Source: Patescibacteria group bacterium (GTDB taxonomy: Bacteria > Patescibacteriota > Microgenomatia > UBA8517). From it: a DNA stretch of 64,000 nucleotides. The DNA lies in NCBI GenBank assembly GCA_041742135.1, contig JBGSJG010000004.1, positions 171,773 through 235,772 on the forward strand. The letters are read 5' to 3'. The notes beneath the pieces were generated by a model, which saw only the letters and a program-made list of their open reading frames with translations, had not been told where the DNA came from and made no database searches. Position 1 is the first letter of the stretch. The number at the start of each line of letters is the position of its first letter. Below are positions 1 to 64,000 of the stretch, in pieces. The position numbers and the translations under genes were made by a program.

Positions 1-773
1 TAGGCAGACCCCGCAGCGGGGCTTTCGATATGGATAAACGCGCGGAAGCAGTCAGAGGAGAGTGCCATTACTGTTGTTTGGAAGGTGTGTGTTGCCCCAG
101 TACCGATACGGACGTTCAAGGTATAGTTGGTAGCGGTGCTCGTGCCTTCGTCGTTGCCTTCAATGACAAAAAACTCTTGACGAACCACGACATTGGCTAC
201 GTTTTCAAGAAGTCCACCAGAGCCTGTAAGTTGAGGGACCTGATTCGTACCAATCTCGGACTCAGTTGTTCCCATAGCTCCGACCAAAGACTCCATAGGG
301 ATAATTGCCGAGGCGTATTGAGTAGCAGTGGTGTCATCAAACTCGTAGGTGACTGCAATCAGAGCTCCAATGTTATTAGTAGTTAAACCTGTCCCTGTTG
401 TAATATCAAAATAAACTGAAAGATCAAGTGTTGCGCTATTTGCTGCCGGAAAGTTTGTAACGAAATGAGAGGTAAAATCAAATGGCCCCAGCCACCCGCT
501 CATATTCTCACCGGAGTTAGAAATGTCGTCAGTTTCAGTAATTGTAGTTGACCCAGCGCCGTTTACTGAGCAGGCAACTCGATGCTCACCAACCGTTGCA
601 CCAGTTACTGTGCTCATATCAGAATAGCTAATCCAGACCATAACCGAGCGGAACGTCCGCGTAGCATTTTCAGCATAAACTGTGATTTGAGGCAAGGCGG
701 TAAGCGATGCGTCAGCAACAGATGCATCGCTTTTTTCAGTAGCGTACCAAAGTGTTTTGACTCTTTGCGCCAT
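1..773 (-). CDS. Thr/Ser-rich beta-rich hypothetical protein. The 5' end (ATG at 773..771) is in the window; the 3' end runs off the window edge. Paralog of the 636-aa protein at 1054..2964.
   Basis: Manual minus-strand translation from 773 (MAQRVKTLWYATEKSDASVADASLT...) stays open to position 1. It is absent from the ORF track because no in-window stop exists. It shares the MA[TQ]R N-terminus and VTYEFDD / F(L/F)xIxGNE motifs with the downstream paralog. Confidence 0.5.
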   Translation of the reverse strand, partial: MAQRVKTLWYATEKSDASVADASLTALPQITVYAENATRTFRSVMVWISYSDMSTVTGATVGEHRVACSVNGAGSTTITETDDISNSGENMSGWLGPFDFTSHFVTNFPAANSATLDLSVYFDITTGTGLTTNNIGALIAVTYEFDDTTATQYASAIIPMESLVGAMGTTESEIGTNQVPQLTGSGGLLENVANVVVRQEFFVIEGNDEGTSTATNYTLNVRIGTGATHTFQTTVMALSSDCFRAFIHIESPAAGSA

Positions 774-775
774 AA

Positions 776-961
776 TTAATTGTTAGGCCTAGGCTCCATT
801 GTTATTAATATTGTTCCCACTCTCCAGTCTGGATTACTTAGCTGAACCCGGAGTTTGTACTTTTTGCCTTTATAGTCAAGACGGGCGGAGGATTGCTTGT
901 CAGGAGATTTTTCGGCATCGTCGTATACCTTCTCGATACTGCTTTTAAGTTTTACATCCAT
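776..961 (-). CDS. Small basic hypothetical protein (61 aa) between the two Thr-rich paralogs.
   Basis: ORF track. It lies on the same strand, and its stop sits 2 nt upstream of the next start. There are no recognisable motifs. Confidence 0.3.
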   Translation of the reverse strand: MDVKLKSSIEKVYDDAEKSPDKQSSARLDYKGKKYKLRVQLSNPDWRVGTILITMEPRPNN

Positions 962-1053
962 AGTTTTCTATGTTTGTATTCTATCAAATAACGGGGACTA
1001 TTGGAGAACCTAGAAGTTCCTCGTGTTGTTGCATCTAATTTTAGGTGCAAGAG

Positions 1054-2964
1054 TCAAGCTGCTGTACCATGATCGCTTCTGCCCTGATGTGTGGAGTCCT
1101 CATAGGCTGTAACATACATGTCTTCCACGTCACCATACCAAGTAAACGAATATGCCCCGTCGCCAGATCGGCTGGTTGTGGCCATCACTTCGTGTGTCCC
1201 CGCATCGTGAAGGTAGAGATTAATTGTTCCTCCACCAGAGCCAGAGATGTCTCCAGCAATGGTAAAGGTGATAGTGTGATACGTAACCCACAGGCCATAC
1301 CAGCTAGTTGATAAAGTCGGAGTATCCATCCTGAAAGATCTCGAAGTTTCTATGTCAAGGCGTGTGGGGTCCATATCGTTGGGGTGGCGCTTCCAAGTCT
1401 TTCTTGATGCATATCGAGCGGTAATGTTGCAGTTTTCATTGTCGCTTCTGTATTGTGTAACTCCGAAAGTTTCCCAGCCTTCGCCCTCACCCTCACCCGA
1501 TTGGCGCTCAGCTTGCAAACACAGCGATCCGGAGGTTGTGTTGTCTGTTGTTACCCCTCCTTCAGAGCAAACTCCAGTAAGCCAATAGCTAGACTCAGGG
1601 ATGGGGACAGATTTGCTGTCAACTTGATCACAATAGTTGTCATTGGTGCACTCAGACAGCAAATGAAACCGTGATTGATTGTGTGCACCAACACCATCAG
1701 TTGCTTTACCGCTTGTATAGTTTAAGATTAAAAATCCATTGACGCCCCAGCCATCATTGGCAGTAGAGGAGTAGATTCTGCATTCATACGGCATGCGTCC
1801 GCGTGCCAGCGTTGTAAAAGCTGTTCCTTGCTGGCCTCCAGCATCAATGCGGTGGACGAACATCCACTGTCCGTTTTGTGAACTTCCCGCTGTACAAGTG
1901 TATGTGGTGTAGCTGGCCTGGTTTCCCACAGCAATGTTCATAGATGTTGTGGCTGCGCCGTTTAGGCCAATTACACACGCACTCTCCTTGAGTGTAATAG
2001 TTGTTGGCTCTTGGATAAAGATGTCGCGCCCCCATGAGTCTCCATCTCCAGAAGTAGTTCCTCCAGCCCATCCTGTGGTATCAATCGCTCCGAGAATTAA
2101 ACTATTCCAAACAGTTGTAGTGGAAGAAGGATCAAATTCATATGTGACAGTGACCCATCCTCCTGGGTTGTCACCGCGACTGGTCACAGTAGCGCTCATC
2201 TCAAGCGAGCTGGCAGAAGTTAGAGTTTCTCCTGTGATGTCATAGCATAAGTTAATCCAACAAGATGCTGATAATCCTGCTTCCACATCCCAAACAGTAA
2301 CTGTACTGCCACCGTTTATGCGTAGTTGAATAACAAAGTCTGTGGTGGTGGCCACTACCTCGTTTCCAGTTATTTCCAGAAACGCCTGCCGAAGTGTTAC
2401 AGAGCCTTCCGGTAAAACACTACTGCCCCCAGTTAAAGCGGGGATTGCCGTGGCGCCACCGATAGTTTGCATAGAAGTTGTTAGTACAGATCGGGTAGAC
2501 TCGATAGGGATTCTGATAGTCTTTATGTGGGTACTGCTCGTGTCATCGTAGTCATAAGTGATAACAAGCTTAAATGAGTGATTTATAGTATTGGTCAGCG
2601 TTGCCCCATTAAAGCGCACGTACCAAGTGTTGCTTGTTCCGGACCAATTACTAGCAAAAAAGGCTGTAACGTCGGCCGCATACCACCAGGCTTCATTGTC
2701 GCCCGAGTTTGCTACTGGTGTTCCAAGTGCGTTGTTGTCTTGAGTACCAAACCCGCTGTCTGTCCCAATTGCCAGCTGTACATTCGCTAGGTTTCCAGCA
2801 GTCGTATTATCTCCACGAAACTGACACAAGAGGGAAACACTGCGAAATGCCACGACTGTTTCGGGGATATAAATCGCAATCGATTTGTCTCTGTTTGAGG
2901 CAGCGGTGAGTGTTGTTGCATCTACAGAGCTTGCAAATTCGATTGTTTTTTGTCTTGTTGCCAT
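1054..2964 (-). CDS. Hypothetical 636-aa Thr/Ser/Gly-rich protein with internally repeated beta-modules and no signal peptide.
   Basis: ORF track. Composition is low-complexity and T/S/G/N-rich. Internal module ends recur (KLVITYDYDD, VTVTYEFDPS). It is paralogous to the partial gene at 1..773. Confidence 0.6.
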   Translation of the reverse strand: MATRQKTIEFASSVDATTLTAASNRDKSIAIYIPETVVAFRSVSLLCQFRGDNTTAGNLANVQLAIGTDSGFGTQDNNALGTPVANSGDNEAWWYAADVTAFFASNWSGTSNTWYVRFNGATLTNTINHSFKLVITYDYDDTSSTHIKTIRIPIESTRSVLTTSMQTIGGATAIPALTGGSSVLPEGSVTLRQAFLEITGNEVVATTTDFVIQLRINGGSTVTVWDVEAGLSASCWINLCYDITGETLTSASSLEMSATVTSRGDNPGGWVTVTYEFDPSSTTTVWNSLILGAIDTTGWAGGTTSGDGDSWGRDIFIQEPTTITLKESACVIGLNGAATTSMNIAVGNQASYTTYTCTAGSSQNGQWMFVHRIDAGGQQGTAFTTLARGRMPYECRIYSSTANDGWGVNGFLILNYTSGKATDGVGAHNQSRFHLLSECTNDNYCDQVDSKSVPIPESSYWLTGVCSEGGVTTDNTTSGSLCLQAERQSGEGEGEGWETFGVTQYRSDNENCNITARYASRKTWKRHPNDMDPTRLDIETSRSFRMDTPTLSTSWYGLWVTYHTITFTIAGDISGSGGGTINLYLHDAGTHEVMATTSRSGDGAYSFTWYGDVEDMYVTAYEDSTHQGRSDHGTAA

Positions 2965-3242
2965 CTATTTGAAATCCAAAAAAATAGCTAATCGTGAGAA
3001 GTTAACTTGTCTAGTGGAATCGATAGCTATATTTACTGGTATCATCGCTTTCTTCGAGCAAAAAATAATGACCCCGTATTGCCGTACCCAGCGCATGTGG
3101 ACACCCCAATTCGGCACGTGTAGACGACTAATTTTTGCGTTTACACCTGTTTACTTTTTAACTTAATAACTTTATATCGTTTGAGTATAGTGCTTGTCAA
3201 CATTTTGGCGCACCATTAGCCTTGAAGAATTTTTCCTCAAAC

Positions 3243-3755
3243 CTAGACGTTCCACTTTTTCGTAAACCACCAATTTTTGTCGTCAGTGAGGTTAAGCCTA
3301 AAAGAATGACCCTTTGTATATCCATTGACCGCAGAGATGACTCCGTTTTTAGTTCCAGCTCGATAACCGTTGCCTGCCACAATTCCACCCTTCTTAACTT
3401 TTTTGGTCCATTCGATAATGTCTCGAGCCACTTCGTCAAAGCGCTTGTCTGCATCAATATAAACAAAATCCAAAGAAGAATCTTTAAAATCATGTACCGC
3501 TTTGAGGCTGTAGTTTTTAACGAGTCTACTTGAAAAAGGGGAGAGATTTTTACGGGCAAGGCTATTTTGTGCTCTGGTTTCAGCAGTGGATCTACCGTCT
3601 ACTTCCCAAGAGTCAATTCCGGTGTATTTTAGCCCGGGAATGTTCTTACAAAGAACTTTTCCAAACTCACCGTTTCCTACGCCAACCTCAACACCTGTCT
3701 TGTAGCCTTGGCTACCTAGATACTTTGCCAAATCAACACGATTTTTAAGAGACAT
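3243..3755 (-). CDS. Class I SAM-dependent methyltransferase (Methyltransf_24 / TylF-CmcI-like).
   Basis: Motifs VEVGVGNGEFGKVLC (Gly-rich SAM loop), LDFVYIDADK and GGIVAGNGY. It is paralogous to three other methyltransferase domains in this island. Confidence 0.75.
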   Translation of the reverse strand: MSLKNRVDLAKYLGSQGYKTGVEVGVGNGEFGKVLCKNIPGLKYTGIDSWEVDGRSTAETRAQNSLARKNLSPFSSRLVKNYSLKAVHDFKDSSLDFVYIDADKRFDEVARDIIEWTKKVKKGGIVAGNGYRAGTKNGVISAVNGYTKGHSFRLNLTDDKNWWFTKKWNV

Positions 3756-3800
3756 TTATAAACTAACATTAGCAACTGGCTTGCTACTATGCAAGATGTA

Positions 3801-5498
3801 TTAATTGAATTGCTTGATTATTTCGCTGGTTTTTCCCCATCCAGGGATGTCGTCTGTTGTGATAAACCCTTTGGCCGTGTCTTTGTCTCGAAAATCATTT
3901 ACACTCCATTTATTCTTGCTCAAATTGTGCCCGTGCTTGATGTCAAGCATTGGGAAAGGAGCTTTCCAAGACGCAGTTAGTTTAGTGTCTCGGCCACCGG
4001 GCTCAAAGCCCATTGAGCTTTTGTAGCCGTATTTTCTAACTTCGACGACGCGTTTTCGATAAAACTTAAGTAGGTGTTCGCGGTAAGCACACAAACCTGA
4101 AACTTGGTTTGCGTCCCAATGTACCGCAAAGCCATCGGTTGATCTTACTCGCCACCAGTTATGGTCGTAATAAAAAATATCTTTTTTGGGTGGGGTAAAT
4201 TCAAAGTGGGACGGGTGATAAATACAATCGTGTTCGCAGAAGTAAATTACTTCGGCGGTGCTTGCTTCAAGGCCCGCGAGAATTTGCTCAAACATTGCTA
4301 AATAGCTTCGTGTGAGGTGTTTAAGGTGGATGTTTTTAGTTCCAAAATGAGGCATGGGTTTAAGCGACACAGAGACAATTGGAATGCCCGAATCTTGGCT
4401 AATGTGGCGCAGCTGTCTTTGTACGGCATGGGCAATTTTGAGTTTCAACTGGTTGTCTGTATAAAACACAATGCCTTTTGTGGGCGTGGCAGAGTAGACA
4501 ACACCATTGTCGGAGATGTCTTCTGTTGGCTCAGCTTCGTCGGGCTTTGTGGTAAATTCCGGAAAAGAAAAAGTATTTGCTTTAAGGTTTGCCAAGTCTT
4601 GTTCTGTCCAGCCCTTGACCGGCCAAAACTTTTCTACTAGCCAGGAAAACGGGTGTTTTTGCAAGGGCCACTGATTATTAAAAAATAGATTTTTTGCATA
4701 ATTTTTGGCTTTCTCCTGGTCCCTGCCACTCATCGGGTATGGGAAGCCAAAGTCTCCACCTTGAGTGCGAAACATGTGTGCATACCATGTTTTTTTATTA
4801 ACCATAACTCGGCCACCAGAAAGCCAAGTTTTTGCCGCAACCTCTATGCCTTGAGAGCCCCAACTGCCAAAGTTTTCATCGCAAATGCCCAACTCCCAGT
4901 ATTTTTCGCGCGTTAGCATAAAGCACGATCCCTGAATTGACATACTCTCTGTTAGCTCTCCCTTGCCTTCTGGGCGCCTGCTATATTCACCAAAGTACTG
5001 AAAATGAGGCGAAGAATCAAAACAATAAGAAACACTTTCAGGCCGCGGTTTTGCTATCCACACCACATCTCGAGTTGTTGGCTTTCCACAAACAGTACAA
5101 GGTCCACTAGGGCTTTGGTATCTGCGGTGGCCATCTGGGCATACCCAGTCAAAAGCGTGGAGATTTCGCATCAGAGGGATCATCGTCCAATCATCGTGCA
5201 TCTCATTCATTAGTTTGACGTCAAAGCCTTCGTCAAACGCACAGTGAGCATCACACTTCATTACATACTTGGCGGTGGATAATCTAGCAGCTTGGTTTGT
5301 TGCAGCTCGTTGGCCGATACTTTCTTGATTATGGACGAGTGTTACTCGTTCGTGATCAATCACGCCCGGGTCAGCCCAAGCGCCATCAAGCACGGCAATA
5401 ATCTCTGTGTCGCCTCGCATATTTTTAAGAATGTCCTCAATGGTGCGCGCCAAGAACATCTCGTTTCTGGCAGGAATTAATATTGAAAGATCAGCCAT
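3801..5498 (-). CDS. Two-domain glycosyltransferase: N-terminal GT2 (GT-A fold) fused to a C-terminal domain that is paralogous to the upstream standalone gene.
   Basis: ILIPARNE...IAVLDGAW...KCDAHCAFDEGFD matches the GT2 pattern (DxD-like DAH). The C-terminal half (IYHPSHFEFTP) parallels ORF 5491..6195. The start was moved to the internal ATG at 5498..5496, which gives an ATGgcTGA 8-nt overlap with the upstream stop. The ORF-track start at 5765 would overlap the neighbour by 275 nt. Confidence 0.75.
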   Translation of the reverse strand: MADLSILIPARNEMFLARTIEDILKNMRGDTEIIAVLDGAWADPGVIDHERVTLVHNQESIGQRAATNQAARLSTAKYVMKCDAHCAFDEGFDVKLMNEMHDDWTMIPLMRNLHAFDWVCPDGHRRYQSPSGPCTVCGKPTTRDVVWIAKPRPESVSYCFDSSPHFQYFGEYSRRPEGKGELTESMSIQGSCFMLTREKYWELGICDENFGSWGSQGIEVAAKTWLSGGRVMVNKKTWYAHMFRTQGGDFGFPYPMSGRDQEKAKNYAKNLFFNNQWPLQKHPFSWLVEKFWPVKGWTEQDLANLKANTFSFPEFTTKPDEAEPTEDISDNGVVYSATPTKGIVFYTDNQLKLKIAHAVQRQLRHISQDSGIPIVSVSLKPMPHFGTKNIHLKHLTRSYLAMFEQILAGLEASTAEVIYFCEHDCIYHPSHFEFTPPKKDIFYYDHNWWRVRSTDGFAVHWDANQVSGLCAYREHLLKFYRKRVVEVRKYGYKSSMGFEPGGRDTKLTASWKAPFPMLDIKHGHNLSKNKWSVNDFRDKDTAKGFITTDDIPGWGKTSEIIKQFN

Positions 5499-6195
5499 AA
5501 ATTCGTAGTACCTCCTCGGCAGTTCCCCAAGGCGCGACATGGTCCGCCCGGATTTCGCTATGAGCTTTTCTGTTACCAAGTTCTGTATAGCCCAGAGCTT
5601 CTGATGTCGAAAACATAATATTTGGCTCTTCTGATTTATACTCCTCAGCGGGAACAGGGAAGATGCCAAGGTGGTTTTCGAATCTGCCAGGCTCACCCCA
5701 ATACATTCGCAAAAGCCCGGGAGGAGTTTCTTCAAGCGATGGATATTTGCTGTAGCGCTCTTCAAGCGTCTTAACTAGGGCGCTTTTGGTAGTGATCAGG
5801 CTATTCATAAGCTTTCGTTCGCGATAGGAAAATATTGGAGGCTTCACCCAAGAAAATATTGACCATTTATTAATGTTGTAAGAAAACATGTTGTCGTCAG
5901 CTGGGCGATAGTCAAAGTGAGAAGGATGATAAAGCATGTCGTCTTCAGCCATGGCAACGTACTTTGTTTGGGCGGCTCGGGCTCCAAGAAGCACTTGGTG
6001 GTAGATCATATAATTGGATCTTTTTTGTACTCCAATACAGATATTAGTGCAATTGTTTCCGATTACTGTTGGTTTAAAAGAAACGCTAACAATAGGCGTG
6101 TCGCCGATGGCTTTTAATAAATACTCTTGAGTGTTGGCCATAAAATGGTCACTGTTCATGTTTGCTGTGTAGTAGATGATTGTCAGGTCGTTCAT
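5491..6195 (-). CDS. Hypothetical protein, homologous to the C-terminal domain of the adjacent GT2 fusion (unknown, sugar-transferase-associated domain).
   Basis: The shared motif EDDMLYHPSHFDYRP parallels CEHDCIYHPSHFEFTP in the neighbour. It is coupled to neighbours on both sides by 4-8 nt overlaps. Confidence 0.55.
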   Translation of the reverse strand: MNDLTIIYYTANMNSDHFMANTQEYLLKAIGDTPIVSVSFKPTVIGNNCTNICIGVQKRSNYMIYHQVLLGARAAQTKYVAMAEDDMLYHPSHFDYRPADDNMFSYNINKWSIFSWVKPPIFSYRERKLMNSLITTKSALVKTLEERYSKYPSLEETPPGLLRMYWGEPGRFENHLGIFPVPAEEYKSEEPNIMFSTSEALGYTELGNRKAHSEIRADHVAPWGTAEEVLRIYG

Positions 6196-7049
6196 ATATT
6201 TTGGTTAATAAACTCTTGCCATATTTTGTATTTTTCTTTGTATATTTTGAAGTATGGATGATCTTCTTGGCCTTGCCAATAGGTTTCGTTAAGTTCAATC
6301 CCCGGCGCTTCATCTGTAAGGTTTTTAATTGGATTAGAAGCTCTTTTGTGCTCAACTGTGGCAAAGCCCGAAACAACTGCCCAGCCAAGTTTATCTAATT
6401 CGCGCTTGCTTGTGATCCCCGCGAATATATCATCGAAACGATTGATACCCAAAGCCCACGGCGCATGAAAGATATAGGGGAGAACTTTTCGTTTGAACGC
6501 AAGATTCATGCTACACATTGGGTAGTAAACACCTTTTGGAATGGGGCCTTTATAAAAAGTCGTTTTTCGTTTGTCACCAAGAACGAGCTGAGTTGGGGCA
6601 TCCCAGTCTCCCGAGCCTTCCCATACGCCGTGCGAGATAACAACTTCAGCTTCGTTTCTAATTGAGTAAGGGAAGCCTCTTGTGTAATCTGTGGCTGTGG
6701 AAATCCAGCTCACAGGGACATTTTGGTTGAGCGCAATAAGGTGGTCGGCGATAGTGTCGCCAAGAGGGAAGACGTCGTCATCCAAAGTAATGATAGTGTC
6801 AATGTCTTTAAGATTTTTCGCGACATAGGCGAAGCCCAAGTTTCTGATTCCTGCATTAAAGTTGGTCAATGCTTGAGCGTGTTTGCCCATCACCTCTTTG
6901 ACGCCTTTGCCATTAACTGTAGGATTTTTCCCGTCTTCGACTACAACCAATGTGCAGTCGTGCGCCTCAAATAGCTCCTGCCATGCACTTTTAAAAGCCT
7001 TGAACATACTCGGCCTGATGGTTGGAATTACAATAGCGATATTTGCCAT
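6192..7049 (-). CDS. RGP / GT75-family protein (reversibly glycosylated polypeptide / UDP-L-arabinopyranose-mutase-like).
   Basis: I recognise similarity to plant RGP1. IAIVIPTIRP...LVVVEDG parallels DIVIPTIRN...LIIVQDGD. ISHGVWEGSGDWDAPTQLV parallels VSHGLWLNIPDYDAPTQLV. PMCSMNLAF parallels PMCGMNLAF. RFDDIFAG parallels RYDDMWAG. HKRASNPIKNL parallels HSKASNPFVNL. Confidence 0.7.
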   Translation of the reverse strand: MANIAIVIPTIRPSMFKAFKSAWQELFEAHDCTLVVVEDGKNPTVNGKGVKEVMGKHAQALTNFNAGIRNLGFAYVAKNLKDIDTIITLDDDVFPLGDTIADHLIALNQNVPVSWISTATDYTRGFPYSIRNEAEVVISHGVWEGSGDWDAPTQLVLGDKRKTTFYKGPIPKGVYYPMCSMNLAFKRKVLPYIFHAPWALGINRFDDIFAGITSKRELDKLGWAVVSGFATVEHKRASNPIKNLTDEAPGIELNETYWQGQEDHPYFKIYKEKYKIWQEFINQNI

Positions 7050-7051
7050 GG

Positions 7052-7714
7052 TTATTTGTGTTTGCTCACGAAAGTTAAATATTCTGTTTCGTATTGATTT
7101 TCGCTGATCTCAGCCACATTTATTTTTTCTTTATAGATCACATAGGGCAGTGCAATTTGGTCACAAGTAAAATATCTGGACTGATAATACCACCAAGATT
7201 TAAGCATGTCGTGAACATTTTTGGTGTTTCTGTAAACAAAAGCGGTTGAGGTGTAAAGCACGGTATCGCGAAAGCCTGTGTCTGCCATCGCCTCGGCTAG
7301 CTGCTCTTTATGGAGCCCATTTTTGTATCTGGAAGTGATATATCGGCCGCCCTCTTGCAGTTTTTCTTCGATATGGTTAGTTTCTTCTGTAATTGAATTT
7401 CTCCAAGGATGTTTGAAAAAAGCCATGTCACTTGAGCCTAGTTTGTCTAAAAGCCAGACGGTTGAGTCCGCCCTAAGCATCGAAAACGAACTATCAAGCC
7501 AAATGTAAACATCATAATCGGGAAGCATCTGCCAGCCAAAAAGCTTGGGGATTCTGTATTGGAAACGTGGCGTAAGCCCTGTGATCGGAGGGAAGTCGTG
7601 GTCGGTGAAGCGGTGGAAATGTACTTTGGTAAAACCTGTTGGTGTGTCTTGGGAAACTGGGTCAATAGGTACATCGAAACTTCCTAAATTGGCCGACAAG
7701 ATAGCAATTTTCAT
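7052..7714 (-). CDS. Hypothetical protein in the glycosylation island (possible nucleotide-sugar transferase-like; function unassigned).
   Basis: ORF track. The gene is tightly packed between the RGP-like gene and the methyltransferase genes (2-nt spacers). It has no signal peptide or TM helix, and the YDVYIWLDSSF segment is acidic. Confidence 0.5.
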   Translation of the reverse strand: MKIAILSANLGSFDVPIDPVSQDTPTGFTKVHFHRFTDHDFPPITGLTPRFQYRIPKLFGWQMLPDYDVYIWLDSSFSMLRADSTVWLLDKLGSSDMAFFKHPWRNSITEETNHIEEKLQEGGRYITSRYKNGLHKEQLAEAMADTGFRDTVLYTSTAFVYRNTKNVHDMLKSWWYYQSRYFTCDQIALPYVIYKEKINVAEISENQYETEYLTFVSKHK

Positions 7715-7715
7715 A

Positions 7716-8972
7716 TTACTTGATCTTTACATACATCCAGCTATTTTCTCGATAGTCTGGAGGGTTTTTAAGCTCAAACAAGGGGTGGATCGCATAAGCC
7801 TCGCACCAGGCCATAACAACGTTTTTGACATGCCCAAACTGGCGATTCTTGCTGGTACTAAAATCGTGCCCCGCTATAATTCCACCCTTTCTTACCTTTT
7901 TGCTCCATACCGCGATGTCGTTGGTAACGGCCTGAAACGAATGGTCGGCATCGATGTATACAAAGTCCAAAGATTCGTCTGCAAAGTCTTTTGCCGCCTC
8001 AACGCTCCACGTTTTAATAATTTTATTATTTGGATATTTGGCAAGTTTATTTTTAGCTATCTCGTACGCACGATCGTGGTCTCTTTGTTTTCGAAAGTTT
8101 TTATAAACAGGGTAGAATAGCCATGGATCAACCGAGAAAAGCTTCAGATCTGGATTGGATTGGCAGAGTACTTCCGAGTAAGTTCCCTCCAAAACACCAA
8201 CTTCCACTCCGACTTTAAAGCCAAGTTCGCGAAACAACACAGGTAAATCTTTATATCGATTGCAGGAGATTTTTATAGGGGAAGGCTGGCTAAGATCGAC
8301 ATTAAATTTTTTGACGATGTATTCAAGAGTCGCGTCCATTTGAGGCTTAACGATTACCCAAGATCGATAGCGATCACGAACTTCGCCCGGAACAATTTCT
8401 TTTGTCCCAAGCACGTACCAAGTTTTTATGTTGTTTTGCATGGCAAAGCGGTTTGTTGCAGCCACGACATCGCAAAAATTGTTTTTTTGTCTTATGTAGT
8501 CATGCCCCGCCAAAATTCCGCCGGGCTTGATTTTTTTGTACCACTGGTTAATGTCTTCAGACACAAAAGGATCTCTGTGGTTGGCATCAATGTATACAAA
8601 ATCTAACGAGTCGTCTTCAAAGCGGCGCAAGGCGTCTACGCTAAACTCTTGAATCAGCTCGTAATTTTTATATTTTGAAAGTCGCGCTACGGCATCTGAT
8701 TTTAATTTTCCGAGGGTTGTTGTGGATGTGTAATCACGGTAGCCGCGGTAGGGAGTATAAGGATCGACGCCAATAACTTTCATGTCTGGGTTATTGCGGC
8801 AGAGAACCTCTGAGTACTCGCCCGAAGCCACGCCAACTTCCACTGCGGTTTTGAAATTAAGTTTTTTAAGCCACGCGGCAAGATCGTCACGCCCGACATT
8901 GGGTATTTCAAGCGGCATGCTTTCGTCTAACTTTAGCTTGTAATTTTTGGCTATAAACTCTGAAACGTTCAT
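7716..8972 (-). CDS. Tandem-duplicated class I SAM methyltransferase (two Methyltransf_24-like domains in one polypeptide).
   Basis: Domain 1 has AVEVGVASGEYSEVLC...DFVYIDANHRD...GGILAGHDY. Domain 2 has GVEVGVLEGTYSEVLC...DFVYIDADHSF...GGIIAGHDF. The start was set at the ATG 8972..8970, which forms an ATGA overlap with the upstream stop. The ORF-track start is 8999. Confidence 0.75.
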   Translation of the reverse strand: MNVSEFIAKNYKLKLDESMPLEIPNVGRDDLAAWLKKLNFKTAVEVGVASGEYSEVLCRNNPDMKVIGVDPYTPYRGYRDYTSTTTLGKLKSDAVARLSKYKNYELIQEFSVDALRRFEDDSLDFVYIDANHRDPFVSEDINQWYKKIKPGGILAGHDYIRQKNNFCDVVAATNRFAMQNNIKTWYVLGTKEIVPGEVRDRYRSWVIVKPQMDATLEYIVKKFNVDLSQPSPIKISCNRYKDLPVLFRELGFKVGVEVGVLEGTYSEVLCQSNPDLKLFSVDPWLFYPVYKNFRKQRDHDRAYEIAKNKLAKYPNNKIIKTWSVEAAKDFADESLDFVYIDADHSFQAVTNDIAVWSKKVRKGGIIAGHDFSTSKNRQFGHVKNVVMAWCEAYAIHPLFELKNPPDYRENSWMYVKIK

Positions 8973-9538
8973 ATTTTTACCCACATCCAAGACCGCCATT
9001 TGTCACGGTACATTCCCGGGAGGCTTTGGCGAAGTCCCCAAATAATCAGTGGGCTGATACCATGCTTTTTAACATATTTGTTTATCGTTGTCTTCACCAA
9101 AAACTGACCGTTCTTGGTTGGTATCGTGTCGTAATAATCGTGCCCTGCAACAATTCCGCCCTTTCTGACCTTTTTGCTCCAACAATCTATGTCGCTCACA
9201 ACAAATTCCGGTTGGTGATTTGCATCAATATATACAAAATCCAAAGACTCGTCATCGAATCTATTTGCGGCATCGATGCTGTATTCTCGGATAAACTTAT
9301 AATTAGGGTAAGGACTAAGGCGATCATATGCCTCTTTAAAATATTGCTCTTGCCGTTTTTGAGACGATGAGTTCTCTGTACGCTTGTCCGCTGGGTTTTT
9401 CCTTGAGTTTTCCTCGGACTCCCAAGGATCAATGCCATAGATTTTCATTTGGGGATTTTTTTTGCACAAAACCTCAGAATAACGCCCTCTTTCAACGCCG
9501 ATCTCAGCACCAACTCTAAAATCAAGCTCATGCAACAA
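8969..9538 (-). CDS. Class I SAM-dependent methyltransferase (fourth paralogous domain).
   Basis: Motifs EIGVERGRYSEVLC, LDFVYIDANHQPEF and GGIVAGHDY. It has a Lys/Arg/Glu-rich insert. Confidence 0.75.
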   Translation of the reverse strand: MLHELDFRVGAEIGVERGRYSEVLCKKNPQMKIYGIDPWESEENSRKNPADKRTENSSSQKRQEQYFKEAYDRLSPYPNYKFIREYSIDAANRFDDESLDFVYIDANHQPEFVVSDIDCWSKKVRKGGIVAGHDYYDTIPTKNGQFLVKTTINKYVKKHGISPLIIWGLRQSLPGMYRDKWRSWMWVKI

Positions 9539-9632
9539 GCTTGCAAGGTCTTCTCTTCCTGTGTTTGGGATTTCTACCTTCCAGTCGGGCTTGAGTTTGT
9601 ATTTTGTGAAGATATGCTCAAGGGTGTCTATT

Positions 9633-10640
9633 TTAATCTGCCTCCTCTCGAGCTTTGTCGATTATTATTTGCTCTTTCCAGTTTGCGGGCCAAGTAGGTA
9701 CTGGCCAGAATTTCTCAATTAGCCAGTCAAAATCGTGAACCTTCTTGGGGAATCGGTTGTTGAGCCAGTAATCAATACAATTTTTGCGTCCTCGGTCACG
9801 CTCTGCTTGATGAAAGGCGTAACGTGCATTTGAAAACCCGTAACCCTTACCAGCCTTACCTTTGTGCCAGTGCGCATACCATGTTTTTTTATTAACTATC
9901 ACGCGGCCGCCGCCAAGCCAGGTGTTGTTACAGACTTCTTGAGCTTCCTGGATGAAAGAACCATACAGTTCAATATTCATTGGGCCGATCATCTTGAACC
10001 ACCAATCCCGTGTGGTGAAGTAGAGCGACCCTTGTGCCGACATGTTGTCGTCAATCAGGATGTCTTTGCGGTCAAAATACCTCTGCCTCCAGTCATCACC
10101 ATGGAGGCCGCACGCAGGATCGTGAGTTTTTATGTAAGGGTAAGTCAGGTACATATAGTCTATTGGAGGGCGTGCGTCTGGAGCTACCTCCCATTTTTCG
10201 GGGTCAAGCCGTAGCCTTCGAGGGATAACAACCCAGTTGTCATCACAGTCCGCCTTGAGCTTCGTATCAAACCCTTGATCGAACAAACAGTGGCCGTCAG
10301 ACTTCATAACATATTTTCCTCTGGCAATGGCCATGCCAGCGTTAATACACTGTCTCATGCCTTTGTTCTCATGAATTGTTCCGTGATGAAGAATAATGAG
10401 ATTTTTGTGTTCAGGAAGTGGGGGATCAGGCCAATAGCCATCAAGCACGACGATCACTTCAATTGAGCCTTCGGCCTTGGTAAAAAGATCGTTGACTGTT
10501 TGTTCGAGATACTTCTCGTTTCTGGTTGGAATAATAACAGACACGTCCGGCATGATCATCCCAAAAATACCACACTTCTTGGCATAAGTACATACATATT
10601 TTATTAAACTAGAAGAGGCTACTGTAGTAATCGTAAGCAA
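9633..10640 (-). CDS. GT2-family glycosyltransferase.
   Basis: VSVIIPTRNE...IEVIVVLDGYW...KSDGHCLFDQGFD. It is paralogous to the GT2 domain of 3801..5498 (VNKKTWYAHW parallels VNKKTWYAHM). The track start is a TTG at 10640 overlapping the upstream gene by 32 nt. The real start is probably the internal Met near 10554-10560 (MIMPDVSVII). Confidence 0.75.
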   Translation of the reverse strand: MLTITTVASSSLIKYVCTYAKKCGIFGMIMPDVSVIIPTRNEKYLEQTVNDLFTKAEGSIEVIVVLDGYWPDPPLPEHKNLIILHHGTIHENKGMRQCINAGMAIARGKYVMKSDGHCLFDQGFDTKLKADCDDNWVVIPRRLRLDPEKWEVAPDARPPIDYMYLTYPYIKTHDPACGLHGDDWRQRYFDRKDILIDDNMSAQGSLYFTTRDWWFKMIGPMNIELYGSFIQEAQEVCNNTWLGGGRVIVNKKTWYAHWHKGKAGKGYGFSNARYAFHQAERDRGRKNCIDYWLNNRFPKKVHDFDWLIEKFWPVPTWPANWKEQIIIDKAREEAD

Positions 10641-11235
10641 GTTTCTCTCGAGCAGCCCATTTACCGGGGAAGTCAGAATCGCCTTTAGTATAGCGGAATG
10701 AACTCGATTCAGTGTCTTCTCTCATAATCAGCCAACCGCCATCCTTGTTTGTAAATCCATAATAGGTAATTACGTTATCGTCGATTTCAGAAATTTGATA
10801 GCCATCGAGTGGCTGGCGTTCGGCTGGGGAGATTTTTTTACCTTCGCTGTTTTCAAGAGACGTTAAGCTGGGTGTGCTCGCTTGGCCCGGCAGAATGTTG
10901 CCGACTTTTCCTCGGAGTAGTGAAAACAGGAAGAAGGAAAGTCCTGCAGCACCCACAAGTTTCAGAAATGCCCTCTTGTCAATGTCTGCCACCTCGACAG
11001 AGGTTTTGCGGGCTTCTTCAGGTGGCTCTACTGTTTCCGGCTCCGCCCTGGATACCTGAATGGAAACCTCTCTGACTTGTTTTTTGTGTGGCAAGAGCTT
11101 GACCGCCAAGATGGCGAGTAGAGGATACAACAGTGTGGCAACCCCCAACTGTGTGTACGTTCGAGCGGTTAAAAACAAAATAACAACAACAAGGAAAGCT
11201 ACTGATAAACTGGTATAGGTGAGGGTCTTTCGCAT
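10609..11235 (-). CDS. Hypothetical membrane protein (two N-terminal TM helices, charged linker, third TM, ~100-aa C-terminal extracytoplasmic domain).
   Basis: ORF track. Hydrophobic stretches are LSVAFLVVVILFL, ATLLYPLLAILAV and LVGAAGLSFFLFSLL. No motif is recognised. Confidence 0.5.
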   Translation of the reverse strand: MRKTLTYTSLSVAFLVVVILFLTARTYTQLGVATLLYPLLAILAVKLLPHKKQVREVSIQVSRAEPETVEPPEEARKTSVEVADIDKRAFLKLVGAAGLSFFLFSLLRGKVGNILPGQASTPSLTSLENSEGKKISPAERQPLDGYQISEIDDNVITYYGFTNKDGGWLIMREDTESSSFRYTKGDSDFPGKWAAREKLAYDYYSSLF

Positions 11236-11238
11236 GGC

Positions 11239-12378
11239 TTAATAAATAAACGCGTAATCTGCGGATATAAAACCAGTATCGTCAAGCAGCTTTATTTCAA
11301 GCCACCCGGGATGTAAAGAGACCAAGTCAAATACATCTCCAGATTTCGCTTCTCCAATTTTCTCTGATTGTGCCGTCGGCTCTTTGCGAATGTTTACGCT
11401 CGCCAAGGCACTTTCTGCAATTACTGTAACTTTTGCGTAACCTAACGGGCTTGGAGTCTCTAGGGTCTCCACCACTTCCTCAACAGGTTCAAGTGGGGCA
11501 GGTGAGGGTGTTTCTACGGTTGTAACTGCCAACACTTGCGTTTCCTGCGTGTCTTGAGCAGAAGAAATTCTTACGTTACTGTACCCCACGCCGACAAGCA
11601 TAAAAAATAATACTATTAGGCTAACGTACTCAGGAGTTCTTGATAAACGCACTATTTCCGCATTTAAGGCCTCATGCTTGCGAGGACTACTTGCAAGGAT
11701 CGGTTTTGTATCAGTCTTTGCAAGTGTATGGGGGATATTCTCTAGAACTATGTCTAAAAGCAAATCGCCGTTTTCTAACTCGGCCTGATGCTTCTTTTGC
11801 AAATCTACAAAACTTTTAGCGCCTTCCTCTTTTAAGGCAGAAAGGACAATTTTTGTGTTCACCCACGATGTTTGCTTTTTCCCCGAATATTCGGGATATG
11901 TTGAGATGCGAGCGCCGTTTTGGATGTGCGCAGTGAGATGAGCAAGTTGCGCCGATGTTTCAATTTTCGCAGACTTATAAGGCCCTTCAAAGAGTGCTCC
12001 TGAGTGTTTATACTTTCTGTTGAAGTAAATTGAATAGCGTGTGCAAAGCGATCTGATAAAACTCTCGATTGCTTTCTCCTCAACTTGGTGGAGGAGAAGA
12101 TGGAAGTGGTCTGGGAAAAGGCTAAACGCCAAAAGTTGGATTTTTCCGAAGTAGTTTTTTGGCAGATGCGGCGTTCCTTTGTATGTGCGGCCTTTTACTG
12201 TAAAATCTTTTTTGAGGCTACTTGGGTCGTGAGGTGCGCTCAAATACTCGCCTAAATAGGCTACAAATACGCTGTAATCATCGTCATCTCCGAAGATGAT
12301 TCTATTCGCTGCACCTTTGTTGTAGACGTGCGAATTTGTCCCTTTTTCAGGCGACCTGAGCAGGCTCTTGGCAGGCAT
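11239..12378 (-). CDS. RAYT / IS200-like HuH tyrosine-transposase domain fused to a TM helix and a C-terminal SH3b-like domain.
   Basis: The HuH motif is PDHFHLLLH. YFNRKYKHSGALFEGPYKSAKIE matches the Y1-transposase/RAYT signature (YFNRRxGRSGxLFQGRYK). This is followed by the hydrophobic LIVLFFMLVGVGY and then GYAKVTVIAESALASVNIRKEPTAQSEKIGEAKSGDVFDLVSL..WLEIKL (SH3b-like). Confidence 0.7.
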   Translation of the reverse strand: MPAKSLLRSPEKGTNSHVYNKGAANRIIFGDDDDYSVFVAYLGEYLSAPHDPSSLKKDFTVKGRTYKGTPHLPKNYFGKIQLLAFSLFPDHFHLLLHQVEEKAIESFIRSLCTRYSIYFNRKYKHSGALFEGPYKSAKIETSAQLAHLTAHIQNGARISTYPEYSGKKQTSWVNTKIVLSALKEEGAKSFVDLQKKHQAELENGDLLLDIVLENIPHTLAKTDTKPILASSPRKHEALNAEIVRLSRTPEYVSLIVLFFMLVGVGYSNVRISSAQDTQETQVLAVTTVETPSPAPLEPVEEVVETLETPSPLGYAKVTVIAESALASVNIRKEPTAQSEKIGEAKSGDVFDLVSLHPGWLEIKLLDDTGFISADYAFIY

Positions 12379-12490
12379 AATTAAACTTAGCTTGTAAGAA
12401 GAGACTTTGCAAGTATCAGTTTGATAGCATGAATAGCCATTAGAGATACGCTATACTATTTAGAGAATCCGCTCGAATTGGTAGAGAAGC

Positions 12491-12563
12491 GGGCCTGTAG
12501 CTCATCTGGTAGAGCGCTGCATTCGCATTGCAGAGGTAAGGGGTTCGATTCCCCTCAGGTCCA
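12491..12563 (+). tRNA. tRNA-Ala (anticodon CGC).
   Basis: It forms a cloverleaf. The acceptor is GGGCCUG/CAGGUCC with the G3:U70 Ala identity pair. The D-arm is GUAGCUCAUCUGGUAGAGCG. The anticodon arm is CUGCA-UUCGCAU-UGCAG. The T-arm is AGGGG-UUCGAUU-CCCCU. The discriminator is A and CCA is not encoded. Confidence 0.9.
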
Positions 12564-12688
12564 CTAAATGGTGGTTGAGCACATCAAGCCCAGAAGGATT
12601 AGTGGAGTTATGGAAAGGTATGTCTTCGCAAGCAGAAGTGGCTTAGGATTCAAATGACGGGCATAGTTATTTAATCTCTTCAAGTTAA

Positions 12689-14737
12689 CTAGGGGAGCGG
12701 ACTAGGTGTGACTGAAGCTTCAGGCGTACCAGTAGCTTCAGGTGCGGGTGTTACTTCTGGTTGAGGTGGCTCTGCATCTTCAGGTAACTCGATCGGGGGA
12801 GTAAGCGTTTCTTCCTCGCCAGATGGAGGCGGAGTTAAATTGGTTGAGCTTTCGTCCGTGACAGTTTGTCCCGCCTTGAGGTTCTGCAAATCTTCTAATG
12901 CTTTGGAAGCGACACTAAAGTCATCTGAATTGCGATCCACAAGTGCCAAGACCTGACTCATGGAAGCAATGGCTCGGTCAATATTGCCATTCTCTCTGTA
13001 AGCTACAGCCAGGTTGTAATGAGCATTTGCGTGGTTTGGTTTGGTAGCGACAGCCAGTTTAAAGACATCTATGGCATCTTCGTATGCTTTGGCGGAGTAA
13101 TAGATTCCACCCAAAGCAATTCTTGCATTGGTGTTTAGAGGGTCAAGTGCGATGGCCTGAGCGTAAGTCTGTACAGCAAATGCATCTGCGCCTTGAGCGA
13201 GTGGCATAACTGTTCTGTATATTGAGGCCAAAACCTCCCAATTGCCGGCACGAGCTGGGTTAAGCGTTACCGCCGCTTTTCCCTCAGCGATAGCTTGCTG
13301 AATAAGTGTTGCAATTGCACTTCTGTCTTCTTCAGTCAATTCTTCTTTTTGGGCTAGGGAGTTAGCAAGTGCCAAGTTGATCTGCGCATATGTAATTCTG
13401 TAGCGGTCAACGTAAAGATTTGTAGTAATTGCAGCTCGAAGAGTGTCATACGCTTTAGCGCCATCATTTCTAACTATGTGATCCAACGCCTGCTTATAGG
13501 TAAGATCAGCAGCAACAATCCTTGTAGCCTGCAAGCCAACGTAGCCTACGAACACGATTATCGGCAAGCTAGCGAAAATTACGGGGAGCCTTGCTGCAAA
13601 TGGAATGGATGCCCCGTCGTGCTCAGTATTAAACAAACCCATTTTAACGGACGTGCTTTGGCTAATTACTGCCAATAAGACAAAAAAGATGAATAGTACG
13701 GTCGGAGTTACAGGGAATAAAAGCATTGAGACTGCGAGTATGATAGCGGAAAGCTCTGCAGCTCCTTCTGGCTTTATAAAATGTTTAGTACCTTTCTTGG
13801 CATTGGAGACGACCATTCTCGCCAAGAAGTAAAACAAAAGGATCAACGAGGCGGTTCCTACTAAGCCAGTTTCAGTTATAGCGGTGAATAGATAATTTTG
13901 GCCAGAGGTGAATCTGGTTGACCAAAGATCACTGGCATTATACGAAGCGGGTCTAAATTGATTAAATGCTGACAAGTAGTTTCCAGGCCCCACACCCAAT
14001 AGGGGGTTTTGTTTTAGTGAGTCGACGGCTATGGACCATGAAGTGTCGACTCCAGGTAGTGCTAACGATGTATCTTTTCCTGGAAGGATATTAACTAGAG
14101 ACATTAAAGCGGCCAAAACCATCAATGCAAAAGTGATTCCCGAAAGAGCCTTAACAGCTACAGATTTTTCGCTTATAACATATGACAAAGCTAGGGGGGA
14201 CATGGCAACTAGAATTATTAATGCAGGCAATGGACCACCAAGCGTTGTAAATCCGGCTGACTGCATAAAAGCCGGTAGCCCAAGCCCTCGAAATACCCCC
14301 GCGGAGGCAAAAAGAACAACTACTGCAAGGATTGCGCTCGAGCCGAGCATTACCATTTTGAGCACATCTTTTCCTTTTTTGTTCATTTGGCTAACGATAA
14401 AGAAGCCAAGTCCTGAAAGTACAACTGCAGTGGCTGTGCCGGGGAGGAAAAAAGCCTCCATTTTGTTTGGCGTTTGGAGTATTGCGCTTGCAATGTAGGC
14501 CGCGGCAATCAGTATCACAGGAAGATCAAAAGCGCTTGCAGAGAAGGTGAGTGAATTTTTGATTAAGTTGCGAGCGCTTTTAATCAACAACACTATACCA
14601 ATAGTAATAGTTAGAAACGCTAGCTTGGGTGTAACGAATGCATTGGCGAATTGTGGTAGGACCAATAAAGGTAGCAAACCAACCGCCGCATGCATTATGT
14701 AGTTTTCAAATCTGCTATTAGTTGTTTGATTATCCAT
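12689..14737 (-). CDS. Polytopic membrane protein, O-antigen-ligase/Wzy_C-like, with C-terminal TPR repeats and a Pro/Thr/Glu-rich tail.
   Basis: There are more than 10 predicted TM helices in the first ~400 aa. The C-terminal segment has TPR-like repeats (AYEDAIDVFKLAVATKPNHANAHYNLAVAYRENGNIDRAI). The terminal low-complexity tail is TPPPSGEEETLTPPIELPEDAEPPQPEVTPAPEATGTPEASVTPSPLP. The Wzy_C assignment is by architecture, not a verified motif. Confidence 0.6.
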   Translation of the reverse strand: MDNQTTNSRFENYIMHAAVGLLPLLVLPQFANAFVTPKLAFLTITIGIVLLIKSARNLIKNSLTFSASAFDLPVILIAAAYIASAILQTPNKMEAFFLPGTATAVVLSGLGFFIVSQMNKKGKDVLKMVMLGSSAILAVVVLFASAGVFRGLGLPAFMQSAGFTTLGGPLPALIILVAMSPLALSYVISEKSVAVKALSGITFALMVLAALMSLVNILPGKDTSLALPGVDTSWSIAVDSLKQNPLLGVGPGNYLSAFNQFRPASYNASDLWSTRFTSGQNYLFTAITETGLVGTASLILLFYFLARMVVSNAKKGTKHFIKPEGAAELSAIILAVSMLLFPVTPTVLFIFFVLLAVISQSTSVKMGLFNTEHDGASIPFAARLPVIFASLPIIVFVGYVGLQATRIVAADLTYKQALDHIVRNDGAKAYDTLRAAITTNLYVDRYRITYAQINLALANSLAQKEELTEEDRSAIATLIQQAIAEGKAAVTLNPARAGNWEVLASIYRTVMPLAQGADAFAVQTYAQAIALDPLNTNARIALGGIYYSAKAYEDAIDVFKLAVATKPNHANAHYNLAVAYRENGNIDRAIASMSQVLALVDRNSDDFSVASKALEDLQNLKAGQTVTDESSTNLTPPPSGEEETLTPPIELPEDAEPPQPEVTPAPEATGTPEASVTPSPLP

Positions 14738-14823
14738 GGCTGTATTTATAAATTAGATTGATTGATTTGTTTTGTCAATATGCTTTTTGTATTAAAATAC
14801 TATCAACTATAATTATCTATATA

Positions 14824-15579
14824 TTAAAATATAGAATGATATACTTCTGTATTATCAACTTTCCACTGAAAGTCGCATTCCCATTCAAGTGAGCTTTCAA
14901 TTGCAACAACAAAGTATCCTTCACCTTGGCTTTTGACATACAGACTTTGACCGTTTGTGGGAGAGTTTGCTGTAAGACTAATAAATGATTCATCGTTCAC
15001 AAGATTACTTAGCACGAGTGCTTCCTTTTTATTGGCGGCAATTTCGCTCTTACCAACGGACACGGCATAGCTTTCAATCGACTGACTGGTTGTTGTCTCG
15101 AGTGGGTCAGTAATTGAATTATGGATATCGTCTGTAAGTGGTGGAGTTTTTAAGACTATAAAATCGTCCGTACCAGAAGAAGCGAGTCTAGCAATTGCCT
15201 TGCTGTTACTATTAATAGTATTGCTTTCCGGAACCATTGCGGGATTATTTACTTCTATGTAAGAAACTGAAGGGGAGGCGCTTCGAAAGAAATGGCTTGA
15301 CACTGCGGAAAGAGAGAGGATAGATAAAGCCGCCAGGGCATATACCCCAAATGATTGGTAACGTCGTGAATTAGTGAATTCTAAATATCTCTTGATAGCG
15401 TAATTTCTCCTTTTGATGGTGGCTGGGCTGTAAGCTTTTTCTTCATCGCTAGCCAAAAAGGAACGAACATCGCTAATATAATTTTTAACTGTTGTTTCTG
15501 AGGCGCCAGATTTTTCAAGCGATCGCTTAAAGTCGGCTAATACTTTAGGGGTACTGTGAGAGTGTAACTTTATAATCAT
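14824..15579 (-). CDS. Hypothetical membrane-anchored protein with an N-terminal phage-integrase-SAM-like (core-binding-type) helical domain.
   Basis: N-terminus is FKRSLEKSGASETTVKNYISDVRSFL...IKRRNYAIKRYLEF (integrase N-terminal-like). It has a single TM (VYALAALSILSLSAV) and a Ser/Thr/Asn-rich C-terminal region. Confidence 0.45.
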   Translation of the reverse strand: MIIKLHSHSTPKVLADFKRSLEKSGASETTVKNYISDVRSFLASDEEKAYSPATIKRRNYAIKRYLEFTNSRRYQSFGVYALAALSILSLSAVSSHFFRSASPSVSYIEVNNPAMVPESNTINSNSKAIARLASSGTDDFIVLKTPPLTDDIHNSITDPLETTTSQSIESYAVSVGKSEIAANKKEALVLSNLVNDESFISLTANSPTNGQSLYVKSQGEGYFVVAIESSLEWECDFQWKVDNTEVYHSIF

Positions 15580-16115
15580 TTTATTATATCTAGTTATACT
15601 TCATTAAAATCCAAATGGTATATCTATGTCAAGATATCAATTAGGCAGTTGTTCTAATGCAGTAAATGTTGCGGTTATTAATAGCTTCTTTGGATTGTAT
15701 CCTGCGGTTGGATGGGGAAGTCGTTGACTAATAAATTAGGGCAACTGGCGTTATGGCTCAATGCTAGTTTTCATAAGTTTGTATAATTAATTTCCGATAC
15801 ACTTTTCGAGTCTGAGTAAGTGAGCTAAATACTATATTCATGCGTATAACTATTTAATTTCCGCTTGATTATTGCAAATTCCTTAGCCTCAAATAGTATA
15901 CATCGGTTAACACGCTAATTAACGCAAGAGTAGCGGTAGAAAAGTAAGTAATGCGATCGCTTTTCACAAATTATTACTTAGTGTTTTTCACAGACAGTCA
16001 AGGGTGCTATTTCTAGTTGGCAAGCAATTAACAGTCCAAAGTGAAGAGTGATACCATATCTGTTGATTAGATCGTGGCAATATTACGCCAATACTTGTTT
16101 AATGAGGGTATTAGT

Positions 16116-16126
16116 TGTGATAAAAT
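16116..16126 (+). promoter_or_regulatory. Candidate extended -10 promoter element (TGtGATAAAAT) for leuS, giving a very short or absent 5' leader.
   Basis: TGn + TAAAAT ends 14 nt upstream of the leuS ATG. There is no Shine-Dalgarno sequence before the ATG. Confidence 0.3.
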
Positions 16127-16140
16127 CGTTTATCTAGCAT

Positions 16141-18672
16141 ATGTCAGCTAAATACGACCACTCACAGATAGAAAAAAAGTGGCAAAAGACTTGGGAGGAG
16201 CAAAAGCTTTACTCGCCAGACATAAACACGCGCGATAATAAGTTTTATAATCTGTGGATGTTTCCTTATCCTTCAGGTGAAGGACTTCATGCTGGGCATG
16301 CTTTTGCTTCAACTGGGAGTGATGTCTACGGCAGATTTATGCGAATGCAAGATATGAGCGTGTTTCAGCCTATTGGGTACGATTCTTTTGGAATTCACTC
16401 TGAAAACTTCGCAATTAAAAACTCAGAGACACCCAAAGTGATGCTGGCTCGAACCACGCTCAACTATGAAAGGCAACTAAGAAGCCTCGGCCATAGTTAT
16501 GATTGGACTCGTACAGTTACCACCTCAAATGTTGATTACTACAAGTGGACACAGTGGCTTTTTATTCAAATTTTTAAGGCAGGCCATGCTTATAAAAAGA
16601 AAGCTTGGGTTAATTTTTGCCCGGGGTGTAAGACCGTATTGGCGGACGAGCAAATAATGAGCCCGGCTCAAGCTGGTAAGCTACCACCAGGATACGACAA
16701 GCTCGAGGATGTGCCTGATGGGGTGCGTGTCTGTGAGCGCTGTGGCAATATTCCCGAGCGACGTGAGCTTTCGCAGTGGTTTTTTAAAATCACCCAGTAC
16801 GCCGATCGACTGCTTTCAAACTTGGACATTATCAATTGGAGCGAGAGAGTGAAAGTGGCACAACGCGAGTGGATCGGTCGAAAAGAGGGGATAAACATTA
16901 CTTACCCTATTGAGAGCACTAGTTCTTCTGTAACCTGCTTCACAACGCGGCCAGATACCAACTTTGGAGCAACGTTTGTTGTGGTATCTCCAGAGTACGC
17001 ACGCGACAATTTAGTAGATGTGGTATCTGAAGAAGTACAACATAATATAACTAAATATATCGAAGAGTCTCTGGCGAAGACTGAACAGCAAAGAAGAGAA
17101 GATGGTAAAACAAAAACTGGGGAATTCACTGGTCTTTATGCGATTAATCAGCTCAACGGCCATAAAATGCCTATTTGGGTGAGCGATTTTGTCTTAAGTG
17201 GCTTTGGAACAGGAGCTGTTGTGGGAGTTCCTGGCCACGACAAGCGTGATTTTGACTTTGCGAAAACATTTGATATACCAGTGGTTCGAGTGGTTGTAGG
17301 TGCAGACGGGGACAAGTCAGACATTCACGATGCTAATCAGGTTCAGGAGGAACAAGGAACTATGATTAACTCCGAATTTCTGGATGGGATGGACATCAAT
17401 AAAGCAACGGTTGCGATGATGGATCATCTAGAGCAACAAGGCTGGGGCAAGCGCGAGACGACATACCATCTTCGAGATTGGCTAATTTCCAGGCAAAGAT
17501 ACTGGGGACCTCCGATTCCAATGGTTTATTGTGAGAAGTGTGATTGGCAACCGGTTCCGGAATCTGATTTGCCTGTGATTTTGCCTGACATTGCCGATTA
17601 TAAACCTAAGGGCGAGGGGAGCGGGCCGCTAGCAGATCACCCCGAGTTTTACGAAACAACTTGCCCCAAGTGTGGCGGAGCAGCCAAGCGAGAAACTGAT
17701 GTTTCTGATACATTTTTAGATAGTTCGTGGTATTTTCTAGCCTATCCAAATGTGGGTACCGACGAATACAAAAATGGTCCTTCGGCAAGCTCAGGACAAG
17801 ACGTGTTTTTAAATAAACAAATATTGAAGTCTTGGTTGCCGGTTGATTTGTATTTCGGCGGAGCTGAGCATTCTGTGCTTCACTTGATGTATGCCAGATT
17901 TGTCACAATGGCTTTGTACGATCTTAAGCTTTTGAGTTTTGAGGAACCTTTCCCAAATTTCTTTGCTCACGGGCTCATGATCAAGGATGGTGCCAAGATG
18001 AGTAAAAGCCGTGGCAACGTGGTCAACCCAGACGAGTACATTGCAAAATATGGAGCAGATACCCTGCGGCTTTATTTGATGTTTATGGGTCCGATGGACG
18101 GCTATCCTGACTTTCGCGACACCGGAATTGAAGGAATGCATAAGTTTGTGGCCCGCCTCTGGAGAGTTATTGGTCAATACAATAAGGATGCTAAAGCGGA
18201 TGAAAAGACGCTTCAGAAACTTCACAGCACCATAAAGAAGGTAACAGAAGACTTAAAAATATATCACAATAATACAGCTATCGCGGCTATTATGGAGCTT
18301 GTAAACTTGATCGTAGAGGCTAACGCTTATGGCCGAGATATTATCGAGCCTTTGGTTGGTCTTATTGCCCCGTTCGCACCACACTTGGCAGAAGAAGCTT
18401 GGGTGAGCGTTTTGGGTAATGAGGGGTCGGTTCATACATCTGTTTGGCCAAAGTATGATGAGGCCAAGCTAGTTTTGAGCCACAAAGACATTATTGTCCA
18501 AGTAGATGGCAAGATGCGTGCGTCTATATCTATTGAAAGCAAAAGTGCCGAGCTTGAGGAAGAAGTTGCCAAAGCAGCCAAGGCTGATGCTAATGTTGCG
18601 AAGTGGCTTGAGGCAAAGCAGTACAAAACAATTTTTATTCCCGGAAGGCTACTTAACTTCGTTACACTGTAG
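16141..18672 (+). CDS. leuS: Leucyl-tRNA synthetase.
   Basis: 843 aa. HIGH-type motif PYPSGEGLHAGHAF and KMSKS motif GAKMSKSRGNVV. It has the class Ia editing/CP1 architecture and a Zn-knuckle (CPGC...CERCG). Confidence 0.95.
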   Translation: MSAKYDHSQIEKKWQKTWEEQKLYSPDINTRDNKFYNLWMFPYPSGEGLHAGHAFASTGSDVYGRFMRMQDMSVFQPIGYDSFGIHSENFAIKNSETPKVMLARTTLNYERQLRSLGHSYDWTRTVTTSNVDYYKWTQWLFIQIFKAGHAYKKKAWVNFCPGCKTVLADEQIMSPAQAGKLPPGYDKLEDVPDGVRVCERCGNIPERRELSQWFFKITQYADRLLSNLDIINWSERVKVAQREWIGRKEGINITYPIESTSSSVTCFTTRPDTNFGATFVVVSPEYARDNLVDVVSEEVQHNITKYIEESLAKTEQQRREDGKTKTGEFTGLYAINQLNGHKMPIWVSDFVLSGFGTGAVVGVPGHDKRDFDFAKTFDIPVVRVVVGADGDKSDIHDANQVQEEQGTMINSEFLDGMDINKATVAMMDHLEQQGWGKRETTYHLRDWLISRQRYWGPPIPMVYCEKCDWQPVPESDLPVILPDIADYKPKGEGSGPLADHPEFYETTCPKCGGAAKRETDVSDTFLDSSWYFLAYPNVGTDEYKNGPSASSGQDVFLNKQILKSWLPVDLYFGGAEHSVLHLMYARFVTMALYDLKLLSFEEPFPNFFAHGLMIKDGAKMSKSRGNVVNPDEYIAKYGADTLRLYLMFMGPMDGYPDFRDTGIEGMHKFVARLWRVIGQYNKDAKADEKTLQKLHSTIKKVTEDLKIYHNNTAIAAIMELVNLIVEANAYGRDIIEPLVGLIAPFAPHLAEEAWVSVLGNEGSVHTSVWPKYDEAKLVLSHKDIIVQVDGKMRASISIESKSAELEEEVAKAAKADANVAKWLEAKQYKTIFIPGRLLNFVTL

Positions 18673-18677
18673 CGAAA

Positions 18678-19265
18678 CTATTTTCTGGTAATTACGAAGA
18701 TCACGAGGATGACTCCAAAGATTGCGATAAATGCTAGAATTCCGCCTGCTGCAAAAATCCTACCTAAGTTTCTTGGGGCTGATGCAACCTCTGGAGTTGG
18801 GGTTGCCGATTCACTTAATTCTTCTCCTGCCTCAGGTGTTGGTGCCGGACCGTACAAAAATTCGTTTGGCTGCACCGACCCCTGCATCACAACTTCTGTA
18901 GAAGGTGTCCGCGGGTTTGCGCTACTTTCTATCGTAACAAATAACGTACTAAACTGGGTCTTGGTTTTAAATATTGCTCTGCCCAAGCCTACAGTACCCA
19001 ATCGGACTGGGTTTCCACCAGCAGAAGGGGAAGCCCAGACAACATAATTCACGATTGTCCGGCTGTCTCCTGGATACAAAATATCTTGACATAGAAGTAG
19101 AATGTTATAGTTTGAGTCTGCCATGATGCCCGAATAGGCCGTACAACGAGCATCTTCACCAACACGGTTTCGAAGGTCAAATGTGCCCTCAGACGCACTT
19201 GCCGCTGCCGAGCCCCCAAAAATAAGCACAACCGCAAAAGCTAAACCCAAAAGTGTCTTCTTCAT
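18678..19265 (-). CDS. Hypothetical secreted protein with a signal peptide, Pro/Thr-rich linker and C-terminal TM anchor.
   Basis: The signal peptide is MKKTLLGLAFAVVLIFGGSAAASA. The C-terminus is GGILAFIAIFGVILVIFVITRK (TM + basic tail). Convergent with leuS, 5 nt apart. Confidence 0.5.
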   Translation of the reverse strand: MKKTLLGLAFAVVLIFGGSAAASASEGTFDLRNRVGEDARCTAYSGIMADSNYNILLLCQDILYPGDSRTIVNYVVWASPSAGGNPVRLGTVGLGRAIFKTKTQFSTLFVTIESSANPRTPSTEVVMQGSVQPNEFLYGPAPTPEAGEELSESATPTPEVASAPRNLGRIFAAGGILAFIAIFGVILVIFVITRK

Positions 19266-19294
19266 ACCAATAGTTTACTATAGATGTATAAGAA

Positions 19295-19930
19295 ATGACA
19301 AATGAAGAGCCAGCTGCCCGCTGGGGGCAAGATCTGCTTATTCGCTTCAGATGGCAGATTGTTATTCTCTTGGTTGGCCTTACTTTGGTTGGTGTGGGTT
19401 ACTACATTTCAAATACTCCCAAATCACCAGAAATTCAGATACTCGACGAGGCAGAAGGAGGAGACTCGGCATCTGTTGTAACTGTTGAAATTGCGGGCTC
19501 AGTAAATCGCCCGGGAGTCTATAGCCTTGCGGCGGGAGCCAGAATTGATGATCTGATAAATAACGCCGAAGGTTTAAACGATTTGGCGGATGGCCAGTGG
19601 GTGGAGAAGTACCTAAATCGCGCTGCGATACTAATTGACGGTCAAAAAATTTACATTCCATCGGTTGATGAGCAGTTGCCACCATCGAGTGCCAGAAGTG
19701 ACATGGGGGATCAAAGTGTAAACCAGGTGTTTGGGAGCAGTGACACAAGAGTGATAAACGTCAACACTGCGAGCCAGAAGGAGCTGGAGGAGTTACCGGG
19801 AATTGGCCCTGTTTACGCCCAAAAGATAATTGATAACAGGCCTTACTCAAGTGTGGAGGATCTTCGCACCCGCGAGGTTTTGAGGCAAAACGTTTTTGAA
19901 GAGATTAAAAACGCAGTAACAGTTTACTAA
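19295..19930 (+). CDS. comEA: Competence protein ComEA (SLBB domain + tandem helix-hairpin-helix DNA-binding domain).
   Basis: N-terminal TM helix. The SLBB-like segment is VTVEIAGSVNRPGVYSLAAGARIDDLI. The C-terminal HhH segment is VNVNTASQKELEELPGIGPVYAQKIIDNRPYSSVEDL. Confidence 0.85.
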   Translation: MTNEEPAARWGQDLLIRFRWQIVILLVGLTLVGVGYYISNTPKSPEIQILDEAEGGDSASVVTVEIAGSVNRPGVYSLAAGARIDDLINNAEGLNDLADGQWVEKYLNRAAILIDGQKIYIPSVDEQLPPSSARSDMGDQSVNQVFGSSDTRVINVNTASQKELEELPGIGPVYAQKIIDNRPYSSVEDLRTREVLRQNVFEEIKNAVTVY

Positions 19931-19937
19931 AAAGTGC

Positions 19938-20993
19938 ATGCCAAAAATTATTTTTGTGCTTCTAGCGGCTTTTGCTCTACTTCGAATACTTACTTTCGGC
20001 TACGAGTACCCAGAGGGCAAGCTTGTCAGAATATCTACGCGACTGAGTAGCGAGCCTGGGGTGTATGGAAACTCGCGTTTTATTATCCTTCACGGACTTA
20101 AAGCCTATGTGCCAATTTTGCCCGAAGTAAGTTACGGTGACTACGTTGTTGTGGAGGGAAAGGTGAATGGCGACAAACTTGAAAACGTTAAGGTAGTTAG
20201 CATTAAAGAGGGCGGCGGGCTTTTTAATCTTCGCCGAAAAATTCTTGCGATTTATCAGAAAGCTTTGCCCGAGCCCCACGCTTCACTTGTGGCTGGCATT
20301 GTCTTGGGAAGTAAAAGCTCGCTACCCGAAAGCTTTTGGGAAAAGCTGAAACTCTCGGGGACTGCCCATGTAGTGGTGGCTTCGGGCATGAACGTCACTC
20401 TTGTTATCTCTTTTTTGCTAAGTATTTTATTAAATGTAACAAAAAGATATAAAGCTATATGTTTTGCAATATTTGGGGCGTGGGTTTATGTTGTCTTGTC
20501 TGGGCTTGATGCGCCTTTGGTTCGAGCTGCCATTATGGGAACAATTGCGTTTGGAGCACAAGCGGTGGGACGGCTTTCAAGCGCAATCCGTGCGCTTTTT
20601 CTCTCGGGACTTGTCATGTTGATTGTAAAGCCCGAGTGGGCGCGCGACCTGGGATTTATCCTATCATTTGTCGCAACATTGTCATTGGTACTATTTGAGG
20701 CCAAAATTGCCAAAGCACTAGCTCGCCTGCCTTTAATTTTCAAGAAAGACCTTGCAACTACACTTTCGGCTCAGATTGGAGTAGCGCCAATTCTTCTAGC
20801 AACGTTTGGGACTTTTAACCCGCTTTCACCTTTCATAAACGCTCTGATACTTTGGACTGTCCCGCCTATCATGATAGTTGGAGCATTTGCTGGCTTGGCT
20901 GGTATGGTTATCGAGCCTTTGGGGATACTGATTACATATTTGGCTTTTCCTTTTACTTTCTGGTTTGTTAAAGTTGTTGAATATTTATCGTGA
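19938..20993 (+). CDS. comEC: ComEC/Rec2 N-terminal part (DUF4131-like + polytopic competence membrane domain).
   Basis: N-terminal TM + OB-like region, then multiple TM helices. It ends in a GTGA overlap with the next ORF, which carries the metallo-beta-lactamase domain. Confidence 0.8.
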   Translation: MPKIIFVLLAAFALLRILTFGYEYPEGKLVRISTRLSSEPGVYGNSRFIILHGLKAYVPILPEVSYGDYVVVEGKVNGDKLENVKVVSIKEGGGLFNLRRKILAIYQKALPEPHASLVAGIVLGSKSSLPESFWEKLKLSGTAHVVVASGMNVTLVISFLLSILLNVTKRYKAICFAIFGAWVYVVLSGLDAPLVRAAIMGTIAFGAQAVGRLSSAIRALFLSGLVMLIVKPEWARDLGFILSFVATLSLVLFEAKIAKALARLPLIFKKDLATTLSAQIGVAPILLATFGTFNPLSPFINALILWTVPPIMIVGAFAGLAGMVIEPLGILITYLAFPFTFWFVKVVEYLS

Positions 20994-21841
20994 CCAATAA
21001 ATCCTGGTTGTTTACATTTACAATTCTTTTTCTGGCTGCGCTCATTGTTTGGATTGGTGCACTGAATCGCCCGACTCAAAAGCTTAAGGTGATTGCTTGC
21101 GATGTGGGGCAAGGGGACGCGTATTTAATAACACTCGGAAACTTTCAGGCTCTTATCGACGGCGGCCCTAATAACAAAGTTCTTGATTGTCTGGGAAGAT
21201 ACGTTTCATTTTTTGATCGTGATATCGAGATCGTAATTCAAACTCACCCGGACGCGGACCACTATACCGGGCTTGTTGAGGTCTTAAAAAGATATAACGT
21301 CAAACACCTTGTTTATAGCGAAGCTCGCAAAGATAACGACGCTTATAGCGAGTTTCTTGATGCTGCCAATGCTGAGGGCGCAAATAGGGTAGTGGCAGTA
21401 AGTGGCAAAAAAATTGTATATGGAGATTTACATTTTGAGATAGTAAGCCCTATTAATTCGATGTTTGTAGCAGGGGAGGAAATTGACGAAGATGAGTCAA
21501 ACGACTATTCTGTTGTAACTCACTTGGTATATGGGGATTTTAGTGCTCTTTTTACCGGGGACTTAACACCAAAAGTAACCCAGAAACTTGTGAGCTTAAA
21601 CCAAATTCCAGATGTTGATTACTTAAGCGTTCCGCATCATGGATCAAAAAATGGTTTAACACAGATACTACTACAAAAGACTACACCTAACGTTACTGTA
21701 ATCTCAGTGGGACTCAAAAATCGCTACGGCCACCCGCACGAGGATGTTTTGAAGTTACTTGATGGTTATAAGTATTTTAGGACAGACCAGGTAGGTGAAG
21801 TGGTTTTGCAGGGTGATGGAAAAATTTGGGATATTTATTAA
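20990..21841 (+). CDS. comEC: ComEC C-terminal metallo-beta-lactamase (MBL-fold nuclease) domain as a separate ORF.
   Basis: VIACDVGQGDAYLI...IDGGP...IQTHPDADHYTGL is the MBL HxHxDH-type motif. GTG start at 20990 overlaps the upstream TGA (GTGA). Confidence 0.8.
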   Translation: MTNKSWLFTFTILFLAALIVWIGALNRPTQKLKVIACDVGQGDAYLITLGNFQALIDGGPNNKVLDCLGRYVSFFDRDIEIVIQTHPDADHYTGLVEVLKRYNVKHLVYSEARKDNDAYSEFLDAANAEGANRVVAVSGKKIVYGDLHFEIVSPINSMFVAGEEIDEDESNDYSVVTHLVYGDFSALFTGDLTPKVTQKLVSLNQIPDVDYLSVPHHGSKNGLTQILLQKTTPNVTVISVGLKNRYGHPHEDVLKLLDGYKYFRTDQVGEVVLQGDGKIWDIY

Positions 21842-22203
21842 TCCTCTGGTTTATCCAGGAAACTTAACATGCTATCCAATCTTTTTTTCTTCTCATCTTC
21901 TTTTGGGAATATTTTTGCGTCGACTTCATCAAAATACTGTTTAATACGTTTTTGTTCTTCGTCTGTAAATAGTGGTGGACTATCCGGATTATTCTGCTTG
22001 TGATTATGCCATGTCGCGATGGCTGCAGTGTATGATAGTTCTGGGTCTCCCTGAACGTTCATGAGCGCTTTTTGATATGCAACTTTTAAACTGCCAATTA
22101 CGATTAGCCTCTGTGCTTTGTCTGGTGCAGTTAAAAAATCTGCATCAGTGTTATAAATATTTTCAATATCTTCAACTGGATTCGGTTGATCTTCCTCAGT
22201 CAT
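21838..22203 (-). CDS. Hypothetical acidic protein (~121 aa).
   Basis: ORF-track ORF 21838..22290, trimmed to the internal ATG at 22203..22201 because the longer form overlaps the argS start by 59 nt. No motifs. Confidence 0.4.
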   Translation of the reverse strand: MTEEDQPNPVEDIENIYNTDADFLTAPDKAQRLIVIGSLKVAYQKALMNVQGDPELSYTAAIATWHNHKQNNPDSPPLFTDEEQKRIKQYFDEVDAKIFPKEDEKKKRLDSMLSFLDKPED

Positions 22204-22218
22204 GCGTCCATTATAAGG

Positions 22219-22224
22219 TATAAT
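22219..22224 (+). promoter_or_regulatory. TATAAT -10 hexamer 7 nt upstream of the argS ATG, implying a leaderless argS mRNA.
   Basis: Exact TATAAT at 22219..22224. The ATG is at 22232 with no SD. Confidence 0.3.
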
Positions 22225-22231
22225 CAATTTA

Positions 22232-23935
22232 ATGGTAAGAGAGACGTTGCTGAAAGTACTACAATCCATAACCCAATCAGAAGACATCAAATTGGACGTG
22301 CCTCAGGACTCGGCACATGGAGATTATGCTACAAGTGTAGCACTCGTAATGGCTAAGCGCCAAAACAAAAACCCTCTTGAGGTGGCGGAAGAGCTGGTGG
22401 GGAAACTTCGAGATAACAAAGAGCTTGAAGGACTAATTGACAGAATTGAAGTCGCACCTCCTGGATTTATTAACTTTTGGGTTGCAGATTCTTTGCTCGT
22501 TTCCGAGACGCTTAAGTTTGCAGACAAGATTGATGTAGCTAGTAATGATGTTTCCGGCAAGAAGGTGCTGGTTGAATATAGTTCCCCAAATATTGCCAAG
22601 CCGTTTGGTATTGGCCATTTTAGAAGTACCGTTATAGGTGATGCTGTAGCAAATTTGCTTGAAGCAGTTGGCTACACGGTCTACCGCGATAACCATCTTG
22701 GAGATTGGGGGACACAGTTTGGCAAACAAATATATGCTATCAAAACTTGGGGAGATGAGGCGGCAATCGATAAGTCTGATAATCCAGTTCACGACTTGGT
22801 TGAGCTTTATGTAAAGTTTCACGAAGAGGCTGAAAAGGACAAAAGCCTCGAAGATGGTGCTAGGGGGTGGTTTAAGAAACTTGAAAGTGGGAACCCTGAA
22901 GCCAGGCGAATTTGGCTTAAGTGCGTAGACTGGTCTCTTGATGCCTTTAAAGGAATATACGAGATATTAAATATTAGATTTACCGAGAACGATGGAGTTG
23001 GATATGGAGAATCATATTTTGAGACGAAAATGAAAGATGTTCTTGACGAGCTTGAAAGCAAAGGATTACTAAAAGAAGGAGAAGAAGGAGCAAAACTCGT
23101 ATTTTTTGACAACGAGAAGTACCCGCCACTCATGATTACCAAAAAGGACGGGACTAGCTTGTATGCTACACGCGATTTGGCGGCGGACAAATTTAGACTA
23201 GAAACTTACGGGCAGGGCTTGACTATTATTAATGAAGTGGGAGCTGAGCAATCGCTTTATTTTACACAGCTATTTGAGCTGGAGCAGATGCTTGGCTGGG
23301 TCAAGGATGGCCAGAGAATTCATGTTAAGCACGGCTTTTTTAGATTCACCGATCGCAAGATGTCTACTCGCAAGGGCGATATCATTTGGCTTTCGGATGT
23401 AATTGACGAGGCGATAGCGCGAGCGAGTAAATTTGGAAGTGATGACAAGCTTGCGAGAATCGTCGCCGTGGGGGCTTTAAAATGGAACGACTTAAAACGT
23501 GAGCCTGTAAAAGACATAATCTTTGACTGGGACCAAGTGCTTTCCATGGATGGGAACTCTGGGCCATACATGCAATATACATATGCCCGAGCAATGTCGA
23601 TTCTTAGCAAAAGCGGGAGCCAAGTGCCAGACAAATTAACTGTATCAAACCATTTTGGGGCATCAGATGCGGTCTTTGAATTATCGGAAAAAAACGTCGC
23701 CAGAAAGCTTTTTCACTACCCCCAAACTGTTCAAGATGCGGCAATAAATTACTCACCACACGTTTTGGCAACTTATTTATTCACCTTAGCTCAAGGGTTT
23801 AACACCTTTTATAATAACGAGCGCATAATTGGAAGCGAGCGAGAGCAAATACGCTTGAGCCTGACCGCGAGTGTGGCGAGTGTGATTAAGCACGGCCTTG
23901 GCCTTTTGGGCATAGAAGCTCCACAAAAGATGTGA
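22232..23935 (+). CDS. argS: Arginyl-tRNA synthetase.
   Basis: 567 aa. N-terminal Arg_tRNA_synt_N-like domain. HIGH-region SSPNIAKPFGIGHFRST. C-terminal DALR anticodon-binding region. Class I fold. Confidence 0.95.
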   Translation: MVRETLLKVLQSITQSEDIKLDVPQDSAHGDYATSVALVMAKRQNKNPLEVAEELVGKLRDNKELEGLIDRIEVAPPGFINFWVADSLLVSETLKFADKIDVASNDVSGKKVLVEYSSPNIAKPFGIGHFRSTVIGDAVANLLEAVGYTVYRDNHLGDWGTQFGKQIYAIKTWGDEAAIDKSDNPVHDLVELYVKFHEEAEKDKSLEDGARGWFKKLESGNPEARRIWLKCVDWSLDAFKGIYEILNIRFTENDGVGYGESYFETKMKDVLDELESKGLLKEGEEGAKLVFFDNEKYPPLMITKKDGTSLYATRDLAADKFRLETYGQGLTIINEVGAEQSLYFTQLFELEQMLGWVKDGQRIHVKHGFFRFTDRKMSTRKGDIIWLSDVIDEAIARASKFGSDDKLARIVAVGALKWNDLKREPVKDIIFDWDQVLSMDGNSGPYMQYTYARAMSILSKSGSQVPDKLTVSNHFGASDAVFELSEKNVARKLFHYPQTVQDAAINYSPHVLATYLFTLAQGFNTFYNNERIIGSEREQIRLSLTASVASVIKHGLGLLGIEAPQKM

Positions 23936-23955
23936 GATCTCTGCTAATATGATTT

Positions 23956-24510
23956 ATGGCTAGGTCTCGAGTAAAATTTGCGGATGATGATAGACAGTCG
24001 ATTGGAGTACTTTTGGGCCTTCGCACACCAGCGTTAATAGTAGGTTTGATTCTTGGACTGCTCCTATCATTTGCGACTTCTCAGTTTGAGGAGGTTATTT
24101 CTCAAAACATCTCGGTTGCCTTTTTTATCCCCTTTATTGTCTATCTTGCAGCCGCGGTCGGAGCACAGACTCAAAGTATTTACATTCGTGATTTAAAGAC
24201 CGGCAAGGCAAGTTTTAGGCGATACCTGCTAAAAGAAAGCATAATGGGTTTGCTGTTTGGGTTATTGTTTGGAGCTATTGCAGCTGCGATTGTCCTTGTG
24301 TGGTTTAAGTCTACAGAGCTTGCGCTTGCGGTCTCTTTGTCGCTTTTTGGGGCAGTCGCGCTTGCTCCTGTCATCGCCTTGACTGTTACTGAGGTCCTTG
24401 AACTGGAGCACACTGACCCGGCTACCGGCTCGGGTCCAATCGCCTCGGTTATCCAAGACACAGTAAGCGTGTTGATCTACGGATTCATCGCTAGTGCTAT
24501 CATTTTGTAA
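23956..24510 (+). CDS. MgtE-family divalent cation transporter, membrane domain only (no N-terminal MgtE_N/CBS regulatory domains).
   Basis: 184 aa with ~5 TM helices. The segment AFFIPFIVYLAAAVGAQTQS resembles the MgtE TM signature (AFFIP...GNxGxQ). Confidence 0.6.
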   Translation: MARSRVKFADDDRQSIGVLLGLRTPALIVGLILGLLLSFATSQFEEVISQNISVAFFIPFIVYLAAAVGAQTQSIYIRDLKTGKASFRRYLLKESIMGLLFGLLFGAIAAAIVLVWFKSTELALAVSLSLFGAVALAPVIALTVTEVLELEHTDPATGSGPIASVIQDTVSVLIYGFIASAIIL

Positions 24511-24524
24511 CCTTCAAATATATA

Positions 24525-25808
24525 ATGCTTGGGATGGGATTTAGACGAACAGTACTTCCAAACGGCATCAGATTTGTTCACTACGATGTCCCCGGTCTGG
24601 CCTCCGCCACTTTTACAGTTTGGTATGGAGTGGGTTCACGCTTTGAAGCCGAAGGTGTTGCAGGCATTAGCCATTTTTTGGAGCACATGGCCTTCAAAGG
24701 CGGCAAGAAATATCCTTCCGCGAAAGCGATTTCGGAGACCCTCGATGCTTTGGGGGTTGAGGATAATGCCTCGACCGGCCAGGAATATACTAACTATTAC
24801 GTTCGAGCAGCTTCGGCACTTTTGCCTCAAGCAGTAGACGTATTAGCCGATTCGCTTTTGACTCCACGCTTGGATGCCAAAGAGATAAATAAAGAACGGG
24901 GAGTGATTATCGAGGAAATTAATATGTACGAGGACGACCCGAAGGACTTAGTGAGCCTAATTTTTAATAATTTGATTTTCCCGAGTAATCCCTTGGGCCG
25001 CGACATTGCTGGGAGCCGTGAAACTGTCAAAGCTATAAGCCGTCAGGATTTCTTGGATTTTCGCGAAGTTCACTATCGGCCAGAAAATATTGTCATCACT
25101 GTTTCAGGAGGAGTTTCTTACTCTGACGCGCTTGATCTTGCAAAGTCCTATTTCGGCAAGCTTAAAAGCTCAAAGTACCAAAAAGCATACGAGGGCTTCA
25201 ATTTTGATCAAAAAAAGCCAGCTGCTGTGATTCGCAACAAGCCAACGGAACAAACCAACCTCATTTTGGGTTTTGTGGGCAAAAAGCACGGCGATAAAAC
25301 TCGCTATGCCGAGGCACTGCTGGCCATAATTTTGGGCGCTGGGATGAGTAGCCGGCTGTTTCGTGAAGTGCGCGAGAAGCGGGGATTGGCGTATTCGGTT
25401 TTTGCTTCAAGTTCTCACTATATTGACACTGGAGAATTCTCGGCTTACGCAGGTGTTCCAGTAGCCAAGGCCCAAGATGCCATTGCCGTTATGCTCAAAG
25501 AAATTTACAAGATGAGCTCAAAAAAGCACGGAATTACTAAGGCTGAGATTAATAAAGCCAAGGCTTTTTATAAGGGACACATGGCGCTTTCGATGGAAAA
25601 TACGCGTGCGATCAACTACTTTTTTGGCCACGAAGAGATAAAAGGCGGGGAGCTCAAAAATCCAGAGGAAGTCTTTAAGCTTATTGATAAAGTGACAGTT
25701 GATGAAATAGTTGCTGTCGCCGGCGATCTTTTTGTTCCCTCTCGAGCAAACTTGGCAGTAGTTGGGCCATACAAAAATCCCGAAATCTTTGAAAAACTTA
25801 TTAATTAA
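24525..25808 (+). CDS. M16-family zinc metallopeptidase (insulinase/pitrilysin-like).
   Basis: Inverted zinc-binding motif HFLEHMAF (HxxEH) plus downstream E. About 430 aa with two M16 halves. Confidence 0.85.
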   Translation: MLGMGFRRTVLPNGIRFVHYDVPGLASATFTVWYGVGSRFEAEGVAGISHFLEHMAFKGGKKYPSAKAISETLDALGVEDNASTGQEYTNYYVRAASALLPQAVDVLADSLLTPRLDAKEINKERGVIIEEINMYEDDPKDLVSLIFNNLIFPSNPLGRDIAGSRETVKAISRQDFLDFREVHYRPENIVITVSGGVSYSDALDLAKSYFGKLKSSKYQKAYEGFNFDQKKPAAVIRNKPTEQTNLILGFVGKKHGDKTRYAEALLAIILGAGMSSRLFREVREKRGLAYSVFASSSHYIDTGEFSAYAGVPVAKAQDAIAVMLKEIYKMSSKKHGITKAEINKAKAFYKGHMALSMENTRAINYFFGHEEIKGGELKNPEEVFKLIDKVTVDEIVAVAGDLFVPSRANLAVVGPYKNPEIFEKLIN

Positions 25809-25822
25809 GGTTATAATCAGCC

Positions 25823-26878
25823 ATGAAGAGTTTGGAATTCCCCATCGTAGGCACCAAAGTAAAGGGCCTTACAAAATCCTTTGATCTTTCAAGCCCAGTT
25901 GAGCGCAAGAAATACTTTGATGCAAAAGTCGGCGATGAGATAAAAACGATCAAAAAATATCTCAAGAAGGGAACTTTTATTGCTTACTTCTTGGGCAAGA
26001 AAAACTCCGGCAAGGGAACTTATTCCAAGCTCATTACAGAGATTTTTGGAGAGGATAAAATTGCCCACGTTTCAGTAGGCGATGCCGTTCGGGAATTGAC
26101 CTCAAAAGACTACAAAAAAGTTGAAAAGCACTACCGCGGCTATGTGTCTTTTGATGAGTGCATCAAGCGCTTTGAAGGCCGTAGCACGCAGGGAGCACTT
26201 CTGCCAACTGAGTTTATCTTGGCACTTCTTAAGTATAAAATTTCGACGCTTTCAGGCAAAGCCATATTTATCGACGGGCTTCCTCGCGACATGGATCAGG
26301 TAAGCTATTCTTTGTATTTTCGTGATTTGATCAACTACCGTGAAGACCCAGATTTGTTTATCTTGATTGATATTCCTGAGCGTGTAATTGACGCTAGAAT
26401 CAAGGACCGAGTGATTTGCCCGAAGTGCAACACCTCCAGAAGTACTAAGTTTTTTATAACCACTAAACTAGATTACGACGAAAAAGCCAAAAAGTTTTAT
26501 CTCTTGTGTGATAACCCAGATTGTCCGGGAGCCGAGCGAATGGTTCCCAAAGAAGGGGATGAGCTTGGAATTGAGCCTATCCGTGAGCGACTTGTAAAAG
26601 ACGAGGAGATTTTGCGAAAAGTATTTGAGCTTCATGGTGTGCCAAAAGTATTACTTCGTAACCATGTTCCGGCTGATCAAGCTAAAAAGTATTTTGACGA
26701 ATACGAGCTGACTCCAGAATACATACTAAGTTGGGACGCAAAAGATAAAAAGGTCAAGGTTTCTCAAAAGCCTTGGAAGATGAAAGATGACAACAAAACA
26801 GAAAGTTACAGCCTCATGGCAGCTCCAGTTGTAGTAGGGCTTATTAAACAGTTGGTTGAAGCTCTGGAAATTAACTGA
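25823..26878 (+). CDS. Adenylate-kinase-family nucleotide kinase, long form with N- and C-terminal extensions.
   Basis: P-loop GKKNSGKGTYSKLI (GxxGxGKGT). NMP-binding-like VSVGDAVRE. Cys4 zinc LID CPKCNTSRS...CDNPDCPG. 351 aa against ~215 aa for a typical Adk. Confidence 0.6.
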   Translation: MKSLEFPIVGTKVKGLTKSFDLSSPVERKKYFDAKVGDEIKTIKKYLKKGTFIAYFLGKKNSGKGTYSKLITEIFGEDKIAHVSVGDAVRELTSKDYKKVEKHYRGYVSFDECIKRFEGRSTQGALLPTEFILALLKYKISTLSGKAIFIDGLPRDMDQVSYSLYFRDLINYREDPDLFILIDIPERVIDARIKDRVICPKCNTSRSTKFFITTKLDYDEKAKKFYLLCDNPDCPGAERMVPKEGDELGIEPIRERLVKDEEILRKVFELHGVPKVLLRNHVPADQAKKYFDEYELTPEYILSWDAKDKKVKVSQKPWKMKDDNKTESYSLMAAPVVVGLIKQLVEALEIN

Positions 26879-26940
26879 TTTTGCTCTATTGATTTGCACC
26901 TCAATTCGTAGTTAACTGTAATTATTGTTACACTATAGTA

Positions 26941-28566
26941 GTGCCAAAGAATAAAGCAGCTACCAGCCTGAGAAAAGTTACAACAAGTGCCTCGGTGATC
27001 ATTTCTGCAGTCGTGCTGATAATTCTTTTGGTATGGTCGCAGGCAAATAGCCTTAGTTCGCGTATTGGTGCTCAGACAACTAGCTTTGTTCAAGTTTCAG
27101 GCAGAAACCTAGTTTACAATGGGCAGAACGTTACCTTAAAAGGCACCAATTTTAACAACCTTGAGGCTCTAAATGCTGAGTGGGGCGAAGGTAGCGGGCA
27201 GTGGATTGGTGGAATCAATTCTAATATCGGCGAGCTAACGATTAACGAGGCGGATTATCAATTGTTGTCACAACTAGGCGCTAATCATGTCCGCTTTGGC
27301 ATTAGTTTTAGCTGGTGGAGGGACAACAGGACCGAGTTTTTTCGCGTAATGGATCAGCATATCCAGTGGGCTAGAGAGAATGACCTATGGATGGTTCTAA
27401 ACTTATTTACGACCCCGGGGGACTGCTACGAAGGCTACAGTGCATACTGCGACTTATATATAAACTCCACTGAACAGGAACAGCTTCGAGATTTTTGGAG
27501 AGATGTGGCGGCACATTATGCGAATGAACCGGTCGTTGCGGGGTACGATTTAATAAATGAACCTGTCAGTAGAGCCGAGGCAGGCTGGGGTTCCGGTTGG
27601 AAGAATTTAGCACAGTCTGTGGTAGACGTAATTCGCGAGGTCGACCAAAATCACGCGATATTTTATATGACGACTCCAGACCAAAGTTTCAGTAATGGTC
27701 AACTTAACGACAGCAATGTGGTTTACCAGATACACGATTATGCGCCTTTGGCTATGAGCCACTGTGGAACTAGTCCGGGGAGGATTACATACCCAGGAAC
27801 AGCTCAAGGTGTGTATTGGGATTTGGATAGCCAACTAAATGGAAGAGCGCTTAAAGACAGGTTGCCGGCCATAGAATGGACTATGGCTAATAATTTGCCA
27901 TTATATATTGGTGAGTGGGGAGCACAAGGAGATTGCTTGGCTGGAAGAGAGCAATACACTGCCGACAAGGCGACCATTTACAACGCGTGGGGATTGCACC
28001 ATGCTCACTTTGTTTGGCAAGGCAGCAGCCGGCACTGGGGACTTTTCCCTGCAGATAGTTCAAATCCTCACTCTTCCGCGATGCTTGCTGCGGTACAGAC
28101 GAGTTGGGCCGGTAGTGTAAGCCCAAATTTCTCTGGGACTGCTCCTGAATATCCGCCTGTCGGCACATTGCCTACGGGCCCTGGCGCACCTGTTGTTCCC
28201 GTTCCGTCTGGCGCGGGGCCTTTGGAACCCGGTACACCTGCGGTGACCACGCCTTCCGACACGGCCGGGGAAGTTGTTGGCGATTGTGCTCCCGAGCACA
28301 TCTCTACTGCAATTGGCTGCGTGCCTTTGGCTGATGTTCCAGAAATCGCGCGATTTTTTCTGCAGTGGGCACTAGGGACCGCTGGCGGAGTCGGAATATT
28401 TTTGATAGCCTTTGCGGCATATAGAATTTCGACTTCTCAAGGTGACCCGAGAAAGCTTCAAGGCGGGCAAGAGTTGTTACTTTCTGCAATTGGAGGCTTA
28501 GTAATGCTTGTCTTGTCAGTGTTTCTGCTCCGATTTGTGGGGGTTAATTTACTGGGTCTTTTTTAG
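26941..28566 (+). CDS. GH5-family glycoside hydrolase (cellulase/mannanase-like) with N-terminal signal anchor, Pro-rich linker and C-terminal TM segment.
   Basis: Catalytic acid/base in LINEPVS (NEP) and nucleophile in LYIGEWGAQGD (GEW). N-terminal hydrophobic VIISAVVLIILLVW. C-terminal PVGTLPTGPGAPVVPVPSGAGP linker + GLVMLVLSVFLLRFVG. Confidence 0.8.
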   Translation: MPKNKAATSLRKVTTSASVIISAVVLIILLVWSQANSLSSRIGAQTTSFVQVSGRNLVYNGQNVTLKGTNFNNLEALNAEWGEGSGQWIGGINSNIGELTINEADYQLLSQLGANHVRFGISFSWWRDNRTEFFRVMDQHIQWARENDLWMVLNLFTTPGDCYEGYSAYCDLYINSTEQEQLRDFWRDVAAHYANEPVVAGYDLINEPVSRAEAGWGSGWKNLAQSVVDVIREVDQNHAIFYMTTPDQSFSNGQLNDSNVVYQIHDYAPLAMSHCGTSPGRITYPGTAQGVYWDLDSQLNGRALKDRLPAIEWTMANNLPLYIGEWGAQGDCLAGREQYTADKATIYNAWGLHHAHFVWQGSSRHWGLFPADSSNPHSSAMLAAVQTSWAGSVSPNFSGTAPEYPPVGTLPTGPGAPVVPVPSGAGPLEPGTPAVTTPSDTAGEVVGDCAPEHISTAIGCVPLADVPEIARFFLQWALGTAGGVGIFLIAFAAYRISTSQGDPRKLQGGQELLLSAIGGLVMLVLSVFLLRFVGVNLLGLF

Positions 28567-28578
28567 GCTATCCGTCTC

Positions 28579-31500
28579 TCATTCACTGAAATTGACACTC
28601 GCTCCACCGTTATATAGCTTTTTGACTTGTGCAGCAGACAGGGAATAGTTATAAATCCTAACTTCGTCTATTAGCCCAGCGAATAACTCCGTAGGGCTTG
28701 AACTCGCTCTAGCTCCAACAAGAGGAAGCTCTGCAGTTATGGCGCCACCATTTGCGGTGGTGTTAGCGCTAGTCGCTGCTGAAATGCCGTCGATGTAAAT
28801 TACCGAGCCAGATGCTGTGGAAAAAGTTGCCGTTATGTGGTGCCAGTCTCCATCGTTCACGGTACGTGTAGTCGCGATCCCCTCGATAATGTCACCAGAA
28901 GAATCAAAACGAATTAACCTAACTGTCCCCGCCGAATCAACTCTAAATTGCCACTGCCTCGAGGTGCCTGCAGAACCAGAGTCCTTGCCTACAACTTGCC
29001 CAATTGATTCGGAAGATGTTTTTACCCAGGCTGAAAAGGAGTAATCATTAGTTACTGCCAAACTGGCAGGTAGGGATACATAGTCATTTGTTCCATCAAA
29101 TTCGAGTGATGAGCTGAATTTTCCGTCTGAACCGTCTGCCCACATTTCTCCGGCCGCGCCAGCACAAGTTCCAACCGAATCATTAGTGCCTGATGTGTCT
29201 CCGGCTGTAATAGTTCCATTTAAGCCATTGCCGCTTGCGTCGTAAGCTGTGCTTCCTTGGCATTCATCAAGCCGCCAGTGGGCGATAGGCTCACCACGAT
29301 TGTAGTCATAAGCGATTTGAGAAGCTGTGCGAGCATAGTCGTATATTTTGAGATCATCGATTTGTCCATTAAAGTCACTAGCGCAAGAGACTCCACCTTT
29401 TTGGCCTAGGACGAGTTGAGGAGAGGTGAAATTGTAAGTTGAAGCGGCCGTGGTCCCTGTGGCCACAAGCTGGCCGTTTACCCAAAGTTGGGTACTATTT
29501 GCACCGACAAAAATCCCCGTAATGTGGTACCAAGTGTTTGCTTGCAGTCCAGTTGTGTATGTTGTGCGCTCTTGCGCGCCATCCCAGACGTAAAACGACA
29601 ATCTGCCAACATTGTCGATCATGAACCCTTTGTCTAGAGTGGTACTTGAATAACCGGTTTCAGTGAGCATTACTGGGCAGCTATATGAGCTACCGGGAAT
29701 CGCAGATAGCTTAATCCAGGTACTGAAAGTGATAGGAGAAGTTCCGGAAATATCAAGAGCACTTGCATCACCAGACTGAACATAGTCGCCAGAGGCATCA
29801 AAATTTAAGGCATTTCCTACTTTTCCTCTGGTCCATGTTGCATTTGTTATCGCGCCATCAATCGCATTACCGCTTCTGTCGCATACATCGTTTGCTCCGC
29901 CGGTGCATGTGTTGTCTTGCTTCTCGTCCATTGTCCAGTATGCAACTGGGGGGTTTCCGGCACCATCTGCAAGTTGGCTGGCCTCACTTGCAGCTGTAAC
30001 CCCAAAGTCTACTGAACTGCCTGCATTTAGGTCTTGGAAAACTTGGTCTTGCGACAGGGGAACATTGTACAGTCTGACATGATCGATTGACCCTTCGTGA
30101 TACCCCACACTTTCGACTCTGCCAATATCAAAATCGCTCGCACTAAGGCTTGTTTGAGTTGTTACTAAAACATGCGACCATACACCTGCGGCGATTGTAC
30201 TAGTTTGCTTGCCGTTTACGTAAATTGTCGGCGTGGTGAACCCTTGTGCTGTTACTGTCCCTGAATTTATCCAAACATACGCCGTGCCGTTTATGTCGAT
30301 CGGGTATTCGGTTGTTGTGGTTGGGTTAACCCAAAAGGAAACTGCATTGACAGTTGTAGGCCCAGTGCCTACGTCTACATAGTCGGCAGAACCATCGAAC
30401 AATAAACAACCTTGGATTTTGCAATCAGCCTTTGTTTTCCAAGTCGGGTCGTCAGTTGTTGCTGTCGCGTTTGCGCCCCGCGTACCGTTAAACGAAGATG
30501 TCAGTTTGCTTTCGTTATTGATAGTTTGCCCTTGCTGTTCATCAAGCGCATAAAACACAATTGGGTCAGGCAGAACATTTCCAGAAGCCAGAGAAGAAAA
30601 CCCAGCCATGTCTTGAAGAATTTGTTCGTTGGTTCTTGCGTAATTATAGATTCTGACATCGTCTATGGCGCCATCCATAGAATTGACGGTGCCTGAAATG
30701 TTCTCTCCGCCTATAATCAACTTGTCTTCACTTGATATATCATCAAACCAACTCGCGGTGGTGGAATCCCCAGTCACATATGTTAATGTAACTGGACTTC
30801 CATTAACAAAAAACGCGTTGCCTGTGCTGCTTACTCGAAAAGCAATGTGATTCCATGTTCCGTCGCTACTGGCGGCTCCCAAATCATACGAAGCCCTAAA
30901 CAGAGTTGACGTAGTTTTGAGTAGGATTTCCAGCGTATTGTTACTGCTAAACTGCATCCTGAATAAATGGTTAACTGTCCCGCTGTCTCCATAGTAGAAA
31001 AGTGGTTTGTTGATTCCGACTGCGGGTCGTTTAAACCATAGCTCAACCGTCCCACTACTGTTTGCTCCAATTACAGACGAGACATCCCCAAAATCAATAT
31101 GCTGGGTAGACCCACTGAAGTTAACTGCCGATCCATATTTACCCTGTACCCAAATTGGGGAATTGGTAAGAGTTCCAGTTATCCCACTACTTGAAGAATC
31201 CGCCACACTGGTCCCAGTTCCTTCTTCAAGTTTCCAATACCCAACAGGGCCTGGTGAAAGATTGTATAGATCTACCACTTCTCCCGGTGATAAATACCTC
31301 ATCCATGCTCGAGCTTCATCGATTGTTCCATCCATGTAGCTGGATGAAGCCCGTCCGATATAAAATTGGTTTGAGGTCGTGATGGCAGTCTCGCTTGTTA
31401 CTACTACATGCTGCCAGACATCTGCTGTGATGGTTTGGGTTTCAACGCCGTTTACATAATATTTGGGTAATGAAAAACCAGTCGCTGACAAGGTGCCTGA

Positions 31501-33540
31501 TGAGGAGCTTATGTATGTTGAGGCATTTAGGTTCATATAGTAGTTTGTATTACTATCAGGGTTTACCCAGAAAGCCACAGATTTTATTCCTGTCAAGGTT
31601 GATGCTGTTGAGAAATATTGATTCGAAGCGGGGACAAATTCTGCGGCATTTGCGTATTTTCCTCCAACGTATGTCGCAGTGCCGTTGTTTGTTAAGGTAA
31701 ATGGTAAGCTAGAAGAGTCAGCAGCGTTTCCGCTAGTTTCATCAAATTTCCAGTATCCAATTAATCCATTGGATAAATTACTGTTGCTTGCTCCGAGTAC
31801 GGCGGCGGCGCCGATTGCGTCTGCAAATACTTGACCGGCGCTTCTGGCGTATGGATATATTTTGACTTCGTCAATCACGCCATCAAAGTAAATAGTGCCT
31901 GAGTTGTTAATACTTCTTCCAATTGTTAGGCTTGAGTTATCGTAGGTTATTGCGTTGGAGTATACTGTAGTCGTCACCTCCGCACCGTTAATATAAAGAC
32001 GATATGTGGTGCCATCATATGTACCCTCAAGGTGGTACCAACTACCAGAGAGTAGCGATGTAGCATATGTCGCTCCTCGCCAAGCTGTGCTTTCAGCTGT
32101 CCAAAAAGCTACACTCCCGCCCGAATATCCAAGATAATAACCCTTCCCTGTGATGTTGGAGTTATTATTGTTTTTTATGACAAAGCCTTTCATGGTTGAT
32201 GCTCCAGACAAAGTGGAGCCGGGCTTTATCCAAGCGCTTACGGATAAATTCTGCGGCTCTAGTGTGTCGGAATCAGTAACGCTGATATAGTCTGCAGTCC
32301 CATCAAAATCCAAACATTTACCGCTTTTGCACAAATCACCATCGCGCCAAAGTGGGGTACCTGTTTCAACCCCTTCATTCTTGTTGTCGCTGCTATCGCA
32401 TACGTCACCCCCGGACGGGCAGGTATTAAATGCGCCCTCATCAAATTTCCATTCTCCGATTGGTCCTGGCGTAGTTTCTTCCGAAGCTACAGCAGCACTG
32501 GGTTCAGTAGCGCTGTACTTTCTAACCTTTGCCCATTCAACATCTCGTGAACCTGAAGCGCTTTGTGCAATTCCTAAATACATGTATAGCGAGCCTATGG
32601 TGTTTGTGCTATCGGTGCCCGAAACACTTGCAGAATAGTTAATAAATGTTTTCTGATTTCCTGTTGCCACCCAAGAGATGCCCCAAACCGAGCTGCTGGG
32701 GTAAGAAATTGCTGAGCTTGATACAACCGCACCTGTGGCTGCCGTGTCCAAAACAAGTCTGAAAAGGGCAGAGCAACAAAAGTGATCTATTGAGTAATTT
32801 GGGTAATAGTTTTCGTTTGCTTTTTGTGTAGTGGCGGTACTTTGCCCCATTCTAATAACCGTATTGCCGGTAGTTGCTGAACCAGTTCTTGCCTCAAGTA
32901 AAACTGGGTTGGTGAATGTTTGTCTCGAGTATAGCCAGTAGCTGTGATCATTCGCTCCAGACGTAAATGTTACTTTACCACCGCTAACTGCAGCTGAACC
33001 GCCTCCGTCTTGAACACCCCATTTGGCAGTGTCAATTGCCGTACCACTAAAGGTGTCAAAAAGCATGAAAGTTTCTTCCGGGTTTTGACCATTTGTTGCT
33101 GAAGGATTGCCATAATATACATACACAGTTGCACCGGTTGTTGGGATAGAAGGGATTTTGACCCAAATATTAGTATCAGTCTCGTTGCACATAAAGTCTC
33201 CTTCTTCAATCCAGAAGGGGAGAGTCTTGCCGTTTGCATCAGTTACTCGTACGTCGTCACAATCGGATTGCATTTTTCCTGCAGTAACCAAGGCGTTTGT
33301 GTCCATAACGATCTTTGTTTGAAAGTCGCTCAAGGCACCGCCGCTTGCGTTTGCTACATCAATACGTTTGCGATAAGCATACCCCGGATCGAACCATCCG
33401 GCTTCTGAAGATGATGGTTTAAAGAGCGAAACAGCAACTATAGGTAATAAAATCACCAACAAGCCTAGGGCGATATAAGTGCGCAACTTTATCTTTTTGG
33501 GTAATTTAATTGCTCTTAAGCGTGGGTGAATATTTGTCAT
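28579..33540 (-). CDS. Giant secreted/anchored protein (1653 aa): N-terminal signal anchor, DUF2341-like domain, ~6 LamG/concanavalin-A-like lectin modules.
   Basis: N-terminus is KLRTYIALGLLVILLPIVAVSLF. The DUF2341-like segment is GWFDPGYAYRKRIDVANASGGALSDFQ. The LamG_3-type module ends IDEVKIYPYARS, IDEARAWMRYLS, IDDVRIYNYART, IDHVRLYNVPLS, IDDLKIYDYART and IDEVRIYNYSLS recur. It lies 20 nt downstream of the previous giant gene. Confidence 0.8.
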   Translation of the reverse strand: MTNIHPRLRAIKLPKKIKLRTYIALGLLVILLPIVAVSLFKPSSSEAGWFDPGYAYRKRIDVANASGGALSDFQTKIVMDTNALVTAGKMQSDCDDVRVTDANGKTLPFWIEEGDFMCNETDTNIWVKIPSIPTTGATVYVYYGNPSATNGQNPEETFMLFDTFSGTAIDTAKWGVQDGGGSAAVSGGKVTFTSGANDHSYWLYSRQTFTNPVLLEARTGSATTGNTVIRMGQSTATTQKANENYYPNYSIDHFCCSALFRLVLDTAATGAVVSSSAISYPSSSVWGISWVATGNQKTFINYSASVSGTDSTNTIGSLYMYLGIAQSASGSRDVEWAKVRKYSATEPSAAVASEETTPGPIGEWKFDEGAFNTCPSGGDVCDSSDNKNEGVETGTPLWRDGDLCKSGKCLDFDGTADYISVTDSDTLEPQNLSVSAWIKPGSTLSGASTMKGFVIKNNNNSNITGKGYYLGYSGGSVAFWTAESTAWRGATYATSLLSGSWYHLEGTYDGTTYRLYINGAEVTTTVYSNAITYDNSSLTIGRSINNSGTIYFDGVIDEVKIYPYARSAGQVFADAIGAAAVLGASNSNLSNGLIGYWKFDETSGNAADSSSLPFTLTNNGTATYVGGKYANAAEFVPASNQYFSTASTLTGIKSVAFWVNPDSNTNYYMNLNASTYISSSSGTLSATGFSLPKYYVNGVETQTITADVWQHVVVTSETAITTSNQFYIGRASSSYMDGTIDEARAWMRYLSPGEVVDLYNLSPGPVGYWKLEEGTGTSVADSSSSGITGTLTNSPIWVQGKYGSAVNFSGSTQHIDFGDVSSVIGANSSGTVELWFKRPAVGINKPLFYYGDSGTVNHLFRMQFSSNNTLEILLKTTSTLFRASYDLGAASSDGTWNHIAFRVSSTGNAFFVNGSPVTLTYVTGDSTTASWFDDISSEDKLIIGGENISGTVNSMDGAIDDVRIYNYARTNEQILQDMAGFSSLASGNVLPDPIVFYALDEQQGQTINNESKLTSSFNGTRGANATATTDDPTWKTKADCKIQGCLLFDGSADYVDVGTGPTTVNAVSFWVNPTTTTEYPIDINGTAYVWINSGTVTAQGFTTPTIYVNGKQTSTIAAGVWSHVLVTTQTSLSASDFDIGRVESVGYHEGSIDHVRLYNVPLSQDQVFQDLNAGSSVDFGVTAASEASQLADGAGNPPVAYWTMDEKQDNTCTGGANDVCDRSGNAIDGAITNATWTRGKVGNALNFDASGDYVQSGDASALDISGTSPITFSTWIKLSAIPGSSYSCPVMLTETGYSSTTLDKGFMIDNVGRLSFYVWDGAQERTTYTTGLQANTWYHITGIFVGANSTQLWVNGQLVATGTTAASTYNFTSPQLVLGQKGGVSCASDFNGQIDDLKIYDYARTASQIAYDYNRGEPIAHWRLDECQGSTAYDASGNGLNGTITAGDTSGTNDSVGTCAGAAGEMWADGSDGKFSSSLEFDGTNDYVSLPASLAVTNDYSFSAWVKTSSESIGQVVGKDSGSAGTSRQWQFRVDSAGTVRLIRFDSSGDIIEGIATTRTVNDGDWHHITATFSTASGSVIYIDGISAATSANTTANGGAITAELPLVGARASSSPTELFAGLIDEVRIYNYSLSAAQVKKLYNGGASVNFSE

Positions 33541-33560
33541 GGAAATTTAATTTTATAATA

Positions 33561-36500
33561 TTAAGGCGTTCCACTAACAGGCCCGAAACGGCCGCCTGAG
33601 TTCTCGTTTACCAGCTTTTGAATCTGAGAGGAGGATAGAGCGTATTTATAGACCCGCACATCATCAATCTTGCCCGTAAAAAATTGACTACTAGAACCAA
33701 AGGCGCCAATCGTCGAGCTCAGAGTGTTTTCAGAAATTGTACCCGTAGCAGGCTCCGAACCATCAAGCTTACCATTAAGATAAAGTTTGACAGTAGTACC
33801 GTCATAAGTTGCAGCAATGTGATGCCACTGGTTGTTTGAAATTGTGGTTGAACTCGTGGTTGAGTCTGATGTTAAATCTGAAGATCTAAAACGAATTTTT
33901 CTGTCAAATACTCCTAAATAAAACCCCGATGTGTCTTTGTAGAAGACAACATCCAAGTCGCTTGAAGGCAAGGAAGTGCCATAAATCCAGGCAGATACTG
34001 TAAGTTGATAAAAATCTCTTAACAAAGACTGGTTGCCTAGGTTTATATAGTCGTTTGTACCATCAAACTCTATGGATGAGTTGTATTTTCCGCTCGCGCC
34101 ATCTGCCCGCATTTCTCCAGCACTCCCAGCACAAGTCCCAACGCTGTCGTTAGACCCTGTTGCGTCTCCGGGTTCGATTGTACCGGTCATCGCGTTTCCA
34201 CTCGAGTCGTAAACAGTTGTCCCTGTACACTCATCCATCTTCCACCAGCCTACTGGGTCACCGCGATTGTAGTCGTATGCAACTTGTGCTGGGGTGCGGG
34301 CATAATTGTAAATAATTACTTCATCGATAGCTCCATCAAATTTTTCACTGGGCGCGGTAGAAGGTGGCATAGAGCCTATCACAAAAGGAAGTGTGTTGTC
34401 GCTCATCAATTGAGTCACTGTGCCTTGATTTGAAATCATACCGTTTACGTAAATCCGTTCTGTGGTGCCATCCCTAGTGTAAACAATGTGGCTCCAGGTG
34501 TTTGCAGCGATATTTGCGGTAGAAGTAGCAAAGCTTTGCCAGCCGCTTCCGTTGAGATAGCTGACATAAATTTCGTCTTGGTCTAAGACTAGGCTATAGG
34601 CACGAGCTGACCAGTCGCCCGTGCTTCCTTTGTGTAGAAAAAGTTGATCGTCGATGGATACTGAATCTGGTTTGATCCAAGCTTCAAGGGTCATGTTGTC
34701 GCCAAGGCTGAGTACACTATTGTGGTTTACAGACACGTAGTCATTACTTCCATCAAAGCGAATGGCAGAGCCGTATTTGCCTAAATCCCAAGTTGGGCCG
34801 TTGGTCATGATCAGGTCGTTGCTGTTTTCCGAAGTGTCACAAGCGTCGTTACTGCCACCACTGCAAGTGTAGTTTTTGTTTTCGTCGAAACTCCATTTGC
34901 CAACTGGTGGATTGCCGGCACCATCGACAACTTGTGTGCTTTCACCCAATGCAGTAGAGCCAAAACTGGAAACAGAATTGGCATTCATATCTATCAATAT
35001 TTGGGGCGCAGTTAAATCATCCGAATAAATTTTGACATCATCTATAAAACCTGTGAAGCCGGTATTCGTCGCTTGGCTGTCATCGCTGTCGTAATCGCCG
35101 ACGGTAAAGTCAGCAGTAGTCCCGCCTTCAATCCCCAAGAAAGATCCGTTGGCTGTGTTTGATGCTACATGGTTTCCGTTTACATAAAGTTTCAGATCCC
35201 CAGCAGCTCCAGCTGCGCCTCCATTAAAAGTGAACGCAACATGATACCAAGTGTTTACTGCCGCGGTATTGTCGCTTGCTACAGCGGAGATCACTTGGTT
35301 GGCCGACTCGTCGTAGATTTCAATTCCAAAATGAGACGATGTGGAGTCGCCATCCATAAACATTCTGTAAGCCCGCTGGTCCGTGGATCCATCGTGTTCC
35401 CATTTTGCGATTATGGCGTCTTGGTCGCCCGAGGCGGGGAGAGTTGTTGAGTAAACCCAAGCACTGCCGCTAAATGCTTCACCTGCGTCAAAATCGACGT
35501 TGCTATCGGAAGCTGTAGCAATAGTTACTACGTCTCCAGTTCCGTCAAATTGCAAACAGCCGTTAATTTTGCAGTTTGCTTTCGATTTCCATAGTGCGTT
35601 AGCGACTGTACCATCAGTGCCCAAGTCGACATCGTTGTAAGCGGTTGCGCCTTGAGCCTCGTCAAATTTCCAAAAGATCGTCTGTGAGCCGATTGGTGAG
35701 CCTCCCAGAGGATGCCCGCCGTTCATGTCTTCGATGATTTGCCCATTTGTCCGTGGATAGTTATAAACCCTTACGTCATCGATGTAACCATTGAATGCTT
35801 GGGTCGGCGCATCGCTTCTGGCGGCTCCAATCGTTGTCCACTCATCTAGAAGCGGAGTAACCCAAGCAGTCCAAGCTCCATCGTTGTTAAAAATCTGCTC
35901 TCCGTTTATGTATGCAATCACATGTCCGTTTGGATTATCCCAAGTCAAAGCAACATGAAACCAATCCGTTTCAGCAGTGGAGTAATCATAGGCAACTATG
36001 TCAGAAGAATTGGTTCTAAAATAAAAACGTAAATCGTTACTAACCGAACTTTTAGCTATTTCAAATCGATCGACGTTACTGGGAACGAAGTGGAATATCT
36101 GTCTGTAACTTCCATCTGTCCAAACGTTGGCGTTTCTAACCTTTATCCAAGCCGCCAGAGTGCCGCTGTTACCATTAAAATCGTCGCTAAAACCTGTGCT
36201 ATACATGTCAATAGCGTTATCGCTGCCGTCAAAAGTTAGTGCTCCACCATATTTTCCTTGAACCCAGTCGGTTGTAGCAAAATTTTCACCTGTACCAGAA
36301 TTATTGTTTCCAGAACTATCTACTATGGTTTCGGTTGTTGAAGTTTTATCTAAGCGGTAATAAGCAAATGGCCCTGGTGCCCAGTTGTAAAGCCTTTGAA
36401 TCTCTGATCCCGATAACGCACGGTTGTAAACTCTTGCTTCATCTATGTACCCGTCATAGTATCCCGTAGCACCTCCTGTTGAGTCTTCGGCTCCGATATG

Positions 36501-38861
36501 GAACACTCCTGCATCATCGCCGATGGAGGCGGGGATTGTGCCTGTGGTTGTGCTAGCTGTTTCAACGCCATTTATGTATATTCTGGCAGTTTGCGAGGTG
36601 GAATCATAAACTCCGGCAACATGATAATAAGTGGAAACCGCGAGGTTGGCGGCGGAGGTTTCTTGATAATTTCCAGCTGAATCAAGCTCAAGCCTTATTT
36701 CGTCACCATTTTGGAACAATCTATAGGACTCATTAGCTCCGTCCCACTTGGCGATTATGTTGTACGACCCCGCTGAGACCGTTTCAGGGCGGATCCAGGC
36801 TGCTAGGGTGAGGCTTCCTGTGATTGATAGGGCTGAGTTGTCAGCTGCTGACAAGTACTCCGTATCTCCAAGTTCAAAATCCGCGGCGTTGTGAAATTTC
36901 CCGACCGCTGCGACAACACTGTCTGTAGCAGATTCTGTAAGCGTCGTAGCGTTTCCGGACGTGTCTAGTCGATCGGCGTCCGTCGCCTCATCCATCTTCC
37001 AATAACCCATCAGGTTCTTACTTAAAAATGAATAAGGGTCTGTGCCGAAAGCTGCAGATGCTCCTTCTGGGCTTTCTGAAATCATGTCTGAAGCAATTTC
37101 ATTAGCGGTTCTCTCACCAGAATATACTTTGAATTCATCAATGAGTCCATGATAGTTAGCACCAGAGCTGCCACCAATGGAAAGCGGATTTATATCTGTT
37201 GTAATGGGAGTTCCTGAGCCGTTTATACTTGTTCCTAGGACGCGCCCGTTAATGTAAACCGTAACTTCATCATCACCGTCGTCGGTGTAGGTGTAGGCAA
37301 CATGAGACCATTCGCCAATTCGAAGTCCGTCGGTAACTGTGACAGTAGCATCATCAGTGGTCAGGTCTAGGCTGACTTCTAAGTCGACATATCCATCAGC
37401 ATTGTTTGTAGTTCGCATGTATGTATTGCCTTTAGAAAATATCTGCCCAACACTAGATTCGCCATCGGATAGGGGTTTCACCCAACCCATAAAGGTATGC
37501 GCACCTGCCAGATCGTCAGCAAAGCTAATGCCTACATGGCTGCCAGCGGTTACTACATCGTCTGCGCCATCAAAGGAGAGGCAAAAATAATACTTACACT
37601 GAGTTGGGTCTGTGTGTGTAGCTCCAGAGATGGCTCCATCTGATCCTTCACCACTCCCGTCGTGAGCTGTTGAGCCCGCCTCTTCATTAAAAGGAAAATA
37701 TAGCTCAATGGCGTTAGTGACAGGTGAGGGGGCGGACTCTTCAGCGGTAATTGAGTAAAACCCGCTGGGAGAATTTTGATTATTATACTCAGCTGTAAGC
37801 CAATCTGAATTTCGATAAATTGAAGCCACTCTTGGCTCATCAATTATTGCGTCAACATAACTATCATTTGAGCCGGCATTCCTGCCAATATTCCAGCTGT
37901 AGGTGTTTTCTCTTAAATTACCTGTCTTGGGAGTTGAAGTAACTTGCGAACCATTTACAAAAAGGCGAATATTTGTGCCGTCGTAAGTGACGGTTGCATG
38001 GTACCAAGTAGACGTGGTCCAATTTGAGTCACCAACGAGCGTGGTTGTCCCCGATCCATCATCAGTCCCGGTTTTGATCCTTGTGCGAATGTCGAAGGAG
38101 CCATTATCAGTATACCCAAGCATTATAACGTGTCCTTGTTCTGCGCTACTGGTAGATTTTGAGATCACCCTGCCATCTACGCCGCCAGGGAAAGCGTTAA
38201 ACTGTACCCAAAATTGTGTGGTCATCTGATCTCCCGAGACACTCCAAGTGCCGATATCAACATAATCACTTTCTGAATCTTCAAAATCTCTTGCTTGTCC
38301 TACTTTACCTGCAATGTCCGCTGTGCCGCTATCTGTTCCATCCCTGCTGTTTATGGTGGAGTCCAGCACATCCCCGGAAAAGTGGTAAACAGCCTCGTAA
38401 TCTGCCCAAAGCGTGTCTGGATCTTCGGTGTTGCTTGCTCCAGAGTTACCATAATACATATAAATCTCTGTATTGTTGGCTGCCGATAATGTGGGAACCA
38501 GCACCCATGCAACCAGTGTACCCGAGCCACTTGTGTAGGATTCAATTTCATGCGCAAGCTGAATTCCTGTTGAATCTGTAAAAATAATATCATCGCCGCT
38601 TGCTAGAGCGTTAGCTTGAAGGTCGGAATCAACCAAACTCACAAGGGCAGGAAAGTTAGCCATGTCTGTGCTTCCAGGAACTTGGGATTCGTTTATTGTT
38701 ATTGTTTTTCGGTAGCCCCAGTCATAACTGAGCCACACGGCGTTTGTGGGATCTGGCTTGTAAAGGCGCAAAGCGACGATAGGCAGTAAAACCAAAATGA
38801 GGCCTAAGCCAATCCAAGTTCTTAGTCTGATTTTTTGCAATATTTTTTTAAGTTTTATCAT
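33561..38861 (-). CDS. Giant secreted/anchored protein (1766 aa): signal anchor, DUF2341-like domain, ~7 LamG/concanavalin-A-like modules. Paralog of 28579..33540.
   Basis: N-terminus is RLRTWIGLGLILVLLPIVALRLY plus WLSYDWGYRKTITINESQVPGS. Module ends are IDEPRVASIYRNSD, IDEFKVYSGERT, IDEARVYNRALS, IDDVRVYNYPRT, IDDVKIYSDDLT, IDEVIIYNYART and IDDVRVYKYALS. The start ATG (38861..38859) overlaps the stop TGA (38863..38861) of the upstream 4832-aa gene. Confidence 0.8.
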   Translation of the reverse strand: MIKLKKILQKIRLRTWIGLGLILVLLPIVALRLYKPDPTNAVWLSYDWGYRKTITINESQVPGSTDMANFPALVSLVDSDLQANALASGDDIIFTDSTGIQLAHEIESYTSGSGTLVAWVLVPTLSAANNTEIYMYYGNSGASNTEDPDTLWADYEAVYHFSGDVLDSTINSRDGTDSGTADIAGKVGQARDFEDSESDYVDIGTWSVSGDQMTTQFWVQFNAFPGGVDGRVISKSTSSAEQGHVIMLGYTDNGSFDIRTRIKTGTDDGSGTTTLVGDSNWTTSTWYHATVTYDGTNIRLFVNGSQVTSTPKTGNLRENTYSWNIGRNAGSNDSYVDAIIDEPRVASIYRNSDWLTAEYNNQNSPSGFYSITAEESAPSPVTNAIELYFPFNEEAGSTAHDGSGEGSDGAISGATHTDPTQCKYYFCLSFDGADDVVTAGSHVGISFADDLAGAHTFMGWVKPLSDGESSVGQIFSKGNTYMRTTNNADGYVDLEVSLDLTTDDATVTVTDGLRIGEWSHVAYTYTDDGDDEVTVYINGRVLGTSINGSGTPITTDINPLSIGGSSGANYHGLIDEFKVYSGERTANEIASDMISESPEGASAAFGTDPYSFLSKNLMGYWKMDEATDADRLDTSGNATTLTESATDSVVAAVGKFHNAADFELGDTEYLSAADNSALSITGSLTLAAWIRPETVSAGSYNIIAKWDGANESYRLFQNGDEIRLELDSAGNYQETSAANLAVSTYYHVAGVYDSTSQTARIYINGVETASTTTGTIPASIGDDAGVFHIGAEDSTGGATGYYDGYIDEARVYNRALSGSEIQRLYNWAPGPFAYYRLDKTSTTETIVDSSGNNNSGTGENFATTDWVQGKYGGALTFDGSDNAIDMYSTGFSDDFNGNSGTLAAWIKVRNANVWTDGSYRQIFHFVPSNVDRFEIAKSSVSNDLRFYFRTNSSDIVAYDYSTAETDWFHVALTWDNPNGHVIAYINGEQIFNNDGAWTAWVTPLLDEWTTIGAARSDAPTQAFNGYIDDVRVYNYPRTNGQIIEDMNGGHPLGGSPIGSQTIFWKFDEAQGATAYNDVDLGTDGTVANALWKSKANCKINGCLQFDGTGDVVTIATASDSNVDFDAGEAFSGSAWVYSTTLPASGDQDAIIAKWEHDGSTDQRAYRMFMDGDSTSSHFGIEIYDESANQVISAVASDNTAAVNTWYHVAFTFNGGAAGAAGDLKLYVNGNHVASNTANGSFLGIEGGTTADFTVGDYDSDDSQATNTGFTGFIDDVKIYSDDLTAPQILIDMNANSVSSFGSTALGESTQVVDGAGNPPVGKWSFDENKNYTCSGGSNDACDTSENSNDLIMTNGPTWDLGKYGSAIRFDGSNDYVSVNHNSVLSLGDNMTLEAWIKPDSVSIDDQLFLHKGSTGDWSARAYSLVLDQDEIYVSYLNGSGWQSFATSTANIAANTWSHIVYTRDGTTERIYVNGMISNQGTVTQLMSDNTLPFVIGSMPPSTAPSEKFDGAIDEVIIYNYARTPAQVAYDYNRGDPVGWWKMDECTGTTVYDSSGNAMTGTIEPGDATGSNDSVGTCAGSAGEMRADGASGKYNSSIEFDGTNDYINLGNQSLLRDFYQLTVSAWIYGTSLPSSDLDVVFYKDTSGFYLGVFDRKIRFRSSDLTSDSTTSSTTISNNQWHHIAATYDGTTVKLYLNGKLDGSEPATGTISENTLSSTIGAFGSSSQFFTGKIDDVRVYKYALSSSQIQKLVNENSGGRFGPVSGTP

Positions 38862-41800
38862 CAGTTCTTGTCGACTATGAACCAGTCAAATTCAACATCG
38901 TAGTTTTCTGGGAACTGGACGCTAACTGTAAAGCCAACACCTTCTTCTTTGGCTGTTACGGCCATTGGATAGGCGAGAGCAGCTTTTGGCGTAACTAAGA
39001 TCAGCGAACTTGCGTTTACCAGATCGCTTTCAATCTCAACTTCAGTCGTGCCTGAGAGCAGGATTCCTGTTCCAGCTGAAGCTCCAGCAACTTTATATTT
39101 CTCAGCAGTAACTGTCTGAGCTACTATGTTACCGTTTGTATCAAATGAGATCAGTCCACCCATGAACTCGATATTACCCAAGGCCAGAGGCTGGATCTTC
39201 AAAGCGCCAATTGCATCGATTGAATTATTCGCATTGTCAATTTGAATTGTTCCGATGTTAAGCTTGCCGTTTATAACTGTGTCTGATAATACTGCGTCTT
39301 CAAGTACCGTGAGCTGATTTACTGTCAGATCAGTAAACACTCCAGAGCTTGATGTTTCCTCACCCAGATCAAGCTGAGATTGGATCAAGCTCAGTGAGCT
39401 TTGCAGATCCAAAATTTGTTGATCATAGTTGGTTTGCGCAAACTGCGTTTGGTTTACATAGATTGGATTGACAAAAACTGTAACAGTTTCTTGTCCGCTA
39501 CCTGGGGTCCAGGCTTCCAAAGCTCGGCCGATTACCCAACCGCCGTCTACCTTCTTTGCCATTCCTGCGGTCGCGGCGGCTCCGACTAAGTCTCCGTTGG
39601 CGATAGCGGCAGAGGTGGGATCAACCTTAACAGGAACTCGGCCGGCGAGAGCTACTTGAGCATAAGGAATGCCTTCTTCAGCTTGGCCGAGGATTAATCC
39701 CGGGTCAGTTGAGACTATGCCAATCACCCTTTGGCCGTCTGACTCAAGCGCGCGCTGTACCTTGATTGGATCAGAGCCATCGATGCTTACAACTTCACCT
39801 GCTGCGATTTCTCCGTTTGCTGGGAACCACTCAGCCAAATCTGATCCTGTCTGGTCGCTATTGCTTTCCATAAAGTTGATCAAGTTCCAGACAGTTCCGT
39901 CATAAATCCAGACGAAGATGTCTCCGGCTGCGGCTGCAAGGTCGACGTTTCCACAGTTAATTGTGGCTTCGCTTCCTGCACAGTCAAAATCAAGATCAGT
40001 ATCGCTTGATTCGATTACAATAATTTGCCCCGCGGTGCCATCGTCAAAGGTGGTTACAAGCCTGTTTGTGCTATTGGCTGCTACAAAGTGTGAAGCGCCG
40101 CCAACTGATGGGGTGGTGCTGTCTTCCAAGGTTTCTTGAGCGCCAAGTGAGAAGCCGCCATCTGCGATTATCTTGCCTGTGCCGTAAGTTTTGAGTGTAA
40201 GGTTCTGGTTTTCAAAACTCTCGCCAGATTCAATTGTAAGTGGGCCATATGACTTGACTACGCTTGCTGTCTGGTTTGTAAATACCAAATCATAGGCCAT
40301 GGTCACATCTCCAGCGGCTGTAAATTGGTGGGGAAGTGCAGAAGTGATTTGTGTTTCGTTGACCGCAAACAAGGAAGAACCATTGTCTGTTATGTTAAAC
40401 AGATTGCCTACGTTTGAGCTTGCGCCGATATTGATTCTTAAAAGATCACCCGTTGCCGTTGCCGCGCCCGTGTATTCAATTAAGTTAAGATTACCGCTAA
40501 AGGCAGAAGCTCCAGACAAGCTTGAGCTAAACAGGCTACCTGTAGTCACTGCTGTGGAAGTGGATGTTAAGTTTATTCCTTTGCCTGCCGCGAGTCCATC
40601 AAAAGATAAATCAAATCCAGTTCCTGAAGTGATTGAATCGGCGACAAATGCAAACGATCCAGTTGTGCTGGCGCTAGATGTAAACGTCTGAGCCCCTGTG
40701 CCGGAAGTCAAGTTCAAAGCTGTTGCCCCATTGGCATTACCCAAATTAACTGTGCTGGCATCTTCGTCAACCAATAACCAATTATTTGTTCCATCCCAAA
40801 TTCTAAAGTCTCCTGTGTCTGTTCCACTGCCAATTTCAAAATCGATGTTTGCACTGACACCCGCGATCGTCAAAGCTCCGTTGGTTGAGTCAACATCTAT
40901 TGTTTCACCGGCCTCGTATGCTTGTTGCAAAGTTGGGGTAGTACCAGCTGCCAATAAGTCAACAGTTGTTGAGCCGTCTTTTCTAAAGTTTAAGTTCGTA
41001 CCATTAAACCAGAGGTCGCCAATTGCGGGGGATGAAACATTGACGGCACTTGAAGCGTTAAGTCTCAGCGAAGCAATTGCAGTTGTGTTGGCTCCAATAT
41101 CAAGCCATGTTCCAGACGGGCTTACGTCTGCAATTCCAACTCCACCAGATGTGTTAACGGTCAAGAATGGATTGGTTCCAATTGTTGTTCCATCACCAAT
41201 TTGGAACAAGTCATCATCATCTCCGCCTGCGTCTTCAATGACTGCCATCCAGAAGTCGGTATCAGTTGCGGTCAAGGTATCAAAGACAATTGCTGGGTCT
41301 GCACTGGAAACTACCAAGTTGCCTCCAATGTCTGCAACCAAATCTCCGGCATTGTAGGTCTTAAGTGTAAGGTCGTTACTTTCAAATGATTCTCCGGCCT
41401 CAAGAGTAATTGGCCCCAAGGAACTTATATTGGAAGCTGTTTGGTTGGCCATAATTATGTCGTAAGCAAAAGAGACATCTCCTGCGGAGGTGAACTGGTG
41501 GGGAAGAGCAGAGGTAATTTGGCTTTCTGATACAGAAAATAGCGTTGTGCCATTGTCTGTTATGTTTAAAAGGTTACCAATGTTCGAGCTTGCACCTAGA
41601 TTTATTCTCACAAGATCGCCTGTAGCGGTTGCTGCGCCGCTAAACTCAAACAAATTAAGGTTTCCACTAAATGCTGAAGCGCCTGACAAGCTTGAGCTAA
41701 ACAGGTTGCCTGTAGTCACAGCAGTTGAGGTGGATGTTAGGTTTATCCCTTTGCCTCCCGCGAGTGCATCAAATGACAAATCAAATCCAGTTCCGGAGCT

Positions 41801-44800
41801 GATTGAGTCGCCAACAAATGCAAATGCTCCAGTTGTTGCGGCGGATGACGTAAATGTTTGAGCCCCTGTGCCTGAGGTAAAGGCTAGCGCCGAAGCTCCT
41901 GTGTTGTTGCCTACTGTGATTGTTCTTGCAGCTGAGCCAGTGCCAATATTTATGGCTTGAGCAACTGCGTCGTTACCTATACTAATAGCTCCACCAGATG
42001 AGTTGATTTGAAGAGCACCGGTAGCATCGATATCTAAAGTTGTCGATGAGATTGCGCCTGTGTCTCCGCCGTCTCCGATTGTAAATACTCCATTTGCGTC
42101 AAGCGTTCCATCGACTGTTACATTGTCTGCTCCGGTTGCAGTGGTGAGCGTTGTTCCTGTTCGTGTCCAATATCCCACAGTCCCTGTGGCTGCACCAGTG
42201 ATGTTACCAGAACAAACTAAGTTTCCATTTGATTGGTCCAAGGTACAACCCGTATCTCCTGAGCCTCCAGCAAAAACTATGTTGCCAGCTCCACTTCCTG
42301 TCGGGCCAATGTTAAATGTGGTCGCAGCTCCGCCGAAGTTGATTTGGGTAGAGGCTGAGTTTAATAAATTGAATGTTGCCGGCCCGACGATTGTGTCCGC
42401 GGTTCCTACAAATGTTAAGTCTCCAGTTGCATTAAACTGCGCATAATTGGTGGCTCCGCCATCGCCAACAGATGTGACTCCAAGTAAGCCAATTGTGGAT
42501 GTGGCCAAACCTCCAATGTTAATATCATCTGCTGTTGATCCTCCTGTACCAATATTGATTGTGTCCGCGCCAGTTCCTGTACCAATATTGAAAGCACGGG
42601 TCAAAGCTCCGCCGGCTCCTAGATTTAGCGTTGTCGCTGCTGTCGTTCCCACCGATACCGTTGTTGCCGTGGTATATCCAAGCTGAAGTTCACCTGCGCC
42701 ATTGGTGTCTAGGCCAACCCCTGCAGCTACAGTAATGTTTCCCGTTGATGCAACATCAAAGTTATCAAAGTTAATAACAGCCGTGGTTCCAGCAATATTG
42801 TTTGCTCCAACATTTATTGCATTGAAAAATCCTGCATCAGATACATCAATTGCATCTGCTGTGGTATCAGTTGAAGCGGTGTTGAGTAGCAAGTAATCTG
42901 TAATTCCGTCGGCTGTAGTATCAAGATTGTCCAGCTGGAAGATAAAAGCAGAGTCAGTTCCTGTTGCGTCGGGATTGCTGAAGACGATTGAATCATCTGC
43001 AGCTGTAAATGCAATAGTTGTATTGCCGGTATCTGTGTCGTTGTTGTAAGCAGTTTGCAGTGTCACTGAGCTGGCACCAGTATCATCATCTCCACAAGTG
43101 ATGACTCCGTTTGCATCAGTTGTTAAAACACCGCCATTGGCGGAACCAGAGCAGTTAAGGGCTGCGCCACCATCATATAGTCGTATATCTCCAGACGCAT
43201 TTAAGATGATGTCGTCTTCGGCTCTTATGTCTACATCATTGCCATCCGCTACCTGTGAGGGGAGCGTATCACCTCCACCAAGAAGAAGATTCGCCGTGTC
43301 TGAATTTGCGAGAACACTTAGGTTTCCAGCTGTTGTTGACCATACACTGGCTGCATTTCCAGTTAAGGTTAACGCCTGTGAAGCATCACCTGCCACAACC
43401 AGTGCAGCGCCCGATGGGCCAGTGATGTTTCCACCTGAAACAACCAAATCTCCAGTTATTGAAAGATCACCAGCGTTGGAGTTGTCAGTCAATGTCAAAA
43501 GATCATTTCCTGCGGCATCTTCTAGCGTAAAGACTCCCGTGTCAGCTATGCCGATGCTTGTGGTTGTGTCATTAAAGAATAGATTTGAATCCCAGCCGCT
43601 TCCGATGTTGATTGCATTTTCAGTCGCTTGAGCGTCGCCGGTAATTGCTGCTATGTCAATTCCGTAGAATGCGTTACTTGTTCCAGCATGATCAGCATTG
43701 GTATAGTTTAGGTATAGTCCGCGGAAGGTGTCAGAGTTGTCAAAAGCCCCCAGTGTCCCTGAAAGCGTGGCTGCATTACTTGAGCCGGCGGCTGCGTTTA
43801 CATTTAACACTGAAAGGTTTCTGGAAGCAGCAATGCTTAATGTGGTGTCGTTGTCGGATAGTGCTGAATCAACAAGGTTTGATCCAGAACTGTCCCATCG
43901 TGGGAGGAAGTCTTCTGTTCCAGACCCTGAAACTCCACCACTACCAACAGTACACGTAACCACGTTATTTGATCCATCTACACATAGAGCGTTACCAGAT
44001 CCGCTGGTAAGGCCAGATATGTTTAGGTAAGAGCCGGAAGCGTTTGCTGTCACAAGTGTAATGTCCCCACCACCGGCAGGATCAAGAGAAATGTCGCCAG
44101 AAGTAGTAGTCGTCAGGGAGAGGTTGGCACCTGTTGAGTTTAATCCCAAAGCTCCGCTTGAGCTTAGTGAGTTTGCATCAAGAGTTGTGCTGTCCACTAG
44201 TAGAGATGCTAAGGTTCCAGCACCCGCACCAGTTATTGACCAGTTGGGATCAGTAAGCGCGAGATCTATGTTTGTCGCAAGACCGATATTTATAGTTTGA
44301 GTGACATTTGATGTTCCAATGTTTAAGGCAGAACCGGCTGTTCCGTTGATCGATATATCATCTGTGGCAGCCAATGTGATGTCACCGTTTGAAGCACCAC
44401 CGGCCGTGAGCGTGATTGAACCATCAGTGGTATCAACCGTGACGTTTCCTGCTGAGTTTATATCAATTCCGCCAGCGCTGGTGTTTAGCGACAATGCATC
44501 TGCTCCGGTTCCAGCCGAAGAGAGAATCAAGGATGAGTTGGTAGCTCCTGTTACTGAAATATCCAAATCATCAGCATCACCACTTGAAGCTTTAGTGATT
44601 AAGTCCCCTGTGCCCACGAAAGATACATCTCCAGTAGAGCTCACTTGGAACAAGTCCCCATTGCCTACGCTCAAAGCGGCGGCAGGCGAGGAATCTCCAA
44701 TACCAAAGTTCCCTGCGTGATACGACTGGCCACCTGCGGAGTAGATTGAGTGATAACTATCAGCTGGTCCTGCATTGGCGTTGATGTAAAGCCCATAGCC

Positions 44801-47800
44801 AGTAATAGTGCCTGCTCCACCACCGAATTGGGCATTTATGTGAACTCCGTAGCCGGTTATATTACTGCCAGTTGAATTTACCCCAGCTACAGAATCTGCA
44901 TAAAGGCCTTTGACTGTGGCAGTACCCGAGCTTGCGGTTCCAAGGTCATATGCTGAAGCATAAACTCCAAGCAAAGTCCTAGCTGAAGAAGAGGTGTTTA
45001 GGGCATAAGCATTAATAGCATTATTGTAATCTCCTCCAGAGGCTTGGGTGTAAATTCCATAATTATTTAATGCATTACCTCCAGCTGACTCAGTTGCTGA
45101 GTTGAGATAATAGCCGCCGTATGTCGCCAGGTTTCCTGCTGTTGTATCAAATGTGCCAGCATTTGTTACGTACAAATTCTTGAAGTCAGCCGTGGTTACA
45201 CCAGTATCAATATTATCAAGCTGAAGTACAAAGGCAGAGTCAGTTCCGGCAGATGCAGTTGGATTTCTAAATATTAATGAATCATCGTCTCCAGAGAGGG
45301 TGATAAGTGAGTCAGATCCATTAGCGTCATTGTCGTATGCGTTTTGTAGGGTAGAGGCGAGGGCGCCGTTACTTCCTGTTATTGTTCCGGAACAGTTTAG
45401 GTTCCCATTCGACTGATCGAGCGTACAGCCTGTGTCCCCAGATCCTCCTGCCAAAAGAATGTTTCCAGCTCCTGAACCTGTTGGACCAATATTAAATGTG
45501 GTGGCAGCACCACCGAGGTTCAATGTTGTAGCTGTTGTGTTTATCAAATTGAATGTGCTTTCGTCCGTTGCGAGTGTCCCGGCCCCTACGGTTATAGTAT
45601 TGTTTCCAAATATCAACTGCGGGTCTGTCCCGCTCACATCAAACGTCCAAGTATTACTCGCATTTGCGTTATCACTCCAGATAATATCGTCAAGCTCAGT
45701 GGCATTAAATGCTATATCGTCAGCATTTACTGTAATACCGACACCGTCGCCGACAGTTACTGTGCGGTCAACATCTGCTCCGACCAAGATATTGTCAGCA
45801 CCACCTGTGAGCCCAGCACCTGCAACTAAGTCACCCAAAAGGTTAACTGTGAAGTCAAGGTTTTCGTCTCCATCATCTCCGTTCGTAAGGTTTGTCAAGA
45901 CGTTTCCATCCGAGGAGGTGAATCTAAGAATATTTGAAGCTACGATCGCGTAAGTGTCAGTGTCGTCGTCAGCTACGCTCCAGCTTACATAATTGTCATA
46001 TGTTCCAGCGGCTTGGTAACCAGTACATACTGAACCAGTTGTACAAATTGTCCCGGTCTCGTTAGGGAGTGACCATGTCTTGTTGCTGCCAGTTAAATCA
46101 AGCGAGGTAAGTGTGCCTGTAAAACTTGCTGCACTAGTAGTTTGCGGTTTGATAGATATAGTATCGCTGTTCGCGGTAGTTGAGCTTAGACCAAATGTAC
46201 CATCAGCTTTTAATATGTTACTAATTCCAATGTCAGTGCTTGCTCCAGTTGCGGTCCAGGTAGGATTACCCAAAGCTGCTGCATTCGCAAGCGTCAACTC
46301 ATTAACAGCGGATCCAGTAGCAGTCAGGTTGATTAACTCGTTTCCGTTTGTATCTAAAATAGCCGTACCGATTCTTGGAGAGGTAAGAGTTTTGTTTGTT
46401 AATGTTTGCTGCTCGTCACGCCCTACCACTGTCCCGCTCGCTCCAGTGGCAGCTGGGAAAGTCCAAGTGTCACTATCTACACCTGCAAAAGTCAAAGAGT
46501 TATCAATATTTAGAGTTTTGCCGTTTGCAATATCTAGTGTTCCAGTTGAAGTCGTGATTGTAAGCCCTTCGTATGTAGCTCCTGTTATGGCTCCGGCGGA
46601 AGAGATCTCCCAGTCGCTTGAGAATATTGAAACCTCAGCTGAGTTGTCTCCAGTTGCCGCGTCCCCCAGAATCAACCCGTTTCCTGCAGCTGCTCCGAGT
46701 TGGATAGTGTCTGCGCCTTCGTCTACAAGGAGCCAATTAGTAGCTCCATCCCAAATTCTGAAGTCTCCTGTGTCTGTTCCCTCTCCAACCTCAAAATCTA
46801 CATTAGCTGTTTGAGCATCTATGTCGAGTGCTCCTTCTCCTGAGGTAATGTCGATAGTGTTTCCGGATGTATAGGCTTGCTGCAAAGTGGTGGAAGCGCC
46901 GGAAATGCTTGCCCAAGCTGACCCATCCCACACTTTTACAAGATTGGTATCAGATTCATAGGCTAGGTAGCCTTCGGCTGAGCCTCCAGGTCCTGTCGAG
47001 GATAGGGAAGTGCCGGTAGGAAGCTTAAGCCCATACGAGCTGGTGGACTCTGGGTCAATAGCAGACAAATCAAGAAGTGTATTGGCAGCGAGCGTAATGT
47101 TACTTCCTGAATAGATTCCGTTATCCCAGCCAGCGCCAATATTAAGTGCATTTTCTGTGGCCTCAGCGTCAGCTGTTATACCAGCTATGTCGATTCCGTA
47201 AAATGCGTTTGTGGATCCGGTATGATTTGCATTTGCGTAGTTCAGATACAACCCTCGGAAGGTATCTGAGTTATCGAAAGCTCCAAGTGTTCCCGAAAGT
47301 GTTACTGAGTTAGCGCTTGCTCCAGCTCCGTTTACTAGGCTAAATGTGTAAGCGCCTGTGCCTTCGTCGCCGTTATTCCTTAGGTAAATATCATCAATAG
47401 TTACGTCTCCGCTTGTCACGGTGAAATAGCTATCGTTGAAGCTGGCAACACCCTTTGTGCTGGTGGTTGCATCTACTCCTGCAATAGCCAAACTGTTTGC
47501 TCCTGCCGTAGTAGTAATGCCGTTTGAACCACTGAAATCAACAATGTAGCCTGTGGTTACGTTTTGGTTTGAGCCTGCATCTGCTTGGAGAACCCAGTTT
47601 TGGTAATTGTCCGAGGTTGGGATATCTGAGGTTAGTGCAATTGTTCCAGTGGTGTTGGGTAACGACCATGTTTTGTCAGAACCTGTTAGGTCAAGAGATG
47701 TAAGCGTGCCTGTGAAGCTTGCCGCTGCACTTGTTGTTTGTGGTTTGATAGCTATTGTATCTGTGTTGGCAGTGCTTGAGCTAAATGTTGCAGAGTTTGT

Positions 47801-50800
47801 AGTGCTCAATGTTGAGCTGAAAACTCCAGAGGTTTGGGTGAATCCTGTAACTGCACCCAAGGCTCCAGAGTTAACGTTTAATCCATTTAACGATCCGGTT
47901 GTGGCTGCAGTTAATGTGCCACCAGTGGAAAGGTTTCCGGAGTCATCGATCGTGACTGATGAGTTTTGGATAAGCTTGCCTGTTGTCAAATCAAATCTTG
48001 CAATGGCGTGATCTGTTGAGCTTGCTGGGCCGACCACGTCACCTGTTCCACCTACACCAGCGCAGTTTCCAGTTGATAAACAAAATTCTGCGTCGCTGCC
48101 CTCGTAGGGGATGGTGTAAGTTCTGTCCGCTGTTGGGTCTTCAGCAATAATGTATAAATCGTTGGCGTCGTCGGTTGAGCCTTCAATTTCAAAGATATTC
48201 TGCCAGTCTTCACCGATTCGGATTGCAGATTCAATTACGGTGGCATCAACTGAAGCTAGGTTATTGATGTTTATTCCATAAAGCTCGTCTGCGTCACCTG
48301 TGTTGGCTGAAGTAACATCGATATTCAAGGCTGAGACTATGTCTGCATCGGCATCTGCTCCAAGAGTCAGGTTGAAATCAAACATTGTGCCGGAATTGGT
48401 AATTGTCTTGGTTGTGTACAAATTGGTGCCATCATCCAAGAGGTTTGATGAGGTTATCTCGCCTGCAGTTGAGCTAAACTTTGTCAGTGCATTTGTTGTT
48501 TGGCTGGTGTAGCTCACTCCGCCCCCACCTGAGCCAAAACAGTTACCTTCGGTTGTACATACAGTTCGATTATCAGTGATAACTGGAAAAGTGAGCGTAT
48601 ATGCTCCGCTTGTTTGATCTGCAAAGGCAAGGGTCAAGTCGTTTGTGGCCAAGTCGACAGTTGTGTTACCAGAAAGAGTGGGTGAAACGAGTGTCTTGTT
48701 ACTTAGCGACTGCTGTAGTGTTGTAAATACGAAAGTGTCATCAGCAGACAGAGCGGGGATAGTAGCGATTCTTGAGGCTCCACTTGGTGCAGTAACGGAT
48801 AGTGTGAGATCGTTTGACCCTTTTTCAAAAAGGAAAGTTCCATCTGCTTGGATTCTAAATCTTTCAGTTCCTGATGCCCCTCCTGTTAAGAAACTTAGGT
48901 ATCCGTCTGTGCCGGAAGGGGAGTCGCCTGAGGCCAGTACCAAGTTTCCACCAGCACCTGTTGTAAGACCGCTTCCAGCTATTACGCTCAGAGCGCCGCC
49001 TGCATTGCCGTTTGTAGAAGCATCCGAGCCTGTGATTGCATAAGCTGTTCCGGTCGCTGCGTCTAGGAAGTTCAGGCTACTGTCAAATGAACCTGTGACT
49101 GTGATCGTGTCTGCCGCAGCGTCCCCAAAATTAAGATTTCCCTGAAATGTGTTTTCTCCAGTAAATATTTGAGTTACATCAAGAAGCGCAAACGTACCTG
49201 AACCGTCAGGAAGAGTATATGTTCTGTCGTCAGTTAAATCTTCTGAAGTAATTGTGCCTGTGAATGCATTGGTTGCAGTTAGATTCTGAGGCTCGATCGC
49301 GATAGAATCAGTATTGGCAAGATTATTGCCAAACGTGGCCTTTTGGCCGGTAGTTAAATCTACACTAAAAGCTCCTTGAGTCTGAGTAAATCCTAGAACC
49401 CCTCCGATTCTGTCTGTGATATTTACATCTCCACCGGAAGAATTGATGGTCAAGTCTCCAGTGTCGCTTACGCTGAAGCTTGTAAATGCGCTTCCATCTG
49501 TCTCTGTAAGCCTCAGTTTTTCGTCGCTCGTTGTCAAGATATCAAGTGCCGCATCGGGGCCTGCTGTTCCGACTCCCACTTTTCCATCTGTGAGTATTGT
49601 TAAAAATGGATTAGTACCGGGGGTTGCTCCGTCTCCAATTTGGAACAGATCATCATCATCGTTTCCATTGTCATCAACAACTCCTGCCCAGAACTTGGTA
49701 TCTGAAGCTGCTCCTGCATTAAAGATCAAGCTTGGATCTTCCTTTGTTAAAGTTATATCTCCAAGATCAGAGATGGTGACTGTTGAGTCTTGTATTAATT
49801 TGCCTGTTGTTAAGTTAAATCTTGCAATTGCGTTGTCTGTGGCACTTGCTGGGCCAACAACATCTCCACCTGTGCCAGTGGCTGAGATGGTCAGGGTCTT
49901 TGTGGAATTGTCTGTTGCTAGTGTTACTCCTGTTCCTGCCGCCACATTCAAGGCTGTGGTAGTTGAGCTGGGTGTAATTGTTGTTTGGGTTGGAACCACA
50001 ATTGAGGAGAACAAATTCTGATCTCCAGTGTTCGTGCCTGAGAGTGTGGCATCTCCGTTAACAGTCAATGTCCTTGAAGACCCAGTACCTCCAGCAATGC
50101 TAAACTGGCTTGCTCCTTCAGTTAAGGTTAGGGCGTTGTAGGTGAGGGCAGTAACTGCTCCGAGGTTGTCTACCTGGAATGGGTCTCCGCTTCCCACTGT
50201 GAATAAAGCGGCAGGCGAGCTGTCTCCAATCCCTACATTGCCACCGAGGAAAGAAGCAGCGTATGTAGTATCGTTTGCGTTTGCAGTTGTTACGTCAATG
50301 TATGCTCCATAGATTGTATTAGTTAAAGTTCCTGCATCGGTAAAGCCTATGTCAAGTCCTCGCAGGGTGTTGGCAGAGCTTGATGCGTTATTAGTTAGAT
50401 TGATATCTATTGCACTCTGTGTGCCACCTGCAGTTGGGATGTATGTAGCAGTCAAATCAAAGGCGTTTCCGGTTGTCAGCCCTGTACTTGCAAGGGAGAG
50501 CAAGTTTTCTGTATCAGCGTCTAAATCAAAACTAAAGTTGGCGCTTGAGCTTAAAACTCCGTCGCCCGTGAAGTATGCAATTTGTGTGTCAGCTTGAGTA
50601 CCGCTTTCAGTTACACCGCCACCTGCACCTGCACAGTTTCCCGTTGATAAACATAGATCTGCATTAGCAGTGAGGCTTGGAATTGTGAGTGTAAATGCGC
50701 CGTTTGTCTGGTCTGCCACTGCGAGAACCAAGTCGTTAGTGGCTTCATCAAAGGTAAGATTGCTATCAAATGTCCAAGCACCGTTAAAGTCTCCATCATC

Positions 50801-53359
50801 AATAGTGGTCGTGCCGAGGTCGAGGGTTCCCGCGGACAGGGAAGCGGTACCGTCTGAAAATGACGAACCAACAAATGCACCAGCTGTCGACACGGACCAA
50901 TCGTTGCCGCCAGTTATGGCGACCGTTGTGCTGGCGTTACTGTTTCCAATACTCAATGTATCAGCAGACGTACTATTAGTTGCTATATTGATAGTGTTTG
51001 TTAGATCTGTATCAACGCCGCCAATGTCTATTGTCCGAGCTGCTCCAGCGGATCCACCTGCCAGTGAGTCGCCAATGTTAAACGGGGAAGTGTGAGAGCC
51101 AAAATTGACATAGTCAATTGATACATCTATTTCGTCCGCAGGGTCTTCGTTAACCAAGAAATCGTAAGCATTGAAGCTAAGAACTGTCCCATCAACTTCG
51201 CTTCCACCTTCTTCTTTTACGCTTACAACGGCCGAGCTTAAGCCACCCGTGTCGTCAGCACAGTACCAGCCACCTGAAGTGCCAGCCCCGCCGTCATCTA
51301 AATCCGTGTCCCACTTAAGAACCTGACCTGCTGTACAGCCTCGGATTAAAGATAATCCGTCTGAAATCACCTCAAGACCAGATACGCTCGAGTTTGTGGC
51401 CGAGGCAGCAAAAGTTGTACCCGTGGCCAAGGTCAAAGCATCGGCATCAAGTTTGCCAGTCGCTAAGGTCAGCGCTTCATTCCCGCTACCTGCATATAAA
51501 ATGCCATCAAGTTCAAATGATCCTTCGACATATGCGTCTTCGCCGTTAAGAGACTGGGTCGGGGTGCCATTTCCAATTTTCAAATTGCCTGCTAAGACAT
51601 TAAGTAGGCCATTTGCTCCAACTGTAAGATTTACATTGCCTGATGCATCAGCTGTTAGGATTGGGTCTGTAACTCCTACCCCCGAAGAGTACAAGGTTAA
51701 GCTGCCATTTAGAGATTCGTCAACACCTGCGCTGAAGCTTCCGGTTGATACATCAAAGAAAAACGGAGCAGTAGATGATGTTCCCCCAAATGCCACATCA
51801 AAGCCAGCCGTGCTACTGCTGTTTGTCGGGTAAATTACATCGGGAGTGGGAGTTGTGTTTACTGTCCACTTTGAGGAGCCAGAGCCGACCGCGGAGCTTA
51901 TGTCTTCAAGCACAGTCTGCAGGTCAGTTGCTAGAGTCTGCGAAATGCTTGTGTTATCTACGCCTATTAGTCCGGCACCTGAGGCACCCGCCGCAAAATC
52001 ATTCAAGCCAATCGCGCCAATTGTGAGATCGGCTCCTGTGGCTAGTGTTAAATTACCACTGTTGTCTATTGTTACAACATTGGTTCCATCTGATTGTTCA
52101 AACACTGCAAGCAGGGAAGTTTGAGTCGCATTTGCCTGCACAAGCAATTGGATTTCATCTGTGTCCCCGTCAACGGCCAATTTTGCCAAATCGGTTGAGC
52201 CACCTATGTTGACATTGTCGGTTGTTGTCGTAAGAGCTACCAAGGTCCCGGAATCAGACCAAGCATTAACAACCGACCCTGCGACGTCCGTCCAGGTAAA
52301 TGCGCTGGTTGAAGAGTTGTAAGTAAGAACATAGCCGTTCGTGGGTGAGTTCGATGCGTTTAGATCTACTTCAGTAATAGTACCATCTGCTATTTCGCTT
52401 GTATCAATAGAGTCTCCCAAGGGTGAAACAGTTGCTGTTAGCGCGCCATCCACAATTGATATGCCAGTACCAGTAAAATCAGTGACTGTATCAGTACCGA
52501 GAGTAAAAGAAGCAGCTTGTGCATCTCCATCTATGGTTGCGTCAAGGGCTACACTTAGAGATCCGGATAACGTATTATTTACCGCAAAGAGATTTCCGTT
52601 GAACTCAGAATCTCCGGAAACAAACAAATCACCGTCTTCCAAATCAATATTTGCTGCTAAGCCGTCACCGATTGAAACTCCGCCGCCCAGAGGTTGAATC
52701 AACAAATCCTCGCTTGAAACAAGTTCGTTGCCAATCAAGTTAAGCGTACCTTCAATATTGACATCGTTCGTAAAGTTAGACTCTATGTTTACATTAAATT
52801 GGGTTGATAAAAGTGAATCGCGAGTGGCAAGAACTTGGCTTGTTTTATACGCAAAGTTAACATTTTCTGTGCCTAAAGACGTGCGGAAAAGAGGAAGCGA
52901 CTCTTTAGACCGATCAATAATGCCGGAATTTAAAATTAGCAGGCTTACGATTGTGAAGACGACTGTGAACTTAACACTTCTTGCTATTCTCTCTTGTTTT
53001 AAATGCAAAGGTCTAAAAATTCGAGGTTGATATTCCGCATTTGGTGCTTTTTGTGTTTCTTTGCGCTGTGGCAAGGGAGCACTAAAGCTCTGTTCTGGGT
53101 AAGCTTGAAACGGTTTTGGGGCAGGTGGTACATGCTTCGGAAAAGCCTGCACAGGAGTGAACGAGGGAGCCTGGATTGTGGCTTGCTTATGATGGCTTCG
53201 TTTAAACGAAATGAGGTCAGCTAATAGGTATCTGCGGTGGCCACCCTCTGTGCGCTGAGCATTTATCTTGCCGCTTTCTTCCCACCTTCGAAGAGTTTTT
53301 GAGGAGACTTTCAGGTAAGTGGCGGCCTGTTGGATTGTTAGATACTTTTGGGCTGGCAT
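38861..53359 (-). CDS. Giant 4832-aa protein: N-terminal excisionase/MerR-type HTH, single TM helix, very long Thr/Ser/Gly/Asn/Asp-rich modular extracellular region with internal repeats, coiled-coil-like segment and C-terminal module.
   Basis: The frame is continuous over 14.5 kb. The N-terminus YLTIQQAATYLKVSSKTLRRWEESGKINAQRTEGGHRRYLLADLISF matches the HTH_17/excisionase pattern. The TM helix is FTVVFTIVSLLILNSGII (aa ~130-147). Modules recur (e.g. DDDDLFQIGDG, GGAATTFNIGPTGSGAGN...GCTLDQSNGNL, GALDIDAQTANVDFEVGEGTDTGDFRIWDG). A 192-aa unit is repeated at ~85% identity. Confidence 0.8.
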   Translation of the reverse strand: MPAQKYLTIQQAATYLKVSSKTLRRWEESGKINAQRTEGGHRRYLLADLISFKRSHHKQATIQAPSFTPVQAFPKHVPPAPKPFQAYPEQSFSAPLPQRKETQKAPNAEYQPRIFRPLHLKQERIARSVKFTVVFTIVSLLILNSGIIDRSKESLPLFRTSLGTENVNFAYKTSQVLATRDSLLSTQFNVNIESNFTNDVNIEGTLNLIGNELVSSEDLLIQPLGGGVSIGDGLAANIDLEDGDLFVSGDSEFNGNLFAVNNTLSGSLSVALDATIDGDAQAASFTLGTDTVTDFTGTGISIVDGALTATVSPLGDSIDTSEIADGTITEVDLNASNSPTNGYVLTYNSSTSAFTWTDVAGSVVNAWSDSGTLVALTTTTDNVNIGGSTDLAKLAVDGDTDEIQLLVQANATQTSLLAVFEQSDGTNVVTIDNSGNLTLATGADLTIGAIGLNDFAAGASGAGLIGVDNTSISQTLATDLQTVLEDISSAVGSGSSKWTVNTTPTPDVIYPTNSSSTAGFDVAFGGTSSTAPFFFDVSTGSFSAGVDESLNGSLTLYSSGVGVTDPILTADASGNVNLTVGANGLLNVLAGNLKIGNGTPTQSLNGEDAYVEGSFELDGILYAGSGNEALTLATGKLDADALTLATGTTFAASATNSSVSGLEVISDGLSLIRGCTAGQVLKWDTDLDDGGAGTSGGWYCADDTGGLSSAVVSVKEEGGSEVDGTVLSFNAYDFLVNEDPADEIDVSIDYVNFGSHTSPFNIGDSLAGGSAGAARTIDIGGVDTDLTNTINIATNSTSADTLSIGNSNASTTVAITGGNDWSVSTAGAFVGSSFSDGTASLSAGTLDLGTTTIDDGDFNGAWTFDSNLTFDEATNDLVLAVADQTNGAFTLTIPSLTANADLCLSTGNCAGAGGGVTESGTQADTQIAYFTGDGVLSSSANFSFDLDADTENLLSLASTGLTTGNAFDLTATYIPTAGGTQSAIDINLTNNASSSANTLRGLDIGFTDAGTLTNTIYGAYIDVTTANANDTTYAASFLGGNVGIGDSSPAALFTVGSGDPFQVDNLGAVTALTYNALTLTEGASQFSIAGGTGSSRTLTVNGDATLSGTNTGDQNLFSSIVVPTQTTITPSSTTTALNVAAGTGVTLATDNSTKTLTISATGTGGDVVGPASATDNAIARFNLTTGKLIQDSTVTISDLGDITLTKEDPSLIFNAGAASDTKFWAGVVDDNGNDDDDLFQIGDGATPGTNPFLTILTDGKVGVGTAGPDAALDILTTSDEKLRLTETDGSAFTSFSVSDTGDLTINSSGGDVNITDRIGGVLGFTQTQGAFSVDLTTGQKATFGNNLANTDSIAIEPQNLTATNAFTGTITSEDLTDDRTYTLPDGSGTFALLDVTQIFTGENTFQGNLNFGDAAADTITVTGSFDSSLNFLDAATGTAYAITGSDASTNGNAGGALSVIAGSGLTTGAGGNLVLASGDSPSGTDGYLSFLTGGASGTERFRIQADGTFLFEKGSNDLTLSVTAPSGASRIATIPALSADDTFVFTTLQQSLSNKTLVSPTLSGNTTVDLATNDLTLAFADQTSGAYTLTFPVITDNRTVCTTEGNCFGSGGGGVSYTSQTTNALTKFSSTAGEITSSNLLDDGTNLYTTKTITNSGTMFDFNLTLGADADADIVSALNIDVTSANTGDADELYGININNLASVDATVIESAIRIGEDWQNIFEIEGSTDDANDLYIIAEDPTADRTYTIPYEGSDAEFCLSTGNCAGVGGTGDVVGPASSTDHAIARFDLTTGKLIQNSSVTIDDSGNLSTGGTLTAATTGSLNGLNVNSGALGAVTGFTQTSGVFSSTLSTTNSATFSSSTANTDTIAIKPQTTSAAASFTGTLTSLDLTGSDKTWSLPNTTGTIALTSDIPTSDNYQNWVLQADAGSNQNVTTGYIVDFSGSNGITTTAGANSLAIAGVDATTSTKGVASFNDSYFTVTSGDVTIDDIYLRNNGDEGTGAYTFSLVNGAGASANSVTLSGTLGAFDNSDTFRGLYLNYANANHTGSTNAFYGIDIAGITADAEATENALNIGAGWDNGIYSGSNITLAANTLLDLSAIDPESTSSYGLKLPTGTSLSSTGPGGSAEGYLAYESDTNLVKVWDGSAWASISGASTTLQQAYTSGNTIDITSGEGALDIDAQTANVDFEVGEGTDTGDFRIWDGATNWLLVDEGADTIQLGAAAGNGLILGDAATGDNSAEVSIFSSDWEISSAGAITGATYEGLTITTSTGTLDIANGKTLNIDNSLTFAGVDSDTWTFPAATGASGTVVGRDEQQTLTNKTLTSPRIGTAILDTNGNELINLTATGSAVNELTLANAAALGNPTWTATGASTDIGISNILKADGTFGLSSTTANSDTISIKPQTTSAASFTGTLTSLDLTGSNKTWSLPNETGTICTTGSVCTGYQAAGTYDNYVSWSVADDDTDTYAIVASNILRFTSSDGNVLTNLTNGDDGDENLDFTVNLLGDLVAGAGLTGGADNILVGADVDRTVTVGDGVGITVNADDIAFNATELDDIIWSDNANASNTWTFDVSGTDPQLIFGNNTITVGAGTLATDESTFNLINTTATTLNLGGAATTFNIGPTGSGAGNILLAGGSGDTGCTLDQSNGNLNCSGTITGSNGALASTLQNAYDNDANGSDSLITLSGDDDSLIFRNPTASAGTDSAFVLQLDNIDTGVTTADFKNLYVTNAGTFDTTAGNLATYGGYYLNSATESAGGNALNNYGIYTQASGGDYNNAINAYALNTSSSARTLLGVYASAYDLGTASSGTATVKGLYADSVAGVNSTGSNITGYGVHINAQFGGGAGTITGYGLYINANAGPADSYHSIYSAGGQSYHAGNFGIGDSSPAAALSVGNGDLFQVSSTGDVSFVGTGDLITKASSGDADDLDISVTGATNSSLILSSAGTGADALSLNTSAGGIDINSAGNVTVDTTDGSITLTAGGASNGDITLAATDDISINGTAGSALNIGTSNVTQTINIGLATNIDLALTDPNWSITGAGAGTLASLLVDSTTLDANSLSSSGALGLNSTGANLSLTTTTSGDISLDPAGGGDITLVTANASGSYLNISGLTSGSGNALCVDGSNNVVTCTVGSGGVSGSGTEDFLPRWDSSGSNLVDSALSDNDTTLSIAASRNLSVLNVNAAAGSSNAATLSGTLGAFDNSDTFRGLYLNYTNADHAGTSNAFYGIDIAAITGDAQATENAINIGSGWDSNLFFNDTTTSIGIADTGVFTLEDAAGNDLLTLTDNSNAGDLSITGDLVVSGGNITGPSGAALVVAGDASQALTLTGNAASVWSTTAGNLSVLANSDTANLLLGGGDTLPSQVADGNDVDIRAEDDIILNASGDIRLYDGGAALNCSGSANGGVLTTDANGVITCGDDDTGASSVTLQTAYNNDTDTGNTTIAFTAADDSIVFSNPDATGTDSAFIFQLDNLDTTADGITDYLLLNTASTDTTADAIDVSDAGFFNAINVGANNIAGTTAVINFDNFDVASTGNITVAAGVGLDTNGAGELQLGYTTATTVSVGTTAATTLNLGAGGALTRAFNIGTGTGADTINIGTGGSTADDINIGGLATSTIGLLGVTSVGDGGATNYAQFNATGDLTFVGTADTIVGPATFNLLNSASTQINFGGAATTFNIGPTGSGAGNIVFAGGSGDTGCTLDQSNGNLVCSGNITGAATGTVGYWTRTGTTLTTATGADNVTVDGTLDANGVFTIGDGGDTGAISSTTLDIDATGALQINSSGGAISIGNDAVAQAINIGTGSAARTITVGNNTGASALAFTSGTGAQTFTSSAATTGAFAFVGDSISSGTGFDLSFDALAGGKGINLTSTSTAVTTGNLFSSSLSGASAFSGNLNLFEFSGAATATGDLVRINLGASSNIGNLLNITDNGTTLFSVSESQITSALPHQFTSAGDVSFAYDIIMANQTASNISSLGPITLEAGESFESNDLTLKTYNAGDLVADIGGNLVVSSADPAIVFDTLTATDTDFWMAVIEDAGGDDDDLFQIGDGTTIGTNPFLTVNTSGGVGIADVSPSGTWLDIGANTTAIASLRLNASSAVNVSSPAIGDLWFNGTNLNFRKDGSTTVDLLAAGTTPTLQQAYEAGETIDVDSTNGALTIAGVSANIDFEIGSGTDTGDFRIWDGTNNWLLVDEDASTVNLGNANGATALNLTSGTGAQTFTSSASTTGSFAFVADSITSGTGFDLSFDGLAAGKGINLTSTSTAVTTGSLFSSSLSGASAFSGNLNLIEYTGAATATGDLLRINIGASSNVGNLFNITDNGSSLFAVNETQITSALPHQFTAAGDVTMAYDLVFTNQTASVVKSYGPLTIESGESFENQNLTLKTYGTGKIIADGGFSLGAQETLEDSTTPSVGGASHFVAANSTNRLVTTFDDGTAGQIIVIESSDTDLDFDCAGSEATINCGNVDLAAAAGDIFVWIYDGTVWNLINFMESNSDQTGSDLAEWFPANGEIAAGEVVSIDGSDPIKVQRALESDGQRVIGIVSTDPGLILGQAEEGIPYAQVALAGRVPVKVDPTSAAIANGDLVGAAATAGMAKKVDGGWVIGRALEAWTPGSGQETVTVFVNPIYVNQTQFAQTNYDQQILDLQSSLSLIQSQLDLGEETSSSGVFTDLTVNQLTVLEDAVLSDTVINGKLNIGTIQIDNANNSIDAIGALKIQPLALGNIEFMGGLISFDTNGNIVAQTVTAEKYKVAGASAGTGILLSGTTEVEIESDLVNASSLILVTPKAALAYPMAVTAKEEGVGFTVSVQFPENYDVEFDWFIVDKN
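40145..40720 (-). repeat. Intragenic direct repeat, copy 2 (576 bp; aa 4214-4405).
   Basis: The protein segment ALNLTSGTGAQTFTSS...LTLKTYGTGKIIADGGFSL. See copy 1. Confidence 0.8.
41315..41890 (-). repeat. Intragenic direct repeat, copy 1 (576 bp; aa 3824-4015 of the giant protein).
   Basis: The protein segment ALAFTSGTGAQTFTSS...LTLKTYNAGDLVADIGGNL aligns to copy 2 over 192 aa with no gaps. The nucleotide anchor cattgtctgttatgtt occurs at 41551 and 40381 (offset 1170 nt). Confidence 0.8.
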
Positions 53360-53400
53360 TTGGGCATTTATTGATTACTGAAATATTAGACTTTTAATCT

Positions 53401-53430
53401 TAGACATTAAGCTTGATTTGTCCAATTTCA
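53401..53430 (+). promoter_or_regulatory. Distal copy of a ~30-bp direct-repeat motif (ttagaCattaaGcttgaTttgtccaAtttc) in the divergent intergenic region upstream of the giant gene.
   Basis: It matches 53792..53822 at about 26/30 positions. It contains a TTGATT -35-like hexamer and the tgtcca core. Confidence 0.4.
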
Positions 53431-53791
53431 TTAAGACATATTTTGGTAGTGGTGTCAATGCTTTTTAGAGCAAAATGCACGGATTTAATGTGAGGTAAAT
53501 TGCGAGTGGCGCGTTAAACGATAGATATCTTCAGTGAGGACCTTTAGAGTGTAGATCAAGCTAATAAACTAGTAAGTAGAGTAGGTGATAATGAAATGTT
53601 GTTGTGCTGTGTAGAGATAAATGCCGAAATTCTTACCAAAATTGTTTTTAGTAACGAGGCTAACTTTAATAACCGCGAGGAAGCTTTAATTTCCGCATTA
53701 TAAGCTGAGCTCATATGCTTATTGTTTTGCTTGACGATGAATATTCTTGGTGATTCGTTTATGTGACTTTTATTGCTTAATTTCTGAGAGG

Positions 53792-53833
53792 TTAGATATT
53801 AACCTTGAATTGTCCATATTTGCTTTTTAAGTT
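53792..53833 (+). promoter_or_regulatory. Proximal motif copy (ttagaTattaaCcttgaAttgtccaTattt) overlapping a sigma70-like promoter TTGAAT-N17-TAAGTT for the 53855 gene.
   Basis: TTGAAT at 53805..53810, a 17-nt spacer, TAAGTT at 53828..53833, and the ATG at 53855. Confidence 0.35.
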
Positions 53834-53854
53834 CAGTTTAACTAGCATTAAAAG

Positions 53855-54613
53855 ATGAAACGAAGCATACTTTTATTAGTACTTTTGCTGGGATTTATTG
53901 GTGCAGCTCCGTCGTTAGCTCAGGTTGATAGTCTTGGGTTAGCTATTCCGATAGAAGTAGAAGATGAAACGACTGGTGGTGACATTATCTGCTCGCTAGA
54001 TGGCGGCTTAGGCCTTTGTAGGTCTGACTATGACCCCGCAATGTATGGAGTTATTACACAAAGCCCGTCGATTGATTTGGCTGCCCCAGATGAAAGTGGC
54101 CCGATGGCTGTAACTACTGGGGATGCAATCGTGCGAGTTTCTACAGTAAACGGGCCAATTGTCGCAGGAGACATTATTACATCATCTTCAAAGCCCGGTG
54201 TTGGGCAAAAGGCGACAGTAAACGGATTTGCTTTAGGTGTCGCAATGGAGGAGTACGCTTCCGAAGACCCTGACGACATCGGCGAAATTTTAGTGAGCAT
54301 CAATATTCATCCCACTAGTTCATTTGTTGGCTCAAGATCGAACTTGGTTTCAAGCATTCGCCAAGCTTTAAGCGCGCCAGTTGTGGCGCCTTTGGACTCA
54401 CTTAGGTATTTGTTAGCGTTTATTGTTGCGATGATATCTTTTGCACTAGGATTTATATATTTTGGTAGAGTAGTTCGAACTGGTGTCGAAGCGATAGGAA
54501 GAAACCCGTTGGCAAAAAGAGCAATTCAAGCTACTATCGCAGCCAACATAGTGGTCACGGTTGTTATTGTGTTAGCTGGACTCGGATTGGCTCTACTTAT
54601 TCTAATTGTCTAA
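53855..54613 (+). CDS. Hypothetical secreted/membrane protein (signal peptide, Gly/Asp-rich region, C-terminal TM helices).
   Basis: Signal peptide MKRSILLLVLLLGFIGAAPSLAQ. C-terminal hydrophobic segments. It overlaps the gpmI start by 8 nt. Confidence 0.55.
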   Translation: MKRSILLLVLLLGFIGAAPSLAQVDSLGLAIPIEVEDETTGGDIICSLDGGLGLCRSDYDPAMYGVITQSPSIDLAAPDESGPMAVTTGDAIVRVSTVNGPIVAGDIITSSSKPGVGQKATVNGFALGVAMEEYASEDPDDIGEILVSINIHPTSSFVGSRSNLVSSIRQALSAPVVAPLDSLRYLLAFIVAMISFALGFIYFGRVVRTGVEAIGRNPLAKRAIQATIAANIVVTVVIVLAGLGLALLILIV

Positions 54614-56285
54614 AATGAGTTTATTAAATCTGCCTAAATTTTTTGGATTAAGTTCGTCTAAAAAGCCCGAAAAACCTCCGGTTGTTCTCATATCTCTGGA
54701 CGGATGGGGTCTGGCTCCGGCTTCCGCTGGAAATGCGATAGCACTTGCCAAGACTCCAACAATGGACTCATTTTACGCTAATTATCCACACGGCGAGCTG
54801 ATCGCTTCAGGAGAGTCTGTCGGGCTCCCAGCAACAGAGGTTGGTAACTCCGAGGTTGGCCACTTAACTATGGGTGTGGGCAGGGTGATTTACCAAAGCT
54901 TAAAAAGAATAAACATGGCTATTGAAAACGGGACATTTTACGAGAACGAAGCCTTGAACCAAGCCGTTTTGGCTGCCAAGACTAATAAGTCAAAAATACA
55001 CTTAATAGGTCTAATTGGATCAGGTAACGTTCATTCAAACACAGACCATCTCTATGCACTTTTGCAACTATGCAAAACAAACGAGCTAAGCGAAGTTGTG
55101 CTTCATTTGTTTACGGATGGCCGTGATGCTCCACCAAAAGAAGCCAAGGAAATTATTGAGCAAATCGTTGCTCGCTTGAAAATCTTGAATATTGGCAGAA
55201 TAGGCAGTATTTCTGGACGCTTTTATGGCATGGATCGCGATGGTAAATGGGACAGGGTAGAAATGGCTTACAACGCCATGGTCCTGGGCGTAGGCCGCCA
55301 GGCAACGGACCCGATCCTGGCAGTTGAAACAGCTTACACAGCTGGTAAAACTGATGAGTTTATCGAGCCTACCGTAATTTTTGAGAATGGTAAAGCACAA
55401 ACCATTGACGACAATGATTCTTTGATCTTTTTTAATTTTAGAGTTGACCGAGCCCGCGAGCTTAGTATGGCTGTGTGCCTTCCTGATTTTGAAACTACTC
55501 AGCTAGAAAAGTATTCGCTGCAAGGAACTCCGTTTGCCAGAAAGAAAATTCCCAAAAATATCTTCACCGTTACTATGACGGAATATATCGCAGGCATGCC
55601 TGTAAAGGGAGTGGCTTTCCCTCCACAGTACAATTTTCCCGATTCTTTGCCTGAGATTTTCTCAAAGAACAATATCCCAAGTCTTCATCTGGCGGAAAGC
55701 GAAAAGGAACGCATGGTTACCTACTATTTTAGAGGCATGAGCGCGAAGCCGTTTAAAGATGAACACTCTGTAATTGTCCCGTCTCCCGGAGTAAGTACGT
55801 ATGATCTGAAGCCCGAGATGTCAGCCAAAGCGATATTAAATGAGTTTAAAAAAGAAATCCGGAAAAATTTATACCAGTTTGTGGTAATTAATTTCGCAAA
55901 TCCTGACATGGTAGCCCACACAGGCAATATCGCCGCAACAATCAAGGCTGTGGAGTACGTAGACGGGATACTCAAGGATTTGGTTGAAGAAGTGCTTGCT
56001 CGTGACGGCTTTGTAATCATTACGGCTGACCACGGTAACGCGGAGGAGTTAATAAGCTATCCTGCTCAATCTTTTTACTTCACAACGGACAAAGGTGTTA
56101 AAAATACTGACCACTCAAGCAATCCGGTGCCAGTTATTATTGTTGCAAATAGCCTCAATAAACGCTCAGACATAACATTCAAAGGAACACTGGCTGACAT
56201 AGCACCTACAATTCTTGGTATTATGAAATTACCAGTCTCGAGCGTTATGGCTGGCAAAAATTTACTTGGAGGTACAAATGAGTGA
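54606..56285 (+). CDS. gpmI: 2,3-bisphosphoglycerate-independent phosphoglycerate mutase.
   Basis: 559 aa. VVLISLDGWGLAPASAGNAI...TPTMDS is the iPGM metal-binding N-terminus. The phosphatase/transferase domain architecture and length are typical of iPGM. Confidence 0.9.
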   Translation: MSKMSLLNLPKFFGLSSSKKPEKPPVVLISLDGWGLAPASAGNAIALAKTPTMDSFYANYPHGELIASGESVGLPATEVGNSEVGHLTMGVGRVIYQSLKRINMAIENGTFYENEALNQAVLAAKTNKSKIHLIGLIGSGNVHSNTDHLYALLQLCKTNELSEVVLHLFTDGRDAPPKEAKEIIEQIVARLKILNIGRIGSISGRFYGMDRDGKWDRVEMAYNAMVLGVGRQATDPILAVETAYTAGKTDEFIEPTVIFENGKAQTIDDNDSLIFFNFRVDRARELSMAVCLPDFETTQLEKYSLQGTPFARKKIPKNIFTVTMTEYIAGMPVKGVAFPPQYNFPDSLPEIFSKNNIPSLHLAESEKERMVTYYFRGMSAKPFKDEHSVIVPSPGVSTYDLKPEMSAKAILNEFKKEIRKNLYQFVVINFANPDMVAHTGNIAATIKAVEYVDGILKDLVEEVLARDGFVIITADHGNAEELISYPAQSFYFTTDKGVKNTDHSSNPVPVIIVANSLNKRSDITFKGTLADIAPTILGIMKLPVSSVMAGKNLLGGTNE

Positions 56286-56919
56286 AGTATATATATTATT
56301 CGGAGCGACTTTGGCTGTAGCTTTTTTTGCGGTTGCGACATTTATTGTCGTAGTGTCATATCACAAGTCGCTTAAGCGCCAGCGCGAGCTTGAGGTGGAG
56401 CTTGAGAAGCTCAAAGAGTCGGGGAATGAAGCCGCACGAGCAATTATTGCTCAGGCGCAAACAAAGGCTAACGAGATTGTTGCTAGTGCGCAGATCAAGT
56501 CCCAAGAAATCGTGCGTGCCGGAGAAATATTTTCAAGCGATTTTAAAGCTAAGTTCCAGGCCGATTTATCACAGGTACCGGTATTAATTCAACAAGAGAG
56601 TGGAAAAATGCTATCTAATATATCAAACAATATCGGTTCTCAGTTTGAGAGTGAGATGAAGGTTTTCCACGATACTGTGATCGCTGAAACATCCAAGATT
56701 AAAGATTCGTTAAGTGCGGGAATGAAGGTGGCTTATGAAAAGGCGCAAACCGAGGTGGATGAATACAAAAAACAAATGATGGATCGGATAAACTCTTCAA
56801 TTTTAGTGATTGTTGAAGATGCTGCCAAGAAGGCTTTGGGCGCAAGTTTGAGCCGAGAGGAGCACGAAAAGATAATCCTTAAAGCCTTAGACGAAGCTAA
56901 AAAACAAAATGTATTCTGA
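56278..56919 (+). CDS. atpF: F-type ATP synthase subunit b.
   Basis: A single N-terminal TM helix (ILFGATLAVAFFAVATFIVVV) is followed by a long Ala/Glu/Lys-rich helix. The start was moved to the ATG at 56278, which has a GGAGG 6 nt upstream. The track start at 56266 lies inside that SD. It overlaps the gpmI stop. Confidence 0.8.
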   Translation: MSEVYILFGATLAVAFFAVATFIVVVSYHKSLKRQRELEVELEKLKESGNEAARAIIAQAQTKANEIVASAQIKSQEIVRAGEIFSSDFKAKFQADLSQVPVLIQQESGKMLSNISNNIGSQFESEMKVFHDTVIAETSKIKDSLSAGMKVAYEKAQTEVDEYKKQMMDRINSSILVIVEDAAKKALGASLSREEHEKIILKALDEAKKQNVF

Positions 56920-57367
56920 TATCCTCTCCCAGATTCATACAAAATATGATAGCGATGCGTTGCTTTTGGGTTTGGATGCGGTGAAGAAAGCTATTTATTC
57001 AAAAGATGGCGATCTATTTGCGGCAGTCAATCAAAACATCTCAGCTAACTTGGCAGCCTTGTTGAGCCAAAAGCTCGCCGCAAATTCCCCTGATAAATAC
57101 ATTGAGGGCTTGGAGATGGAGCTGAAAAACATGAAACTCATAAAACTTGGGCTGGCTTTTATGCCTACACAAAAAACTGTAGATAGTCTGTTCGAGTGGA
57201 TTAATACTAATTTGGGCGAAGGTTTCATTGTAGATATTATGGTTAAGCCTGAAATTCTCGGAGGGGCGCTGATAGATTGTGAGGGTAAATACTTTGATGC
57301 CAGCCTTGTTAAGCTCGTCGATGAGTTTTTTAAGACCAATTCAACATTTATCAATGAAAGACTTTAA
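56909..57367 (+). CDS. atpH: F-type ATP synthase subunit delta (OSCP).
   Basis: 152 aa. C-terminal LGGALIDCEGKYFDASL matches the delta/OSCP signature. It sits between b and alpha. Confidence 0.8.
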   Translation: MYSDILSQIHTKYDSDALLLGLDAVKKAIYSKDGDLFAAVNQNISANLAALLSQKLAANSPDKYIEGLEMELKNMKLIKLGLAFMPTQKTVDSLFEWINTNLGEGFIVDIMVKPEILGGALIDCEGKYFDASLVKLVDEFFKTNSTFINERL

Positions 57368-58798
57368 AAAATACCTAGACCAAACGGGCGAAATAGGCTA
57401 TGTCGCCAAGATAGTTCACTCAATAGTTTACGTAAAAGGCTTGCCGTCAGCGCAGACTTACGAGGTTGTATTGTTTGAAAACGGTGGTATGGGCCTTGTC
57501 CTTTCGCTCCGAGCTAAATATGTCGAAGTACTACTCTTGTCTAACAAAAGTGTCGAAGTAGGGCAGCAGGTTGCACGCACAAACGAGCTTCTTCAGGTTC
57601 CACTTGGACCTGAACTTCTGGGCAAGATGATCTCGCCTTTGGGAACTTCCATCAAAGGCTCGACCGTTATAGCTAAGCCTGCCGAACTTCGCCCCATCGA
57701 TAGTGAGCCTATGGGTATCTTGGGAAGGCTTGAAGTAAAGCGCCCTTTGGAAACCGGGGTTAAAATAGTCGATTTAGTGGTTCCGTTGGGTCGTGGCCAG
57801 AGGGAGCTGGTTGTGGGGGACAGAAAAACTGGAAAAACGTTATTTTTGATGCAGACCATACTATCCCAGGCAAGACTGGGGACTGTTTGCATTTATGCCT
57901 CAATTGGTAAACGCCAGAGCGAGCTTAAGGGAATTATTAAGTTTATTAAAGAAAACAATATAACAAAAAATACCATAATAGTCGCAACTGTAGCAGGAGA
58001 CCCTCCGGGGCTAATTTATTTGACTCCTTATACCGCAATGACCATCGCTGAGTATTTTCGTGATCAAGGCCAAGACACTCTTGTGATTATGGATGACATG
58101 TCTGCGCACGCGAGTTGTTACAGAGAGATCACGCTTTTGGCCAGAAGATTCCCAGGTAGGAGTTCTTACCCGGGCGATATTTTTTACCTTCACGCCAAGC
58201 TAATGGAACGAGCTGGGAGTTTTGAAAAAGCTGCCATCACATGTTTGCCGGTGGCCGAGGTGGCCATGGGAGATATGTCAGGATATATACAAACAAATTT
58301 GATGTCTATGACAGATGGTCATATATATTTTGATATAGATAGATATAATCGTGGTATTAGGCCAGCCATAAATCCGTTTTTGTCCGTTACTCGCGTGGGG
58401 CTTCAAGCTCAGTCGCCGTTGGTTCGGGATCTAAACAGGCAGCTCTCAAGTTTTTTAGTTCATTTGGAGGACTTAAAAGACTTTATGCACTTTGGAGCTG
58501 AAGTAAGCGAGTCTCTTAAAAACACGCTTAATTTGGGCGCCCGGGTTGAGGCGCTTTTGGGCCAAGCGCAGCTCGAAGTGATCCCTGTTAATATTGCCAT
58601 ATTTCTTCTGGCTGCCATTTGGGGTGGTGTAGCCAAAGATTCAGGTAAAGAGCAAGTTCGAGCTTTATACCAAAAGAGTACAGAGCGATACCTAAACGAG
58701 CCTGAGTTTGCAAAGTATGTCAACAACACCCTCATGGCAACTCCGTCGTTTTCTGAATTAGCAATAAAGATAGCAAAACAAGAAAGGGAGATATTCGC

Positions 58799-58802
<4 letters not shown>
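57354..58802 (+). CDS. atpA: F-type ATP synthase subunit alpha.
   Basis: Walker A GDRKTGKT. The start was set at the ATG 57354 (MKDFKKYLDQTGE...). The track ORF begins 75 nt earlier, inside atpH. Confidence 0.9.
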
Positions 58803-61309
<2,507 letters not shown>

Positions 61310-61318
61310 CTTCAATTG

Positions 61319-61390
61319 TCGGGGTGCTGGGAATTGAACCCAGTGTCTCTACGTCCCGAACGTAGCGTGTTACCGATCCACCACACCCCG
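61319..61390 (-). tRNA. tRNA-Pro (anticodon CGG).
   Basis: Minus-strand cloverleaf. Acceptor CGGGGUG/CACCCCG. Anticodon arm CUACG-UUCGGGA-CGUAG. T-arm CUGGG-UUCAAUU-CCCAG. Discriminator A and no encoded CCA. It lies 10 nt from the atpC stop. Confidence 0.85.
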
Positions 61391-61578
61391 ATGGTCTGCC
61401 CACATAATAGCCCAAAAGTGCATTAAGCACAAATCTTGTTCGATATAGTAATATTGATTCGTATCCCATAGTAACAGTGTTTTTGAAAGTTATCCACAAT
61501 TTCTGTGTACAAAAAATCGTATCCTATAGCACAAGCTCGACTTTCTTATTTCAATCCTAAGGGTGTAGAATAAGTACC

Positions 61579-62250
61579 ATGGCCACTTTATTCATTGTTG
61601 CGACGCCAATTGGTAATTTGGGAGACATCTCGACCCGTGCAATTGAAACACTTAAAAACGTAGAGCTGATATTGGCAGAAGACACAAGAGTTACCAAAAA
61701 GCTTCTTGATCGCTTCCAGATTGAAACATCACTTGAAAGCTATCACCAGCATTCGGGAGAGGAAAAAATGTATCGAATCCTTAATTTTTTGATGTCAGGC
61801 AAGGATGTGGCTCTTGTAACTGATGCGGGCACACCGGGAGTAAGCGATCCGGGGAACGAACTAGTTGATTTTATCAGTAGGAATTTCAGTAAACCTTCAA
61901 TTCAGATAATTCCAATTCCGGGCCCCTCAGCTGTTACAGCCGCTCTTTCTGTTTGCGGGTTTGATGTCAGTCAGTATATGTTCGTAGGTTTTTGGCCTAA
62001 AAAGAAAGCTTCAAAATATATCAAAATGCTTAAAGACTTGGAAATGCCGCTGGTGTTTTTTGAATCCCCGCACCGTATTGTAAAAACGCTGGACAAATTG
62101 GCTGGGCAGTTGGGCGAGCGCCAAGTTTTTGTCGGGCGAGAGCTAACCAAGATGTTTGAGCTCCACTATAGAGGCAGTTTGGCTGAAGTTTCAGCTCAGC
62201 TTAAGGCCGAAAAGAATTTACGAGGCGAGATTGTGGTTGTTATTCAGTGA
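61579..62250 (+). CDS. rsmI: 16S rRNA (cytidine1402-2'-O)-methyltransferase RsmI (tetrapyrrole-methylase fold).
   Basis: LFIVATPIGNLGDISTRAIETLKNVELILAEDTR and VTDAGTPGVSDPG are RsmI hallmarks. 223 aa. Confidence 0.9.
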   Translation: MATLFIVATPIGNLGDISTRAIETLKNVELILAEDTRVTKKLLDRFQIETSLESYHQHSGEEKMYRILNFLMSGKDVALVTDAGTPGVSDPGNELVDFISRNFSKPSIQIIPIPGPSAVTAALSVCGFDVSQYMFVGFWPKKKASKYIKMLKDLEMPLVFFESPHRIVKTLDKLAGQLGERQVFVGRELTKMFELHYRGSLAEVSAQLKAEKNLRGEIVVVIQ

Positions 62251-62333
62251 CGCTGGGAGGAGTCGGCGGCGATCCGGCCTTTGGCACAACCAACCTTTCC
62301 CTGTCGCGCTTTGCGCTTTTATGAATTACCCTG

Positions 62334-62405
62334 TGCCCTCAGAGGGAATCGAACCCCCATCTTACCCTTAGGACGGGTCTGCTCTATCCGTTGAGCTATG
62401 AGGGC
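62334..62405 (-). tRNA. tRNA-Arg (anticodon CCU).
   Basis: Acceptor GCCCUCA/UGAGGGC. D-arm UAGCUCAACGGAUAGAGCA. Anticodon arm with the 7-nt loop GUCCUAA (the stem has a 27:43 G-A mismatch). T-arm GGGGG-UUCGAUU-CCCUC. Discriminator A. Confidence 0.75.
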
Positions 62406-62410
62406 AATTC

Positions 62411-62476
62411 ATACAGGATGGACCGCTCTACTGCGCAGTAGCAAGCTTCGCTTATCCATTGAGCTACAGCGCCGCG
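62411..62476 (-). other. Degenerate tRNA-like fragment: acceptor-like 5' end plus a D-arm interrupted by a ~24-nt palindromic insertion, with no recognisable T-arm.
   Basis: The minus strand reads GCGGCGCUGUAGCUCAAUGGA[UAAGCGAAGCUUGCUACUGCGCAG]UAGAGCGGUCCAUCC. Removing the bracketed insert restores a canonical D-arm (UAGCUCAAUGGAUAGAGCG). No GGUUCGAAUCC follows. Confidence 0.3.
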
Positions 62477-62493
62477 AGTATATTTTACCAAAT

Positions 62494-63666
62494 TTACTTC
62501 AAGGCAAGCCAGTAGAGGTTGGTTGGTGAATCGGTCGCGCCAAAATTTGTTAGAAGAAGAAGCCGGTTGACGTTAGTGGAAGGGTAGGCAATCGGATAGA
62601 CATAATTACCTGTAAATACTGTTTTTCGATTTGTGCCGTCGTAATCAATAACTGAGATTTTGTCTTTCTCTGGGATTGCGAGATTGAGAGAGTTTGAAAT
62701 CCAATAAATTACTTCTTCTGAGGTAGCAATTTTAAAATTACGGTCCTCGCGAATGTCGTAAACGTACTTGTTGCCTTCGGATATATTTCTCTCTTGAGGC
62801 TGTGTTGAAGACCCCGGAAGTTGTCTGGCTACATCTTCAACAAGTGTGGCGCTAGCTGTGGCTGTATAGAGAATGCGGTTTTCGTCGGGGGAGAAATGTA
62901 AGTCTTTAGCACTGCTGGCGAATACACTCTCAATTTCGTCCGGCAGGGGGGCAATTCTTGCGGCGAGCCGTGCGGCTTTTATGTCTGCCCATTCTTTGGT
63001 AATAGCAGCAAGACTGGCAGATACATTCACCCGAGCAGCTTGGGGAGTGAATTGAGACGCATCCAGTCTATAAATGCCTGTATTGGTTGTTAGCAAAATC
63101 TCTCGAGCGTCAGGTGAAAATTCGTAAATCGCATTTGTTAAATCCCCGTCTGTGATACGCCTAGGGTCACGATTAAACCCCAAAGGCAGATTAATCGTCT
63201 CCATTATCCATAATCCCGAGCGCTCAAGATTGTCTTCTGATGGAGTAACTACGTAGGCAATTTTACTAAAATCCTCGCTGGCAATTGGGTTGACGGCGCC
63301 CGAGAAAGTAAGAGCGCTTAAAGATGGAGCAGTGGAAACCAAGAAGGCGTCCACCTGAGTTACTGTTTCTTTCTCGATTGTGACAGTCTTGCTCCAGGCC
63401 AAATAGCCTTCTTTTTTGATCGAAACCTCGTAGTTGCCGGGAGGAAGAGAGATCGCGTTATCGGTTGCGGTTTTGAGCTCTCCGTTGACAAACACCTGGG
63501 CGGCTATGGGATCGGAATTGGCTACAAGTAGGCCAGTTGGCCCCAGCGTAATGTTTTCCTCATTGTTTTGAATTCTGTAACCACGGGCATACATAATCGC
63601 GAGCGTGCCGATAAGGCCCACGACGATTATTGTCGACAAAAAAACCAATGCTCGGAAACGGGGCAT
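62494..63666 (-). CDS. Membrane-anchored PEGA-domain protein with a C-terminal beta-propeller/TolB-like region.
   Basis: N-terminal TM FLSTIIVVGLIGTLAIMYA. PEGA-like AAQVFVNGELKTATDNAISLPPGNYEVSIKKEGYLAWSKTVTIEK. The C-terminal region is beta-rich. Confidence 0.6.
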   Translation of the reverse strand: MPRFRALVFLSTIIVVGLIGTLAIMYARGYRIQNNEENITLGPTGLLVANSDPIAAQVFVNGELKTATDNAISLPPGNYEVSIKKEGYLAWSKTVTIEKETVTQVDAFLVSTAPSLSALTFSGAVNPIASEDFSKIAYVVTPSEDNLERSGLWIMETINLPLGFNRDPRRITDGDLTNAIYEFSPDAREILLTTNTGIYRLDASQFTPQAARVNVSASLAAITKEWADIKAARLAARIAPLPDEIESVFASSAKDLHFSPDENRILYTATASATLVEDVARQLPGSSTQPQERNISEGNKYVYDIREDRNFKIATSEEVIYWISNSLNLAIPEKDKISVIDYDGTNRKTVFTGNYVYPIAYPSTNVNRLLLLTNFGATDSPTNLYWLALK

Positions 63667-63694
63667 ATAATGTATTATATACTACACTTTGACT

Positions 63695-64000
63695 ATGCGA
63701 AAAAAGATAGCGATCGATTTGGGAACAGCTAACACTCTGGTTTGGATTGCTGGCGAGGGCATTGTGGCTAATGAGCCAACTGTTGTGGCTGTTTCTGTTG
63801 AAGACAATGTGGTCGTTGCCGTTGGCGAAGACGCCAAGAAGATGCTTGGGCGAACCCCGGAGACTTTGATGGCCCTCCGGCCCATGCGTGAAGGCGTGAT
63901 CGCGGATTATCAAGTCACACGCTCGATGCTTAAGTATTTTATAAATAAAGTCTCGGGCAGAGTCCAATTTATCAAGCCCGACGTGATGATTTGTGTTCCT
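63695..64000 (+). CDS. mreB: Rod-shape-determining protein MreB (N-terminal 102 aa; continues beyond the window).
   Basis: MRKKIAIDLGTANTLVWIAGEGIVANEPTVVAV...GEDAKKMLGRTPETL...AIRPMREGVIADY is the actin-fold phosphate-1 motif DLGTANT. There is no stop within the window. Confidence 0.9.
   Translation, partial: MRKKIAIDLGTANTLVWIAGEGIVANEPTVVAVSVEDNVVVAVGEDAKKMLGRTPETLMALRPMREGVIADYQVTRSMLKYFINKVSGRVQFIKPDVMICVP

Follow-up and report, generated by a model that had tools for sequence, protein, structure and literature searches.

A compact, predicted glycosylation and methylation gene cassette common to a Patescibacteria chromosome and uncultured tailed phages

Between positions 3243 and 10640 of the window (the 64-kb stretch of DNA, from an ultra-small bacterium of the Patescibacteria, that was analysed computationally), eight tightly packed minus-strand genes encode glycosyltransferases and methyltransferases. 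The question is which molecule these enzymes modify. The first-pass annotation had described a set of genes that build and methylate a glycan, and the gene content agrees with this: in the eight proteins, five domains would add sugars, four would methylate them and one is a sugar-ring mutase.

Layout of the locus

Tight packing, shared direction, two GT2 glycosyltransferases, an RGP/GT75 homolog, four Methyltransf_24 domains and the fusion of two of these in one 418-aa protein were all recovered from Pfam matches and coordinates (Table 1). Nine genes had been claimed but we count eight ORFs, because the fused methyltransferase had been counted twice. Two proteins had been called unknown. One of them is indeed a paralog of the C-terminal domain of a GT2 protein, but the label does not hold for either, since both are glycosyltransferase-like (a TOD1_MUCI70 Pfam match in one, a GT-A fold in the other). 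None of the eight ORFs is disrupted, the coupling between them is tight, and a transmembrane scan found all eight proteins to be soluble, with no TM segments.

Table 1. Coordinates of the cassette genes and their flanking features in the window
Feature	Coordinates	Strand	Basis
Paralog of the 636-aa protein, N-terminal 257 aa, cut by window edge	1..773	-	28% identity over 249 aa, E=1e-16
636-aa phage tail-module-type protein (predicted), downstream of cassette	1054..2964	-	738 representative clusters, ~640 aa
Methyltransf_24 domain 'a'	3243..3755	-	Pfam 9.7e-11
Two-domain enzyme, ppGalNAc-T-like + second X (GT-A) domain, 565 aa	3801..5498	-	Pfam GT2; PDB ppGalNAc-T matches; paralogy
Stand-alone X domain, divergent GT-A fold glycosyltransferase, 234 aa, no Pfam family	5491..6195	-	AlphaFold + Foldseek
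Short RGP/GT75 homolog, 285 aa	6192..7049	-	Pfam RGP 7.5e-32
TOD1/MUCI70-like putative glycosyltransferase, 220 aa	7052..7714	-	Pfam PF04765, 4e-5
Double Methyltransf_24, 'b' (N-terminal) + 'c' (C-terminal), 418 aa	7716..8972	-	Pfam 2.6e-32, two stretches
Methyltransf_24 domain 'd', motifs intact	8969..9538	-	Pfam 3.2e-16; DANH, GHDY
ppGalNAc-T-like (GT27-like) GT-A glycosyltransferase, 308 aa	9633..10559	-	Pfam GT2 1.3e-12
208-aa protein with three TM-like segments (TM208), upstream partner	10609..11235	-	TM scan
Y1_Tnp-like + TM + SH3_3 protein	11239..12378	-	Pfam; orthologs in L001, L009, L043-45

The ORF of the 308-aa GT2 is open to a TTG at 10640, and homolog alignment places the likely true start at the ATG at 10559. 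For the two-domain enzyme (ORF 3801-5765) the likely start at 5498 gives an 8-nt overlap identical to that in L043, a WWE3 locus. The double methyltransferase lies in an ORF of 7716-8999, and the 418-aa version shares 4 nt with the gene upstream. Domain 'd' has a conserved N-terminal extension whose reading frame continues to 9661 but offers no canonical start codon.

Enzymes of the cassette

The two GT2 proteins are paralogous (33% identity, E=1e-53). The six best PDB matches of their family profile are ppGalNAc-Ts, aligned across the whole catalytic domain, and ~260 residues align to ppGalNAc-T1 (E=6e-14), a match visible only via the profile. The alignment conserves the DGH of the DxH motif, the Gal/GalNAc-T motif and a third His (that of WYAH). 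These features and the GT-A catalytic domain are common to the animal ppGalNAc-Ts (CAZy GT27), the initiators of mucin-type O-glycosylation. Judged by the profile alignment, both GT2s are related over their full length to the polypeptide GalNAc-transferases of animals, a similarity that does not by itself imply a protein acceptor. The genomic setting is also alike, as the cassette enzymes are associated with Ser/Pro-rich, mucin-like repeat proteins; unlike animal GT27 enzymes they have no ricin-type lectin domain or membrane anchor and are cytoplasmic, not Golgi proteins. The 9633-10559 product is a candidate initiating enzyme. Relatives of the two-domain protein in phage and cellular loci are 57-79% identical in the N-terminal and 46-68% in the C-terminal segment.

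This C-terminal segment is 33% identical (E=6e-15) to the stand-alone X protein. The AlphaFold model of the X domain has a pLDDT of 93, and every Foldseek match is a GT-A glycosyltransferase: SpsA (7.5e-8), WrtF, AvpGT and GlcAT-P. Its ExD motif (E84 and D86) is invariant in 35 sequences. The TOD1_MUCI70 match of the 220-aa protein is borderline (23.5 bits vs a cutoff of 21.4); orthologs of this protein, 46-61% identical, adjoin RGP in 15 loci.

Like plant RGP/UDP-arabinopyranose mutase (GT75), the RGP homolog matches Pfam RGP over 254 residues, carries the DDD and RG[FY]P motifs and finds PDB 8cid, a UDP-arabinopyranose mutase, at 7e-14. It differs from the plant proteins in its length (~285 vs ~350 aa), in being prokaryotic or phage-borne and optional in the cassette, and in that its mutase role is predicted. 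More than 1000 RGP homologs exist; the 120 best are 61-78% identical, and DDD and RGFPY are invariant. The protein is a candidate UDP-arabinopyranose/furanose mutase, our best guess for its sugar being UDP-arabinofuranose, and it supports the furanose-containing glycan proposed earlier. Of 78 GT-seeded phage cassettes only 4 contain RGP, and neither L043 nor L001, a 321-kb metagenome contig, has it, so the furanose step is optional. In some phage cassettes SDR epimerase/dehydratase genes are present as well, in others a UDP-glucose dehydrogenase-like gene, and these could supply the RGP step.

The four methyltransferase domains are 35-45% identical to each other. The motif blocks ascribed to all of them are complete in three, 'b' and 'c' both retaining DA[DN]H and GHD[YF], but broken in 'a'. 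More specifically, 'a' keeps its SAM motif but has substitutions at three near-invariant positions (DADK, GNGY), a degeneration missed in the first-pass annotation. In our alignment of 42 domains, outgroup included, the other 41 all have H and [HD]D at the altered positions, and the nearest relatives of 'a' (e.g. L038, L005, L006) retain H and HD. It is probable from these replacements that domain 'a' is inactive or changed. A local four-fold expansion had been claimed as well, but in the tree the four domains do not group together: two pair strongly and two weakly with methyltransferases of other cassettes ('d' joins its L001 ortholog with bootstrap 100). By this phylogeny they are old paralogs, not a recent expansion. 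Phage cassettes have 0-2 methyltransferases, rarely 4, and chromosomal and MAG contigs 2-4.

The label TylF-like found no support, as PF05711 gave no match among the window proteins. The proposed sugar O-methylation fares better: the family is repeatedly and commonly fused to glycosyltransferases, and its best profile match among characterised proteins is a sugar O-methyltransferase, Mycobacterium hassiacum MeT1 (MMP 1-O-methyltransferase; PDB 6g7d/6g80), with D..H...HD in common. Unlike a close relative, MeT1 is only weakly similar (15-19% identity, E=4.8e-4). The model of domain 'c' (pLDDT 94) has a cation-dependent O-methyltransferase fold, and such enzymes and MeT1 have the same fold at TM 0.62-0.66. 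The fold neighbours include catechol and tRNA methyltransferases, so the structure does not reveal which class of substrate is methylated.

Distribution and genomic neighbours

The gene set recurs in hundreds of uncultured phages beside serine-proline repeat proteins, a connection absent from the first-pass annotation. It was found in tailed-phage contigs of ~36-46 kb, where it adjoins head genes, and in Patescibacteria chromosomes. Gene order is common to contigs assigned to Microgenomates, WWE3 and Saccharimonadia and to phage contigs that encode terminase and the major head protein, and the cassette genes are the only ones that the window and the phage loci have in common. This distribution marks the set as a mobile and conserved cassette. 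With the window glycosyltransferases and RGP as queries, nothing comparable was found in 50,697 GenBank phage records.

TM208 and SH3 genes are conserved upstream partners in the cellular copies only. TM208 has 46-49% identical orthologs at the same position in L001 and L009, and L043-45 have a 208-aa gene there. L001 also has, as does the window, a multi-TM TPR protein of O-antigen-ligase-type resemblance upstream.

Among phage cassette loci, 57 of 78 contain an ORF with at least 10 SPS, compared with 0 of 79 control viral loci (p=2e-25, independent sample). Similarly, S/T-rich ORFs occur in 11/13 cassette phage loci vs 1/13 RGP-only loci (p=2e-4). All of the SPS-type ORFs (90/90) run in the direction of the cassette and lie a median of 0.7 kb from it. 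In the cellular relatives L001 and L043 an (SPSAS)n protein lies directly downstream (12499-14745 in L043).

The window itself holds no (SPS)n or mucin-like protein. Its neighbours had been proposed as Ser/Thr-rich substrates. They are moderately rich (S+T 24% in the 636-aa protein and 20-24% in the giant LamG proteins, vs 8-16% in other window proteins) but below the cassette-linked phage proteins (33-52%), and neither the giants nor the neighbours contain dense or mucin-like tracts. The giants, with 0-2 short S/T-dense segments each, lie at least 18 kb away past housekeeping genes. Members of the 636-aa family lie in at least 79 viral loci, and none of these loci has a cassette gene; in L053 a member follows the tape measure gene. 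Its sequence relatives make the 636-aa protein a phage tail-module-type protein, not a conserved cassette partner. The proposed substrates thus find no support.

Possible functions

Because the cassette co-occurs with Ser-Pro repeat proteins in phages, its most likely role is to add methylated sugars to proteins, in the way that animal cells treat mucins. Protein O-glycosylation, which had been suggested before, is supported by the ppGalNAc-T-like GT2s and by this linkage. Our preferred reading, held with modest confidence at a little better than an even chance, is that a mobile cassette of phage type is present here as a chromosomal copy, and that it carries out cytoplasmic O-glycosylation of protein Ser (and Thr) followed by sugar O-methylation. 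From homology and context, the RGP homolog would convert a UDP-pyranose, most likely UDP-L-arabinopyranose, into a furanose donor. The presumably Mn-dependent ppGalNAc-T-like enzyme at 9633-10559 would place the first sugar onto Ser in Ser/Pro-rich repeats, the second such domain (3801-5498) would serve further sites or chain extension, and the two X domains and the TOD1-like protein would elongate the chain. The three intact Methyltransf_24 domains may methylate different hydroxyls, the fourth (3243-3755) being probably inactive. The phage copies would act on virion proteins whose genes lie beside the cassette. In a cell, a cytoplasmic glycoprotein would need an export route, and the cassette has no export genes.

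The enzymes could instead build or modify a cell-envelope glycan (wall polysaccharide or lipid-linked oligosaccharide), with phages altering the host surface for serotype conversion or superinfection exclusion. Serotype-changing phage glycosyltransferases are well known (cited in PMC12619734), and the O-antigen-ligase-like protein and the membrane proteins TM208 and SH3 would fit. We regard this as unlikely, as the cassette lacks a polyprenyl-phosphate priming transferase, flippase and polymerase, its proteins are all soluble, its phage copies sit inside the structural block beside head genes and the SPS-repeat link is very strong. The cytoplasmic enzymes, lack of export genes and several methyltransferases per cassette would also suit a free polymethylated oligo- or polysaccharide like mycobacterial methylmannose polysaccharide (MMP), or small-molecule glycosylation and methylation, and MeT1 of the MMP pathway is the closest solved relative by sequence (PMC9883506). 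This is somewhat less likely still: the similarity to MeT1 is weak, the hydrolase and the GT-B mannosyltransferase of the MMP cluster have no counterpart here, and the ppGalNAc-T-like enzymes, phage structural placement and SPS linkage are left unexplained.

Nucleic-acid modification (DNA glycosylation or methylation, anti-restriction) appears highly improbable. DNA-hypermodifying phage glycosyltransferases exist (cited in PMC12619734) and PHROG 2675, labelled 'DNA methyltransferase', matches the methyltransferase domains at 1e-40. However, the label derives from a cyanophage gene that was annotated so in RefSeq without support, and a homolog in a Loki virus carries the name carbohydrate O-methyltransferase. 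The fold resembles that of catechol/sugar O-methyltransferases and includes no DNA-recognition domain, and PADLOC gave no matches. We know of no nucleic-acid role for RGP or ppGalNAc-T-like enzymes. About as doubtful as the envelope glycan is a decaying prophage remnant without current function in the cell. The cassette does show signs of decay: 'a' is degenerate, 'd' has no canonical start, and in L001 the X and methyltransferase genes show frameshifts and RGP has been lost. Tail-module-type genes directly downstream, a tRNA-Ala gene at the upstream edge and the missing SPS-type substrate point the same way. Against this, the eight ORFs are intact and coupled, the SH3-TM208-cassette order is kept in the divergent L001 (41-82% protein identity), a WWE3 genome and L009, and no integrase, terminase, capsid gene or att repeat was found within the window.

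Protein glycosylation as we propose it has viral parallels. Chloroviruses (A064R type) encode glycosyltransferase domains together with a sugar methyltransferase that act in the cytoplasm and place methylated glycans on a virion protein. Their machinery differs in that the glycans are N-linked and sit on the capsid protein of viruses with eukaryotic hosts. In mycobacteriophages (Corndog/Cluster O gp35-38; Che8) a phage O-methyltransferase and several glycosyltransferases likewise lie inside the structural block and, according to the sources, act in the cytoplasm on virion proteins (Freeman et al. 2023, in PMC11600133, PMC12619734; PMC4351075). Unlike these, the window enzymes are ppGalNAc-T-like, RGP, TOD1-like, new GT-A and Methyltransf_24 proteins with no detectable sequence relationship to them, the candidate targets are long (SPSAS)n repeats, not short C-terminal tails, and the cassette has a Patescibacteria chromosomal copy.

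Gene content of the island

The stretch 3243-10640 holds eight ORFs, all on the minus strand (Table), instead of the nine genes counted in the first-pass annotation; apart from the points made below, the genes, families and positions given there hold. Intergenic gaps in the island are between -8 and +45 nt; only ORF 8969-9538 has a longer one, about 95 nt, ahead of its annotated TTG start. Homolog alignments and overlaps in relatives suggest that translation starts at 10559 in the first GT2, at 8972 in the double methyltransferase (418 aa) and at 5498 in the GT2-X fusion (565 aa). The two GT2 proteins are paralogs (33% identity, 1e-53). As proposed at first reading, the 234-aa protein 5491-6195 and the C-terminal domain of 3801-5765 are paralogs (33% identity, 6e-15), and we refer to this shared part as the X domain. 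The window itself belongs to the cellular genome of an organism of Patescibacteria (CPR) type and encodes LeuRS, ArgRS, ComEC, ATP synthase, a T4SS-pilin-like tail and giant LamG proteins. The nearest named relatives are 'Candidatus Microgenomates' and 'candidate division WWE3'.

Table. Location of cassette genes, of their chromosomal upstream neighbours and of SPS-repeat ORFs in related loci (L001, metagenome contig; L043, WWE3 genome; L005, MAG contig; L009, related locus)
Feature	Location	Strand	Basis or remark
GT2	window 9633-10640	-	Pfam GT2
Methyltransf_24	window 8969-9538	-	Pfam
Methyltransf_24, two stretches	window 7716-8999	-	Pfam
TOD1_MUCI70	window 7052-7714	-	Pfam, barely over cutoff
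RGP	window 6192-7049	-	Pfam, 7.5e-32
X domain, without Pfam family	window 5491-6195	-	Pfam scan
GT2	window 3801-5765	-	Pfam GT2
Methyltransf_24	window 3243-3755	-	Pfam
SH3/Y1_Tnp and 208-aa pair	window 10609-12378	-	
SH3/Y1_Tnp and 208-aa pair	L001 5904-7744		
SH3/Y1_Tnp and 208-aa pair	L009 8317-9920		
SH3/Y1_Tnp and 208-aa pair	L043 3066-5040		
SPS-repeat ORF	L001 16681-20685	+	1335 aa, immediately downstream of cassette
SPS-repeat ORF	L043 12499-14745	+	at least 749 aa, immediately downstream of cassette
SPS-repeat ORF	L005 1-759	+	at least 253 aa, 5.5 kb upstream of cassette

When 35 GT sequences of the window and related loci are combined in a profile, its six best PDB matches are polypeptide GalNAc-transferases (GalNAc-T1, 6e-14). 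The alignment covers about 260 residues, including the DxH metal motif, the Gal/GalNAc-T motif and the third His in WYAH; on other GT2 structures in the PDB the profile aligns over the first 85-120 residues only. More specifically, DGH and DAH align with DAH of GalNAc-T1, D87 being invariant in the 35 sequences, and the invariant residues E207, W213, G216, G217 and H229 line up with WGGENLEISFRIWQCGG...GHVFR, that is with the Gal/GalNAc-T motif and the third His. By these sequence features both GT2 enzymes are ppGalNAc-T-like. They resemble the animal ppGalNAc-Ts (CAZy GT27) in the three motifs, but neither has a lectin domain or a membrane anchor; the 308-aa GT consists of the catalytic domain only, with no ricin-type lectin domain, type II membrane anchor or TM segment. 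The family is abundant in IMG/VR, where at least 573 viral stretches encode a ppGalNAc-T-like enzyme. Transfer of GalNAc onto Ser/Thr of a polypeptide is a candidate activity, and its basis is genomic linkage to the SPS-repeat proteins described below.

The RGP homolog scores 111.3 bits against the Pfam RGP cutoff of 23.8 and matches the solved UDP-arabinopyranose mutase 8cid at 7e-14; 7xpr-type 'Transglycosylse' entries are also among its relatives. D90-D92 (DDD) and R124-Y128 (RGFPY, Arg-Gly-aromatic-Pro) are invariant in the alignment. The family is strongly conserved at about 285 aa, with more than 1000 matches, the best 120 of these at 61-78% identity. The protein is a candidate UDP-arabinopyranose mutase, with predicted pyranose/furanose mutase activity. 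Two extra SDR epimerase/dehydratase genes in some phage cassettes (L017) and an extra UDP-glucose dehydrogenase-like gene in others (L012, L011) are consistent with a UDP-Ara pathway. RGP is optional in the cassette: it is present in 4 of 78 GT-seeded viral loci and missing from L001 and L043. Within the literature collection searched, no work combines RGP with Patescibacteria.

The TOD1/MUCI70 (PF04765) match of 7052-7714 has 23.5 bits against a cutoff of 21.4 and spans profile positions 143-291 of 314. PDB sequence searches with profiles of the X, TOD1-like and 636-aa families (the last located at the left end of the window) returned spurious matches only. The X domain was modelled by AlphaFold at pLDDT 93, and the top Foldseek matches of the model are all GT-A glycosyltransferases (SpsA, 7.5e-8; WrtF, AvpGT, GlcAT-P). 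The 35 sequences compared share an ExD pair without exception. According to the model, the X domain is a GT-A fold glycosyltransferase with an acidic DxD-type motif.

Methyltransferase domains

All four methyltransferase domains belong to Methyltransf_24 (PF13578), with scores of 42.9, 112.3 (two stretches) and 60.5 bits at a gathering cutoff of 26.3 bits, and all carry SAM-binding motif I (class I, ExGxxxG) as VE[VI]GV..G. The family assignment made at first reading is thereby confirmed, apart from the likeness to TylF: no window protein matched TylF (PF05711) in Pfam at E<=0.01, and a 'faint' precomputed match on one L011 ortholog is the sole instance. The modelled domain (AlphaFold pLDDT 94) has the cation-dependent O-methyltransferase fold, with Foldseek matches to Rv0187, TomG, COMT and MeT1. 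Among solved structures, the sequence profile matches the sugar 1-O-methyltransferase MeT1 best (E=4.8e-4). Since catechol and tRNA methyltransferases match the model equally well by fold, action on sugar hydroxyls is a candidate function that rests mainly on cassette context and on frequent fusions to GTs.

The motif blocks reported as common to the four domains are intact in three of them, in which DFxxID..H and G[HD]D, the near-invariant residues aligning with MeT1, are kept. Domain 3243-3755 reads DADK and GNGY: the H and [HD]D present in each of the 41 other sequences of the motif alignment are replaced by K and NG. The closest relatives of this domain from other cassettes retain H and [HD]D. 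It is likely that this domain is inactive or altered.

The four domains are 35-45% identical to each other and had been interpreted as a local four-fold expansion. The neighbor-joining tree does not place them in one group: the domain 8969-9538 and the N-terminal half of the double protein each join orthologs from L001 and L004 at bootstrap 86-100, and the other two pair weakly with methyltransferases of other cassettes. A recent tandem expansion was rejected on the basis of this tree, in which the deep nodes have weak support. Because the window copies pair with methyltransferases of other cassettes and not together, the tree indicates that they are old paralogs. Among the 78 GT-seeded phage cassettes, 16 have no methyltransferase domain, 44 have one and 18 have two; one phage (L038) has four, and chromosomal and MAG-binned cassettes have two to four.

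In 8969-9661 (-) the conserved N-terminal extension of the 8969-9538 methyltransferase runs in frame for about 40 codons beyond the first TTG (9538), and there is no ATG, GTG or TTG in this stretch, which suggests that the protein is truncated or that its start codon is non-canonical. A cyanophage (NC_047713.1 29141-29695, equal to 5974-6528 of locus L002) has a methyltransferase gene of this family that neighbours a gene for a 2OG-Fe(II) oxygenase and lies downstream of genes for tail fiber and tail proteins.

Distribution of the cassette and candidate substrates

In tblastn searches with the island proteins the same genes recur, mostly in the order GT, methyltransferases, TOD1-like, RGP, X and GT-X. 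Carriers are the 321-kb contig L001, the WWE3 genome (L043-45), Microgenomates and Saccharimonadia MAG contigs (L004-L006) and many IMG/VR viral contigs of 36-46 kb. The viral contigs contain terminase and major head protein genes, and in most mapped phage loci the cassette is downstream of the head genes. Some phage versions have additional aminotransferase or Methyltransf_11 enzymes. Cassette genes are all that the window and the cassette phages have in common. The island is a conserved, mobile cassette. It is absent from GenBank phage records, where the sole trace is a distant RGP (32% identity) at LR756511.1 205984-206775, in a 595-kb uncultured phage that is the only such record having one. 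An SH3_3/Y1_Tnp-like/TM protein and a 208-aa three-TM protein are encoded upstream of every chromosomal copy and never in phage copies; they may serve in export, anchoring or regulation.

Phage cassette loci encode co-directional proteins, mostly (SPSAS[VI]S)n repeats, with 33-52% S+T. Such proteins occur in 11 of 13 cassette loci but in just 1 of the 13 loci that have RGP only (p=2e-4). A second, independent set of loci, seeded with the GT, had an ORF with 10 or more SPS in 57/78 cases, as compared to 0/79 control viral loci (p=2e-25). The 90 SPS-repeat ORFs all share the strand of the GT gene and lie a median 0.7 kb from the cassette; on average they contain 29% Ser and 6% Thr. There is no SPS-repeat protein within the window.

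Public gene calls over the (SPSAS)n regions of L001, L043 and L005 are on the opposite strand. The plus-strand ORFs there (Table) correspond to the repeat proteins of the phages and probably represent the real genes; in phage-type locus L012 the JGI gene calls agree with the SPS-repeat ORFs. Wrong-strand calling across SPS repeats appears systematic and deserves attention.

The first-pass annotation put forward the Ser/Thr-rich neighbours in the window as hypothetical substrates, which our results do not bear out. Window 1-2964 (-) is a tandem pair, a 636-aa protein with 24% S+T and a partial paralog. The family is uncharacterised, has a fixed length of about 640 aa, comprises 738 representative clusters and has no match in PHROGs. 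Its members sit in phage tail modules (one homolog, in L053, follows the tape measure gene at a distance of about 6 kb), and in at least 79 IMG/VR loci it never occurs alongside the cassette, so these proteins were rejected as conserved substrates. The giant LamG proteins were rejected as well, having 0-2 short S/T-dense segments each.

Interpretation and surroundings of the cassette

The reading best supported by sequence comparison, and one we somewhat favour, is that the island would be a cytoplasmic, Ser-directed, phage-type cassette for protein O-glycosylation and O-methylation. Its enzymes are unrelated to those of mycobacteriophage virion glycosylation. Less probably, the same genes could build an envelope glycan or a free methylated saccharide; the SPS-repeat linkage in phage loci speaks against both. 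A decaying prophage remnant is another, less probable rival. The pair at 1-2964 hints at phage-derived DNA past the left edge of the window and domain 3243-3755 has lost motif residues; on the other side, phage-like genes in the window are tail-module-type and at 1-2964 only, and no integrase, terminase, capsid gene or att repeat was found within the 64 kb, which cover the region up to a cut at its left edge.

Nucleic-acid modification, an unlikely rival, would agree with PHROG 2675, which labels the methyltransferase family 'DNA methyltransferase'. The domain has an O-methyltransferase fold, and the label seems to rest on annotation only and to be unsupported, which speaks against this rival and makes the label itself dubious in phage annotation. 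An anti-phage defence system was rejected: none of ten proteins searched matched a PADLOC model.

Protein O-glycosylation by the cassette can be extended to a bolder proposal, which we hold as a tentative possibility. Prokaryotic viruses and their ultra-small bacterial hosts might perform true mucin-type O-glycosylation, in which lectin-less relatives of the animal ppGalNAc-Ts would start glycans on long (SPSAS)n repeats of virion and cell-surface proteins, GT-A enzymes not recognised before would extend them, sometimes with arabinofuranose, and several O-methyl groups would cap them; the version in the window would be domesticated and enriched in methyltransferases. Virion protein glycosylation has reportedly been shown to date for mycobacteriophages. 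If our reading of the cassette is correct, it would reach a large group of uncultured phages and also Patescibacteria, whose surface biology is scarcely known. ppGalNAc-T-like enzymes would then be found in prokaryotes and viruses next to obvious candidate substrates, so that in vitro tests could address how mucin-type glycosylation arose and what it minimally requires. Adsorption, protease resistance and host recognition could be influenced by methylated glycans with furanose on the surface of phages or epibionts.

It is conceivable that cytoplasmic glycosylation is coupled to Tat export. TatA/TatC genes are near the cassette in two relatives (L001 5247-5432 and 20998-21056; L011 2508-4120), and the 208-aa protein has a Tat-signal-like KRAFLKL motif.

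A tRNA-Ala(cgc) gene at 12491-12564 (+) lies 113 nt away from where the SH3/Y1_Tnp gene starts, at the upstream edge of the co-directional block from 12378 to 1. No att-like repeat was found near it, an integration site with att repeats was rejected, and the tRNA adjacency is not kept in L001 or L043. Between a TPR membrane protein and LeuRS, 14824-15579 (-) encodes a 251-aa Ser-rich protein (16% Ser), whose match to the N-terminal SAM-like domain of phage integrases is weak and falls below the cutoff. Three successive giant proteins of 1653, 1766 and 4832 aa are encoded at 28579-53359 (-). The N-terminus of the largest is without a signal-peptide-like hydrophobic start; the other two each have six or seven Laminin_G_3 domains and a DUF2341 in Pfam.

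Follow-up and report, generated by a model that had tools for sequence, protein, structure and literature searches.

A bacterial GT75 relative of plant UDP-arabinopyranose mutases in a glycosyltransferase and methyltransferase cassette shared by Patescibacteria and phages

The ORF at positions 6192-7049 of the window (the whole stretch of Patescibacteria DNA analysed here, 64,000 nucleotides) encodes a genuine bacterial GT75 relative of plant UDP-arabinopyranose mutases. It belongs to an operon of soluble GT-A glycosyltransferases and SAM methyltransferases, in which the genes are co-directional (minus strand), closely packed and in several cases overlapping. Taken as a whole, the likely explanation is that the protein is an active mutase that feeds the glycan made by this cassette, and that the GT75 gene and its upstream neighbour, gene F, form a module that is shared with phages and has probably been exchanged with them. 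The genes of the cassette and its flank are as follows.

3243-3755, minus: gene B, 170 aa, Methyltransf_24 SAM methyltransferase (PF13578, E=9.7e-11)
3801-5498, minus: gene C, 565 aa, GT2 domain (PF00535) and a C-terminal domain paralogous to D
5491-6195, minus: gene D, 234 aa, unannotated GT-A-fold glycosyltransferase-like protein with an invariant E84-D85-D86 (AF2 and Foldseek)
6192-7049, minus: GT75 (RGP/UAM/MtdL family) gene, 285 aa (ORF, PF03214, PDB profile, AF2/Foldseek, plant UAM identity)
7052-7714, minus: gene F, 220 aa, TOD1/MUCI70-like, glycosyltransferase-like (PF04765, E=4e-5, 23.5 bits against a cutoff of 21.4)
7716-8999, minus: gene G, 427 aa, two tandem Methyltransf_24 domains (PF13578, E=2.6e-32, two stretches)
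8969-9538, minus: gene H, 189 aa, Methyltransf_24 methyltransferase (PF13578, E=3.2e-16)
9633-10559, minus: gene I, about 305 aa, GT2 glycosyltransferase (PF00535; 80% identity to a 305-aa WWE3 orthologue)
10609-12378, minus: genes J (208 aa, two to three TM-like segments) and K (379 aa, SH3_3 and a Y1_Tnp-like region), the chromosomal flank

Family, fold and active site

The GT75 ORF runs from ATG to stop on the minus strand and fills 6192-7049 exactly; the earlier note had given its position and length correctly, without the strand. In the public gene call the protein (P0001) has 271 aa and begins at M15, which removes the conserved first strand. As this region is conserved across homologs, we prefer the 285-aa start. 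In a Pfam search, PF03214 (RGP) matched residues 3-256 (profile positions 5-284 of 342) with E=7.5e-32 and 111.3 bits, against a cutoff of 23.8 bits, and no other Pfam family matched significantly. The HMM search that the earlier note had named as a check of its proposed homology to plant RGP/UAM thus gave the opposite of the refuting outcome. An NCBIfam search matched no model to the protein, and a PHROGs search returned no family for the GT75, D, F or A proteins. In BLASTP, the plant class-1 UAM P0271 showed 32% identity over nearly the full length (E=1e-40).

Only two GT75 folds have been solved, those of rice UAM2 and MtdL, and both were recovered. A PDB profile search matched rice UAM2 (8cid) with E=4.6e-21 and MtdL with about 1e-9. 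The AF2 model of the protein (pLDDT 83.4, pTM 0.86) had OsUAM2 (8cid, E=5e-13, TM 0.73) and MtdL (about 1e-12, TM 0.70-0.78) as its best Foldseek matches; the next GT-A enzymes followed at about 3e-5, some seven orders of magnitude behind. The predicted structure thus shows a GT75 fold, with a Rossmann-like GT-A region at the N-terminus and the core particular to the family. Two helices (240-258 and 265-284) make up its C-terminus; plant UAMs and MtdL are longer than the protein by about 60-90 residues.

The GT75-specific core motifs RGFPY, DWDAPTQL, PMCSMNLAF, RFDD and H..ASNP are all there. The similar blocks on which the earlier note had based its proposal all occur in the translation when checked against the plant class-1 UAMs P0271 (Raphanus), P0291 (Miscanthus), P0310 (Physcomitrium) and P0345 (Chlamydomonas): IAIVIPTIRP (plant LDIVIPTIRN), LVVVEDG (LIIVQDG), TLDDDVF (TIDDDCF), ISHGVWEGSGDWDAPTQLV (VSHGLWLNIPDYDAPTQLV), PMCSMNLAF (PMCGMNLAF), RFDDIFAG (RYDDMWAG) and KRASNPIKNL (SKASNPFVNL). 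DTIITLDDDVF is indeed the plant DDD region, and it also matches the metal and nucleotide motif of MtdL. The conserved autoglycosylated Arg, which had been named but not placed, is R124 in YTRGFPYSIR. The active-site features are listed below; their roles rest on the structures and mutants of MtdL (PMC9937993) and on OsUAM and HvUAM mutants (PMC6861824).

6774-6782, minus: D90-D91-D92, DxD/DDD metal and nucleotide-sugar motif, equivalent to MtdL D109-D111 and the OsUAM1 motif at position 110 (role, PMC9937993)
6678-6680, minus: R124, autoglycosylated/nucleophilic Arg, equivalent to OsUAM1 R158 and MtdL R159, in an invariant RGFPY (role, PMC6861824, PMC9937993)
6657-6659, minus: R131, counterpart of R165 in OsUAM1, a residue required for mutase activity (role, PMC6861824)
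6600-6608, minus: D148-W149-D150, third DxD motif, invariant, equivalent to plant DYD and MtdL DVD
6495-6521, minus: PMCSMNLAF sugar-binding strand, equivalent to the MtdL S228/Q229 region; S180-M181 here, G-M in plants
6429-6440, minus: R204-F-D-D207; R204 is equivalent to the beta-phosphate/sugar-binding MtdL R257, and D207 to the proposed catalytic base (MtdL D260, AtRGP2 D246)
6348-6350, minus: H234, Mn2+ ligand equivalent (MtdL H287), not in the class-2 RGPs AtRGP5 and OsUAM2

D90-D91-D92, R124, R131, D148, R204, D207 and H234 are all invariant among 39 homologs and aligned to plant class-1 UAMs. R124 and R131 lie in YTRGFPYSIR, which aligns to plant VRGYPFSLR; R124 itself sits in a flexible loop (114-130) that has low confidence in the AF2 model. 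MtdL D195, in the third DxD, is essential, and roles have been described for this motif (PMC6861824, PMC9937993). As the catalytic residues that are essential in MtdL and the plant mutases are kept, the 285-aa protein is predicted to be, most likely, an active Mn2+-dependent NDP-sugar pyranose/furanose mutase. From the same residues, a protein that acts as a primer only, or an inactive class-2 form, appears unlikely.

A bacterial GT75 is not novel in itself: MtdL and Hyg20 are already characterised, and the family in CAZy includes bacterial and archaeal members (PMC9937993, PMC6861824). Some close homologs already carry the label RGP/UAM from JGI. Three GT75 homologs contain inteins; in P0121, which was read residue by residue, the intein lies directly before the invariant Cys of PMCSMNLAF. 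In another homolog, P0015, GT75 and a GT-A domain are fused.

The cassette in WWE3 chromosomes and on phage contigs

The enzymes around GT75 are a GT2 glycosyltransferase (I), four Methyltransf_24 domains (H, two in G, and B), F, D, and gene C, which combines GT2 with a D-like domain. The adjoining glycosyltransferases had been anticipated in the earlier note; the methyltransferases and the sharing of the cassette with phages had not. Gene F is immediately upstream of GT75, with two bases (7050-7051) between the F stop and the GT75 ATG. The start of gene D overlaps the GT75 stop, and D is conserved downstream of GT75. The real start of gene C is the ATG at 5498, which has a GAGGAGG ribosome-binding site and overlaps the stop of D, and gene I probably starts at ATG 10559 or 10553, not at TTG 10640. 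Gene D had no Pfam, NCBIfam or PHROG match; its AF2 model (pLDDT 93) was closest in Foldseek to SpsA and the WrtF fucosyltransferase (E 1e-7 to 1e-6). PDB profile searches with the D and F families gave nothing significant, and a literature search on MUCI70/TOD1 brought up only an unrelated study on grapevine. No TM-like segments were found in genes B to I, and no flippase, polymerase or initiating transferase in the cassette. A promoter and terminator scan of 900-12700 sets no operon boundaries, as the sites were no more numerous than in shuffled sequence.

Syntenic loci occur in WWE3 genomes, with K, J, I (80% identity), methyltransferases, a fusion of F to a methyltransferase (45%), D (76%) and C (68%). 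These loci are chromosomal, on contigs of up to 852 kb, and GT75 is absent from this WWE3 allele. Genes J and K are kept in the WWE3 loci and absent from phage cassettes; of the window, only the cassette genes at 3243-10640 match phage loci. In Patescibacteria of the WWE3/Microgenomates type, the cassette belongs to the chromosome. A prophage in the window found no support: among the ORFs of 80 aa or more called in the window, none is similar to phage structural genes from the fetched loci, and the J/K flank is WWE3-chromosomal. A 251-aa ORF at 14824-15579 had sub-threshold integrase-SAM-like matches only.

GT75 is encoded on 63 IMG/VR contigs. Most of the nearest relatives of the window protein come from phage contigs about 32-45 kb long, where they adjoin capsid, terminase or portal genes, and among the best 120 clusters of GT75 relatives the window's own contig is the only one above 46 kb. 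A major capsid, large terminase or portal gene was found within 10 kb in 37 of the 68 non-MAG loci, and the gene order of the cassette recurs on contigs with terminase, portal and capsid genes. On related phage contigs the glycosyltransferase/methyltransferase cassette lies within the head/structural module, and at least three cassette architectures are built around GT75. Gene F adjoins GT75 in the phage cassettes of type A, and the window F is 59-61% identical to phage-type copies versus 45% to the WWE3 copy. Among the INPHARED phage genomes, there was a single weak GT75 match at 32% identity (LR756511, a 595-kb uncultured phage).

In a simple neighbour-joining tree of 219 sequences, drawn without support values, the window GT75 falls in a clade of 124 prokaryotic and viral sequences and is nested among the viral ones. 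It does not group with the plant and green-algal UAMs; plants and OsUAM2 make up a clade of their own on a long branch beside MtdL. Of the plant affinity that the earlier note had proposed to check by phylogeny, membership of the family stands, whereas a close kinship with the plant enzymes does not. Together with gene order, this suggests that F and GT75 would be an accessory module common to uncultured phages of about 40-45 kb that bear the same cassette beside their head genes, and that it has probably been exchanged with them. The direction of transfer is uncertain, as the contigs of IMG/VR are predicted viruses and some of those labelled 'MAG' could be phages binned in error. No paper that connects GT75/RGP with phages turned up in a literature search; for Patescibacteria phages, one study describes galE, rmlB, rmlD and gmd as nucleotide-sugar auxiliary genes, but no mutase (PMC12911398).

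Proposed mechanism, substrate and role

By homology to MtdL and plant UAMs, the NDP-pyranose would be bound via an Mn2+ held by D92 and H234, together with D90/D91, R204 and the phosphate loop. R124 would attack C1, with D207 as the base and D148 and R131 assisting, after which the ring would reopen and close on O4, releasing the NDP-furanose. GT75 would in this way supply the neighbouring glycosyltransferases with the furanosyl donor for a short O-methylated glycan built in the cytoplasm.

The gene context gives no guide to the substrate, as nucleotide-sugar precursor genes, including those for UGD, UXS and an epimerase, are missing from the window's cassette. Our best guess is a UDP- or dTDP-linked sugar of galacto configuration, e.g., L-Ara, D-Gal or D-Fuc. 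The base-specificity positions T13, N42 and S86 of MtdL are P, D and D in plants (PMC9937993), and correspond here to P9, K41 and N65; P9 is plant-like and the other two are unlike either family. As N65-A66 replace the plant D-S (in KDSACR) and K41 replaces the plant D (in DGD), specificity for UDP-L-Ara should not be assumed. Related loci offer more context. A 4,6-dehydratase-like SDR family is present in 26 fetched loci, usually a short distance upstream of GT75 (about 0.9 kb in the median), and scores 217 bits with TIGR01181. An identity as UDP-xylose synthase was rejected for the 14 of its 27 copies that bear STDEV[YF]G, which we take to tell 4,6-dehydratases from UDP-xylose synthases. One phage cassette also has a GalE-like epimerase; more broadly, a truncated UGD-like gene is found in some phage cassettes, and RmlB-like or GalE-like genes in others.

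The earlier note had offered two functional ideas, furanose supply and a self-glycosylating primer, and the first is the better supported. The catalytic residues of active mutases are kept, and related loci pair GT75 with a 4,6-dehydratase or epimerase, or show it fused to a glycosyltransferase. The second idea would make GT75 only a reversibly self-glycosylating polypeptide, or arginine glycosyltransferase, that serves the neighbouring glycosyltransferases as primer or carrier and yields no furanose donor. GT75 proteins do autoglycosylate a conserved Arg with several UDP-sugars, in a role that is unsettled (PMC6861824); R124 is conserved, and the cassette holds no obvious acceptor or primer gene that could take this part. 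However, autoglycosylation and mutase activity coincide in every characterised case, where the glycosylated Arg is read as a covalent intermediate (PMC6861824, PMC9937993). The pairing with an NDP-sugar 4,6-dehydratase or epimerase fits an enzyme of a nucleotide-sugar pathway, and the syntenic WWE3 cassettes do without GT75, a poor fit for an essential primer. We therefore regard a role as primer only as unlikely.

As close GT75 homologs lie overwhelmingly on phage contigs, the cassette including GT75 might also be phage-derived machinery for DNA hypermodification, e.g., placing sugars on hydroxymethylated bases, rather than for a glycan on proteins or the cell surface. Glycosylated and arabinosylated DNA bases are known from phages. 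The cassette, with its four to five GT-A domains and four O-methyltransferase-like domains, is nevertheless larger than the DNA sugar-modification systems known to us, which need fewer of both. It is also a stable chromosomal locus in WWE3 genomes, and its phage copies lie in the head/structural module, not in the replication module. An unsystematic look at the 10-kb flanks on either side noticed no base-hydroxymethylase gene. Together, these observations make DNA modification highly improbable.

Still harder to sustain is a non-catalytic, class-2-like RGP that acts as a scaffold or regulator of other glycosyltransferases. The best PDB sequence match is a class-2 protein, rice UAM2, and plant class-2 RGPs are inactive on their own (PMC6861824, PMC9937993). 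The residues tell the two apart: in our alignment the OsUAM2 motif reads DDN rather than DDD, with no His at the position that matches H234, and the inactive AtRGP5 lacks equivalents of both His287 and Arg257 of MtdL (PMC9937993), whereas the window protein has DDD and keeps H234 and R204, invariant in the 39 homologs. Finally, although the GT-A fold is common to GT2 and other families (PMC9937993), a generic GT-A glycosyltransferase with a superficial likeness to plant RGP is ruled out for practical purposes by PF03214 as the sole Pfam match (111 bits), the lead of the GT75 structures and the complete set of GT75-specific motifs.

With an active mutase as the preferred reading, the protein simply adds an ordinary member to a known family, and its distribution is the point worth recording. 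The glycosyltransferase/methyltransferase cassette occurs in WWE3/Microgenomates chromosomes both with and without the mutase. If active, the enzyme would give organisms of very reduced metabolism an FAD-independent route to furanoses and would mark a glycan locus that varies and is exchanged with phages. At 285 aa, these compact enzymes could also serve as minimal GT75 scaffolds for NDP-furanose production, an application already proposed for MtdL (PMC9937993).

A wider reading can be put forward tentatively, as a possibility that we do not favour. Environmental phages, probably those that infect Patescibacteria, may recurrently use GT75 as an auxiliary function that has not yet been described, with F and GT75 as a swappable allele and the window as a case of phage-to-chromosome replacement inside a native WWE3-type cassette. 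The pair would convert one sugar of the methylated glycan into a furanose, either on virions (by analogy with the capsid proposal for a mycobacteriophage) or on the host surface. If this is true, the arms race between phages and their ultra-small bacterial hosts would extend to the ring form of a glycan.

Comparison with known systems

The plant class-1 UAM/RGP proteins (AtRGP1-3, OsUAM1/3) have PF03214, the fold and 32% identity near full length in common with the window protein, as well as DDD, the nucleophilic Arg, the second Arg, the third DxD, RxDD and H..ASNP. P9 (MtdL T13) and M181 (MtdL Q229) are plant-like, as is the nature of the protein, which is soluble and cytosolic and has no cofactor domain. 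In contrast, it is about 60-80 residues shorter, without the plant C-terminal extension and several internal loops, and its gene is in an operon with glycosyltransferases and methyltransferases, whereas plant UAM is a stand-alone cytosolic protein.

MtdL and Hyg20, the GDP-L-galactose/GDP-L-fucose pyranose-furanose mutases of A201A and hygromycin A biosynthesis (PDB 7xpr-7xpv, 7yua), are bacterial, Mn2+-dependent and FAD-independent, and their genes lie in biosynthetic clusters that consume the furanose. R159, D195, R257, D260, H287 and D109-111 of MtdL all have counterparts in the window protein (TM 0.70-0.78), but the sequence match is weaker than to plants (E about 1e-9, mostly the core region). 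The window protein is about 90 residues shorter, with a C-terminal region shorter than the helical oligomerisation region of MtdL (residues 292-376). The GDP-selecting T13, N42 and S86 and the essential D87 and Q229 of MtdL are replaced by P9, K41, N65, A66 and M181, so the residues of an MtdL/Hyg20-type GDP-L-hexose mutase are not those of the window protein; in MtdL, T13P, D87S and Q229A lower GDP binding or abolish activity (PMC9937993). The context differs as well, an actinomycete antibiotic cluster for MtdL and a glycan cassette of Patescibacteria and phages here.

UGM (Glf) and its relatives that make UDP-Araf or dTDP-Fucf share the predicted outcome, the conversion of an NDP-pyranose to an NDP-furanose that feeds surface-glycan glycosyltransferases, and each of the two, UGMs and UAMs, acts weakly on the substrates of the other (PMC6861824). 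However, UGM is a flavoenzyme of unrelated fold and mechanism, whereas the window protein is a metal-dependent GT-A protein; it had no Pfam or NCBIfam match to UGM or an FAD-binding family, and its fold is GT-A.

Mycobacteriophage Corndog (cluster O) carries a glycosyltransferase/O-methyltransferase cassette, gp35-38, in its structural operon, for which capsid decoration has been proposed (PMC4351075). The Corndog cassette has no GT75 mutase, and the window copy is chromosomal with no virion genes around it. The likeness lies in the gene context of the related phage contigs, where the cassette occupies the head/structural module as it does in Corndog. By this analogy, we hypothesise that Patescibacteria-type cassettes may glycosylate the virions of the phages that carry them.

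Family membership and active site of the GT75 protein

ORF calling places an ATG-started frame of 285 codons exactly at 6192-7049 on the minus strand, and every sequence block quoted in the earlier note is present in its translation. That note had called the product, here E, a homolog of plant reversibly glycosylated polypeptides (RGP) and UDP-arabinopyranose mutases (UAM). All seven aligned blocks correspond in four plant class-1 UAMs, which were retrieved as real sequences, an AtRGP1 sequence serving solely as a search probe. In pairwise BLASTP, Raphanus UAM2 (P0271) shares 32% identity with E over 313 columns (E=1e-40). The HMM search that had been set as the refuting test favours the claim, as PF03214 (RGP) is the single Pfam family matched (E=7.5e-32; 111 bits, gathering threshold 23.8). 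PDB sequence searches matched only rice UAM2 (8cid; E=8e-14 with the single sequence, 4.6e-21 with a profile) and the bacterial GDP-sugar mutase MtdL (E about 1e-9), the GT75 proteins with solved structures. These two were also the best structural matches (E about 1e-12 to 1e-13, TM 0.70-0.78) of an AlphaFold2 model (pLDDT 83, pTM 0.86) computed from an alignment of 39 homologs, with the remaining GT-A enzymes at E about 1e-5 or worse. By every feature testable here E is a member of GT75; family HMM, plant alignment and fold confirm the earlier observation and support its interpretation. The public gene call (P0001, 271 aa) begins at Met15 of this ORF and leaves out the conserved first beta-strand, IAIVIPTIRP, which bears the nucleotide-binding P9.

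Functional elements of GT75 include the DDD motif and a nucleophilic, autoglycosylated Arg (OsUAM1 R158, MtdL R159) (PMC9937993; PMC6861824), a second essential Arg (OsUAM1 R165) (PMC6861824), and D195, R257, the proposed base D260 and the Mn2+ ligand H287 of MtdL (PMC9937993). Their counterparts in E (D90-D92, R124, R131, D148, R204, D207 and H234) are invariant both in the 39-homolog alignment, whose members share 60-77% identity, and in the alignment with plant enzymes. Class-2 rice UAM2 carries DDN and lacks the His, and the inactive AtRGP5 is without equivalents of His287 and Arg257 (PMC9937993). As E keeps active-site residues that class-2 plant RGPs are missing, its sequence speaks for a functional mutase rather than a scaffold. 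The positions for nucleotide and sugar preference form a mixed set: P9 (MtdL T13) and M181 (MtdL Q229) are as in plants, whereas K41, N65 and A66 differ both from plants (D, D, S) and from MtdL (N, S, D). Our best guess at the substrate is a galacto-configured sugar on a pyrimidine nucleotide.

The predicted glycan cassette and its chromosomal setting

The window is cellular DNA. It encodes LeuRS, ArgRS, ComEA/ComEC, F-type ATP synthase subunits, iPGM and three tRNAs; its proteins find their nearest named relatives in Candidatus Microgenomates and candidate division WWE3. The source contig measures 453,693 bp in the protein database record, so the earlier description of a small-genome bacterium is reasonable. 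E lies at the centre of a co-directional gene run, several of whose junctions overlap or leave just a few bases between genes.

Genes of the cassette, in the order I to B
I, 9633-10559, minus: GT2
H and G, 8969-9538 and 7716-8999, minus: three Methyltransf_24 (MT24) domains in total
F, 7052-7714, minus: TOD1/MUCI70-like
E, 6192-7049, minus: GT75
D, 5491-6195, minus: GT-A-fold protein of a conserved family, 234 aa
C, 3801-5498, minus: GT2 plus D-like domain
B, 3243-3755, minus: one MT24 domain

The glycosyltransferase neighbours noted earlier are thus present (I and C as GT2, F as TOD1/MUCI70-like, D by its GT-A fold). The D family, with at least 244 metagenomic relatives, is unassigned in Pfam, NCBIfam and PHROGs. 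Modelled at pLDDT 93, D shows a GT-A fold like that of SpsA and the WrtF fucosyltransferase; an EDD motif is invariant in the family, and the C-terminal part of C, joined there to the GT2 domain, is a paralogue of D. Genes B to I contain no TM-like segments, and the cassette has no flippase, polymerase or initiating transferase. This points to glycan assembly in the cytoplasm: the product would be a short methylated glycan built on a soluble acceptor, rather than a Wzx/Wzy-type polysaccharide.

Several other window genes were recorded. Just downstream of the cassette, 1054-2964 (minus) encodes a 636-aa soluble protein rich in Thr/Ser/Gly, with no family match and no homolog among the fetched loci; as pure speculation, it is a candidate glycosylation target. 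Adjoining tRNA-Ala (12491-12564, plus), 12689-14737 (minus) encodes 682 aa: about ten TM-like segments and, C-terminal to them, TPR repeats, which are all that Pfam detected; this layout recalls GT-C-type glycosyltransferases or O-antigen-ligase-like proteins. The ORF at 26941-28566 (plus) belongs to the GH5 cellulase family and has a sub-threshold C-terminal T4SS pilin match (21.1 bits, cutoff 26.6). Three consecutive giant ORFs follow on the minus strand (28579-33540, 33561-38861 and 38861-53359; 1653, 1766 and 4832 aa). In the two shorter ones, 6-7 repeats of the concanavalin-A-like lectin domain Laminin_G_3 occur together with DUF2341, and the sole match of the third is an N-terminal MerR/HTH_17. 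Giant lectin proteins of this kind have been reported for Patescibacteria (PMC12911398), and these ORFs may be surface adhesins as discussed for that group.

GT75 relatives in phages and the possible origin of the module

The family is small, with 830 clusters at 50% identity (E<=1e-3, 1.84 billion representatives). The 120 protein clusters closest to E (61-100% identity) are all metagenomic PF03214 proteins of about 285 aa, several carrying the JGI name 'reversibly glycosylated polypeptide/UDP-arabinopyranose mutase'. Only the window's own contig exceeds 46 kb among them, and 16 lie on contigs of 32-45.3 kb. All three homolog loci inspected are on 36-45 kb contigs with large terminase, portal and capsid genes, and share the window-like order GT2, small protein, MT24, F, GT75, D, GT2. 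An IMG/VR scan found a GT75 relative on 63 viral contigs (31-69% identity), many of 40-46 kb. In the GT75 flanks, PHROGs assigned genes to the major head protein, large terminase and portal families; at least one such gene lies within 10 kb in 37 of the 68 non-MAG loci. The sole GenBank phage record with a relative is the unannotated LR756511.1, an uncultured huge phage of 595 kb (205984-206775, 32% identity).

Clustering of neighbouring ORFs gave three cassette types around GT75.

Type A: window-like cassette
Type B: other GT-like families and an SDR
Type C: RmlB-like NDP-hexose 4,6-dehydratase, typically directly upstream of GT75, then FkbM and MT24 methyltransferases and a GT4

Genes of the dehydratase-like family occur in 26 of the fetched loci (STDEV[YF]G signature in 14 of 27 copies), and a GalE-like epimerase is encoded by one type-A phage as well. 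In P0015 (469 aa, 68% identity to E), the GT75 domain is fused to a GT-A/GT2-like domain (AFIDDDD) at the C-terminus; as a Rosetta-stone case, this hints that the mutase may act directly with a glycosyltransferase. Dehydratase, epimerase and fusion fit a role in a nucleotide-sugar pathway. Type-A phage cassettes, including L002, L003, L023 and L024, also encode a shortened UGD-like nucleotide-sugar dehydrogenase (about 260 aa, e.g., L003:1012-1794), whose N-terminal NAD-binding domain is incomplete at its start and whose C-terminal domain is missing, accompanied by a 171-aa Rossmann-like protein (cluster c7). Three GT75 homologs (P0121, P0183 and P0189) are split by inteins with LAGLIDADG homing endonucleases. 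The P0121 intein sits between ...GIYYPM and CIMNVAF (motif at window 6495-6521), so its +1 extein residue is the invariant Cys of the PMC(S/G)MNLAF sugar-binding motif.

Window genes match phage loci only at 3243-10640, and no structural gene of the fetched phage loci matched a window ORF. Close D homologs occur on WWE3 contigs of 255-853 kb. Three WWE3 loci are syntenic with the window, from the flank genes K and J (10609-12378, minus) through I (80%), the methyltransferases, F (45%, joined in them to a methyltransferase domain), D (76%) and C (68%), and GT75 is absent from them. In the WWE3 loci L091-L093, a 481-aa product combines the TOD1/MUCI70-like protein with a class I methyltransferase domain (L091:8512-9957); this fusion without GT75 resembles an alternative allele occupying that position. 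Window I, D and C reach 68-80% identity with their WWE3 chromosomal counterparts, more than with phage copies (44-60%), whereas F is nearer to phage-type copies (59-61%) than to the WWE3 copy (45%). For E itself, relatives came only from the phage-type copies and from a small number of short MAG contigs, some of which may be misbinned phages. In a neighbour-joining tree of 219 sequences without support values, E and a Microgenomates MAG contig nest within a viral-dominated clade, and plant UAMs and MtdL fall outside it. The simplest reading is a native cassette with a phage-exchanged module: F and GT75 would have been exchanged, in either direction, between phages and a chromosomal glycan cassette. 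Loci labelled as Saccharimonadales (L002, L003) and Gammaproteobacteria (L004) MAGs carry the Patescibacteria/phage-type cassette; L002 is phage-like in size (38.9 kb), L004 additionally has homologs of J and K, and these bin assignments may be wrong.

Comparison with known systems

Bacterial and archaeal GT75 sequences were already known and two bacterial enzymes have been characterised (PMC9937993; PMC6861824), so E extends a known kind. Plant UAMs belong to the same family, but E is not their orthologue, nor does it have the residues that select GDP in MtdL. The flavoenzyme UGM would be a functional analogue of the predicted mutase, with an unrelated fold. Our literature search found no papers linking GT75/RGP to phages, and the nucleotide-sugar auxiliary genes that a recent study gives for Patescibacteria phages include no mutase (PMC12911398). 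That the cassette is shared with phages, with presence/absence variation, adds some interest beyond the protein itself. The nearest functional analogy for the phage GT75 cassettes, and an analogy only, is provided by cluster O mycobacteriophages, which carry glycosyltransferase/O-methyltransferase cassettes within structural operons and for which capsid decoration has been proposed (PMC4351075).

Follow-up and report, generated by a model that had tools for sequence, protein, structure and literature searches.

Here, we report that the gene on the minus strand at 11239–12378 of the window, by which we mean the whole stretch of 64,000 nucleotides of Patescibacteria DNA that was analysed, encodes a RAYT-class HUH/Y1 domain followed by a disordered linker, one transmembrane (TM) helix, a Pro/Thr/Glu linker and an SH3b domain. 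Comparison of 61 loci further identified two position-specific palindromes, at −36 and approximately +650, that flank the HUH-coding part. Domestication of a RAYT-type gene is well supported, and we tentatively interpret the result as an exapted REPtron, which may now serve as a membrane-tethered, wall-coupled, hairpin-binding (auto)regulator of an envelope-glycan operon. RAYTs are the classic example of transposases that their hosts have retained, and their benefit to the host is still debated. The family described here takes this domestication further: the residues for cutting are free to change, and a helix of the hairpin-binding type is retained together with both palindromes. It therefore offers a tractable system for the study of non-cutting HUH domains, with short oligonucleotides, a soluble domain of 205 aa and natural Tyr+ and Tyr− variants. 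It also connects a RAYT-type protein with membrane, cell wall and a constant partner beside surface-glycan genes, and would exemplify a gene fusion in which a REP-like palindrome was read through and has remained conserved as part of the coding sequence. Patescibacteria have few regulators, and their surface glycans are probably important for an epibiotic life; the protein is a candidate envelope-linked regulator for this group. We found no description of a RAYT–TM–SH3b protein in the literature.

The protein and its parts map to the window as follows.

11239..12378, minus strand: coding sequence of the 379-aa HUH(RAYT-like)–linker–TM–linker–SH3b protein (ORF, Pfam, AlphaFold model, structural matches)
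11764..12378, minus strand: RAYT-like HUH domain, predicted cytoplasmic, aa 1–205 (alignment, model, fold match)
12100–12108, minus strand: HUH motif H91-F-H93 (alignment)
11926–11928, minus strand: His151 at the position of the catalytic Tyr (alignment)
11557..11637, minus strand: single TM helix, aa 248–274, predicted N-in/C-out (AlphaFold model, charge bias)
11242..11436, minus strand: SH3b domain, predicted extracytoplasmic, aa 315–379, preceded by the Pro/Thr/Glu-rich linker (Pfam, PDB profile, fold match)

The original prediction of a transposase-like domain fused to a TM helix and an SH3b domain was borne out, since an ORF check of the window gave one uninterrupted frame of 379 aa rather than separate ORFs. 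The Pfam search that it proposed returned both expected families above their cut-offs: Y1_Tnp over residues 79–154 (29.1 bits, cut-off 23) and SH3_3 (PF08239) over residues 327–375 (33.6 bits, cut-off 27). The NCBIfam RAYT model NF047646 (REP_Tyr_transpos) scored 17.2 bits, below its cut-off of 80. In the AlphaFold model of the 379-aa protein (mean pLDDT 82.9), residues 6–210 and 315–379 exceed 90 and residues 248–274 form the predicted TM helix. A Foldseek search placed E. coli RAYT (4er8_A; E 1e-4, TM-score normalized to the target 0.62) as the best structural match of the N-terminal domain, followed by TnpA of ISDra2, IS608 and IS200, and identified the C-terminal fold as SH3b (2krs; TM-score 0.75, rmsd 1.3 Å); the SH3b region also matched 4krt in a PDB profile search (8e-12). 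When the profile was searched against the PDB, the HUH strand of ISDra2 TnpA alone was matched (E ~0.008) and RayT was not. A search for contigs encoding the window protein itself gave no match. A β-hairpin with the insertion GxPH(Q/L)PKNY, at aa 57–77 of the HUH domain, is specific to the family. Around the TM helix, K+R is 2.88 on the N-terminal side and 1.71 on the C-terminal side, with N>C in 154 proteins and N<C in 29. This positive-inside bias favours an N-in topology, and prediction thus supports a cytoplasmic HUH domain, an SH3b domain on the wall side and the membrane-anchored, wall-facing character that had been proposed. The SH3b domain, with its predicted outside location, is a putative wall-binding module.

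The window motif reads P-D-H91-F-H93-L-L-L-H, so that both histidines of the HUH pair are present, as first described. The segment YFNRKYKHSGALFEGPYKSAKIE, which had been taken for the Y1 signature, turned out to be a conserved helix that precedes the catalytic helix. Residues were mapped onto RayT in a MAFFT alignment that included bridging stand-alone relatives, because the profile search missed RayT and hhalign aligned few columns (18, in the HUH strand only); the roles of RayT Y115, N119 and H123 are taken from the published description (PMC3479197). In this alignment with RayT and the 'RYIHLNP' stand-alone relatives, the catalytic Y115 falls on His151 of the window protein ('LTAHIQNG'), and a deletion of 10–12 aa removes the equivalents of the metal ligands N119 and H123. 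The window protein accordingly has neither a Y-x3-Q motif, since His151 replaces the Tyr and no Q/N ligand follows, nor the Y-I-x-x-N-P motif with its N(+4) and H(+8) ligands, the NP segment being deleted. The stand-alone relatives (220–230 aa), which keep the canonical 'RYIHLNP' and 'YSSY..YLG', bridge the window family to class-2 RAYTs. Loss of catalysis is thus predicted for the window copy, and the description of its N-terminal part as an ssDNA-nuclease domain is not supported there, given a His in place of the nucleophile and the loss of two ligands.

Across the family, the H/H/Y triad is intact in 133 of 262 proteins (51%), so some members may still cleave. H91 is conserved in 78% and H93 in 90%; a neighbour-joining tree of the 253 family proteins with a near-complete N-terminal domain requires at least 59 changes of state at the Tyr, at least 29 at H91 and at least 18 at H93. 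D34, N75 and R114 do not vary, and for Y115 and N120 of the family proteins conservation exceeds 99%. The invariant helix R109–Y123 aligns, in a low-identity alignment, with helix αC of RayT (R78, K81, K82, Q83, T85, H86), the helix by which RayT enters the REP hairpin; R109–Y123 is the putative counterpart of αC. The median net charge of the N-domain in the family is +7, and some members carry an additional N-terminal MerR-type HTH.

The first of the two palindromes lies in a promoter-like element directly upstream of the gene.

12384..12415, minus strand: family-conserved promoter-like element (motif conservation across loci; putative promoter function)
12407–12412, minus strand: −35-like TTGCAA of this element, followed by a 17-nt spacer
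12384–12389, minus strand: −10-like TAAGTT, 5 nt before the ATG at 12378, a leaderless geometry
12391–12413, minus strand: imperfect palindrome CTTGCAAAG-TCTCTT-CTTACAAG inside the promoter-like element, 36 nt before the ATG

In nearly all loci, those of the stand-alone relatives among them, the motif lies 36–37 nt ahead of the ATG; it occurs once in the 64-kb window, without a second copy. Among 241 million metagenome records there were 24 exact matches, all adjoining the window gene family: 21 are directly upstream of a confirmed HUH-family gene (35–37 nt; one at 61 nt), two of the remaining three are cut by a contig end and one lies beside a gene fragment (L071). No copies were found at other promoters in the window and the loci examined; hence, no regulon is visible. 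Other genes of the window likewise lack a Shine–Dalgarno sequence and have a −10 box 5–8 nt before the ATG. A generic σ70 scanner missed the conserved promoter, since TAAGTT fits only three of six positions. On inspection, a σ54 reading of the motif was dropped on spacing and a divergent small-ORF reading on ORF length. An Rfam search returned tRNAs only.

The second palindrome lies within the coding sequence.

11677..11724, minus strand: internal palindromic element in codons of the disordered linker, aa ~219–234, at the HUH/linker boundary (positional enrichment across loci)
11677–11697, minus strand: CTTGCAAGTAGTCCTCGCAAG, part of the internal palindromic element
11716–11724, minus strand: half-site CTTGCAAAG, part of the internal palindromic element

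A positional histogram of CTTG-N11–19-CAAG gave 17 occurrences at +600..+700 versus about one per 50-nt bin elsewhere, and a fuzzy match (at most six mismatches) was found at +560..+780 in 32 of 56 loci versus 3 of 223 control windows. Generic best-hairpin scoring did not separate +580..+760 from controls; the specific CTTG..CAAG motif alone is enriched. Both palindromes share one design, 4 bp, a mismatch, 4 bp and a 5-nt loop, and in the stand-alone relatives the second copy directly follows the stop codon. As the internal palindrome occurs in either orientation and encodes different peptides, a constraint at the DNA level is indicated. The copy in the window is a diverged form with a weak hairpin, and the two window palindromes fold at −2.1 and −5.5 kcal/mol with z about −1. 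The original prediction had found no flanking hairpins, which holds for the single sequence with its weak folds but not for the 61-locus comparison. A distinct clade (L047 and L048) has a different, perfect palindrome (−9.7 kcal/mol, z −5.8) at −32, after the stop and once in frame, and its half-sites in L047 read CTTAGGGG..CCCCTAAG versus CTTG..CAAG in the Microgenomates family. Inspection led us to drop an antisense-promoter reading of the internal palindrome because it lacks a TA...T box. The reported absence of REP arrays was confirmed for the 64-kb window, where we also found no dispersed REP/REPIN-like palindromes; in the 61 loci the background is at chance level.

The family is confined to Microgenomates/WWE3 (CPR) and is single-copy, with one copy per genome in 44 loci from 43 assemblies rather than the multiple identical copies of an active element; synteny is conserved, and no copies were found on viral contigs. 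Together with the absence of motif copies elsewhere and the eroded active site, this agrees with the earlier view of the gene as domesticated. That no TnpB partner is present was also correct, as none occurs among the neighbours. The constant neighbour is instead a gene for a membrane protein.

10609..11235, minus strand: gene of the partner protein (208 aa), which begins 3 nt beyond the stop codon of the HUH gene (directly downstream in 43/43 full-length loci)

In most of the 43 loci the stop of the HUH gene and the start of the partner overlap or are at most ~20 nt apart; the partner is not found beside the five stand-alone HUH genes. Its predicted structure comprises three TM helices, a disordered cytoplasmic loop and a C-terminal β domain, with an invariant DxDKRxFLK motif before TM3. 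The partner has 307 homologues; searches of Pfam, NCBIfam and PHROG gave no match, and its model has no fold match in the PDB. Glycan-synthesis genes usually follow: a GT2 gene comes after the partner in approximately 30 of the 43 loci, the window neighbourhood includes a Wzy_C/TPR protein and glycosyltransferases, and the stand-alone relatives also adjoin glycosyltransferases.

In the explanation that we prefer, a RAYT-type HUH gene and its two cognate palindromes, that is, a REPtron, would have been exapted in a Microgenomates/WWE3 lineage, and read-through across the 3′ palindrome would have joined the HUH gene to sequences for a TM helix and an SH3b domain. This would yield a bitopic membrane protein with its HUH domain in the cytoplasm and its SH3b domain on the wall side. 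A leaderless promoter with the 5′ palindrome inside it would drive expression of this protein together with the 3-TM partner. The HUH domain of the window copy would have lost DNA cutting and kept recognition of the imperfect palindromes of the family; recognition without cutting would make the protein a membrane-tethered nucleic-acid-binding (auto)regulator. Its sites would be its own promoter and the domain boundary of its own gene or mRNA. The SH3b domain and the partner would sense a signal, and the output would be (auto)regulation of an operon that continues into envelope-glycan genes, with a logic comparable to that of ToxR/ToxS. The more specific claim, namely a first TnpA(Y1)/RAYT-derived membrane-bound one-component regulator in which a dead HUH domain reads hairpin-forming palindromes, perhaps as ssDNA when the leaderless promoter opens or co-translationally on its own mRNA at the domain boundary, and couples the state of the wall, as sensed by SH3b and the partner, to an envelope-glycan operon in CPR, is possible, although we incline to doubt it.

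The tight synteny with envelope-glycan genes and a membrane partner would also suit an envelope scaffold, a reading that we judge to be unlikely. The HUH fold would then be a module for protein–protein contacts or another ligand within a complex that assembles glycans and also includes the partner, the Wzy_C/TPR protein and glycosyltransferases, and the palindromes would be a promoter and a fusion scar. The unconstrained catalytic residues and the weak folding of the window palindromes fit this reading, and there is a precedent: LCP-type proteins, encoded at the start of capsule operons, were formerly misread as regulators. Nevertheless, a scar would be expected to decay, whereas the nucleotide sequence of the internal palindrome is retained, in one orientation or the other, as the peptide varies, in a region predicted to be disordered. 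In addition, the best-conserved helix is the putative counterpart of the hairpin-binding helix of RayT, the MerR-HTH fusions point to DNA, and the soluble stand-alone relatives have the same promoter palindrome.

Alternatively, the palindromes might serve a host regulator or an RNase/terminator function, with the HUH domain binding another target. Covariation tests on the promoter palindrome gave a weak or non-significant signal (5/500 shuffles in one register, 93/500 in the other), so the element could be no more than a promoter, or a dsDNA operator recognised by another factor; its overlap with the −35 box and its abutment on the −10 box likewise resemble a classical dsDNA operator. However, the L047/L048 clade, whose HUH protein differs, also differs in the palindrome at these positions, as in RAYT–REP pairs, and the motif occurs only at HUH-family genes in the 64-kb window and the metagenome matches, which together make this reading distinctly improbable.

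The original prediction also drew attention to nearby competence genes, which are real.

19295–19930, strand opposite to the HUH gene: ComEA (confirmed; ~7 kb away, beyond LeuRS)
19938–20993, strand opposite to the HUH gene: ComEC (confirmed; ~7 kb away, beyond LeuRS)

Their presence, and that of both HUH histidines in the window copy, could suggest an active membrane-held HUH nuclease that processes ssDNA taken up by ComEA/ComEC. The same arrangement recurs in 3 of the 43 other full-length loci (L004, L017 and L020), many loci having short upstream flanks. The proposed link was not supported: the com genes are encoded on the other strand, with LeuRS in between, and most loci have none near the HUH gene; the neighbours that stay constant are the partner and the genes for glycan synthesis. 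With the Tyr changed to His, two metal ligands deleted and the triad unconstrained across the family, we regard such a nuclease as very improbable. A still-moving IS200/IS605 element or REPtron, which the Y1_Tnp domain and flanking palindromes might evoke, is refuted for the window copy by its single copy in the same chromosomal context in distant genomes, the lack of dispersed palindromes in the 64-kb window or the 61 loci, the lack of a viral or mobile context and the missing Tyr.

Among known systems, the RAYT/TnpA-REP proteins (class-2 TnpA-Y1; E. coli RayT, 4er8) are the closest, being the best structural match and sharing the HUH strand, the αC helix, the 'SS-aromatic' motif after the Tyr helix, single-copy vertical inheritance and flanking imperfect palindromes with a central mismatch. 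There are distinguishable differences. The window protein has His151 for Tyr, has lost the NPxxxH/G segment, carries the family-specific β-hairpin and PHQPKNY insertion, is fused to a TM helix and SH3b domain, and has an obligate membrane partner; unlike RAYTs, it is accompanied by no dispersed REP/REPIN population in the 64-kb window or the 61 loci. With IS200/IS605 TnpA (IS608, ISDra2) it shares the Y1_Tnp Pfam match, the HUH fold and imperfect palindromes in subterminal positions at either side of the HUH-coding segment, but the gene is non-mobile and single-copy, lacks Y-x3-Q and TnpB, and encodes a much longer protein, predicted to be membrane-anchored. RAYT fusions with DnaA_C/HTH domains (subclass 2.1; TIRYT) similarly add domains that suggest non-transposition roles to a RAYT core (Quentin et al., 2018; PMC6006769). 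Their additions are cytoplasmic DNA-binding domains and their HUH and Tyr are kept, whereas those of the window protein are a TM helix and a predicted extracytoplasmic wall-binding domain, and its catalysis is eroded. No SH3, TM or CPR member was reported in that survey (Quentin et al., 2018; PMC6006769).

Bitopic regulators of the ToxR/ToxS, TcpP/TcpH and CadC type have the layout that is predicted for the window protein: an N-terminal cytoplasmic domain that binds nucleic acid, one TM helix and a domain outside the cell. A further shared feature is the co-transcribed membrane partner, whose gene lies directly downstream at 43/43 loci of the window family. The window protein has an HUH fold rather than an OmpR-type winged helix and shows no homology; ToxR/ToxS is therefore an analogy of working and not of membership. 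Promoter-DNA binding and transcriptional control as in ToxR are candidate activities of the window protein, whose promoter-like element carries the conserved palindrome. The TldR proteins are TnpB-derived transcription factors; they are RNA-guided, soluble and descended from TnpB rather than TnpA, but they too represent an IS200/IS605-family protein exapted for gene regulation with its catalysis lost.

The architecture of the HUH protein is real, and far above chance. The features discussed are as follows.

12384-12415, upstream element tACTTGCAAAGTCTCTTCTTTCAAGnTAAnnT, found by comparison of upstream DNA across loci
11239-12378, minus strand, HUH-TM-SH3b coding sequence, one uninterrupted open reading frame of 379 amino acids
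11677-11697, diverged second palindrome of the window CTTGCAAGTAGTCCTCGCAAG, with half-site CTTGCAAAG at 11716-11724
10609-11235, minus strand, partner gene directly downstream of the HUH gene

Pfam places Y1_Tnp (PF01797) on residues 79-154 (29.1 bits; cut-off 23) and SH3_3 on residues 327-375 (33.6 bits; cut-off 27), and with the curated RAYT model of NCBIfam the score is 17 bits, well short of the cut-off of 80. In an AlphaFold model built with 117 homologues as input (mean pLDDT 82.9), a compact N-domain (residues 6-210, pLDDT >90) is followed by a disordered stretch (217-246), a long helix (248-274), a second, Pro/Thr/Glu-rich disordered stretch and an SH3 barrel (315-379). Foldseek comparison with the PDB ranked the E. 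coli RAYT with its REP hairpin (4er8) first, followed by the TnpA structures of ISDra2, IS608 and IS200; the C-terminus resembles bacterial SH3b domains (TM 0.75, r.m.s.d. 1.3 Å). The original prediction of a single frame joining HUH domain, TM helix and SH3b is thus borne out by the ORF, the Pfam check that it proposed, the model and the structural search. No signal peptide precedes the 250-residue folded domain. In the family proteins, Lys/Arg on the flanks of the TM helix stand at 2.88 before and 1.71 after it, the N-terminal side being richer in 154 proteins and poorer in 29, and the median net charge of the N-domain is +7; the predicted topology has the HUH domain inside and SH3b outside.

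The active site of E. coli RayT comprises H59-M-H61, Y115, N119, H123 and E161 (PMC3479197). These residues were mapped by aligning RayT with the fused family (relatives with HUH domain, TM helix and SH3b) and with stand-alone relatives, short genes of 220-230 amino acids that hold the HUH part only and still read 'LSRYIHLNP'. H91 and H93 of the window protein align with H59 and H61, the column of Y115 is occupied by His151 ('LTAHIQNG'), and the 10-12 residues with the N119 and H123 equivalents are missing from the fused family. What had been taken for the Y1 signature is instead the conserved helix and strand that lie ahead of the catalytic helix in class-2 RAYTs, and a canonical phosphotyrosine link would almost certainly be impossible for the window copy. 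The H/H/Y triad is complete in 133 of 262 family proteins (51%), with HHF (n = 31) and HHH (n = 30) among the variants, and a neighbour-joining tree of 253 family proteins with a near-complete N-terminal domain requires a minimum of 59 changes of state at the Tyr, 29 at the first His and 18 at the second. By contrast, D34, N75 and R114 are invariant in the 262 proteins, and N20, Y115 and N120 are conserved in >99%. Selection thus does not act on catalysis in the family. What it still maintains is the fold, a family-specific beta-hairpin with a GxPH(Q/L)PKNY loop and helix R109-Y123, which in a low-identity alignment matches RayT helix alphaC (R78, K81, K82, Q83, T85, H86).

A search of 5.8 billion proteins returned 291 full-length relatives at 40-46% identity, the named ones being Levy-, Curtiss- and Roizmanbacteria, and an unfiltered search with the N-domain only gave 175 clusters (50% identity) at E<1e-30, nearly all of 340-450 amino acids. 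N-domain and SH3b occur together in 241 of 262 family proteins, and nearly all long members have a hydrophobic 19-mer beyond residue 200; a few without SH3b retain the TM helix, and a few have an extra N-terminal MerR-type HTH. Databases label these proteins 'SH3 domain-containing protein' or 'putative transposase'. The original prediction had called the gene apparently domesticated and suggested counting its copies: sampling one genome per species yielded 44 loci, one per genome, exclusively in Microgenomates-group lineages, WWE3 or unclassified Patescibacteria. No family member was found among 2.9 million viral contigs. Many MAG records titled 'uncultured Gammaproteobacteria' or 'Pseudomonadales' (homologous loci L005, L008-L010, L012, L017 and others) carry a Microgenomates-type locus with the same neighbours, and these titles look like placeholders or misassignments.

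The 29-nt upstream element begins 36-37 nt ahead of the ATG in almost all loci, including the stand-alone genes, and in the window consists of TTGCAA, 17 nt, TAAGTT and 5 nt before the ATG. At all 16 gene starts inspected in the window (1054-26878) a Shine-Dalgarno sequence is absent, and many have a TATAAT-like box 5-8 nt ahead of the ATG, which suggests that leaderless mRNAs are the rule in the source genome; together with its geometry, this leads us to infer that the element is the promoter of a leaderless mRNA. The conservation of its spacer, an imperfect palindrome (CTTG-C-AAAG / CTT-W-CAAG) with about 84% of cells paired, far exceeds promoter needs; hairpin covariation is weak within Microgenomates. 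The 64-kb window, the part of the genome covered, has a single copy of the element; a dispersed REP population may lie elsewhere. A 23-nt degenerate form has 24 exact matches in 241 million metagenome records, 21 of them directly upstream of a confirmed family gene (35-37 nt, one at 61 nt), two cut by a contig end and one (locus L071) adjoining a gene fragment. In L009 (about 2923-2983) and L049, a 24-nt insert separates the element from the ATG and contains AGGCAGG. This is complementary to codons 2-3 (CCUGCC), which are conserved at the nucleotide level, and could pair with them across the start codon. In five loci (L011, L014, L026, L033 and L046) the 3' half-motif (TCTCCTTTAAAG, then TA..) appears once more about 45-50 nt upstream of the main palindrome, which may mark a tandem promoter or a short transcript.

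The palindrome recurs within or behind the gene. Across 61 distinct loci, CTTG-N11-19-CAAG has 45 hits in the bin just before the ATG and 17 at +600..+700, over a background of about 1 per 50-nt bin; fuzzy matches (<=6/23 mismatches) at +560..+780 occur in 32 of 56 loci against 3 of 223 control windows. In stand-alone genes the second palindrome lies a few nucleotides past the stop codon, and in fused genes the distance is unchanged but the palindrome is in frame, in codons of the disordered linker. There it is mostly in reverse orientation, encoding 'HLERRDLAR'; L023 and L032 have it in forward orientation and encode unrelated peptides, which indicates conservation at the nucleotide level. 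The flanking hairpins that the original prediction could not find exist as palindromes when loci are compared; both window copies, taken alone, are weak hairpins, and for this reason they were missed. The palindromes here retain a central mismatch. A separate stand-alone clade (L047 and L048) has a different, perfect palindrome, ACTTAGGGGATCAACCCCTAAGT (-9.7 kcal/mol, z -5.8), at -32, directly behind the stop codon and, a single time, within the frame (codons 50-57); a shared layout carrying another sequence is what RAYT-REP pairs are known to show, and in-frame REP insertions within RAYT genes are known (PMC6006769). The in-frame copy, CTTAGGGGATCAACCCCTAAG (PLRGSTPKS; L047 8145-8170, same position in L048), sits where the Microgenomates family has its beta-hairpin and PHQPKNY insertion, and that insertion may hence descend from a translated REP.

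A partner homologue immediately follows the full-length HUH gene in 43 of 43 loci, often with overlapping stop and start codons, and is absent beside all five stand-alone genes. The partner has 307 homologues at about 50% identity, no Pfam domain, three TM helices, a disordered loop, an invariant DxDKRxFLK motif ahead of TM3 and a confidently modelled C-terminal beta domain with no PDB fold match. The motif (residues 84-92) is reminiscent of a twin-arginine signal of the KR variant, with two other TM helices ahead of it. About 30 of the 43 loci continue with a GT2 gene; further downstream are methyltransferases, epimerases and more glycosyltransferases, a Wzy_C/TPR protein is often upstream, and glycosyltransferases also adjoin the stand-alone relatives. 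Two families best known from plants are represented at 6192-7714 (minus strand) in the downstream glycan cluster of the window: reversibly glycosylated polypeptides (PF03214, 111 bits) and, as a domain, TOD1/MUCI70-like glycosyltransferases. Upstream, a 682-residue polytopic protein (12689-14737, minus strand) has C-terminal TPRs, and its homologues match Wzy_C (L003); its weak NCBIfam match to the O-linking oligosaccharyltransferase TfpM (E 0.0017) points to a possible enzyme of protein O-glycosylation instead of an O-antigen ligase. Beyond it, a 251-residue protein (14824-15579, minus strand; homologues precede the Wzy/TPR gene in L004, L011 and L029) has an N-terminal phage-integrase SAM-like (core-binding) domain match, weak and below the Pfam cut-off (E 5e-4), then a TM segment and an outside domain; it is the locus's second membrane protein built on the DNA-binding domain of a mobile-element enzyme. 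A tRNA-Ala(CGC) gene (12491-12564, plus strand) lies between the Wzy/TPR and HUH genes, as in L004 and L017. On the plus strand, the ComEC 'Competence' domain ORF (351 aa) overlaps the next, 283-aa ORF (20990-21841), the pair spanning 19938-21841; this may be a split ComEC, or one whose C-terminal domain is held in the second ORF.

The stand-alone genes look like small REPtrons, RAYT genes with canonical motifs and palindromes on both sides. The simplest origin of the fused family would be read-through, in a unit of this kind, from the RAYT gene past the 3' palindrome into sequence coding for TM helix and SH3b; a deletion within the Tyr helix and relaxed constraint on the catalytic residues would then have followed. 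Since the fold and the alphaC-like helix are kept and the palindromes retain their central mismatch, the HUH domain may still bind its own palindromes, with cutting lost. Tethered to the membrane, tied to the wall through SH3b and paired with the co-translated membrane partner, it would control the operon that encodes it and that continues into glycan genes. We favour this non-cutting, membrane- and wall-coupled regulator tentatively. It is rather unlikely that the protein is purely an envelope scaffold, its palindromes being promoter and scar, and improbable that another factor reads them. A membrane ssDNA nuclease serving competence, as originally suggested, is very improbable: although both are genuine, ComEA and ComEC are encoded on the opposite strand, on the far side of LeuRS, and recur near the HUH gene in only three other loci. 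An active mobile element is hardly credible.

RAYTs and the REPs that go with them have been described, as have fusions of RAYT with DnaA_C/HTH domains, and the survey that classifies the superfamily mentions no SH3, transmembrane or CPR members (PMC6006769); a full-text literature search found no published description of the RAYT-TM-SH3b architecture. Against this background the window protein is a RAYT derivative with eroded catalysis, anchored in membrane and wall, that comes with an obligate partner and has kept its cognate palindromes. The logic proposed for it is similar to that of ToxR/ToxS, here built on a HUH domain.
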